36,638 nt of DNA from a virus (lineage: Duplodnaviria > Caudoviricetes), in the IMG/VR virus record IMGVR_UViG_3300038549_000053, positions 1-36,638 of that record. One strand, given 5' to 3'. Of the stretch, positions 1 through 36,638 are shown one piece after another (position 1 is the stretch's first letter; each line of letters begins with the position of its first letter). The notes under the pieces were generated by a model that made no database searches, was not told where the DNA came from, and saw nothing but the letters and a program-made list of their open reading frames with translations. The position numbers and the translations under genes were made by a program.

Positions 1-193
1 GATCGCTGTCGCGGCGGCTTATGGACAGATGCCAACCGGGCCGTTCCGCTTGCGGTGGATCGCGCGACACGATGATTCGACAGGCTTCCATGCTGTAAAC
101 CCGTGCGCCAATCTCCCGCAGCATCGGTGGCAACTTCACCGCCCACTCGGTTCTTTCCACGATGGCCACGTCCCTGTCGATCCGATCGCTCAT
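1..193 (-). CDS. Phage hypothetical protein, runs off window edge (MSDRIDRDVAIV...GWHLSISRRDSD)
   Basis: Manual translation from ATG at 193, directly after the stop of 199..435; WHLSIS motif is common in small phage proteins. Confidence 0.6.
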   Translation of the reverse strand, partial: MSDRIDRDVAIVERTEWAVKLPPMLREIGARVYSMEACRIIVSRDPPQAERPGWHLSISRRDSD

Positions 194-198
194 GCGTG

Positions 199-435
199 CT
201 ATTGCTCGTTGCGTATATCTTTCAACTTCTTCGGCGCTGGCAGTGGTTGCCCGGTCGCCGCTTCCAAAGCTTCAACGATATCCTTGAGCGTTTCCCCGTA
301 TACGATCATCACGTCATCCGTGCCACCGAGTTCCGCCAACGACAGCACGATCGGCTTTCCCTCTTTGAGACGTTTGACGTTCTCGCTATCAATGCCAAGC
401 AGGAAAACGCCATTGCTCAAACGGGCGCGGATCAT
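199..435 (-). CDS. Phage hypothetical protein
   Basis: 78 aa ORF abutting its neighbours; protein-like composition. Confidence 0.7.
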   Translation of the reverse strand: MIRARLSNGVFLLGIDSENVKRLKEGKPIVLSLAELGGTDDVMIVYGETLKDIVEALEAATGQPLPAPKKLKDIRNEQ

Positions 436-648
436 TCACGCATGCCCGGCTGGTGTTTCCACATCCGTTTCAATGATGTCGGCGAGTCTGCGCAATAGCT
501 GCGGCAGGTTCAACGCCAGGGCTTCGCTGGTTTGTACCGAGAACCCACTACCCTTTTTACCGTCGATCACGATCACAATCGCACCTTCGGCGTCGGTGGC
601 GAGCCTCACGGCGCTGCATTCGTCGTCGTACCGCCCCGCCCCCTTCAT
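436..648 (-). CDS. Phage hypothetical protein
   Basis: 70 aa; ATGA overlap with upstream ORF. Confidence 0.7.
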   Translation of the reverse strand: MKGAGRYDDECSAVRLATDAEGAIVIVIDGKKGSGFSVQTSEALALNLPQLLRRLADIIETDVETPAGHA

Positions 649-875
649 AGCCCGGCGAGGCGTTGCGCCTTCAGGCTCGCGGCAAGCTCGATCATGCGTT
701 GGCCAAACTCGCGCGCGCCTTCCTCATCGAAGGTGAGCCATGCGATCTTCTTGCCGAAGTCGATCACGACACGCTTGCCCGTCGTGGTGAATCCCAAGTT
801 AATCGCGCCTTCGCCATTCTCCGAAATCTCGCCGCCGGGGAACGTCGTTTCGGCTTGTCGCTTTTCGTCTGTCAT
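645..875 (-). CDS. Phage hypothetical protein
   Basis: 76 aa; ATGA overlaps at both ends. Confidence 0.7.
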   Translation of the reverse strand: MTDEKRQAETTFPGGEISENGEGAINLGFTTTGKRVVIDFGKKIAWLTFDEEGAREFGQRMIELAASLKAQRLAGL

Positions 876-1198
876 GTCCCGACAACCCTTAGCGTTCCCT
901 TGTATCGGTTCTTCATGTGGCGGTGCATCCTTTCGGCTTCATCCCACGTCGGACACCGCTTGCACTCGATCATCTCACCGCGATCAAAGACCCCCGTTTC
1001 GAACAGCAACGGCGGCCCACTGCCCCATTGATGATCGACCCCGAGAAAGACCGTGCTCACGATGTACCGCTTGCCGTTGCGCTCAATCTCTTCTTGCCTT
1101 ATGACGCGATCGGCGGTTTCTAACCACTGCGCCCACTTGAACAAGTCCGGCTCCTGAACCGCTTCGTGTCCCTTCAAGATGTAGCGGTAACAGACCAT
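872..1198 (-). CDS. Conserved phage hypothetical protein (VSTVFLGxDH...PLLFET motif)
   Basis: Recognisable small-phage-protein motif; likely ATG at 1198. Confidence 0.75.
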   Translation of the reverse strand: MVCYRYILKGHEAVQEPDLFKWAQWLETADRVIRQEEIERNGKRYIVSTVFLGVDHQWGSGPPLLFETGVFDRGEMIECKRCPTWDEAERMHRHMKNRYKGTLRVVGT

Positions 1199-1377
1199 CC
1201 TTTCTTTGCTGCGTAAGCGCGAACCTTGCTTTCCGGCCAACCCATCATGTAGCGCAGGATCGGTGCGGCCTTTGTCACCTTCCCCTTCACGATCACCCCG
1301 GCGTTGAAGTGCGGGGCATCGATGCTGAACACCGCCCCCGTGCTTCGTTCCGCGTCCGAGTCCGTTTCATTAAGCAT
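1174..1377 (-). CDS. Phage hypothetical protein (IDAPHFNAG...AAPILRYM.GW)
   Basis: 67 aa; first gene of the leftward run. Confidence 0.7.
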   Translation of the reverse strand: MLNETDSDAERSTGAVFSIDAPHFNAGVIVKGKVTKAAPILRYMMGWPESKVRAYAAKKGWSVTATS

Positions 1378-1396
1378 GGGGGGCGGCTCAGCGGAT

Positions 1397-1415
1397 GGAT
1401 TACAGCATGTAATCC
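1397..1415. promoter_or_regulatory. Palindromic operator GGATTACA-GCA-TGTAATCC
   Basis: Perfect 8-bp inverted repeat upstream of the leftward genes; same core recurs elsewhere in the window. Confidence 0.55.
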
Positions 1416-1568
1416 GGGATAGGGGAAGTGTACAGAATTGGACACGGTACTAGCACGCGATCACGAAGGCCGGCCCCCCTCGCCGGACCATCCCCCGGTC
1501 GGGGGTGGGGGCTTAGCTAGGGGGAGGGTCGCGCGTGATTCCTACTCGATCGCGCCGGCGTTGGGTTG

Positions 1569-2171
1569 TTAACCCTCCGTAGTTTCCGACGATTCAAGCA
1601 TTTGCGTGTCGTTGGGGTCACTGCGGGGCAAACCTGGCCCCGATGACAGACCCACAACCTGGAATTGAACGGCAACGTCTGACCGTGCGTTCACTTCAAG
1701 GTAATGGCCATAGACTCGGCGCAACACGCGCTCAGCTAGCCATTTGATGTTATCGCAGTGCAGACGCGCGCGGTTAATCTCAACGTTCCTAAGCTTATGA
1801 TTGTCGTACTGTTTTCCTGCTTCCTCGACGATTTGTTCCATGGCATCGACTCGCGCCTGAATGTAGCAAGCGCGCGCACGGTGAAAAACGTCTGAAAGAA
1901 CGTCAGAAGCTATTGATTTACGAAGCAAAGTTGAGTACTTAACTTTTGCAGCATCGCAAGCTTTTTGTAGCGGTATTCCTTCCGCGTGCATCGCCATGAC
2001 TTGCGCAAACTGTAGCGCGTTGATCTTGGCGCCCGATCCTGGCCATGCTTCTAGAGCATTGCGCAAATCGTGAAGCTCGAACCCGCGCCACGTTTTAAGC
2101 GCGTCCGCTCTTACGCGTTCAAGTCTGGCATTTATAGCCGCTTTCCGTCGTTCATTCTGCGCAACTTTCAT
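1569..2171 (-). CDS. terS: Terminase small subunit (Sf6-like)
   Basis: HTH-like N-half plus ARLHCDNIKWLAERVLRRVYG, matching the family's 'ARL..D..KW.A.+...YG' signature. Confidence 0.8.
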   Translation of the reverse strand: MKVAQNERRKAAINARLERVRADALKTWRGFELHDLRNALEAWPGSGAKINALQFAQVMAMHAEGIPLQKACDAAKVKYSTLLRKSIASDVLSDVFHRARACYIQARVDAMEQIVEEAGKQYDNHKLRNVEINRARLHCDNIKWLAERVLRRVYGHYLEVNARSDVAVQFQVVGLSSGPGLPRSDPNDTQMLESSETTEG

Positions 2172-2178
2172 TAATTCA

Positions 2179-2191
2179 AATCAATAGCTTA
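2179..2191 (+). promoter_or_regulatory. IHF consensus site AATCAATAGCTTA
   Basis: Exact WATCAANNNNTTR match just upstream of terS. Confidence 0.45.
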
Positions 2192-2220
2192 AACCGTTGG
2201 TCGGATAGTTCTAGATATAC

Positions 2221-2256
2221 CTTGCATTACTGCAAGCAGACATTACAATGTGTAGT
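2221..2256 (+). promoter_or_regulatory. Sigma70-like promoter of the plus-strand island with overlapping inverted repeats
   Basis: TTGCAT(2222)-16 nt-TACAAT(2244); CTTGCA-N4-TGCAAG over the -35; ATTACA-ATG-TGTAGT over the -10. Confidence 0.55.
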
Positions 2257-2291
2257 GTAGCTAGTCACTCAACACATCCGGAGCACACACC

Positions 2292-2366
2292 ATGCACACC
2301 TACACCATGAATCGCTTTTTTTTCTACGGTTTCGGCGCTGTTCTTGCTGTAGCCGTCTTGTTTTAA
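2292..2366 (+). CDS. 24 aa hydrophobic peptide MHTYTMNRFFFYGFGAVLAVAVLF
   Basis: GGAG RBS; fills the gap between promoter and DUF932 gene. Confidence 0.45.
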   Translation: MHTYTMNRFFFYGFGAVLAVAVLF

Positions 2367-2391
2367 CCCCAACTCTTGGAGTAATAGAACC

Positions 2392-3222
2392 ATGTTTCAT
2401 TCATCCTACAATGTGAAAACCCAGCGCGCCCCGCTTAGCGACGTTGAATTGCGCCGCTATTCCCCGTCGATATTCGCCGAACACGAACACTCGCGCATGT
2501 CTGACCGGTACGGCTTCATTCCTACGATTCGCGTTGTTGAGGCTTTGCGCGCCGCGGGCTGGCAACCGGTACAAGCGAGCGACCAGCGCGTGCGCCTTGA
2601 GGATCGCAAGGGATTTACCCGGCATCTTGTACGCTTTCAGCATGCCGACGCTAAGGCGTTGTCCGTGGTCAACGATAGCATTCCTGAATTGGTGCTATTG
2701 AACTCGCACGACGGCACGAGCGCCTATCAGATGCACGCCGGTCTTTTCCGTTTAGTCTGCTCTAATGGCCTAGTAGTCGCAGACTCGACTTTCTCGAAAA
2801 TCAGTATAAAGCACTCGGGCGACGTTATCGGCCGCGTCATTGATGCGACTGCCGAGATTATCCGCGAAGTACCGCGCATAACCAGCCAAGTGCAGGAAAT
2901 GCAAGCGATTGCACTGACAGATAACGAACGGGTGGCTTTCGCTGATTCTGCTTTGGTCCTTCGCGATTCGACGTTACCCCTTGACCCTAACCAAGTATTG
3001 CGCCCGCGTCGTTACGCGGACAACGGCCGCGACTTGTGGGCGACGTTCAACACAGTGCAAGAAAACCTAATCCGTGGCGGTTTACGGTCGCGCAGTGCAA
3101 CCGGACGGCGCGCCAGCACGCGCGCGGTTACGTCAATCAACGAGGACACCAAACTAAATAAAGCCCTTTGGTCGCTCGCCGAGAAAATGGCCGAACTGAA
3201 AGGCCACAAACTGGCGGCTTAG
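2392..3222 (+). CDS. DUF932/DUF945 family phage/plasmid protein
   Basis: S.RY.FIPT..V, H.VRF, LLNSHDGTSAYQMHAGLFRLVCSNGL, LW.TFN.VQENL, N.ALW motifs. Confidence 0.9.
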   Translation: MFHSSYNVKTQRAPLSDVELRRYSPSIFAEHEHSRMSDRYGFIPTIRVVEALRAAGWQPVQASDQRVRLEDRKGFTRHLVRFQHADAKALSVVNDSIPELVLLNSHDGTSAYQMHAGLFRLVCSNGLVVADSTFSKISIKHSGDVIGRVIDATAEIIREVPRITSQVQEMQAIALTDNERVAFADSALVLRDSTLPLDPNQVLRPRRYADNGRDLWATFNTVQENLIRGGLRSRSATGRRASTRAVTSINEDTKLNKALWSLAEKMAELKGHKLAA

Positions 3223-3271
3223 TGTTCGCGTTAGGCGTCTGAGCAATCGGACGCCTACCGGGAAACACTAA
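3219..3271 (+). other. Long interrupted stem-loop with GCAA tetraloop (possible RNase III-type site)
   Basis: TTAGTGTT/AACACTAA lower stem; 11-bp upper stem TAGGCGTCTGA-GCAA-TCGGACGCCTA; no U tract. Confidence 0.6.
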
Positions 3272-3295
3272 ATCCATTGAACAGGAGAGCAAAAC

Positions 3296-3532
3296 GTGAG
3301 CAAGACCTACACAGTATTAATAACCCTTAGCGGGCGTCAACCGGCAGACTTAAAGGCACTTGCCGACCGGATAGCGGCAGACCTTGAAACCGGAACGGTG
3401 TCTGGCGCGTCTTTCTCTTCGGCCCAGTGCGATGTTTTCGAGGGAGATTGCACAGATGCGAAGAAATTACCCCGCGAAGGATTCAAAGCGCGGAAATTGC
3501 ACGGCGAGCTATCCGCAAACGGCAGCGACTAA
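3296..3532 (+). CDS. Hypothetical protein
   Basis: AGGAG RBS, GTG start, 78 aa. Confidence 0.7.
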   Translation: MSKTYTVLITLSGRQPADLKALADRIAADLETGTVSGASFSSAQCDVFEGDCTDAKKLPREGFKARKLHGELSANGSD

Positions 3533-3578
3533 TTAGGTATCTGCGCGGCCAAACTGCAAACCATGGAGAAATAACCCA

Positions 3579-4334
3579 ATGACACACAACAAACGCAAAC
3601 ACCGTGAAGCAATCCGCGAACGCGCGGCCGATGCGTTGCGCGATCTATACCACAACGCAACCCCTAACTATCCATCCCTCGACGATAAAGAGGGCGCCGA
3701 GTTTCAGGCGTGGTTCGAGGATGCCGCCGAATCTGAAATTGACTATTTACGCGATGGCGGGGCATACGGCACCGACTACCGCAAGACCCTAGCGGCACCA
3801 TGCAACGCCGGACGCTATCAGTCGGAAAAGGCGCGCGCCTATTACATCGAGCGCGGCATGCGCAAGATGCGCGAAGAGCGCGACGACTGCGGCGCGTTGC
3901 AAGGCTGGCACATGGTAGAACTCGCGGCCGGTAACAAAACACTAGCGCGCGCTCTAAAACGGATTTTCAGAAACCGCACGCCAAAACGCAATAACGCCCT
4001 TTGGGAATTCATCGGCGAATACGGGAAGCTTTACCAATATGGGCGCGGCGGGCGCACTCTAGCGCCAGATGATCTAGTGCGCTCGCGCGGTATGTCTTGG
4101 GGCATTCGCGAGGATTACGCCGAGGAAATCTCAATCGCCGCTTGCGTGCGATTAATTCAAATCGTCGAATCGTTTAATCGGTACGTCGCCGAGTGGTGCC
4201 GGTCGGTGCCGGAACAATGGGCGGAAGTAGTACGCGAACGCAAAGCGGAAGAGCGCGCGCAGCGTCGCGCATGCTTGGCCAAGTTACGCGCGGCTAAGCA
4301 GATGCGCGAGCGCTGCGAGACCTACGCGGGATAA
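3579..4334 (+). CDS. Hypothetical protein
   Basis: GGAG RBS; 251 aa. Confidence 0.8.
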   Translation: MTHNKRKHREAIRERAADALRDLYHNATPNYPSLDDKEGAEFQAWFEDAAESEIDYLRDGGAYGTDYRKTLAAPCNAGRYQSEKARAYYIERGMRKMREERDDCGALQGWHMVELAAGNKTLARALKRIFRNRTPKRNNALWEFIGEYGKLYQYGRGGRTLAPDDLVRSRGMSWGIREDYAEEISIAACVRLIQIVESFNRYVAEWCRSVPEQWAEVVRERKAEERAQRRACLAKLRAAKQMRERCETYAG

Positions 4335-4335
4335 C

Positions 4336-4383
4336 TGCTAGTGCGCCCTAGCTGTTAGGGCGCACTGTCGGCAATCCTGCCGA
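4336..4383 (+). other. Intergenic double stem-loop
   Basis: AGTGCGCCCTA-GCTGT-TAGGGCGCACT followed by TCGGCA-ATCC-TGCCGA just before the RBS. Confidence 0.6.
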
Positions 4384-4399
4384 GACACGGAGACACACA

Positions 4400-4684
4400 A
4401 TGCAAAATCCTGAACCCTTGGAATGGGCCGCGCTATGGTCCGCGATGGAAAACGAACCTAGCGCATGGATCGAAACGACGGCCGCGATGTATGACGAAAT
4501 GTTAAACGCTCTTCCGCCGCGCGCGATGGGCGCCGGCGCGTTTTTGGTCGGTGAACCCTACACGTACAACAACAACGGCGAAGCCGTTTATGCGTGTTTT
4601 GCGCAAGTCGGCCGCGACCGGTTCAAGGCGCGTTATTTGACAGTGCGCGAGTTTCGCGCGAGGGGGGCCAATGTTCCAGCCTAA
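4400..4684 (+). CDS. DUF1419-like protein
   Basis: E...Y.EMLN.LPP....F.VGEP......Y..F pattern; GGAG RBS. Confidence 0.6.
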   Translation: MQNPEPLEWAALWSAMENEPSAWIETTAAMYDEMLNALPPRAMGAGAFLVGEPYTYNNNGEAVYACFAQVGRDRFKARYLTVREFRARGANVPA

Positions 4685-4961
4685 GCACGGGTTAAGCTTT
4701 TTGATTCGCACACAAGCCGCCGCGTATGAACACGAGCGGCGCGCTTACAACGTCCCGCCTGGCGTCGGCATCGGTTGGACTCCCTACAAAATCCTAATTA
4801 CAGACGGGGCGATATCGTATTGCGCCTTTCATTCGGTCCGCGATTTCCGCCGTTGGTTGGGCGGATCGTTTCGCGTTTCGCTTACTGGCGGTTATAGGCG
4901 CATTCGGTATGGGCGCATCATCGCCAAGGATGAGGGAAGCAAACATGTCCAGCCTATTTGA
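4671..4961 (+). CDS. Hypothetical protein
   Basis: Overlaps flanking genes; GGGGG RBS. Confidence 0.6.
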   Translation: MFQPKHGLSFLIRTQAAAYEHERRAYNVPPGVGIGWTPYKILITDGAISYCAFHSVRDFRRWLGGSFRVSLTGGYRRIRYGRIIAKDEGSKHVQPI

Positions 4962-5133
4962 TGACGTAAAAGCCCGCGCCATTCCTTACGCTTCGCATGA
5001 GTCCGACCTTTACTTACCGGACACGCCAGAAGTGCGCGCATTGCTCGCGGCCCACAATCGAACGGCGCAACCGTTTATCAACCAAGTAGAAGGCGGGCAA
5101 TGGCTCGATGTCCCATTTGCCTATATCCCTTGA
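4945..5133 (+). CDS. Hypothetical protein (HESDLY motif); frame stays open past TGA to 5259
   Basis: GAGG RBS; ends FAYIP-TGA, then WEARAKR...CAECGEQWPC. Confidence 0.65.
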   Translation: MSSLFDDVKARAIPYASHESDLYLPDTPEVRALLAAHNRTAQPFINQVEGGQWLDVPFAYIP

Positions 5134-5269
5134 TGGGAAGCGCGCGCCAAACGACAGGTCGCACATTGCGCCGAGTGTGGCGAACAGTGGCCATGCAGTG
5201 ATAGCACGCGCACGGACATAAGGCCCACTTTGCGCGCGCGACACTATTGCAAGGTGTAATATTCGCGCG

Positions 5270-5317
5270 TTGCCTTAATGCCCATTGGCAACAGTGGGCA
5301 TTGTGGCAATTGTGCCA
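5270..5317 (+). other. Intergenic stem-loop with GCAA tetraloop and an alternative 3' hairpin
   Basis: AATGCCCATTG-GCAA-CAGTGGGCATT; TTGCC/GGCAA outer stem competes with TGGCA-ATTG-TGCCA. Confidence 0.6.
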
Positions 5318-5334
5318 ACTACGAGGGATTACCA

Positions 5335-5535
5335 ATGGCGAGACAAACGCTAAACGACACCGAGCGCGCGCAGTGGATCGACAACGACGAGGGGCTATAT
5401 AACTGGTGGCGCTCTTCGCGGCAATCCAAACGCGCCTTTATCCGTGACAATCGCGCCGAACTAGATGCCTGTATCAATCGCGTTTTATCGGGCGCCAAGC
5501 CCGCCCATTATCTGGCCTATGGTAGCAACCGATGA
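5335..5535 (+). CDS. Phage hypothetical protein (WIDNDEGLY motif)
   Basis: GAGG RBS before ATG 5335. Confidence 0.75.
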   Translation: MARQTLNDTERAQWIDNDEGLYNWWRSSRQSKRAFIRDNRAELDACINRVLSGAKPAHYLAYGSNR

Positions 5536-5687
5536 AAGCCCTAGACACTGCCGCGCGCCGCGTGGGCGCGATCCTTTACGGATTATCGTGGTTGCTGTTC
5601 TTGTCGGTGCCGTTCGCTGCGTTCGCGTTCGATGTCCAGCTAGGCGCGGCCGTTACGCTTCTATGGGCGGCGCTATGGCCAAAATGA
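5532..5687 (+). CDS. 51 aa membrane protein, about two TM segments
   Basis: Manual translation MKALDTAARRVGAILYGLSWLLFLSVPFAAFAFDVQLGAAVTLLWAALWPK; ATGA coupling at both ends. Confidence 0.65.
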   Translation: MKALDTAARRVGAILYGLSWLLFLSVPFAAFAFDVQLGAAVTLLWAALWPK

Positions 5688-5794
5688 CACACAGGGCAAG
5701 GCTGCGGGCTTGCTATACCCTGGCGCTGTTCCTGGGCGCCCCATGGACGGCCGGCAGTGTCGGCCTAGCTATCGCGAGGCGCCGGCATGCCTAG
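5684..5794 (+). CDS. 36 aa hydrophobic peptide
   Basis: ATGA-coupled; MTHRARLRACYTLALFLGAPWTAGSVGLAIARRRHA. Confidence 0.5.
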   Translation: MTHRARLRACYTLALFLGAPWTAGSVGLAIARRRHA

Positions 5795-6032
5795 ATGCAA
5801 GACCAAACACGCGACCGGCGAAGAACTGCGCGCGCTGCTTGAACGCTACGGGCTACGCGGCAACCCCGCCAGTGCCATGGTGGCCGACTTGTTGCGCGTG
5901 TCTCAGACATCCGTTCAGGGTTACTATTCGCGCGGACTGCGGCGCAACGATCTGGACCTGTTGGCCTACCGGCTGGCCGAGGCGTTTTCGAAAAACCTGC
6001 GTAAGCCGACGAATCAGGAAAAACTTGCGTAA
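5787..6032 (+). CDS. Small HTH DNA-binding protein, last gene of island (Aca-like position)
   Basis: ELRALLERYGL...VADLLRVSQTSVQGY helix-turn-helix pattern. Confidence 0.65.
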   Translation: MPRCKTKHATGEELRALLERYGLRGNPASAMVADLLRVSQTSVQGYYSRGLRRNDLDLLAYRLAEAFSKNLRKPTNQEKLA

Positions 6033-6063
6033 CTAAAATCGGAAATTCGAAATCCGAAATCCC

Positions 6064-6092
6064 AAAAGAAAAGCCCGCGCGAGGCGGGCTTT
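6064..6092. terminator. Intrinsic terminator (tR'-like, probably bidirectional)
   Basis: AAAGCCCGC-GCGAG-GCGGGCTTT with A/T-rich flanks between convergent units. Confidence 0.75.
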
Positions 6093-6136
6093 CAAGCCAC
6101 ACGAGGGTTGTCATGGGAACACTACGGGATGATGGG

Positions 6137-6166
6137 AATTTATGCCCTTTTCGCTGTTCCTGTCAA
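6137..6166 (-). promoter_or_regulatory. Late promoter (pR'-like)
   Basis: TTGACA-18 nt-TAAATT on the minus strand just downstream of the Q-like gene and upstream of a terminator. Confidence 0.65.
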
Positions 6167-6217
6167 TAGATACAGGCGTTTGCGGCCAAAACCCAAAAAC
6201 CTGCGTAAGGCGACGAA

Positions 6218-6769
6218 TCAGGAATCGCGCAGGCGGTGCGAAAAGCCGCGCCAAAAAAGCTCATCGTATAGGCCAAGCTGCGGAAAGACCCAATCGGCGT
6301 AGAAGCCCGCCCACCGGTTGGCCCAATACTTTCGGCCCATGCCGCTCGATCGGGCGCGCGTGGCCTCGCCCCAGGAACGCGGCCCCATGCCTTGGCACTC
6401 CGGGCAGACAACGATCAACTCAGGCCGTTCGGGATCGGGGATGCCTTCTTGCCCTCGGCACGTCGCGCACTGTTTGACGCGAGTGTATTCCCGTACACCG
6501 GTGCGGCAGACGCGAAACAACTCTTCGCCGTCGGCGTCTCGTGGCGTGCGGTTTTTGGAATTTAATTCAAGTTGTAGGCAAAAAATCAGATCGCGGCGGT
6601 AGATATCCTGGCCGGCATACATAACGCGCGCCAACAAGCGCGCACCGGCACTGGATATGAGCGCGAGCGCGAGTAAGACATCCTCGTTGCTCAGCACCGG
6701 CGGCCCGAGCCCGACCGTCCAGCCCGAGACCTTGGGATTGATCCTAGCGGCAAGCCGCGCGCAATTCAT
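6218..6769 (-). CDS. Q: Antitermination protein Q-like (lambda Q-type zinc finger)
   Basis: CATCRGQEG and CPECQGMG motifs; last gene of the early operon, before a promoter/terminator pair. Confidence 0.7.
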   Translation of the reverse strand: MNCARLAARINPKVSGWTVGLGPPVLSNEDVLLALALISSAGARLLARVMYAGQDIYRRDLIFCLQLELNSKNRTPRDADGEELFRVCRTGVREYTRVKQCATCRGQEGIPDPERPELIVVCPECQGMGPRSWGEATRARSSGMGRKYWANRWAGFYADWVFPQLGLYDELFWRGFSHRLRDS

Positions 6770-7052
6770 TTTGTTTCCCGTGAAACCGCGCGAAGTAATC
6801 GAGCGCGGCTTGGGCGTTGTCAAAGGTTAGGATGGTGCCCTGCCAAGTATCGTGAAAGCGCCGTTGCGCCGGCGTGTACTTCCATCCTACCGGACTGGCG
6901 TTCTTGATTTCGAGCAACTCATTTCGGCCGCGAAAGCCGACCACTAAATCGACAAAGCCGAAACCCACACTGGATGTCACCGCAACGCTCACGCCAAGCT
7001 CGCGCAGATCGCGCACAATGGCCGCTTGGTTGTGATCGGCGCGGTGTCTCAT
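6744..7052 (-). CDS. VRR-NUC / PD-(D/E)xK nuclease (resolvase-like)
   Basis: D.NQ..IV..LR..G..V, GFVDLVVG, LLEIK, TPAQ..F motifs. Confidence 0.8.
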   Translation of the reverse strand: MRHRADHNQAAIVRDLRELGVSVAVTSSVGFGFVDLVVGFRGRNELLEIKNASPVGWKYTPAQRRFHDTWQGTILTFDNAQAALDYFARFHGKQNELRAACR

Positions 7053-7675
7053 TGGTAGGCCATGGGCAGCAGATGATCGACATGCTCGGCCTTGGCCCAA
7101 TCGCGAAACCGGCTCGGCTCGATTTGGTTCCAGTGCTCAAAGCCCAATTGGTGTTTGACGGTTTGCCAACACCAATCTTCAATTTGATTGACGCGCTCTT
7201 GTTCCATATCGAGCGCCAGCGCGCTCTCGCCCTTGTCGTGTTGCAGGCGGTGGTGCGAGTCGCATAGGGGAATGGCGCTGTAGCTCGGCTTAATGCCGGT
7301 CCCCGCGCCCTCGGCGATGCGGCGCACATGCGCGGCCACCACGTCCCCGCCGTGCGGCCCGGCCTGCTCATGGCGCACCGCGCAGCGCTGTTGCGCGAGC
7401 CAATCGAGAAATTGGCGATCGTCGCCGACTTTCGGCCAGATAACCGGGATGCGGAAAAAGCCCGACTTGCGCAGTAACGCGGCTTGCGCGCCGTATTGAC
7501 CGAGCGGCTTTTGGTTGACAATGGAGAAAGCGACGGCGACTTGCTCGCCGATACGCGGCAGGAAAGTCGCGATCAAGGCGGCGTATTCTTGTGGGACGGC
7601 GAGGGTCAGCAACGCCTCTTGCGTGCTCGCTCGGGAGCGCACGGCATCGACGGTGACGATAACGGCATCGCTCAT
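7049..7675 (-). CDS. DUF968-like HNH/zinc nuclease
   Basis: FLDWL..Q.C, AAHVR, GTGIKP..SAIPLC..HH..QH. Confidence 0.75.
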   Translation of the reverse strand: MSDAVIVTVDAVRSRASTQEALLTLAVPQEYAALIATFLPRIGEQVAVAFSIVNQKPLGQYGAQAALLRKSGFFRIPVIWPKVGDDRQFLDWLAQQRCAVRHEQAGPHGGDVVAAHVRRIAEGAGTGIKPSYSAIPLCDSHHRLQHDKGESALALDMEQERVNQIEDWCWQTVKHQLGFEHWNQIEPSRFRDWAKAEHVDHLLPMAYQ

Positions 7676-7869
7676 GCGTGCAACCGTTGAATCGTAAGAC
7701 CGCGCAAAAAGATACGATCCTCGCGGATGATCCCCTGGCCGGTAGTTTTCAACAAATCGAACTGCGTAGGCGTCAAGCGCAACTCACGCACGTTTGGCGC
7801 CAAAGCCTGAAAGCGATCAATCTCCGTCAACAAGTGCAAGGCTTCTTTGGGAATACGTTGCGCTTTCAT
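7672..7869 (-). CDS. Hypothetical protein
   Basis: 65 aa; ATGA-coupled to the next gene. Confidence 0.6.
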   Translation of the reverse strand: MKAQRIPKEALHLLTEIDRFQALAPNVRELRLTPTQFDLLKTTGQGIIREDRIFLRGLTIQRLHA

Positions 7870-7874
7870 CCGTT

Positions 7875-8258
7875 TAGCTCACAAACCGAATAACCATTCT
7901 CCGTTACGGCAAACCATGCTTAAGCACGGTGCGACATTCAGTTAACCCTAAACCCGATTACCTGCACCTGCACCGCAGGGACGCGCATCGTTTACCAGCC
8001 CATCCGTATCGTGGATCAATCGCCTACCCCACCGTTGCATCCTGCCGGCCGTGGTCGCCGTGTTAACCGTTCGCGTGCGTTGTTTGGGCTGTATATGGTT
8101 GCCGTCGCGCCTACTGGCAAACCGGGGCGGGTCACCCCCGATCGTTCCGCTTCACGGCGTCGGATAGGCCGGTGTTTGCTCGCCTGTCGGCCCATGCAGG
8201 CCCAAGAGCTTTTAACGTTGGGCGTCAACGGACAACACTACGCGCTGTAGTGCTGTCA
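7875..8258 (-). ncRNA. Candidate structured non-coding RNA or origin region
   Basis: About 380 nt without a credible ORF, own upstream promoter, at least seven helices seen by eye. Confidence 0.4.
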
Positions 8259-8264
8259 AACGCG

Positions 8265-8292
8265 ATAATAGGCGGGGAACGGAAAAAGTCAA
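8265..8292 (-). promoter_or_regulatory. Sigma70-like promoter
   Basis: TTGACT-16 nt-TATTAT on the minus strand. Confidence 0.55.
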
Positions 8293-8304
8293 CCGGCTCT
8301 AATG

Positions 8305-8583
8305 TCAGTAACAAACTTCCCGCCATACGTAGCGACGGATGGCGTAGTCATAGACCTGTTGCGGGACGCACCGGCTGGTGCCGATGGGGGGAACCTGTGG
8401 CGTTGGGATTGGGGCGATTGACGGCGGCGGCAACGGGCAAAGCTGCGCACCGCACAGCGGCGGAATGTCGAGGCTGTTGCTGCACAACGGTCGCGCGATG
8501 CCATTGACACACGCGCAATAACAATCGGCCTCGGCCGCAAAAGAAATACCGAACACAACGATGCCAAATAGCCACTTTTTCAT
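8305..8583 (-). CDS. Secreted Cys/Pro-rich small protein
   Basis: Signal peptide ending AEA; 8 Cys; GGAGG RBS. Confidence 0.75.
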   Translation of the reverse strand: MKKWLFGIVVFGISFAAEADCYCACVNGIARPLCSNSLDIPPLCGAQLCPLPPPSIAPIPTPQVPPIGTSRCVPQQVYDYAIRRYVWREVCY

Positions 8584-8586
8584 TTG

Positions 8587-9318
8587 CTATCCTCCGTCTT
8601 TGCTTTTGAGTTGATCGATATGAACAGTCAGCGCTTCCTTTAACTGAGCCATCAAATGTTCCATCGAAACTTCGGTTACGTTCTTCCACTCTTCATGATG
8701 AATATCGACGGCATTCAAGATTTGCCGTCGGGTTTCGACGAATGCGTCATTGACCGTTGTAAAATATTCAGTTAGTTCTTTGTTTATATCGGCGTCGGCT
8801 TTCTGAATCTGGTCTAAGAATCGATGGCGCGCTTCGCGCAACTTGCTGTGTCCCGTGTGTTGACGAATATATTCTTGTACCTTTTGTCGCAATGTGCGTT
8901 GTCGATTCACACGCTCGTTTTCACAGCTCTCGATCAAGGTCGTCATGCCCGCCTGAAAATATAGCTGCACTGCCATCCGCACCAACAGTTTCAACGGAAA
9001 ATCGTCGAGCTTTTTGTCAACTTCTCCGACTACATGATTCTCGAACCTGCGAAATGCTTTTTGCGTGTGCTCGCGTGATTCTTGCTTCACATCTTCCAGT
9101 GTGTCGTCGAAAATGTGAAGAAGCTCGCGGCGCTCTTTTTCCATCTCGGTATCGTGCTTTTGTTCCAATGCGCGCACCAATCCGCGCCATAGCTTCATCG
9201 TTGGAAATCGCCCTTGCTTGGCCATGTCGTCTAAACGCGTGCGCGCTTCGGCCAACATGCGCGCCGTGAGCATGGCGCTGTGCTTCTTGTCGTCTACTTC
9301 CTGGGTTTTTTCGCTCAT
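8587..9318 (-). CDS. Coiled-coil hypothetical protein
   Basis: 243 aa, charged and helical; ATGA-coupled. Confidence 0.75.
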   Translation of the reverse strand: MSEKTQEVDDKKHSAMLTARMLAEARTRLDDMAKQGRFPTMKLWRGLVRALEQKHDTEMEKERRELLHIFDDTLEDVKQESREHTQKAFRRFENHVVGEVDKKLDDFPLKLLVRMAVQLYFQAGMTTLIESCENERVNRQRTLRQKVQEYIRQHTGHSKLREARHRFLDQIQKADADINKELTEYFTTVNDAFVETRRQILNAVDIHHEEWKNVTEVSMEHLMAQLKEALTVHIDQLKSKDGG

Positions 9319-9722
9319 TTGCGCTTCACCGACGCCATGATGCCGGCCTTGAATTCGCGCAACTCGTCAAGCTCGCGGCGCTCGATTTCCGATGTGATGT
9401 GATTGCGCACTTCGAGCCACGCATTCATCAACGCGTCCATCGCCTTTTCAAAATCGCGTTGCACCTTGCTCGCGCGCGGTGTCGCCGCGTCGGTGGGTTC
9501 GCGCCGGGTGTAGGCGCGCACCTTGCCAAGTTCTGCTACCGTCACTTCCCAACATTTAAGTATGCCGTTCTTGCCCGTTTCGCGAACGGTGTTGTTGGTT
9601 TTCATGTGCGTGATCGCGTTGCCGACTTGCTTCATATCCAGGCGCGTGCCTTCGCTAATATCCTTAGTAGATGCGCCGGGGTGGGCTTTGAGGTATTCGA
9701 ACACTTTTTGCTTGGGTGTCAT
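9315..9722 (-). CDS. Winged-helix DNA-binding protein
   Basis: VFEYLKAHPGASTKDISEGT...VGNAI..M...V.E.G wHTH pattern. Confidence 0.7.
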   Translation of the reverse strand: MTPKQKVFEYLKAHPGASTKDISEGTRLDMKQVGNAITHMKTNNTVRETGKNGILKCWEVTVAELGKVRAYTRREPTDAATPRASKVQRDFEKAMDALMNAWLEVRNHITSEIERRELDELREFKAGIMASVKRK

Positions 9723-10523
9723 TTAGCTAATTCTCCGTTCGATTTCTTCCCGGAATTCGCGCAGCGCTTTAAGTTCGGCTTCTTGTTCGCTCAGGATGGT
9801 AAGAACGAGGTCGGAGGCGTCGTAGACCTTCATCAAGGCGAGCACGGCTTGCGTGAGTTGATCGGTCGGCGGTGTGCGACCCATCACTTTGTCGAGCGCT
9901 GTTTGCAACGGCAGATCGATAGTAGGCGCAAGCGGTAACGGTGGATCGGTAACGGGTGGGGAATCGACGGCTTGTGAAAAGGCGCTGATCTTGTAGAAGC
10001 GCTTGTTGCCTTCCATTTCATACTCGATCAATTGCATCTTGGTTAGATCGCGACATTGCAGGTATACCACATTGATGTCCCAACCCAATGCCTCGGTGAT
10101 CGCGTCGGCGCCAATAGGCCCGCGCCGCTTGATGACATCGTAGACCGCGCCCTTTTTGCCTTTGATGATCGGCTGGCCGTCTGTGTCGAAGCTCAGTTTG
10201 CCGTTAATGCCATTGATGTGAACGCGTTCCTTGACCGTGCGCCGTGGGGCGGCGAGACGTTTGGCGTGTTCGGTGAGGAAATAGCGTGTAAGCAGTGTGC
10301 CGCGCACATCTTTGATTTGTACTTTCTCGACCATCGGGGGCTGACAGTCGCTTTGCAGATAGTGTAAAGCGCGTGCGGTGGCGGTTTGATCCAATCCGCT
10401 TTCGGCCGTGAGTTCTTGTAGATCGCGGCCGCCGTCATACAATGTTCGTATTATTCGGTTAGCGTCGGTTTGTCGATCGGTGGCGCAAGTGGTTTTAAAA
10501 ATATCTTCAATCTTTAGTTCCAT
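9723..10523 (-). CDS. Protein with two winged-helix (MarR-like) domains
   Basis: Two wHTH patterns (ELTAESGLDQTATARALHYL; ITEALGWDINVVYLQCRDL..MQLI). Confidence 0.7.
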   Translation of the reverse strand: MELKIEDIFKTTCATDRQTDANRIIRTLYDGGRDLQELTAESGLDQTATARALHYLQSDCQPPMVEKVQIKDVRGTLLTRYFLTEHAKRLAAPRRTVKERVHINGINGKLSFDTDGQPIIKGKKGAVYDVIKRRGPIGADAITEALGWDINVVYLQCRDLTKMQLIEYEMEGNKRFYKISAFSQAVDSPPVTDPPLPLAPTIDLPLQTALDKVMGRTPPTDQLTQAVLALMKVYDASDLVLTILSEQEAELKALREFREEIERRIS

Positions 10524-10758
10524 TTGCTATCGTCTCCTTTTGCGTTTGAAAAAACATTTCTTTCAATTCTCGATGCCGTTTGTATTTGCGACGGTTCGCC
10601 ACCGCCAGGATCGTGCTAAACGCGCGGCGGCTTGGACAACGAATTGCCTTTTCATAATGGGAAATCGTGGTCTGACAACAACCCAACTCTAGCGCAAATT
10701 GTCGCTGACTCATCTTGCAGTGCATCCGAAGCTTCTTTAATTCTTTGGCTAACTGCAT
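10507..10758 (-). CDS. cro: Cro-like XRE HTH regulator
   Basis: LKKLR...MSQRQFALELG..QTTISHYE; divergent from cI. Confidence 0.8.
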   Translation of the reverse strand: MQLAKELKKLRMHCKMSQRQFALELGCCQTTISHYEKAIRCPSRRAFSTILAVANRRKYKRHRELKEMFFQTQKETIANGTKD

Positions 10759-10917
10759 TGATTTTCCTTTTGTTAATCGGCATTACTACATCAAGTAGTG
10801 ATAAAATACAACCGTTCGTCCCCCGATACTTGGCAAACCACCGCGCCCGATGCTACCATTGCCTGATTACAAATAGCTATATAACTGATTCATAATACAA
10901 CAGGTTGTCATGTCACG

Positions 10918-11517
10918 ATGATACAGACATTTGGCCAACGACTCAAAAACTTACGGCAAGCTCAGGGAATGACACAGGCGCAACTAGCCGATGCGTGCGG
11001 CTGGCAACACAACTCCGACCGAGGCCAAGCACGGGTATCGCACTACGAGCTTAATCGTCGGCGACCAACGCTTGACGACGCGCAAAAACTCGCTACCCTC
11101 CTGCATACAAGTATAGATTTCCTTTTGAAAGGGAAGCACACGGAGTTTGATACGCCATGGCGGTATGTGCCCTTGCGGCCATGGAATGAACCGCACGCGA
11201 AAGTCAAAGCCAAAGGGGCGCCATTGGCAGTACCGGTGTTACCGTCGGTCAGCATAGGCATAGGCAAGGCGGCTTTTGCGATCGCCGTAAAGCGCGCCTA
11301 TGCGCCTGATTTTCATCGTGGCGATATCGTAGTGATCGATCCCGATCGCAAACCCAAGGTGGGCGATTTCGTTTTAGTGCGTAACCGTGCGCGCACCGAC
11401 ATTGCCAAGCTCGTACGCGTCGGCAAGGATTGCCAATTGCAAATGCTCAATGGCGCGCGGCTCACGACCGACCATGTTCGCTACGGCGTGATCGCCGCCC
11501 GCTTCATCCATTTCTAG
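10918..11517 (+). CDS. cI: CI-like repressor: XRE HTH plus degenerate S24 domain
   Basis: FGQRLKNLR...MTQAQLA...VSHYE..RRRP; C-terminal AFAI.V....P.F..GDIVVIDP....GDFV. Confidence 0.85.
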   Translation: MIQTFGQRLKNLRQAQGMTQAQLADACGWQHNSDRGQARVSHYELNRRRPTLDDAQKLATLLHTSIDFLLKGKHTEFDTPWRYVPLRPWNEPHAKVKAKGAPLAVPVLPSVSIGIGKAAFAIAVKRAYAPDFHRGDIVVIDPDRKPKVGDFVLVRNRARTDIAKLVRVGKDCQLQMLNGARLTTDHVRYGVIAARFIHF

Positions 11518-11523
11518 GCTCTC

Positions 11524-11554
11524 ACCGCCCCTTGCGTTTTGGGGCGGTTTTTTT
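11524..11554 (+). terminator. Intrinsic terminator after cI
   Basis: ACCGCCCC-9 nt-GGGGCGGT followed by a T run. Confidence 0.85.
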
Positions 11555-11565
11555 GGGCGACAAAT

Positions 11566-11606
11566 ACTACGCCGCGTATTGACAGCGCCGAGCGCGCGCG
11601 TACACT
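11566..11606 (+). promoter_or_regulatory. pL-like promoter with adjoining palindrome
   Basis: TTGACA(11579)-16 nt-TACACT(11601); ACTACG-CCG-CGTATT overlaps the -35. Confidence 0.7.
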
Positions 11607-11636
11607 ATTTCGTTCTCCGCACGAGGATCGTTCGAT

Positions 11637-11816
11637 ATGCGGCTGCAAGAACGTTTTCGTCAGTGGACTTACCGCCAGCGCATTAAGCATTTGCAAATGC
11701 TGGTGTCCGATCTGCGCGACTACGAGACGCAAGCGCATCGGTACTTGAACACACTACGCAGCGAAATCGAGCGCAGCGAGCGCGAATTGCAATGGCGACA
11801 AACGCAAATCCGCTAG
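11637..11816 (+). CDS. 59 aa coiled-coil protein, first gene of pL operon (not in ORF track)
   Basis: GAGGA RBS; MRLQERFRQWTYRQRIKHLQMLVSDLRDYE...QTQIR. Confidence 0.65.
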   Translation: MRLQERFRQWTYRQRIKHLQMLVSDLRDYETQAHRYLNTLRSEIERSERELQWRQTQIR

Positions 11817-12754
11817 GCTGGCAACCCTCGGCCGAATGGCGGCGGTTGCAACTCGTTACCATCGGCTCGACCGCCGCCGGTGTCATCGCCAACGAATCGC
11901 CCTACGAAAGCCCGCGCGAGTTATACGGGCGCATGATCGCGGCGCGCGACAACCGTTTAATCGACATCCCCGTAAACGATGACATGCGCCGGGGCATTTT
12001 GACCGAACCCTTGCACCGCATGCTGTTGGCCGACGAACTGCAACGCGAGATTCATCCGCACGACCAAGATCAATTCTTGACCAACGAACGATATCCGTGG
12101 GCGCACGCCCTGCCCGATGGTTGGCTGATTCACAGCGAAACCGAAATGCTCACATATCAAATTCCGGTGCAACTCAAATGCCCGCGCCCGCGCTCTTGGC
12201 ACGAAATCAAATTGAAGGGCATTCACGGGCATTGGTTGCTTGGCTCGCAACACACGCTCGCCGTCACCGACGCGCCGTTCGAGCAATTCTCCGTGCTCAA
12301 TCCCGAAACGTTTCGGGTGCTGACCTTTCCCGTTTACCGGGATGAAATCTTGATCGGCGCGCTCATGGAACGCGAGCGGCGCTTTTACGATGCCTATCTG
12401 ATCCGCGCCGAACCGCCCGAGCAAACCGAAAAACTCGAATTGCCCGCCGTGAAGGGGCAGATGATGATGCTCGACACGCCCGAAGCCCTCGACTGCGCGG
12501 GCGCCTACCGCGATGCGCTGCGGCTGGAAACCGAGGCCAAGGAACTGCGCGATCTGGCCGAAGAACGCATTAAGAAAATGATGGGCGAGTATCGCGTGAT
12601 CGAACTACCGGGGTTGCGTTGTTACAAGCAGGATTTTCCAGGGCGCGAAACCCTCGACAAGAAAAAGTTGCAAGCCGATGGCATCGATCTAACGAAGTAC
12701 ACCAAGATCGGCAAGCCCTATTCGGTCTTTCGGCCGTATCTGTTGGGCAAATGA
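11792..12754 (+). CDS. YqaJ/lambda-exonuclease family recombination nuclease
   Basis: EWRRL...IGST.A, M.RG...EP, HALPDGW, QLKCP motifs. Confidence 0.85.
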   Translation: MATNANPLGWQPSAEWRRLQLVTIGSTAAGVIANESPYESPRELYGRMIAARDNRLIDIPVNDDMRRGILTEPLHRMLLADELQREIHPHDQDQFLTNERYPWAHALPDGWLIHSETEMLTYQIPVQLKCPRPRSWHEIKLKGIHGHWLLGSQHTLAVTDAPFEQFSVLNPETFRVLTFPVYRDEILIGALMERERRFYDAYLIRAEPPEQTEKLELPAVKGQMMMLDTPEALDCAGAYRDALRLETEAKELRDLAEERIKKMMGEYRVIELPGLRCYKQDFPGRETLDKKKLQADGIDLTKYTKIGKPYSVFRPYLLGK

Positions 12755-12888
12755 TCGCAAAACTACTTGGTGTCGTGCTCACGTTGCTACCGGTCGGATT
12801 GGTAGTCGCGTTGTTTGGGTATTGGTTGGAGCGCCGTCGTCGGCGTGACTTATTGCAGGAGACCACCATCAAGGAGAAACGCAAATGA
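12751..12888 (+). CDS. 45 aa single-TM protein
   Basis: MIAKLLGVVLTLLPVGLVVALFGYWLERRRRR; ATGA-coupled at both ends. Confidence 0.6.
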   Translation: MIAKLLGVVLTLLPVGLVVALFGYWLERRRRRDLLQETTIKEKRK

Positions 12889-13664
12889 ACCGCTTCGTTT
12901 TGGTCGTAATGCTGTTGCCGCTGTTGCAAGGATGTGGATTTGAGCAAGTAGACACCGGCTATCGCGGTGTCAAGACGACGTGGGGCGAAGTGGACATGAA
13001 GGCCGGTTCATTGCCGGAAGGGCTTTATTGGTATAACCCGATCACGTCTACTATCAGCGAAATGGATACGCGCATCCAGCGCAGCGAAATGAAGGTGAAC
13101 ACCTATACCAAGGACGTGCAACAGGCCGATATCACCTTGGTCGTGAATTATCGTCTCAAGCAGGATCAAGCGCATGTCATGTTCAAGGAAGTCGGCCAAC
13201 GTTGGGACGCCGTACTAGTCCCGCAAGCCGTCGAGGGCGAGTTGAAAAAGGTCATCGGCCAATACGATGCCGTCGATCTAATTTCGAACCGTGGCAGGGC
13301 CACGGCCGATGCGCAGAATGCCATCGCCAATTCACTGGACGCGCGCAACGTGGTTGTCGATCGCGTCGAAATGGTGAATATCCAATATCTCAAGGCGTTC
13401 GAGGAATCCGTCGAGGCTAAAGTCGTCGCAACGCAGAAAGCCGTCGAAGAGGCCAACCGCACGAAGCAAGTACAGGAACAGGCTAAACAGAAAATCATCG
13501 ATGCGCAGGCCACCGCCGAATCCATGCGCATTCGGGCCAATGCACTGCAACAGAATGCGAAGCTCGTGGAGTATGAAGCCGTGCAGAAATGGGACGGCAA
13601 ATTACCGCAATATATGTTTGGTAATGCCACACCGTTCATTGATATGCGCAAAGCGCAGAACTGA
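12885..13664 (+). CDS. SPFH/band 7/prohibitin family protein, possibly a lipoprotein
   Basis: LQGC lipobox-like; V.TG.RGV...G.V, TKD.Q, F...VE.K..A.Q, KWDGKLP. Confidence 0.9.
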   Translation: MNRFVLVVMLLPLLQGCGFEQVDTGYRGVKTTWGEVDMKAGSLPEGLYWYNPITSTISEMDTRIQRSEMKVNTYTKDVQQADITLVVNYRLKQDQAHVMFKEVGQRWDAVLVPQAVEGELKKVIGQYDAVDLISNRGRATADAQNAIANSLDARNVVVDRVEMVNIQYLKAFEESVEAKVVATQKAVEEANRTKQVQEQAKQKIIDAQATAESMRIRANALQQNAKLVEYEAVQKWDGKLPQYMFGNATPFIDMRKAQN

Positions 13665-13684
13665 AAAGAACTAGGAGAACAAAT

Positions 13685-13897
13685 ATGAAATTATTTGAAT
13701 ACGCTTGCATCTATAACCCGCTCCCAACGAGGGAACAGCAAGAGCGCGGCGAGAAACCGAAAGCGGTTTTGATCGTGGACGTGACGCGCACGCTCGCCAA
13801 CAACGACAAAGAGGCGATGATGTTGGCGGCGCGCTCGATTCCCGACGACTACAGCGACAAGCTTGACTTGATCGAGATTGCTATCCGCCCTTTCTAG
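13685..13897 (+). CDS. Phage hypothetical protein ending RPF; probable -1 frameshift extension to 14055
   Basis: AGGAG RBS; C CCT TTC TAG slippery site followed by a stem-loop. Confidence 0.75.
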   Translation: MKLFEYACIYNPLPTREQQERGEKPKAVLIVDVTRTLANNDKEAMMLAARSIPDDYSDKLDLIEIAIRPF

Positions 13898-14067
13898 CCC
13901 CTGCCGCCGTCGAGGCGAGCCAGGGGCGACTATCCAAAGCGATGGAGCGGTACGCGTCGGAATCGGACAATGCGAGCTTTGCGGCTTGGGCAAACGACAA
14001 GCACATGATCGTTCCCAAATCGACCTACACGGTAGCGAGTACCGTACACAGATAAGAGGACTACACC

Positions 14068-14724
14068 ATGGTAGAGACTGCAATAGCAAAAAGCGAAGCG
14101 GCGAAGTCGATTATCGCCGACATGGCTGGACGCTTCGGCATGGAACGCACCGCGTTCGAGGCGACGTTGCGCAAAACCATCATGCCGCAGGCGACTGGCA
14201 ACGAACAGATCGCCGCATTTCTAATCGTCGCGCGCGAGCACGATTTGAATCCATTCACGAAAGAGATTTACGCCTTCCCGACCAAGGATGGTGGCATTCA
14301 ACCCGTGGTGCCGATCGACGGTTGGCTTAAAATCATTAACTCGCATCCGGCGTTCGACGGCATGGAAATCGAGGAACACTTTAGCGGCGACGATATGATC
14401 GCGTGGGTGCGCTGTACCATACACCGCAAGGACCGCGAGCACCCGACTAGCGTCACCGAGTATTATCCCGAGTGCGTGCGTAATACCGAACAGTGGAAGC
14501 AGAAACCGATTCGCATGTTGCGCCACAAGGCCGTCATTCAATGCGGGCGCTACGCATTCGGGTTCGCCGGCATCCTCGATCCCGACGAAGCCGAGCGCAT
14601 GATTGAAATGGGCGCGGCCGAGATTGTGCCCGCCCAGCAAGCGACCGAAAAACGCTTGAGCGACCTACGCGCCAAGCTTACCGCCGAGCCTGCTCCGGCA
14701 GCGGCGGCCGAGCCAACCGTATGA
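14068..14724 (+). CDS. bet: Phage recombination protein Bet (RecT/Red-beta family)
   Basis: FL.VA....LNPFTKEIYAFP, PVV.IDGW..I.N.HP.FDG, W...P.RMLRHKA.IQC.R.AFGF.GI.D.DE. Confidence 0.92.
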   Translation: MVETAIAKSEAAKSIIADMAGRFGMERTAFEATLRKTIMPQATGNEQIAAFLIVAREHDLNPFTKEIYAFPTKDGGIQPVVPIDGWLKIINSHPAFDGMEIEEHFSGDDMIAWVRCTIHRKDREHPTSVTEYYPECVRNTEQWKQKPIRMLRHKAVIQCGRYAFGFAGILDPDEAERMIEMGAAEIVPAQQATEKRLSDLRAKLTAEPAPAAAAEPTV

Positions 14725-14728
14725 CCCT

Positions 14729-14770
14729 ATGGACGCCAATACACGGCGTATGGACGCCAATACACGGCGT
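14729..14770 (+). repeat. Perfect 21-bp tandem duplication (MDANTRR x2)
   Basis: ATGGACGCCAATACACGGCGT twice. Confidence 0.95.
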
Positions 14771-14956
14771 ATTTGCACGCTCCGACAATTCGAGTTGGAC
14801 ACGGGCATTAGCGATCATGCCGTGCGCGCCCTGATAAGGCGAGGTAAGCTACTGAAAAATAAACACTATTTACAGAAGCAAACGCGCGGCCGCATCCTGC
14901 TCGACTATGACGCCATCGTGCAATATTTTCGCGAGGAAGTCTTTCCGTTCACTTGA
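14729..14956 (+). CDS. xis: Excisionase-like protein
   Basis: Small wHTH pattern (F...TG.S..AVR..I.RG.L....H......GRIL.D..A) directly before int. Confidence 0.7.
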   Translation: MDANTRRMDANTRRICTLRQFELDTGISDHAVRALIRRGKLLKNKHYLQKQTRGRILLDYDAIVQYFREEVFPFT

Positions 14957-14999
14957 CCGACTTGATCCCACCGTATAGGATTTGATTACACACTGTAAT
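14953..14999 (+). promoter_or_regulatory. int promoter with downstream operator
   Basis: TTGACC-17 nt-TAGGAT, then ATTACA-CAC-TGTAAT at 14985-14999. Confidence 0.6.
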
Positions 15000-15020
15000 A
15001 CTCCAAGGGGTGATAATACC

Positions 15021-16271
15021 GTGGGAAAGAAAAGCAGCACACCCGGCGTCGAGGTCCGCGCCGGCTCGATTCGAATCGTGTTCACTTGGAACGGCCAGCG
15101 CTGTAAACCTAGCCTCGGCGTGCGGGCGACGGACGAAACCATTAAGTACGCCACGCAACTGCGCACAACCATCGTCAACGCCATTGCGATCGGCAAGTTC
15201 ACGCTAGAGGACTATCAGCGCTATTTCCCGGCGAGTCCGTCGCCGCGCAAAATCAAGGTGATGCAACGCAACGCGCCAACCGTGCCGAATCTGTTGCACG
15301 AGTGGATGGCACTACAAACGCTAAAACCTTCGACCGCCAAGAGTTTCCGCGCCGCGATCAACGCCTGGACGGCCGCATGGCCGACGAAAGCCGTTGCCGA
15401 CTTGACCACTATCGACATTCGCACCGTCATTCGCCAATGGCAAAGCGCCGGCACTTTCGTTAAGACCATCCGCAACTATCTCATACCGCTACGCGGCACG
15501 CTCAACCATGCGCTTGAGAAAGACTTGATCGACACCAATCCGCTCGACCGCATTCGCGACATCAAGCCCGACGAAAGCGAGCTAATCAAGCGCGTGGCCA
15601 AGGGCGATGAAATCAGGCCCTTCAAGCTCGATGAAATCGCCAAGATTCTCAAGGCAGCTAACGATCCCGAAATCAAAGACTTCATTGAATTTTGGTTGTT
15701 CACCGGCCTGCGCGTGGGCGAGTTATTCGGGCTGGCATGGGAGTCGGTCAATCTCACACGCGGCACCGTTCACGTTTGCCGCGCCATGACAGGCGGCGTG
15801 CTTGGTACGCCCAAGGCCAATCGCCGCTCGCAGCGCTCGATCAGCCGCAGCATGCGCACCTTGCAATTGCATCCGCGTGCGCTCGCCGTGTTGCGCCGGC
15901 AAAAGGCGCGCACCTTCATGCAAGCGCCGGTTGATTGCGGCGCGCACGGTAAACTGCGCTTCGTATTCCTGCACCCGCGCAAGGGTACGCCTTGGCGCGA
16001 TGATCAAGAGTTTCGGCTTGGTTATTGGGAGGCGATCTTGCGCCGTGCCGAGATCGATTATCGCCGCCCCTACCAGCTACGGCATACGTTCGCATCGATG
16101 TGCCTGTCGTTCGGCGAACCGGAAGAGTGGATTGCCGAGCAAATGGGCCATGTCGATGTCGGCATGATCCGCCGCACCTACGGCCGCTTTATGAAGGACT
16201 ACGCGGACGCGGCCGGGCGGTCCACCGGGCAAAAGTTTCATTCGATGTTTAATGATGAAGGGATAATGTAG
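15021..16271 (+). CDS. int: Tyrosine integrase with N-terminal arm-binding (DUF3596-type) domain
   Basis: GVEVR..SIRI.F.W.G.RC; catalytic TGLR, YQLRH, MGH, RTY; GTG start after AAGGGG. Confidence 0.95.
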   Translation: MGKKSSTPGVEVRAGSIRIVFTWNGQRCKPSLGVRATDETIKYATQLRTTIVNAIAIGKFTLEDYQRYFPASPSPRKIKVMQRNAPTVPNLLHEWMALQTLKPSTAKSFRAAINAWTAAWPTKAVADLTTIDIRTVIRQWQSAGTFVKTIRNYLIPLRGTLNHALEKDLIDTNPLDRIRDIKPDESELIKRVAKGDEIRPFKLDEIAKILKAANDPEIKDFIEFWLFTGLRVGELFGLAWESVNLTRGTVHVCRAMTGGVLGTPKANRRSQRSISRSMRTLQLHPRALAVLRRQKARTFMQAPVDCGAHGKLRFVFLHPRKGTPWRDDQEFRLGYWEAILRRAEIDYRRPYQLRHTFASMCLSFGEPEEWIAEQMGHVDVGMIRRTYGRFMKDYADAAGRSTGQKFHSMFNDEGIM

Positions 16272-16274
16272 GCC

Positions 16275-16532
16275 ATGAGACTCGAAGCGCACGCCGGTAA
16301 CTGCGTGAATGGCGGTCGCCATTCTTGGCGCAGTAAAGAATTTCGCATTTCCAAAGGTGCTTTCACGAGTTTGTACGGGACGATCTGCGCGAAATGCCAA
16401 CGTATTCGGATCACCGAATACACAAAACGAGGGAATCATGTTGCCGGTTACAGACAGGCAAGTGTCGATGAAATTGGAAGGAAAGTTCAGGAATTGAGCA
16501 AGGAAAAACTTGAAGCAATTGATGGCGAATGA
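16275..16532 (+). CDS. Hypothetical Cys/His protein
   Basis: 85 aa, 3 nt after the int stop. Confidence 0.6.
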   Translation: MRLEAHAGNCVNGGRHSWRSKEFRISKGAFTSLYGTICAKCQRIRITEYTKRGNHVAGYRQASVDEIGRKVQELSKEKLEAIDGE

Positions 16533-16791
16533 CAAGGCGTGCCCCGCTTGCGGTGGCAATGACCGCGACCGCCCTTGTGCTTATCCGTCCGAGGGGCAGA
16601 AAGGGTGCCTGCGGGACATACGCTTAGCTCGATGGCGCGCCAACGCGGAGGTTCGAGAATTGATTATCGCACTGCGCGGCGGCCCACCGGACAAGTGCGA
16701 CTTTTGCGGTAACATGACGCTGCCGGATAACTTGCATCCCGAAGAGGCCGGCGAATGGATTTGTAACGATTGCATCAAGAGGCTGGGGTAA
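16522..16791 (+). CDS. Zinc-finger-like protein (CPAC, CDFC, CNDC)
   Basis: Three CxxC pairs; overlaps previous stop. Confidence 0.65.
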   Translation: MANDKACPACGGNDRDRPCAYPSEGQKGCLRDIRLARWRANAEVRELIIALRGGPPDKCDFCGNMTLPDNLHPEEAGEWICNDCIKRLG

Positions 16792-16793
16792 CG

Positions 16794-17042
16794 ATGAGCG
16801 ATGAGAAAGCGAGTCAAGGCATCGTTAGCTGCACGAAGTGCAACGATACCGGATGGCGCAGGTATGGCCACAACCACGCCCAAGTGTGCGAATACTGTTG
16901 TAAACACGATAAAGGCTGGTGGGAACTTACCGAAGGATGCTCGGGGTATCAGCCTGGCGCGGATAACCGTTGCTGTAAGGCGGGATGCGGAACGCTGTAC
17001 CGGGATTTGCCAGCTAACGCCGTTTTAACCGACGGAGATTGA
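16794..17042 (+). CDS. Cys-rich protein of cassette 1
   Basis: MSDEKASQGIVSCTKC...; body bounded by GTTAGCTG (16824) and CAGCTAAC (17011-17018). Confidence 0.7.
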   Translation: MSDEKASQGIVSCTKCNDTGWRRYGHNHAQVCEYCCKHDKGWWELTEGCSGYQPGADNRCCKAGCGTLYRDLPANAVLTDGD

Positions 17043-17331
17043 ACCGACCGGAGTGGCGCGGCGTAACCGGCGTCGGCACGAGTGAATTGTTATGGCAACA
17101 AAACCTTTTCAATGCTCGCGATGCAGAAAGCCATTCGGGCAACCGAATGACTGCCAACAGCATATTAACGCCAAGCACGGCGGAAACGGGAAGGTTAAGA
17201 AACGCGCAAAGCATGGCGACGATTCTTTTGCTTCTCGTGCCATCGAAGCCGAATTGGCAATCGCTTGTGGCGAACAAACAGATGACGCATGGTTGTTGCC
17301 ATAACGCCGCCTTAACCGACGGAGATTGAAC
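17015..17331 (+). repeat. 30-bp direct repeat TAACGCCGYYTTAACCGACGGAGATTGAAC at 17015-17044 and 17302-17331
   Basis: 28/30 identity; attC half-site plus a GGAG RBS. Confidence 0.9.
17092..17304 (+). CDS. C2H2 zinc-finger-like protein of cassette 2
   Basis: FQCSRCRKPF......QH...KH; ATG lies in GTTATG and TAA lies in CATAAC. Confidence 0.75.
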   Translation: MATKPFQCSRCRKPFGQPNDCQQHINAKHGGNGKVKKRAKHGDDSFASRAIEAELAIACGEQTDDAWLLP

Positions 17332-17592
17332 ATGAACGATACTGCGACACAACCTAACGAGCGCCTTGTTATGTGGGCGCTTGATCTAGGTTTTGCTACC
17401 GGACATGCGGATACCGAACAAGACTTGTTGGATGAAGTAGGAGCACAGATAAAAGAACTGCAAGCCAAATACTATGAACTGCTTTATGGTGTGGCTAGGA
17501 AGTTTCCTAATGAAACCCGGCATGAGACAGCACTTCGGTATATACGAAACGCTGAAACTCACGGCAACGAACCGGCTAAATGTGACACATAA
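17332..17592 (+). CDS. Hypothetical protein of cassette 3 (ELLY.V..K.P.ETRHETALRYI..AE)
   Basis: GGAG RBS in the repeat; stop codon lies in CACATAAC. Confidence 0.75.
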   Translation: MNDTATQPNERLVMWALDLGFATGHADTEQDLLDEVGAQIKELQAKYYELLYGVARKFPNETRHETALRYIRNAETHGNEPAKCDT

Positions 17593-17649
17593 CGGCCCGC
17601 TTGAGCCGCGCGCCGACTAGGCGCGTCGGACTCGAAGCGGTTGTTATGT
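17587..17649 (-). other. Complete attC recombination site (63 bp)
   Basis: Minus strand: ACATAAC-AACCG-CTTCGAGTCCGACGCGCC-TAGTC-GGCGCGCGGCTCAAG-CGGGCC-GTTATGT; 5/6-nt spacers and three unpaired bases in the R''-L'' arm. Confidence 0.85.
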
Positions 17650-17665
17650 TTCATTGGAGGAATGA

Positions 17666-17839
17666 ATGGGCGCGAGTACACGGGTATATGTGAAGGTTGT
17701 GAAAGAGGTTTGTTCTTGGGTCGAGGTAAGCGCGGTTACGCTTGATGAAGCCAAGGTAATAGCACGAAACGAAGATAAGGATGTGGTCCGAGTTGCTGAA
17801 GCGCAATACGATCCGCCATATTCAGAGACTGAAACATAA
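17666..17839 (+). CDS. 57 aa protein of cassette 4 (not in ORF track)
   Basis: GGAGG RBS; MGASTRVYVKVVKEVCSWVEVSAVTLDEAKVIAR...ETET; TAA lies in ACATAAC. Confidence 0.75.
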   Translation: MGASTRVYVKVVKEVCSWVEVSAVTLDEAKVIARNEDKDVVRVAEAQYDPPYSETET

Positions 17840-17922
17840 CAGTTGAGTATACGGCTGGTGCGGCGATATTGCCCAGTTATGAAATTGATTCTGACGCTTG
17901 ATCGCTAACGGAGATAGTGACG

Positions 17923-18078
17923 ATGAACAACGAACGAGACAGGCGCAACCTGACCGAAAACGAACAGAAGGTATTGGATGGAGCACTTCGGAAATCTGTC
18001 AAGATCGTAGCGCGGTGCGCAAAATACGGTGGGATCATGGGGCAAAAATGGGGCAAAACCATGCTCAAACGTGCTTAA
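17923..18078 (+). CDS. 51 aa hypothetical protein running into the attP arm
   Basis: GGAG RBS; MNNERDRRNLTENEQKVLDGALRKSVKIV... Confidence 0.45.
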   Translation: MNNERDRRNLTENEQKVLDGALRKSVKIVARCAKYGGIMGQKWGKTMLKRA

Positions 18079-18253
18079 GCATGGTTAGCCGTATCAGAGA
18101 AGGGTTATAAAGACCATCACATAACTAACTGATAATAAAAGAAACCGAAAAGCAGCATTTTTGGGTATTTGGCGGAGAGGGTGGGATTCGAACCTTCCAT
18201 ATCGCGCTAGATATCAACGCGTTGGAGGTTCAGGGGGCAGGAATGGGGCGCGC
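18037..18253. other. attP: tRNA-Ser 3'-end core (18170-18194) with arm repeats and IHF sites
   Basis: Minus strand GGTTCGAATCCCACCCTCTCCGCCA; ATGGGGCAAAA x2 at 18037-18058 and AGGGGGCAGGA/ATGGGGCGCGC at 18232-18253; IHF match TATCAACGCGTTG at 18212. Confidence 0.85.
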
Positions 18254-18272
18254 AGAATGGCGCTGGGGACGT

Positions 18273-18563
18273 TTACGATGCGGGGGTCTGGTGTTGGCTT
18301 GTCTTGGGATCGCGCCCTGTCGGTGCTGGCGCGTAGGTCGGTTTGGTGGGCGTTTCGTTAAATGGATCGGGATGGCAACTAAACATGCCACCGGTCGGTA
18401 ACTCGATGATGATCCAATTGTCACCGTCGCACTTCGCGATCGCCAACAGGCCACGCACCGCCTCGGCACGAGAACCAAGCAAGGCTTGATTGCCAATTGA
18501 GGCGGCGATTGCGCCGATCATCAAACACCCCAGACAAGTGACGATAAGCCGGATCGGCGTCAT
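18273..18563 (-). CDS. Hypothetical membrane-anchored protein
   Basis: N-terminal hydrophobic helix; ATGA-coupled to the upstream gene. Confidence 0.55.
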   Translation of the reverse strand: MTPIRLIVTCLGCLMIGAIAASIGNQALLGSRAEAVRGLLAIAKCDGDNWIIIELPTGGMFSCHPDPFNETPTKPTYAPAPTGRDPKTSQHQTPAS

Positions 18564-20725
18564 TGGCGGTTGAGTGCGCGAATCTTTTCCGATAGTTCGG
18601 CCTGAATTTCGTTTTCGCGAATACCGGCCGCTTGCTGAGAAAGCGCGCGCGCTTCGGCCTCGCTCAAGGGCTGAATAAAAGATTCAAGTTTCTCGCGGCC
18701 AATGATGCCCGACAGAATCGTACCGGCACGAATCGCTTCTTTACTGCCGCGCGGTGCCTGCAAGCCGACCGTGAGCCACTTAATACCTTGCGGGTGGGTG
18801 AGTATCCGCGCCATTAAGGGTGGAGCCAACAGCACGGCCGCCGCCGTGGCGCCAGCCGCCGGACCCCCTGGCGCTAGTCCCGCTGCGAGTCCTGTGGTGT
18901 ATAGAAGCGCGCCGGGCTGCGCCAATTGAATCGCCTGCCCGCCCGGCACACCCGCCGCCGGGCCACGCTGCGCCAATTCGATCGTGCGCGCGAGTGTTTT
19001 CAAATCATCGGTTCGGCCTTTGAAAATTTGGCGCACGGTATCATCGCCGGCATTGGCGAGATTGCGCGCGATGCGCGTGCCGACCAATCCTTGCGGCGAG
19101 TCGGGCGCTAACAGCTTCATCGCCGCTTGGCTTTGGAAGTTTTGCCACTGTTGCGGGCCTACCGCCTTTTCGGCGATTTTGATGTTCGACAATTGCCCGC
19201 GCCGCATAAGTGTATCAACGGCCAATTCCGGGTTTTGATCGACTACCTTGCGGATTACGCGCGAGTTGAAAATCCGGTGGCCTTCTTTGGTGAATTGCTG
19301 CGCCTCGCGATACGCTTGGGTAAGCGACTGATTGCCCGATGCCGCAACACGCGAGCCGGCTTGGTCAATTTGACGATTCAACGCGCCGCTCAAATACTTA
19401 AACATACCCTTTTCCGGGCCGCTCAAGACTTCCGTACCAATCCTTGTTTTGGAGGAAAGTTCGGAAGCCAATTCGATCGCCGTTGAAAACGGTATTTGAT
19501 CCGGCATGTTGAGCAATTCATCGGTAACTTTGCCGGCCTCGCTGCGTGCAAGCGTCGGTGTCGCCTCGGCGAGGCGTAAACGTTTCTCTTGCAGCTTGCG
19601 CGCCGCCGCCTTGATTTGCGTGGTATTGACCATGTAGTTCGGCTGCCGAACAGTCTGCGTTACTTGGCGCATGAGCGCTTCGCCGCCCGGACCAACCAAA
19701 CCGGTCGGGCGTAACGCAGTCTGCGTGCTCGGTGTGGTTTGGCCGGCAAGATCGTCTACTTTGCTCCAAACCTTACCTTCTAATGTGCGAAAGGCTTTGG
19801 AGTTGTTTTGAATCGCCTCTTGAAAGTGAATGCCGGCCTCGGTCGGCGTTAGGCGCGCGCCATACTGATCGATGAAATCATCCACCAAATTTTCCGTGGC
19901 ACGTGTAATCGCGGCTTTGCGTTCCAACAGACGCCCAGCACCGAACAAGGATTTTTCCGCGACGTTTTCGGCGGTATGACGCAGGCGTGCGGTCTCTTGC
20001 AATGAATGGCGCGGTGTTAGCACCAACGGGCGTCCGGCTTCGTCGGTGTATTGAGACAAAAGCCGGTTGGCCTCGGTGACGCCAGGCGAAACGTCCGTGG
20101 TGCCGGGGCGTAACGCGCGAACAACGGCGCGTTCGGGATACATTGAAGCAAGGCCGAAACCGGCCGCTTCGGCGCCACGGCGCAAGGACTCTTGCGCCGT
20201 CTCCGGTTGCGCGCCGAATAACTCGGCGAGGCTTTGACGTATTTGCCGGCCGCCCGTCGCACCAATAGCACCGCCGCCCGCGCCACCGGCAATCATACCG
20301 GGCGGGCCGAGACCTGTGCCGGCGATTCCGCCCGCGACGGTTCCGATGCCGGTTCCGACGAATTCGGGAACATAGCCCGCAATATCGGCAATGTCGGCCA
20401 AGCTGAAACCCGGTCGATCAACGGGCAGGAGTTCGCCGCTTGGTTGGCGGATGTGCAGCCGACCGCCTTCATAGGCGGGCTCCATTCCTTGCGCGGCCAG
20501 AATTTGCGCTTCTTGCTGCGGCGATTGGGCGAAGCTCAGCTTCGCGCGCAAGGCGAAATCTTCGACTTCGCCAGGCGCAATACGCGCCGCCGGTGGCGGG
20601 GAAACTACACGCGCCTGTTGGTCGTCCAACGTATCGGGATCGACAAAACCACCGTTCGCCGCCTTAGCCGCCCGGCCATTCCTTGGTTGTGCGCCTTGCG
20701 GATTGTCGGGATCAATGAACGCCAT
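18560..20725 (-). CDS. Large DNA ejection/internal virion protein
   Basis: 721 aa, Gly/Ala-rich hydrophobic stretches, last large gene of a podovirus virion module. Confidence 0.7.
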   Translation of the reverse strand: MAFIDPDNPQGAQPRNGRAAKAANGGFVDPDTLDDQQARVVSPPPAARIAPGEVEDFALRAKLSFAQSPQQEAQILAAQGMEPAYEGGRLHIRQPSGELLPVDRPGFSLADIADIAGYVPEFVGTGIGTVAGGIAGTGLGPPGMIAGGAGGGAIGATGGRQIRQSLAELFGAQPETAQESLRRGAEAAGFGLASMYPERAVVRALRPGTTDVSPGVTEANRLLSQYTDEAGRPLVLTPRHSLQETARLRHTAENVAEKSLFGAGRLLERKAAITRATENLVDDFIDQYGARLTPTEAGIHFQEAIQNNSKAFRTLEGKVWSKVDDLAGQTTPSTQTALRPTGLVGPGGEALMRQVTQTVRQPNYMVNTTQIKAAARKLQEKRLRLAEATPTLARSEAGKVTDELLNMPDQIPFSTAIELASELSSKTRIGTEVLSGPEKGMFKYLSGALNRQIDQAGSRVAASGNQSLTQAYREAQQFTKEGHRIFNSRVIRKVVDQNPELAVDTLMRRGQLSNIKIAEKAVGPQQWQNFQSQAAMKLLAPDSPQGLVGTRIARNLANAGDDTVRQIFKGRTDDLKTLARTIELAQRGPAAGVPGGQAIQLAQPGALLYTTGLAAGLAPGGPAAGATAAAVLLAPPLMARILTHPQGIKWLTVGLQAPRGSKEAIRAGTILSGIIGREKLESFIQPLSEAEARALSQQAAGIRENEIQAELSEKIRALNRQ

Positions 20726-21991
20726 TTAGCGAAACCCTTTGGGCAGCTTGCCGAGTCGTTGGCCCTCTTTGATTGCTTGCGCGCGCGAGATACCGTTAAC
20801 ACGCATTGCGCGGTGAATCCAATCCTCTTCGGGAACGAGCAACTTCGCTGCCGGCCCCAGTGCTTCGACTACTTGCGACGGATTGACATTGCCGCGCACT
20901 GTCGAGCGGCTTTGACGCTCGGCGGCACCGTTGACGATCTGCAATTGACGGGCAAGATTGTCCTGCGCCACTTGCGGATTGGTCGCAGGCGTGATGATAA
21001 GCCGCTCGAAATCCTCTTTTTCAGTGCCGGTTAAGCTCGCGCCGAAACGTTCGCGCCGTACATCGGCAATGAAGTCGCGATAATCTTGATGCCAACGCAC
21101 CATGCCTTTTTCGTCGCCGAAACGGCGACGATATTCGGTGGCGACGTTGCCCAGCACATCGGAACCGAAACCGACAAAATCGGTTTTGAAATTCCCGATC
21201 AATCGCTGTACGCCTTGGAATTGGCCGCTTAGGTTCGACAACGATTCGACTTCTTTTGCCGATAGGTCTTGATACGGCCGGCGAAACGCGGCGCTGGCAC
21301 CGGCGACGGCCCCCGCGACGGGATCACTCGGCCGTTGCTGCAAACTCGGACGCGGTAAGAACGTGACCGTTGGCTGACCACTAATGGGGTCTTGCGTCAT
21401 GACCGGAATCGGCGCTTCGGAGATTGGCGGCGTGCCGGCGGCCATAGGAACCGGCTCGTATTGATTCGTGTAGACGTTAAGCCCGATCGGCACGCCACCC
21501 ACGCCGGTCTTAATATCCTTATAGCCAGCCACCGGTTTGCCGGCTTTCGCGTTGACTGTGGCAAACGCTTGTTCAATCGCGAAGGCTTCTTTCGGAAATC
21601 CGCCACCGTACAGATCGGCGAGCGTGGTCGGCCAATCGAGTTGACGCGGCCGTGCCGGCGGCGGGGCGAACGGCACGCCGCCAACCATCGGCGCCTGTGG
21701 CATGCCGCTCGGCGCGGTGGCAATGTCGGCGAGTCTCGGCGCTTCGGGCGCGGCCATCGGAATCGCAACGGGCGGGGCACCGGTGGGCGGCATGATCTGC
21801 GGAATCACGCCTTGCGTGAAATCCGGTGCCGCTTCATCGCCGATGACATTGCGCGCAAAGATGTTTTCAAAACGCTTTTGGCGCGCAATTTCGTTCTCTT
21901 GCGCGGCAATTTCTTGTTGCATGCGGCGAAATTGCAAACCCTTAATATAGGCATCCGCGAGATTGGGAACAAAACCGAAACCGTTAGCCAC
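20726..21991 (-). CDS. DNA ejection/internal virion protein
   Basis: Likely GTG start (VANGFGFVPNL); Pro/Gln-rich; lies between the other two ejection genes. Confidence 0.65.
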   Translation of the reverse strand: MANGFGFVPNLADAYIKGLQFRRMQQEIAAQENEIARQKRFENIFARNVIGDEAAPDFTQGVIPQIMPPTGAPPVAIPMAAPEAPRLADIATAPSGMPQAPMVGGVPFAPPPARPRQLDWPTTLADLYGGGFPKEAFAIEQAFATVNAKAGKPVAGYKDIKTGVGGVPIGLNVYTNQYEPVPMAAGTPPISEAPIPVMTQDPISGQPTVTFLPRPSLQQRPSDPVAGAVAGASAAFRRPYQDLSAKEVESLSNLSGQFQGVQRLIGNFKTDFVGFGSDVLGNVATEYRRRFGDEKGMVRWHQDYRDFIADVRRERFGASLTGTEKEDFERLIITPATNPQVAQDNLARQLQIVNGAAERQSRSTVRGNVNPSQVVEALGPAAKLLVPEEDWIHRAMRVNGISRAQAIKEGQRLGKLPKGFR

Positions 21992-22970
21992 GTGGTATGA
22001 TCCCCGCTTGACGGGCGAATAACCAATTTGACAAACCACCGCCCAGGGCACCACCTAAAGCACCATATTGCCCTGATATACCTTGCCCCTGTGCCGCGCC
22101 GATGTTGCCGTAAGCCCCACCGATGCCGCTCGCGAGTTGAGAACCTATACCGCCCAAGCCTTGGGTTGCGGTTTGGCCGACGCCGCTCAGGGCGGCAAGG
22201 CGATTGAAGTAATCGCCAAATTCCTGTGCGGCCATGCCTTGGCCGTAGCCTGAAAGCGCTTGAAGCTGCTGACCGGACAAAGCCCGACCGCGTGCGGCGG
22301 CGGATCGCTCAAGAGCTTGCTGCCCCTGTTGCAAACGAAATTGATAGCCGGGCGTTCGCGTGATGATACTGGGATCAAAACCGCCGCCGAGAATTGTCGG
22401 CGCGACTTGCCCCGGGGAAACCCCCGCTTGGGAAACCCCCGCCTGGGAAACATCCGTAATTGCAGCGCCTAAGCCGCCGGATAGACCGGGCGGACTACCT
22501 GCTCCGGCAGTTTGATAGTCCAAAGTGCCGGGCATCATGGTCGGGGCACCACCACCGGGCGCGAAACCGCCCGGCAATCCCATATCGGGCGGCCCACCTG
22601 CTCCGGCAGTTTGATAGTCGAGCGTGCCGGGCATCATGGTCGGGCCGGCACCACCGGGCACGTAAGCGCCGGATAGACCGAGCGGGCTACCTGGCCCAAT
22701 TTGTTTCGTTGGTACGCGTTGAAGGACATTACCGGTGCGTGGATCGAAACCGGCTTGAATCCCGAGCAAACCAAGCATTTGCGAAAGACCGGCTTGGCCG
22801 GCGGCACGATAAGGCGCAATGTCGGCGCGCGAAAGGTCATATTGCCGGCGCAATTCGGCTATTTGGGCCTCAAGCCCGGCTTGTTGCGCCTGCGAACTTT
22901 CCCGCGCGCCAAGATAGCCAAGTCCGCCACCTAGAACGGCGGTGCCGCCGATTGCTGCTCCGACGCCCAT
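21984..22970 (-). CDS. DNA transfer/pilot protein (P22 gp7-like position)
   Basis: Gly/Ala-rich N-terminus; PY..AG..GL, TPGYQFRLQQG..A....AA.G...SG..L.AL..YGQ motif. Confidence 0.8.
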   Translation of the reverse strand: MGVGAAIGGTAVLGGGLGYLGARESSQAQQAGLEAQIAELRRQYDLSRADIAPYRAAGQAGLSQMLGLLGIQAGFDPRTGNVLQRVPTKQIGPGSPLGLSGAYVPGGAGPTMMPGTLDYQTAGAGGPPDMGLPGGFAPGGGAPTMMPGTLDYQTAGAGSPPGLSGGLGAAITDVSQAGVSQAGVSPGQVAPTILGGGFDPSIITRTPGYQFRLQQGQQALERSAAARGRALSGQQLQALSGYGQGMAAQEFGDYFNRLAALSGVGQTATQGLGGIGSQLASGIGGAYGNIGAAQGQGISGQYGALGGALGGGLSNWLFARQAGIIPRG

Positions 22971-22971
22971 G

Positions 22972-23424
22972 TTAGAAATTCACCTTTTCGTACATGCGTT
23001 CAATCTCCGTGTAACCGAGACGTTCGAGTAAACAGCCGAAATCGTGCGCAAGCTTCATGTGGATATGCACCACGCTTACGCCCATGGCGAACAAACTCGT
23101 TTCGTTGAACTTGATGAGTTTGATGCCGACTCCGCGCCCGCGATACTTGGGCGCGAGATACAGAATGTCGTTGTTGGCGAACTTGTGCGCCTTGTAGTGC
23201 AGATGCGGGGAGACAAAGTTGATGATGTAGCCGATCAACGTGCCGTCATCGCGCGCGGTGACGATATGCAGGCACCCGACGCGCTCGATCGCTAGGTACT
23301 GTTGATAATCGGGATCGAGCGGAACTTTATTTTTATTGCGGGCGATTTCTTCCCAATGAACGGGAAGAAGAGACTTGAGTTGTTCTAGGATGTCACTGAG
23401 TTTTTCGGCTTGGTACGTCACCAT
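22972..23424 (-). CDS. GNAT family acetyltransferase
   Basis: DILYLAPKYRGRGVG acetyl-CoA motif; LERLGY. Confidence 0.85.
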   Translation of the reverse strand: MVTYQAEKLSDILEQLKSLLPVHWEEIARNKNKVPLDPDYQQYLAIERVGCLHIVTARDDGTLIGYIINFVSPHLHYKAHKFANNDILYLAPKYRGRGVGIKLIKFNETSLFAMGVSVVHIHMKLAHDFGCLLERLGYTEIERMYEKVNF

Positions 23425-23950
23425 CGAAATGCAGATCGATAATCAAATGCACGCGCGGCGTGGTGCCGCCGTTGAACACATCATGTTCCAAAGCGTTGTT
23501 GAACCACCAGATATCGCCCGCTTGCATGCTCACGCATTCCACCCCGCAACGAAACGACACCGCCGGGTTGGATTGCAACACGACATGAAAGCGGTCGTAG
23601 TACGCAGTTTGTTCCGGTTCATCGCAATGCGCGCCGATGCGTTTGTTCGGGCGAAGCCGCGTGATAAGGCTGCGCCCGATGCGCGTAGCGCCTAGCTCGC
23701 GCGCAAGTGCTTCGACCGTTTCGCGCGCACTCGGCAAACAATCCCAAGCCGGATAGTTCACCACTTCATAGTCATCGGGGCGGTAGGGCTTGCGCCAGTC
23801 GTTGAAGCGCAACCAGATATCCTCGGCCTCGACATGCGGGCCGGCTAGTCGCCGCGCTTCGTAGACATTCCAAAGGCGCATGTCATGCGACACGGCATCG
23901 AGCAAATCGCGCGTGTCGAAACCGGCCGCGAGGCGATGGAAATTAATCAC
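23393..23950 (-). CDS. Aspartyl/asparaginyl beta-hydroxylase family 2OG-Fe(II) oxygenase
   Basis: HCD...RFHVVL, GDIWWFNN..EH.V.N....RVHLIID. Confidence 0.85.
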   Translation of the reverse strand: MINFHRLAAGFDTRDLLDAVSHDMRLWNVYEARRLAGPHVEAEDIWLRFNDWRKPYRPDDYEVVNYPAWDCLPSARETVEALARELGATRIGRSLITRLRPNKRIGAHCDEPEQTAYYDRFHVVLQSNPAVSFRCGVECVSMQAGDIWWFNNALEHDVFNGGTTPRVHLIIDLHFDGDVPSRKTQ

Positions 23951-23981
23951 GTAATGAAATAGCCAAAATTGTGGCCATCGT

Positions 23982-24773
23982 TCAAATAATTAAGTATGTG
24001 AACGTAAACCAGATATTGTGACTTGCCGTTGAAACTGCAACACCGGCGAAAATGACTTCATCCGTTGCCGCATCGGAACGAATGATTCCGCATTCTGTGG
24101 CATCGGCATAGGCAAAAGTTCCGCCTCCTTGATTGCTGCCACCGAAATTACTGGCAACCGGCAACGATGCGCGCAGAGAATAAACGGTTCCGGCGGCAGT
24201 TGGATTAACGGAAAAAAAGCCGGATACCGTAACTACATCGCCTACTCGCATCCACTGGCAAACCTGTGTTGTCGAACCGTCCAAGTTCGCAATATTAGTA
24301 AGCGTCGGCGTATACGTTCCCCAAGCGATAACACTTGCCAATCCGGCCGGTGTTACGGCGCGCGTGGTGTCCGTACCGGTTTCTGTCTCGGTCGAGGTCG
24401 CGAGTTCCACGATGCCTTGCGCGGTTTCGCTCGCGATTTTTGCTTGCAAGCCGGCCGGCGTGACCGCGCGGGTATTGTCCGTGCCGGTGATTGTCTCGGC
24501 CGAGGTCGCGAGTTCCACGATGCCTTTCGCGGTCGTCGAGGCGGCCTTGGATTGCAAACCGGCTGGTGTAACCGCCCTTTCGGTATCCGTGCCGGTAATC
24601 GTCTCGGCCGAGGTCGCGAGTTCCACGATGCCTTTGGCGCTTTCGCTGGCGTCGGGCAAGCCTTCACCGGTACGAAATTCTTCGAACCATCTCACCCACA
24701 ATGGCGAGGTGATGCGAAGATTGGTCCCATAATCGAGCGGTTCTTGAATCGGCGGCGGTATGCCCAAAGCCAT
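23982..24773 (-). CDS. Tail needle/fibre-like protein with three 36-aa repeats
   Basis: PPP...W.RWF N-terminus; GIVELATS.ET.TGTD..RAVTPAGL x3 (108-bp period); follows the gp10-like gene. Confidence 0.75.
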   Translation of the reverse strand: MALGIPPPIQEPLDYGTNLRITSPLWVRWFEEFRTGEGLPDASESAKGIVELATSAETITGTDTERAVTPAGLQSKAASTTAKGIVELATSAETITGTDNTRAVTPAGLQAKIASETAQGIVELATSTETETGTDTTRAVTPAGLASVIAWGTYTPTLTNIANLDGSTTQVCQWMRVGDVVTVSGFFSVNPTAAGTVYSLRASLPVASNFGGSNQGGGTFAYADATECGIIRSDAATDEVIFAGVAVSTASHNIWFTFTYLII

Positions 24774-26176
24774 TAGTGCTGCGCCTCGCTTGCGCGCAGA
24801 TTCGAATCGACCAATACGGCGCGAATTTGATCGGTGATGGCGACGTGGTAAACCCGATCGCGCGCGGTCCCGAGCTTGCGCCAAACGGTGCGCGCTTTGT
24901 ATTCGCCGCGACGGCCGAGAGAACGCCAATGCTCATTGCTCCATGTGTTGCCGCCGTCATCCGACCAGCGCAACATAACTTGCGGATCGGTGAATACCGT
25001 CACGCGGCCTACTCCCGGCTGAAAGAAAATCTCTAGTTCGTGATGGCGAAGCATTTTTCCGTCGCTATGCAAATGCTGCGACATTGCCTCGCGGCGCACG
25101 CTTATCCCCGCTTCGCTGCGCGCCGTTGGCGAAAGTTCGTAAATATGCCCATCCGCGTAATCCAACACATAGTCGCGATCATTGAAAAACGCATGCGCAG
25201 CGATTCGCGAACGGCCGATACCGAAGCTTGAACGTTGATGCCAAAGCTTGGTTTGCAGATCAAAGGCGAAAGTACCCGGTCCACGGGGAAAGGTCAGCAC
25301 GTAGAACGTGTGTCCGTCTTGGCCATAGATATACGCGTAGGCATCATCGATGCCGCCGTAGGATTGGATAACACGATCCAAATATTGATCGGATATAACC
25401 TGCGGCGAATACCCGCTGGCGGCATAGATTTGCCGTTTGCCATGGCGATCCTGGCCAAGCCAAGCGACAAAGCCCTCCGTCTCCGCGATCGAATGTGGCG
25501 CCACACAACCGACTTCCATGGTTGCGCCATTGATTCGCGCGAAGGGAAATGCCGCCTCGCCGGAGTTGTAATCGACTTCAATTGAAGTTGCGTTGAAAAT
25601 CCAAAGTTCCGAACGGTGTCGCGCAAGGCCAACGATGTTATCAGGCGATTCCTCCGATGCGGCAATATCGAGCGCATCGACCGAACCGCCATCGAATGAC
25701 CCGGTAATCATCCATTGGTTGCTGTCCGGCACGTTAAAGGCAAAATACGTGTCCTTATAGACGACAATATCAGCACCCGGAAAATCCGGATCGGTGATCT
25801 GCGAAAATGTCGCCGTGGCATAATTAAAAATATACCCATTTGCGCCATCGACAATCATCAATTCAACGCCACTATCCGCCATGCTCACGCGCCCGCTATC
25901 CGTGTTGAGCGAACCGCGATGCGTGGCAGTACCGGCACTATCTACTTCGTAAAATCGATCCGCGACCACGGCATACAGCATGCCGTTTGCGCCCACCATG
26001 CCCCGGCCTTCTGCATCACTGAGCAAGACCGCGAAATCAATGAGTCCCGGCGTTGGATATAGCGCGATTTTTCCGCGCGAGGTTTCATCGACAAGCGGAT
26101 ACCAGTTGATTAATTGTTGCGAGTTGATCGTGACGGAACGCGATGGAACGGCGTGCGCAAAAAAATCAAGTTTCAT
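24773..26176 (-). CDS. Packaged-DNA stabilization / tail hub protein (P22 gp10-like)
   Basis: INWYP, LYPTPGL, A..E.SPD, Y.QDGHTFYVLTFP, VMLRWSDDGG.TWS.E.W.S.G..GEY. Confidence 0.9.
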   Translation of the reverse strand: MKLDFFAHAVPSRSVTINSQQLINWYPLVDETSRGKIALYPTPGLIDFAVLLSDAEGRGMVGANGMLYAVVADRFYEVDSAGTATHRGSLNTDSGRVSMADSGVELMIVDGANGYIFNYATATFSQITDPDFPGADIVVYKDTYFAFNVPDSNQWMITGSFDGGSVDALDIAASEESPDNIVGLARHRSELWIFNATSIEVDYNSGEAAFPFARINGATMEVGCVAPHSIAETEGFVAWLGQDRHGKRQIYAASGYSPQVISDQYLDRVIQSYGGIDDAYAYIYGQDGHTFYVLTFPRGPGTFAFDLQTKLWHQRSSFGIGRSRIAAHAFFNDRDYVLDYADGHIYELSPTARSEAGISVRREAMSQHLHSDGKMLRHHELEIFFQPGVGRVTVFTDPQVMLRWSDDGGNTWSNEHWRSLGRRGEYKARTVWRKLGTARDRVYHVAITDQIRAVLVDSNLRASEAQH

Positions 26177-27139
26177 TTAGGTGCCACGAAAAACGATTGC
26201 CCAACAATCGGCAAAAGCCGATGTGACGTTTGATCCCGCCGAATCCGCCGAGAAAGTTACTGTGCATGTGCCGGAACCGGTTATGCGGCCAAAACCACCA
26301 ATCGGACCACCGGCAATAGCCGCAGCGGGCAGTGCCGGATTCAAATTAGCGAGATAGGTGAAATTGTTATTGAAAACCATGGTCGCTGTGCCGGCGGTTT
26401 TCTGAATATCCCAACCCACAGTGCCGGCGGTGCCGCCTTTGGTTCCACCAAATTGGCCGTGAAACAAAACAATGTCGCCGGCGACTACGCTACCTAAATT
26501 CAAGGTGAACATCGTCGTGGAAACGGCCGTTACCGTGACACCAGTAACGGCATTGCCGATTTGCTTGCGAATCGCAAAGGGCAAAGCCACCAGGGCGCCG
26601 GTCATTTGAAATTGCGCGCCGTCGTAAACGATCACAATCATGTCACCGGCACCGATACAATCGGCAGTCAAGGCTGTTCCGTAAAATTGGATGTTCTTGG
26701 CACCTAAGCCGGAGACATCAACGGTTGTCGCGCCCGTATTCGCTGCGGAAGCGAGAAATCGAAAGGTTTGTCCGGCGAAATAGGAAGTCGCGACGATATT
26801 GGGCGTAAGTACCAACGCATTCGCTGATCCGCCGGCCGTGCCGCACCAACTCGCGACACTTTCGTTAATGTCGCGAATGTTGTCCACCGTCCAGATGGTC
26901 ACGTCGTTGGCGTCTTTGAGTACATATTTGTAGCTAAGGCCGGGATCGATCCATACGTTGGCCTCGCCGCGTGCGTCCAAGATTATGGGGTTCGTGTTGG
27001 CAGCGCTGCCCGTCGAATCGGTATAGGTCGCCTGTGATGTCGTTGTTCCGGCGGCATAGGTATACAGCCGACCGCCAACTAGGGGATCACCGTTGCTGTC
27101 GAAATTTTGGAATTTAGGACCGGGAACGAGAATGGCCAT
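26177..27139 (-). CDS. Tail fibre/tailspike with N-terminal head-binding domain
   Basis: PKFQ.FD.NG.PL.GG.LYTY.AGTTT...NTNPIILDARGEA..W....YK.VLKD. Confidence 0.85.
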   Translation of the reverse strand: MAILVPGPKFQNFDSNGDPLVGGRLYTYAAGTTTSQATYTDSTGSAANTNPIILDARGEANVWIDPGLSYKYVLKDANDVTIWTVDNIRDINESVASWCGTAGGSANALVLTPNIVATSYFAGQTFRFLASAANTGATTVDVSGLGAKNIQFYGTALTADCIGAGDMIVIVYDGAQFQMTGALVALPFAIRKQIGNAVTGVTVTAVSTTMFTLNLGSVVAGDIVLFHGQFGGTKGGTAGTVGWDIQKTAGTATMVFNNNFTYLANLNPALPAAAIAGGPIGGFGRITGSGTCTVTFSADSAGSNVTSAFADCWAIVFRGT

Positions 27140-27142
27140 TAA

Positions 27143-27283
27143 TCAGCGCTTTCCTCGCTTGCGATGCGCGCCTTTGATCTTGCCGGCGTTGACGGAAGCG
27201 TAAAACACGCGCTTGGCGCGCTCGGCACCGTATTGTTTGCGCATCGCGGCCATGATCTTTTCGCCTTTCTTGGTCAGTGGCAT
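27143..27283 (-). CDS. 46 aa basic phage protein (not in ORF track)
   Basis: MPLTKKGEKIMAAMRKQYGAERAKRVFYASVNAGKIKG, a recognisable small virion-module family; GGAGG RBS. Confidence 0.75.
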   Translation of the reverse strand: MPLTKKGEKIMAAMRKQYGAERAKRVFYASVNAGKIKGAHRKRGKR

Positions 27284-27511
27284 CTAGCGGCCCTCCGCTT
27301 CGGCCTTGGCGATGGCCGCCGCCAACCGATCGCTCGATTCCGTGTCGAGACGGGTTGCTTCGTCCCATTCGGCCTGCGTGAGTTGGCGGTTTTCGGCTTG
27401 CGCTTTGGCGATCACAGTTAACGCTTGGCGTGACTGCTCCATGAAGATCAGTGCGGCATTGAGCGCGCTTAGAATCTTGCTGATGTTTTCGGCGGTGACC
27501 GTGGTACTCAT
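27284..27511 (-). CDS. Hypothetical helical protein
   Basis: 75 aa, translationally coupled. Confidence 0.65.
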   Translation of the reverse strand: MSTTVTAENISKILSALNAALIFMEQSRQALTVIAKAQAENRQLTQAEWDEATRLDTESSDRLAAAIAKAEAEGR

Positions 27512-27915
27512 GGCGCCCTCTTCTTGCTGTTAAGATACTCTTCGGCATCGGTCAGAACGCGTGTGGTCAGCGCCAACCATCCCTCGGCGGTCTTGGGCGG
27601 CTTGGTGATGTCCGGCAGATATTTGCCGAAGGCGGCCAAGTCGCAGGTCGGTTGCACCGGGATTTTGCCGAGCGCGTACTTACCGCTTTCCACGGCGCAC
27701 TTCGCGTTATCCGCGTACGTTTGCACTTGGCGCGCATCCTTCGAGCTAAGCTGTCCTCGATCGAGCAAATTGCTCGCCGTGTCGCGCGCGGCGCGGATCA
27801 ACGCATCGGCGTAGTACAACCGTTCTTCCGTGGTCTTGGGTGTCGTCGCGCAGGCGCACAACACGAGCGCCCACAAGGCGAACAGGGCATATACCCTCGC
27901 TTGCCGTTCAAACAT
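27508..27915 (-). CDS. Putative lipoprotein, possibly lysis-associated
   Basis: Signal peptide with LCAC lipobox; GGAGG RBS. Confidence 0.65.
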   Translation of the reverse strand: MFERQARVYALFALWALVLCACATTPKTTEERLYYADALIRAARDTASNLLDRGQLSSKDARQVQTYADNAKCAVESGKYALGKIPVQPTCDLAAFGKYLPDITKPPKTAEGWLALTTRVLTDAEEYLNSKKRAP

Positions 27916-27924
27916 AAAGCCTCC

Positions 27925-28218
27925 TTACTTGGCAGTAATGAACACCTTGCGCGACTGATCGATCAACTCGCGCAGGAACACGCCGAGACCGCCGGTGATG
28001 GCGCCGACCACGGTTGTATTGGTGCCGTCGCCGGGCAACAGCCCGACCAAATTGAGCGCGAAAGCGCCGACGATGCCGATCATCGGCGCGGCGATGGGCA
28101 TCCAGACCTTCGGCACCTTCGGTATTAGGCGTTTGAGCCATTCGATGATGACCGGGACTACAACGATGATCGTGAGCGGCACCAGTTCGTTGATAAGCTG
28201 GACAATCGCGCCATTCAT
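27925..28218 (-). CDS. Putative holin
   Basis: 97 aa, two to three TM segments, basic C-terminus. Confidence 0.55.
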   Translation of the reverse strand: MNGAIVQLINELVPLTIIVVVPVIIEWLKRLIPKVPKVWMPIAAPMIGIVGAFALNLVGLLPGDGTNTTVVGAITGGLGVFLRELIDQSRKVFITAK

Positions 28219-28236
28219 GAGTTCTTCCTTCGCGAT

Positions 28237-28800
28237 CTAACCAAATCGCTGTTCGTACCAGAGAAAGGTTCCGTAGAGTGTTTGCGAGCCGGCTTGAAGC
28301 TTGGCGATACGCATGGCGTATGTGGTATAGGATTTCAAAACCCATTCGTGCGGCCATTGGACAGCCGGCGTGCTGCCGTTACCACTCGGAAACACCGCGA
28401 GCGATTCCAGGCGCAAGCCCAAATCGCTAATCGTGGGTGATCCAAAAAGTTGAAACGTCGGGATGATCGTCTCGCGCGCGCGATTGCGATTGAGATAGCT
28501 TGCGGGCGTGCCGTTCGCCGAGACTGTCGGTTGCTCGTAGAGTTCCACCAACCAGCGATCGGCGGTCGCGGTGAAGTTGTAGCCGTTCACATGAATGGGA
28601 AACTCCCCGCAGATGCCCAAATAACGCACTTCATCGACACCGGCGATATCGACGATCGGCGAAAAGCTAAAGCAGTGCGCGCGGTGTATGCGGCTGTGAA
28701 TGACATCGAGCGCAGGCGGCGAACGCGTTAAGTCGTCGGTATCGCGCCCGGCGGCAATGAGTTCGTCTATTTGTGGCGGGTTGACTTGCGCGTTACTCAT
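28237..28800 (-). CDS. Hypothetical virion-module protein
   Basis: 187 aa beta-rich; N-terminus resembles its neighbour (A.VNPP...E..AAG). Confidence 0.7.
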   Translation of the reverse strand: MSNAQVNPPQIDELIAAGRDTDDLTRSPPALDVIHSRIHRAHCFSFSPIVDIAGVDEVRYLGICGEFPIHVNGYNFTATADRWLVELYEQPTVSANGTPASYLNRNRARETIIPTFQLFGSPTISDLGLRLESLAVFPSGNGSTPAVQWPHEWVLKSYTTYAMRIAKLQAGSQTLYGTFLWYEQRFG

Positions 28801-28803
28801 ATC

Positions 28804-29367
28804 TCAGGAAAGGACGTAACCATGCACTACAAAGGTTTGATCGATGAGACCGCTAAAATCGTCGTTGCACACGATTTCTAGTGATTCGTCCAAGGCACCG
28901 TTGAGATAGAGCGGGGTGCCGAATTCCGCCGTGGTAAAACTCGCCTGCAAGGTGTTGGTTGAGCCTGACCAAGTTAAAAGCGTCACGCGCGAGGTTAAAT
29001 GCGAAAGTTGGTCGTTGGTTTTGATCGGAATACCATCAAGGATATCCAAAACTACCGTGGTATTGCGTTTGGCGCGGATCAAAAGCCCATTGGTCAGCGC
29101 CGACGCCATGCTACCCCATACGCTTTGCCCGAACGCGCCATTGTCGGAAAGCTGAATAAGCAGTTCCGTGACGCTGTAAACCTGATCGGCGGGCGGCGCG
29201 ATGTAAAAAGGTGTAGCCGCGCCCGAATAGTTTCCAATCGCGTTTTTGGTGCCGGTGCCGTCACCGTTGGTATCGAGAAAGCGGATTAGCGGGAAACGGA
29301 CAATGAGCCGATTGCCGGCGGCCAGAACTTCCGATTCGCTCGGAGGATTTACGCGTGCCGTACTCAT
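28804..29367 (-). CDS. Hypothetical virion-module protein
   Basis: TAATG-coupled ATG at 29367; LDTNGDGTGTKNA.GNYS motif. Confidence 0.7.
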   Translation of the reverse strand: MSTARVNPPSESEVLAAGNRLIVRFPLIRFLDTNGDGTGTKNAIGNYSGAATPFYIAPPADQVYSVTELLIQLSDNGAFGQSVWGSMASALTNGLLIRAKRNTTVVLDILDGIPIKTNDQLSHLTSRVTLLTWSGSTNTLQASFTTAEFGTPLYLNGALDESLEIVCNDDFSGLIDQTFVVHGYVLS

Positions 29368-30290
29368 TAGAAAGCCGTCGGAATCACTGCGCGCGGTTGA
29401 TCGCGGTAGGCGGCCTCGGCGTTCGCCTTCGACGCCTCGGCCAACATCACCAGGTCTTGGCTCATGCGCCCGTACTCCGGCGCCAAGCGCAGCGCCAAGC
29501 CGTACTTGAGCGCTTCGAACCACTCTTGCGGAAAGTCCGGCTCATCACCGGCGGCGTCGAAATCCTCAAACGGGCGGTGGTAGACCAATTCGAGCGTTTC
29601 GGTGACATCGAGCGGCCGATAGTTGGTGTAGAGCGTGCCGTTCGGAATGTGCGCCTCGTAGAAATAGCGCGTCGGCGGCGAAATCAAGGTCTTGTCATAC
29701 ATCGACCAATGTTCGTCGCGATGCCAGGGGTAGACCGTATAGTCCTGATCGCTGGTGTTGCGCGTGAAGGCTTGGATAATGCGCACCGGGCGCGGAATTT
29801 TGCTCGTATAGGCGTACACGGCTTTGTCCACCGCCACACCGGACGGCAGCCCGGTCGCGATGGTGATGGTATCGGCGTCGGGAATCGTGGCGATCGTCGT
29901 CCAGTGAATCGAACCGCTATCGAGCACGATGCCGACGTTATCGGCGACCGTCATGCCCGTGGTCGAGTCCACTTCGATCGTGGTATCGGTGGCGATCCCG
30001 GCCACGCGGATCGCCGTTTCCACGTAGCTGTGCGTGGCGTGATCGCCGCTTGGGCCAAGGGCGTATTCGCTTTGGTTGAGTTGCAGAAACAACGTCGCGC
30101 GTTTCGCCGCCCACACTTCCAAGCCGCTACCTTGCCAGCTTTTTACCATCATGTTGAGCGCTTGAATCGCCTCGGTGAGTTCGGACGCCTCCGGCGTTTC
30201 GCCGGACGCAAGCGCGCCCACGACGCGCAACGAGGCATAGCAAATATCGTTTCGGGAGACGCTAAAGTTATAGCTACCCGATGTCGCCAT
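29367..30290 (-). CDS. Head-to-tail adaptor (P22 gp4-like) with inserted domain
   Basis: MATSG..NF, GETP...E...A...LN.M...W, PDFPQEW..AL.Y.LA..LAPEYG. Confidence 0.8.
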   Translation of the reverse strand: MATSGSYNFSVSRNDICYASLRVVGALASGETPEASELTEAIQALNMMVKSWQGSGLEVWAAKRATLFLQLNQSEYALGPSGDHATHSYVETAIRVAGIATDTTIEVDSTTGMTVADNVGIVLDSGSIHWTTIATIPDADTITIATGLPSGVAVDKAVYAYTSKIPRPVRIIQAFTRNTSDQDYTVYPWHRDEHWSMYDKTLISPPTRYFYEAHIPNGTLYTNYRPLDVTETLELVYHRPFEDFDAAGDEPDFPQEWFEALKYGLALRLAPEYGRMSQDLVMLAEASKANAEAAYRDQPRAVIPTAF

Positions 30291-30495
30291 TTGTCGTCAC
30301 GGTATTGCGGCAACCGCGCCAATGCGTATAGACGCCACGGCCGATGTACTTTTTACAATGCGGGCAAACGCCCTTTTCAACGGCTGCGTTCTTGAATTGC
30401 ATTGCCTCCATCTTGTGATGCGATGGGGTTAGGAGCTTCGGCGGCGATGGGATGGGAATGGCGGCGGCTTTGGCAAACACTTGCCGGCGTCTCAT
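30274..30495 (-). CDS. Small zinc-finger-like protein (CPHC...H...C)
   Basis: ATGA-coupled start at 30495. Confidence 0.55.
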   Translation of the reverse strand: MRRRQVFAKAAAIPIPSPPKLLTPSHHKMEAMQFKNAAVEKGVCPHCKKYIGRGVYTHWRGCRNTVTTNGDIG

Positions 30496-31166
30496 GCGCG
30501 CGCCTTGTATTTCGGCATCGGCTTGCCGTCGATGACGGTGGCGTGTACCGATGGACCCATAAGCTTCGCCCACGGTTCATAAGACATGGCAAAGCCGGCC
30601 ATGTCGAGCCACGCCTTGGCGTGTTCGCAATCGCGCGTTTCCTCGAACGCCGGCACGCCTTGCGTGTAGTGAACGAGCTTGGCATCGGGATCGGGCGCAT
30701 CGTAACCGACCAGATGATTCCACGCGCGCGGCAGGTCGCCAATCAACTCCGGGGCGAGCCAATCGATGGTGTGCAGGCCCTTCGCCGTTTCCACGTAAGC
30801 CGGCGTGAGCACGCGGCACTTGGAACAGTTGAACAGCATGGCCGAGGCGCGTTCGAACTTGACCGGGTTTTTCGACACCATCACGGCATAGCGATCGTCG
30901 GCGAGCGCGAAGAGTTTGGCGATGTCCTCGCACACCAACATATCGATGTCGAGGAACAGCGCCCAACCCTGATAGTCGCAAAGGAACGGCACCAAAAAGC
31001 GCGTGAAGGTAAACGGCGTCAAGCCCTGTCGCGAGAATTCCAATTGCTCGATCACCAACGGCGTGATCGCCACCGGTGCCGAGGAACGCGACAAAATGCT
31101 TTGCGTCAGTACCGTGAACGCGATCGGTTGGCGCGGATCGTAGCCGATGAAGATGCGCAACATCAT
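30492..31166 (-). CDS. Glycosyltransferase (GT-A fold, GT8-like)
   Basis: IFIGYDPR, T.FT..RFLVP, FLDIDML (DxD), WN.LV, LVHYT.G.P. Confidence 0.85.
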   Translation of the reverse strand: MMLRIFIGYDPRQPIAFTVLTQSILSRSSAPVAITPLVIEQLEFSRQGLTPFTFTRFLVPFLCDYQGWALFLDIDMLVCEDIAKLFALADDRYAVMVSKNPVKFERASAMLFNCSKCRVLTPAYVETAKGLHTIDWLAPELIGDLPRAWNHLVGYDAPDPDAKLVHYTQGVPAFEETRDCEHAKAWLDMAGFAMSYEPWAKLMGPSVHATVIDGKPMPKYKARA

Positions 31167-31681
31167 GCCGCCTTCGGGCGCACGATCACCCAGATTTCTT
31201 CTTTGATGGTTTCGACGAAGCTGCTCAGCCTGAAATGCTTGCCGAGTCGCGCGAGCCACCAGTTACCCGGCTCTTGAATCAGATGCGCGTTGCGTCCATC
31301 CGCCAGGGTTTTCATGGCCGCGCGCGTGGCGATGGTGAAGAAGCCGAGCTTGCGGGTAACGCGCGCGAGGTCGCTCAGCACGTCATCGAGACATTCGGGC
31401 TCGATGTGCTCCAAGACATCGGTGCAGATCACCAAGTCGCACGGCTCGGGCGGCGTCTCCTTGCCGTCGATCGCGGGATCGTATTCGCGAACGGTCAACC
31501 CCTCGCCGATGCCTTCTTTTAGCAAGCCCTTGCCCGATCCGTAATCGAGCACGTCTTTCGCACCGATGCTTTGGGCGAGTTCGCGCACGATCGGCACATG
31601 TTTGCCGCTCGACGTGCCATAGGCCCGATTGGTGTTATGCAATTCGCGATTGAGTTTCCGGTAGCCTTCGCTGATAAGCAT
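31163..31681 (-). CDS. Class I SAM-dependent methyltransferase
   Basis: VLDYGSGKG, YDPA, DLVICTDVLEHI, NAHLI. Confidence 0.9.
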   Translation of the reverse strand: MLISEGYRKLNRELHNTNRAYGTSSGKHVPIVRELAQSIGAKDVLDYGSGKGLLKEGIGEGLTVREYDPAIDGKETPPEPCDLVICTDVLEHIEPECLDDVLSDLARVTRKLGFFTIATRAAMKTLADGRNAHLIQEPGNWWLARLGKHFRLSSFVETIKEEIWVIVRPKAA

Positions 31682-33083
31682 CGAAATTAGTCAAGGTGCG
31701 TTGCAGAAGATGCGCGGCGTGTCCGATCGCTTGCGACCAGGGTTCATCTTTGCCTTGGCGAATGAGTGCGACCGACTCGTACCAAGGCATGTCGCCGGTG
31801 ACGCCTTCGCGCCAGGACGGTTGCGAGGGCGTTAATACCCAACACGGCACACCCAACCCGCCGGCGACGTGGTAAGCGGTTTGGCATACGGTAATCACCA
31901 GATCAAGTTCGGCGATCAAAGCGGCTTGTTCGTCCATGTCCTCACCGCGCGCGGCCTGCACAAAATGATGAATCGCGATGTCATGGCGCGCGCTGAACGC
32001 GCAGATTTCGCCGGGCGCGGCGTCGGTATACTGTAAGGAAACCCATGTCGCCGGCTGGCGCAGGATCGGCAACCATTCATCGAGTGGGATCGAGCGCAAA
32101 TGCACGGCGGTTTTTTGCACCCCGCCCTGCCAGGCGATGCCGACCTTGGGCCGCTCACTCAGTTCCGCCAATCGGTAACGGTAAAATTCGCGCTGTTGCG
32201 GATCGGCAACGAGAAACGGCTTGCCGGTGAAATCTTGCTCTTCGTTAAACCCAAGCAAGCGCGGCAAGCTGCCCAAGCCGCATTTGTAATCGACTGTCTC
32301 GCCGTTCAACCAATCGCGCCCATCGGTGTGATGCGTGCCGACAACGCGCAGAAACGGAAAGGAACGGCGAAACAACGCCGCCAAGCGCGGCGCGCATTCG
32401 ACAATAAACTCGTTGTCGAAGTCCTTGAGCTTGGGCAGGCAGGAACTAAACATGATTTCGTCGCCCAAGCCTTGCTCGCCGTGAATCACCACGCGCCCCG
32501 GCTCGCCGTTCCACCAAGGCGTCATTCCATCCTTGGCGTAGTTGCGCAGCGCCGTGCCGTTGTTCGAGGCCGGATCAAGCCGCGCTTCGTGGTATGGCCA
32601 CGCCTCGCCGAAGCGTTGCTTTTCCAACAGGGCCAACGCCTTGTGCCAACGGGCAAGCACATGATTGGGATCGAGGCGTAACGCCTGTTCCGCGTACTCC
32701 ATCACCTTTTCCGGGCGTCCGGTATTGACGTAGCCCCCGGCGCGGTTGGCGCGGATATCGGGGTTGGTCGGCATGCAACGTTGTGCCTCTTCGTAGGCGG
32801 ACTCGGCACTTTCGTTAAAGTGTTCATGGCGCAGACAAATCGCCAGTTGGTTCCATGCCTCGCCGAAGTCGGGCTTGCTCTTCAAGCAATCGCTCAACAG
32901 TTGAATGGCCAGGCCATTGCAACCGCGCTGCATGAAGAGCGTGCCCATTAGATACAACAGATTGGGATTGCCCGGATTTTTCGAAAGCAGTTGATGGTAG
33001 ATCGGCTCGGCGGCCACTAGGTTGCCGGCTTCGTGCAACCGTTGAGCTTCCGCCATCAACGCTTCCGCTTTGACTAACTGCAA
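31635..33083 (-). CDS. TPR-repeat protein fused to a GT-B (GT9-like) glycosyltransferase
   Basis: N-terminal TPRs; EQGLGDEIMF, VGIAWQGG, VSLQY, LDLVITV.QT..H.AGGLG.P.WVL; start TTG 33083 or ATG 33056. Confidence 0.85.
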   Translation of the reverse strand: MQLVKAEALMAEAQRLHEAGNLVAAEPIYHQLLSKNPGNPNLLYLMGTLFMQRGCNGLAIQLLSDCLKSKPDFGEAWNQLAICLRHEHFNESAESAYEEAQRCMPTNPDIRANRAGGYVNTGRPEKVMEYAEQALRLDPNHVLARWHKALALLEKQRFGEAWPYHEARLDPASNNGTALRNYAKDGMTPWWNGEPGRVVIHGEQGLGDEIMFSSCLPKLKDFDNEFIVECAPRLAALFRRSFPFLRVVGTHHTDGRDWLNGETVDYKCGLGSLPRLLGFNEEQDFTGKPFLVADPQQREFYRYRLAELSERPKVGIAWQGGVQKTAVHLRSIPLDEWLPILRQPATWVSLQYTDAAPGEICAFSARHDIAIHHFVQAARGEDMDEQAALIAELDLVITVCQTAYHVAGGLGVPCWVLTPSQPSWREGVTGDMPWYESVALIRQGKDEPWSQAIGHAAHLLQRTLTNFDAYQRRLPETQSRIA

Positions 33084-33084
33084 A

Positions 33085-33522
33085 CTAGCTACCGTCCATG
33101 GTGTAGAACACCGTAAAGCGGTGATCGGCCGATGCCGAAATCGCGACGACCGCCTTGGCCTCGATCCAGATTTCGCTTTGCACCGCGTCATCCGAGATTG
33201 AAACCTTGTACGGCAGTTTGGCACTGCCGCGCGTCAGGACACCGAGCGTCGTCGAGACAGCCGCCGACAATGCCGATTCCGAGACGGTATAGGTATCCGA
33301 GGACGGATAGCGAATCCCCAACTCGTAGCTTTGATCGGTCCCGGCATCTTTCACGTACCACAGAAAATCAACGATCGTCGCGCCATTCGGGATGCGGCAC
33401 AGCTTGAACACGCTCGACGCCGTACCAGTGACGGTAACGGCGGCAACCGCGCTCTTGCTTTGCACGCCCGCATGAACGGCTTTGACGTTCGAAGTCCACT
33501 CCGAAGCGGTAAATGTGCTCAT
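33085..33522 (-). CDS. Putative capsid decoration/minor head protein
   Basis: 145 aa beta-rich gene directly after the capsid gene; AAGGAG RBS. Confidence 0.65.
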   Translation of the reverse strand: MSTFTASEWTSNVKAVHAGVQSKSAVAAVTVTGTASSVFKLCRIPNGATIVDFLWYVKDAGTDQSYELGIRYPSSDTYTVSESALSAAVSTTLGVLTRGSAKLPYKVSISDDAVQSEIWIEAKAVVAISASADHRFTVFYTMDGS

Positions 33523-33535
33523 GTCTGTTTTCTCC

Positions 33536-34606
33536 TTACGGCGCTTCGGCGTGGGTGGAAATGACGATCGTGCCGAAGTCGATGTTGTTAAACACCAGCT
33601 TCTTAAGTCCCCAGATCATTCCCGCTTCGACGCCCAATTGGTTGCCATAGTCAAACAACTCTTCGTAGTACGTCATGCGGCCTTCGCCGTGTTCGCGTCC
33701 GGTCGCCATCGATGCCGCTTGCGCGCCGCAGAACACCGCGCGCCGTACCGTAGTGGTGTTGGGCGCGAGCGGAATGCGGGTGGCTTGGTGGATGATGACG
33801 CCGTTGTACTCGCCCAAGGCGCCGCTAAAAATGGGGTTGTCCATTTCCCCGCCCTGCACACGCGCTTTCTGCGTGTCGTACCAAGTCACGCGCCCGGCGG
33901 TGGCGTCGGTGCGCAGCGAATAGACTTGATGCGGATGCAAGAACAACACATAGCGCTCGTTGCCACCGATGCGCAGCGGGCGAATCAACGGCGTGGCCGT
34001 CTTGGCCGTAACGATAGCGCGGTCGATCAACGTCAGTTGAAAGTTGTTGCTCGCCGAGGCCGACGCGGACAGCGAGTTTTCCGTCGTTTCGGTGACGCCG
34101 TAAATGATGCGCATGTTGCCGGTGTTAGAGGTTGGCGCAGTGGTCGCCTGCGAACCGGTGTAGCGCGTGTCGGCCTGCCCGGTGTTGCCGGCGATCTGAT
34201 TGAAAAACGCCGTGTCCATACGGTCGGCCCACCAGTCACGCAGACCCATCATCGCCTCTTCGCGCACCGAGAACGGTACGCGTTGCTCGCTCATCTTGCC
34301 GTCGCTGCGAACCGCATGGCGAAGTTGATCGATGAAGATGTTGTCCGAGTACGTGGTAAGCGCCTCTTCTTGGCCTTCCAGGGTGTCATCCCCGGCGACA
34401 CCGGCCCCGCTAAGTTGCATGCGCAGACCGCAGCGAATGCGATCGCCGGCTGACTTGCTAAGATCGTCTTTGACTTGAATCAGGGCGTCAGTGCCGCTAC
34501 CCATGAAACGGGAGATAAAAGTTTCTTTCAGTGCTTCTTGAAAGAGCTTTTTGCTCCATAGCTTCACGGCCAGCGGATGATTAACGCCGTATTGAGTGGT
34601 AGCCAT
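33536..34606 (-). CDS. Major capsid protein, N4-gp56/DUF4043 family
   Basis: AVKLWS..LF, GD.I...L...L.G.GV.GD..LEG.EE.L, IDQLRHAV, NPIF.GALG.YNGV, DFGTI. Confidence 0.92.
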   Translation of the reverse strand: MATTQYGVNHPLAVKLWSKKLFQEALKETFISRFMGSGTDALIQVKDDLSKSAGDRIRCGLRMQLSGAGVAGDDTLEGQEEALTTYSDNIFIDQLRHAVRSDGKMSEQRVPFSVREEAMMGLRDWWADRMDTAFFNQIAGNTGQADTRYTGSQATTAPTSNTGNMRIIYGVTETTENSLSASASASNNFQLTLIDRAIVTAKTATPLIRPLRIGGNERYVLFLHPHQVYSLRTDATAGRVTWYDTQKARVQGGEMDNPIFSGALGEYNGVIIHQATRIPLAPNTTTVRRAVFCGAQAASMATGREHGEGRMTYYEELFDYGNQLGVEAGMIWGLKKLVFNNIDFGTIVISTHAEAP

Positions 34607-34643
34607 GCGCAGACTCCGTGTAGAAAATGAAAGGAAATGGTTT

Positions 34644-34768
34644 GCCGGTAACGTCGGCTAACGAATTCCCCGGATCACGTTGGGGCTACGCGTTGCGCTT
34701 AACGTCCGCACGACGGAGTGATCGTTTTACGTCCGATCGCGACGTACCCATCGACTAACGTGCGATGG
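34644..34768 (-). promoter_or_regulatory. Five tandem hairpins with ACGUNA loops in the capsid mRNA leader
   Basis: Five different stems, all with ACGT-N-A in the loop. Confidence 0.7.
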
Positions 34769-34773
34769 TCCCG

Positions 34774-35643
34774 CTATCCGCCGAACATGCGGCGAAAGTC
34801 CTTGTCCGAAATCTTGTTGAAATCCTCATCGGTGAGTTCGGCCGCCGCCTCGGCGGTGAGTTCCTTGCTGCCGTGGCCGCCGGCCTGACCGAGCGATTTC
34901 GCCGTATCCAAACCCTTTTGCAAGGTATCGAGCTTTTCGCCCGGGTCTTTGCTCGATTGCTTGTAACCCATGCGCTTCGCCATGTTGTAGACCGATTCGG
35001 CGGGGTTGCGCTGCGCGCGCAGGGCTTGCGTCACGAAATGCTGCAACTCTTGTTGCACCACGGCGTTGCGCTCTTCGTGTTCCATGCCCATTTCTTCGAG
35101 CATTTCCCCGCGCGTCTTGGCGAAAAACTCCAACGCCTGTTGATAGTCTGGGGTCTTGGATGAAAACGCGCGCTCTTGCGAATCGATGAAGGCGCGTAAC
35201 CGCAGCGCTTGCAGTTCATTGGCCTGTTGCTGAAAGCGCTCGTCGAGATTTCTGGTCGTCTTTTCGAGGTTTTGCCGTAGCTCTTGCTGTTGGTAGTGCT
35301 GATAGCCAATCGGGTCCTCTTCCGGGTTCGGGATCGCCTGCGGTTTTTCCGTGCTCGCGCGCACGCGTTCATCGAGCCGCACCCATTTCTCTTGCAACTC
35401 GGCAAGTCGTTGCTCGGTTTCCTTGCGCCGCTTGCGTTCTTCGTGAAAGGCGCCGTGCTCGACATAGCCTTTCGGCGGTTTGTCCTTTTCGGCCTTGCCT
35501 TCGGCCTCGGGAGGCTTGTCCGCTTCCGGGCCTTTTTCGGCTTGCGCCTGTTCGCCTTCGCTGGGCTTTTCGTCGGGTGTTGCCGGCGTTTCTTCGCCGG
35601 CCAGTTGCTTTTCTTCTTCAGGGCTCAATTTTTCGATTTCCAT
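34774..35643 (-). CDS. Scaffolding protein
   Basis: Acidic E/K/P-rich N-terminus, V.H.A.HEER.RRK coiled coil; lies between portal and capsid genes. Confidence 0.8.
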   Translation of the reverse strand: MEIEKLSPEEEKQLAGEETPATPDEKPSEGEQAQAEKGPEADKPPEAEGKAEKDKPPKGYVEHGAFHEERKRRKETEQRLAELQEKWVRLDERVRASTEKPQAIPNPEEDPIGYQHYQQQELRQNLEKTTRNLDERFQQQANELQALRLRAFIDSQERAFSSKTPDYQQALEFFAKTRGEMLEEMGMEHEERNAVVQQELQHFVTQALRAQRNPAESVYNMAKRMGYKQSSKDPGEKLDTLQKGLDTAKSLGQAGGHGSKELTAEAAAELTDEDFNKISDKDFRRMFGG

Positions 35644-35725
35644 CGTTGCACCTTTAACGGGGGTTAGCCGCAATAGAACCTAGTTCACTGCTTCCAAAGC
35701 GCCCGCGAGCAAGATCACGCACCAG

Positions 35726-36638
35726 CTACGCGGCATCCATCGACGGCTTTTCGCTTTCCTTTTCTTCGGCAATTTCTTTTTGCGTAGCCATTTCCTCGCG
35801 CCGAATCTTGGTGTCCTGTAGAAGTTTCCATTGCTCGATTTCCCGCTCTTGTCGAAGTTGGTCGCGCCTGAGTTGCATGTCGGCATTCCATTTCTCGCGC
35901 GACAATTGGATTTCGGCATTCGCCAATTCCCGCTTTGCCTCGATTTCGGCGAGCGTAATTTGCTGCTTCGATTGCAGACGCATATTTTCCGCCGCCATGA
36001 ATTGCACTTGCTGCTGTAGTTGCTGCATTTGCGCTTGCACTTCTGGCGGCAGTTGTGCGCCGCCTTTGATTTTCTCTTTCCACTTGCCGATCAACGAATC
36101 GGGTAACGGCAACACGTCGAGCAAGTCTGCCGGCGGTTGAATGCCGGCGGCCTGCATCATCGGCAAGACTTGCGTCAGCGCCCACCAAGCTTCGGTCTTG
36201 ACGTTGGGCGAGGTCGGCGCCTGATCGACGATAATGTCGTATTCTTGCGCCATCGGGTCTTTCACCAACGGCACCATTTGCGCGCCCGATTCCCCGACGA
36301 CACGAATCAAACGGCCATCGGCGATAAACTCGCGCACGAATTGCAGCAACAACCGCCCTTGGTTCTTGCGGTAACGACGCAGGTTGGAGAACAACGGCGC
36401 CAACACCGCGAGCGCTTGGCGCTGGCGCTGCGTCTCGATGACGCCCGGCTGATCGCGGTTGGTCAGGCCCAACAGTTCCAGGTTCACGCCGGACACGTCG
36501 CGGATCGAGCCGATCGCGAAGTTCATCATTTGATCGATCGACGCCGGCAACGGGAACATTTGCCGTTCGCGCACGGAATTCAAGCGCCCAGCGTTCAGCG
36601 CCACCATGCCCTCGGGCTTGGCTAAGTCCTCTCTAGCT
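35726..36638 (-). CDS. Portal protein, C-terminal part (P22-like), open to window edge
   Basis: VSGVN.ELLG, G....RQ.Q, F.NLR.YR...G, YDIIVD..PTSP and Gln-rich barrel. Confidence 0.85.
   Translation of the reverse strand, partial: AREDLAKPEGMVALNAGRLNSVRERQMFPLPASIDQMMNFAIGSIRDVSGVNLELLGLTNRDQPGVIETQRQRQALAVLAPLFSNLRRYRKNQGRLLLQFVREFIADGRLIRVVGESGAQMVPLVKDPMAQEYDIIVDQAPTSPNVKTEAWWALTQVLPMMQAAGIQPPADLLDVLPLPDSLIGKWKEKIKGGAQLPPEVQAQMQQLQQQVQFMAAENMRLQSKQQITLAEIEAKRELANAEIQLSREKWNADMQLRRDQLRQEREIEQWKLLQDTKIRREEMATQKEIAEEKESEKPSMDAA

Follow-up and report, generated by a model that had tools for sequence, protein, structure and literature searches.

Four reversed integron-type cassettes adjoin a putative attI-type site in a phage genome that lacks intI

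The stretch of DNA analysed here, referred to throughout as the window, comprises 36,638 bp from the record of a temperate tailed phage (Caudoviricetes; IMG/VR IMGVR_UViG_3300038549_000053). A second assembly of the same phage was found to overlap both window ends and to add 4,551 bases, giving a circle of 41,189 bp. The added bases (G029:C1; coordinates 7873–12423), which are absent from the window, include a terminase-like frame of 480 codons, and the record is rated 58% complete. Four small units, each carrying one gene, lie between the phage integrase gene and the attP core, and the features of this region are listed below, with the junctions designated J0 to J4.

14982..16271, plus strand: arm-type tyrosine integrase of the phage, not an IntI and probably not the enzyme that moves the cassettes (PF12167, Arm-DNA-bind_2; PF00589, Phage_integrase; phrog_1)
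16522..16791, plus strand: Cys-rich early gene preceding the array, its TAA stop being the outer crossover box
16786..16830, minus strand: J0, dead attC remnant holding the start of gene 1; left arm gone, L box short by 6 nt, in frame, with 2 of 7 L pairs
16792..17017, plus strand: cassette 1, the oldest by position, with 8-bp matched ends; its Cys-rich gene (16794–17042) runs through AAC into the next site
17012..17095, minus strand: J1, chimeric attC holding the stop of gene 1; half-site model match on the minus strand, 3 of 7 L pairs
17018..17304, plus strand: cassette 2, with 13-bp matched ends and a C2H2 zinc-finger-like gene (17092–17304)
17299..17374, minus strand: J2, chimeric attC whose loop contains the ATG of gene 3 and its ribosome site; minus-strand model match, 2 of 7 L pairs
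17305..17592, plus strand: cassette 3, with a gene (17332–17592; HETALRYI motif) of a common phage family that has no assigned function
17587..17649, minus strand: J3, intact attC; its top strand is the window minus strand and its recombining bottom strand is predicted to be the plus strand
17593..17839, plus strand: cassette 4, the newest by position and the only one with an intact attC, with 11-bp matched ends and a 57-aa gene (17666–17839)
17834..17905, minus strand: J4, putative attI-type entry site, with homology to bacterial sites and a predicted crossover at 17839|17840
17923..18078, plus strand: 51-aa ORF, possibly spurious, where an intI gene would sit
18170..18194, no strand assigned: attP core, matching the 3' end of tRNA-Ser(CGA) exactly

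A first-pass annotation made from the sequence had described four consecutive units with ends that are exact reverse complements, and these were recovered at 16824/17018 (8 bp), 17089/17305 (13 bp), 17368/17593 (8 bp) and 17643/17840 (11 bp). This chain of four matched pairs is the only one in the window, and no chain of four arose in 200 dinucleotide shuffles, where the longest was three (10 of 200 with matches of at least 7 bp; 1 of 200 with at least 8 bp). The R'' and R' boxes can therefore pair over these lengths in the circular form of all four units. Ordinary cassettes were found to have matched ends of 7–12 bp, comparable with the 8–13 bp of the phage units, and long matched ends were for that reason dropped as a special trait. 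The annotation was also right that three stop codons lie within the TAAC box. TAA of this box ends three of the unit genes (17304, 17592 and 17839) and likewise the gene preceding the array (16791), while AAC in gene 1 is read as Asn and the stop follows at 17042. A rule in which the box is always an in-frame Asn thus fails here (one Asn and four stops among five boxes). An arrangement in which each unit is broken in the attC loop, in the order right arm, gene, left arm, was also dropped, as the arms flanking genes 2 and 3 do not pair.

A covariance model was built from 18 attC sites of ordinary integrons, taken from plasmids and Shewanella phage M16-3, and its search of the whole window, with E values up to 10, returned five matches. 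J3 scored 27.5 bits (E 8e-4) on the minus strand only; an attC match at 17587–17649, which the first-pass interpretation needed, is therefore present, though on the minus strand. J2 (17.9 bits) and half of J1 (10.3 bits) were also matched on the minus strand, and the remaining matches were one unrelated place (10.1 bits) and J4 on the plus strand (9.8 bits, E 6). J3 is the sole junction with a strong fold (z -6.9 and -6.3). By attC criteria drawn from the accessible sections of PMC2727003, J3, read with the plus strand as bottom strand, resembles seven controls in that 7 of 7 R pairs and 6 of 7 L pairs form, one G is extrahelical and AAC is followed by a G, and the published bottom strand of aadA7 has the same layout as J3 on the plus strand. 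Set against the CALIN criteria of Qi 2023 (at least two predicted attC sites at 20 bits and no intI), J3 alone exceeds 20 bits in our own model, with J2 at 17.9 bits. A search of Rfam gave no relevant match, and in a blastn search of J3 against 50,697 phage records no record covered 80% of the site.

As J3 was matched on the minus strand only by a model of ordinary attC sites, it is the attC bottom strand that carries the genes. IntI cuts at AAC in the bottom strand, according to the sections of PMC5027507 that were available, and the crossovers are thus predicted on the plus strand at AA|C (16791|2, 17017|8, 17304|5, 17592|3 and 17839|40), with each attC heading the gene downstream of it. The plus-strand ORFs are real, with one homologue each for gene 2 (58%) and gene 4 (51%) and, for gene 3, homologues in 60 further viral loci. 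The four units are therefore integron-type cassettes in reversed form. Of the reading as integron cassettes, the attC-type ends and the model match stand, and the orientation does not, as the attC sites are reversed with respect to the genes; the crossover had been placed at G|TT, each attC had been taken to trail its gene, and the last junction had been taken as an attC, where it appears to be an attI-type site.

The cargo proteins gave only weak family matches. Gene 2 has a weak match to PF13894, and its homologue is at viral locus L132; the homologue of gene 4, at L130, has no attC. The gene 3 homologues match the ORF on the plus strand, and in a filtered model search of the 60 loci about 57 proved to be plain phage genes without attC. 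An attC was present at L036 and at three near-identical loci (L014, L015 and L017), where the gene is again reversed and has its own matched ends; members of this family are thus cassette genes in three independent contexts, each time with matched ends.

The junctions differ in how well they are kept. L-box pairs number 2, 3, 2 and 6 of 7 in J0, J1, J2 and J3, respectively, and J3, unlike J0, J1 and J2, shows paired L boxes on the bottom strand together with an extrahelical base and a spacer left unpaired. One of the five junctions is thus an intact attC and three are decayed, J4 not being an attC. The left ends of J1 and J2 have 28 of 30 nt in common, and the right arms of both do not fit that left end; J1 combines the left arm of one site with the stem and right arm of another. 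Genes for a RecE/YqaJ exonuclease and a Bet/RecT annealing protein are located at 11792–14724 in the window and could explain the chimeric sites. The intact site, J3, adjoins J4 and the worst site, J0, is the farthest off, an order that the entry of cassettes at J4 would be expected to produce. Shuffling is probably no longer possible for most of the array, and as three of the four attC sites are broken it may be mostly a relic. At position 17644, the GTT box of J3 is one T shorter in run X2 of the metagenomes described below; this is either a variant, which would weaken the site, or an assembly error.

The sequence of J4 was compared with bacterial genomes, and sites were found in which the core is identical (18 of 18 nt) and the wider match reaches 30 of 35 nt. 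A search of 185,579 genomes with a 23-base J4 pattern gave three stretches on two contigs, one of them from Sulfuricaulis (Acidiferrobacterales), in a genome with no IntI over the cut-off. Among 103 Acidiferrobacterales genomes the 18-nt core is present at 26 places in 15 genomes (one place for a reversed-pattern control), whereas among 401 genomes of the class there were 21 places, fewer than the roughly 30 hits of the control; three genomes in this set that are outside the order match with no or one mismatch. In G072, G077 (where the intI gene has one stop) and G138 the core and intI share a strand, with the core ~380, ~200 and ~550 bp upstream, respectively, and in these genomes it stands at the head of ordinary cassettes. 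IntI over the cut-off was detected in 29 of the 103 genomes, and in three of the 15 core-bearing genomes the core is beside intI, many copies being orphans. The arms of J1 and J3 also match attC sites in Acidiferrobacterales genomes. In four genomes (G078, G077, G036 and G074; loci L145–L170) there are several cores, six in G078, most with no intI nearby; these copies each head cassettes and may be orphan attI units. A further contig, L135 (accession number JANLIP010000009.1), is labelled Kaiserbacteria, and its attI and cassette are almost identical to those of Sulfuricaulis; it may be misbinned.

The bacterial copies are oriented differently with respect to genes. The first ORF within 120 nt is on the top strand for 23 of 27 copies (in one case tied with a bottom-strand ORF), and the other four comprise two cut by contig ends, one with no ORF and one with a bottom-strand ORF only, as is the case for J4 in the window. 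In viral contigs, the J4 pattern was found only in the other assembly of the same phage and as two chance matches inside coding sequence. J4 has 5 of 7 L pairs and its attC score is weak. A promoter-like site was detected on the minus strand (17875–17846), where 1.9 such sites are expected by chance, and it would read antisense to the cassette genes. The target of attG-type secondary insertion is unlike attI and attC, whereas J4 is homologous to sites in the attI position. From homology and position, on which its role at the head of the array rests, J4 is thus predicted to be an attI-type site.

The adjacent integrase had been called an ordinary arm-type Int and not an IntI, and this holds: the arm-binding domain and phrog_1 were matched and TIGR02249, the IntI model, was not. 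No match to TIGR02249 was found in either assembly, which together make up the 41,189-bp circle, and there is accordingly no intI gene next to the attI-type site as in a complete integron. The 51-aa ORF was considered as a remnant of IntI, and BLASTP showed no likeness. A search of viral contigs with the phage Int found only another assembly of the same phage, and one of the 103 Acidiferrobacterales genomes encodes a relative (35%). The attP core is present exactly in 44 of the 103 genomes, with a tRNA call at four of four loci. The host is likely to be in or near Acidiferrobacterales; the assignment is tentative, as the tRNA-Ser core is widely conserved, the Int relative is rare and the J4 core is also found outside the order. 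Distant relatives of the Int are encoded at L070 (coordinates 4030–5308) and L071 (coordinates 5220–5939), followed by other small genes, one of them methyltransferase-like in L070, and attC-like half sites were seen by eye.

The array region is present in seven wetland metagenome runs, four of which may be where the window comes from, and contigs (Logan) of six of the seven were compared. Cassette 1 was found in a second replicon in runs X3, X5 and X7, with 12 differences in 207 nt in X7. There, the leader upstream is homologous with six extra bases in the L box, and downstream the sequences diverge two bases past TAAC, so that cassette 1 has moved as a unit with its ends at the crossover. 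J4 was matched in five contigs from four runs over 35–39 nt, starting at 17837 in four and at 17830 in one; the four upstream ends listed are all different, and GTTA at 17877 is not conserved. The contigs with cassette 1 or J4 may be of phage or bacterial origin. The first-pass prediction that boundaries in related sequences would be cassette-precise was thus borne out, as the flanks change at TAAC (AA|C) in contigs from other samples. A search for circular junctions had also been proposed, and no excision joint, empty joint or circle was seen in the contigs of the six runs, which cannot show rare events; no RNA dataset with the region was among the listed runs. The proposal that the phage gains and shuffles small genes in this way is supported by the boundaries at the boxes in other contigs and is weakened by the presence of only one intact attC.

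A motif designed on J3 and L002, which samples a single attC family, identified 37 viral loci in 34 distinct contexts, this phage included. ORFs with a ribosome site favour the bottom strand at 36 of the 37, and a downstream match of at least 7 bp is present at 30. Among 35 viral records in which reversed arrays occur, two have an intI gene of their own, which directly follows the array on the gene strand, and the end sites of these two differ from J4. Long reversed arrays with an intI just past the end site are found at L123 (G002; coordinates 6900–14970) and L124 (G031; coordinates 4360–9270), and the IntI of G002 is on a very long branch.

Reversed cassettes were also found in two bacterial arrays of mixed polarity. 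In L212 (G092:C177; coordinates 1889–3783), two ordinary cassettes are followed by three reversed ones adjoining attI and intI, and in L213 (G102:C46; coordinates 3707–5893) ordinary cassettes are followed by two reversed ones in the same position. The genes after intI in L213 are presumably thiE, hemL and polA. All attC sites in the two arrays are of one polarity, and the matched ends are mostly 7–12 bp. One of the reversed genes has three homologues, one diverging right past the in-frame Asn, and another has no homologue but itself. In one pair of protein homologues the leader before GTT also differs, and attC and gene are thus not always kept together. No clear homologues of the five reversed genes were found in PHROGs or the viral loci; these genes are presumed to be of phage origin, and the mixed arrays suggest traffic between phage and host. 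In a tree of IntI sequences, weakly supported and with one long branch, no clade of reversed-array enzymes was seen.

Taken together, we consider it probable that the phage carries an integrase-less integron, made up of an attI-type site and four cassettes with bottom-strand genes, that was loaded by a host IntI acting in trans. What is observed directly comprises the polarity and the borders of the units, the similarity of the end site to sequences upstream of bacterial intI genes, and the lack of intI in the 41.2-kb genome. That the loader is an ordinary host IntI would follow from the phage having no intI, from both polarities occurring in bacterial integrons and from there being no separate IntI clade. 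The enzyme would fold the plus strand at a cassette attC, cut at AA|C and insert the circle at the attI-type site (17839|17840), and with every insertion the older cassettes would be shifted towards int. An early phage transcript would read the genes, with TAA of the crossover box providing the stop and the attC loop or arm the next start. The older sites would have decayed with the reading frame kept, and cassette 4 alone is predicted to be excisable now. The array is predicted to work like an integron and is not a complete one, and its cassettes lack the gene polarity of ordinary cassettes.

Three other accounts of the array were weighed. Ordinary cassettes, each gene followed by its own attC and crossing over at G|TT on the plus strand, would also have matched ends, which are expected with either polarity, and would fit the weak plus-strand score of J4. 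However, J3 scores on the minus strand only, the box pairing of J0–J3 contradicts this geometry, cassette 1 travels with the leader upstream of it and not with the site downstream, and other J4 copies do not conserve GTTA at 17877; the genes are not on the top strand upstream of their own attC, and we regard this account as hardly credible. Movement of the units by the phage arm-type Int or by a host Xer-type recombinase would accord with the position of the array between int and attP and with the two Int relatives (46% and 39%) that precede other small genes, with attC-like half sites seen by eye at L071. This is nevertheless very unlikely, as the Int has an arm-binding domain and its own tRNA-Ser core, the J4 core adjoins true intI genes, and reversed arrays are found in many records unconnected to this Int; the half sites at L070 and L071 received no score from the model.

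The third account, that of a relic, deserves more weight than these two and is still improbable: IntI would have assembled the array in an ancestor that was perhaps a phage carrying its own intI, and change would now come only from homologous or illegitimate recombination, for instance between shared attC arms through the Bet and RecE-like proteins. It would account for three of the four attC sites being broken or chimeric, for J1 and J2 sharing most of their left ends, for the Bet and YqaJ genes upstream, for the viral records in which a reversed array has its own intI and for the lack of joints in the contigs of the six runs. Against it, J3 is intact and adjoins a well-kept attI core, and flanks change within two bases of AAC, where the homology is too short for homologous exchange. 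The J4 core, moreover, matches bacterial attI and is unlike the sites that end the arrays of the two viral records with intI. The reading with a host IntI acting in trans is thus preferred.

Clusters of attC sites in phages have already been published, and in the available text of Qi 2023 (PMC9892861) 17 phage CALINs are reported, with IntI1 recombining five of six phage attC sites. These resemble the present array in having small genes bounded by attC in phages with no intI, and differ in that the text available mentions neither bottom-strand genes nor an intI-less attI in a free phage, although Figure 2 may show the layout. When cases from that study were re-examined, the genes of TJE1 were on the top strand and the annotated genes of PH101 on the bottom strand; the reversed layout is thus present in those data. 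In PH101 (L068; coordinates 490–2560) there are two units with a common leader and tail and AA|C boundaries, and an unannotated top-strand ORF may also exist. The reversed design, whether in phage cassettes or in mixed arrays, was not found described in the literature searched, in which most subscription papers were out of reach, and 'reverse integron' in literature listings refers, as far as the listings show, to oral integrons.

In relation to classical integrons as described in the accessible parts of Bouvier 2009 (PMC2727003) and Nivina 2016 (PMC5027507), the phage array has the same attC anatomy, matched ends, attI position and polarity and AAC bottom-strand crossover. It differs in that the genes face attI rather than away from it and intI is missing, each attC heads its gene and overlaps the start of that gene and the previous stop, and expression would come from the phage operon and not from Pc. 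The chromosomal integrons of Acidiferrobacterales (G072, G077, G138, G092 and G102) share the attI core, related attC arms and, in two arrays, reversed cassettes, whereas most of their cassettes are of ordinary polarity and intI is present. Insertion at attG and SALINs (Loot et al., bioRxiv 10.1101/2022.09.11.507474) and delta-attI cassettes (PMC12901181), in the parts of these sources available, likewise involve IntI acting in trans off its own platform, whereas J4 appears to be a homologue of a true attI and not a bare GWT site, with four insertions at one point.

The array would provide a site-specific route to mosaicism of phage genes that requires no phage enzyme. For annotation, the reversed design means that a top-strand convention would assign each attC to the wrong gene. 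The phage also offers matched parts, namely an intact attC, its putative attI and named cognate host IntIs, and the attI-type site suggests which host group this uncultured phage infects. The origin of integron cassettes is an open question, and the gene 3 family bears on it, being mostly plain phage genes and yet a cassette in some contexts. A broader idea, offered tentatively and with rather more doubt than confidence, is that phages and hosts share a single IntI-driven pool of cassettes of two polarities, in which host-type attI sites lie in phage early operons, ordinary phage genes are made into reversed cassettes there, and these flow back to chromosomal integrons. If this were true, new cassettes would arise in phage early operons, and junctions between phage genes, as well as protein ends, would routinely derive from decayed attC arms.
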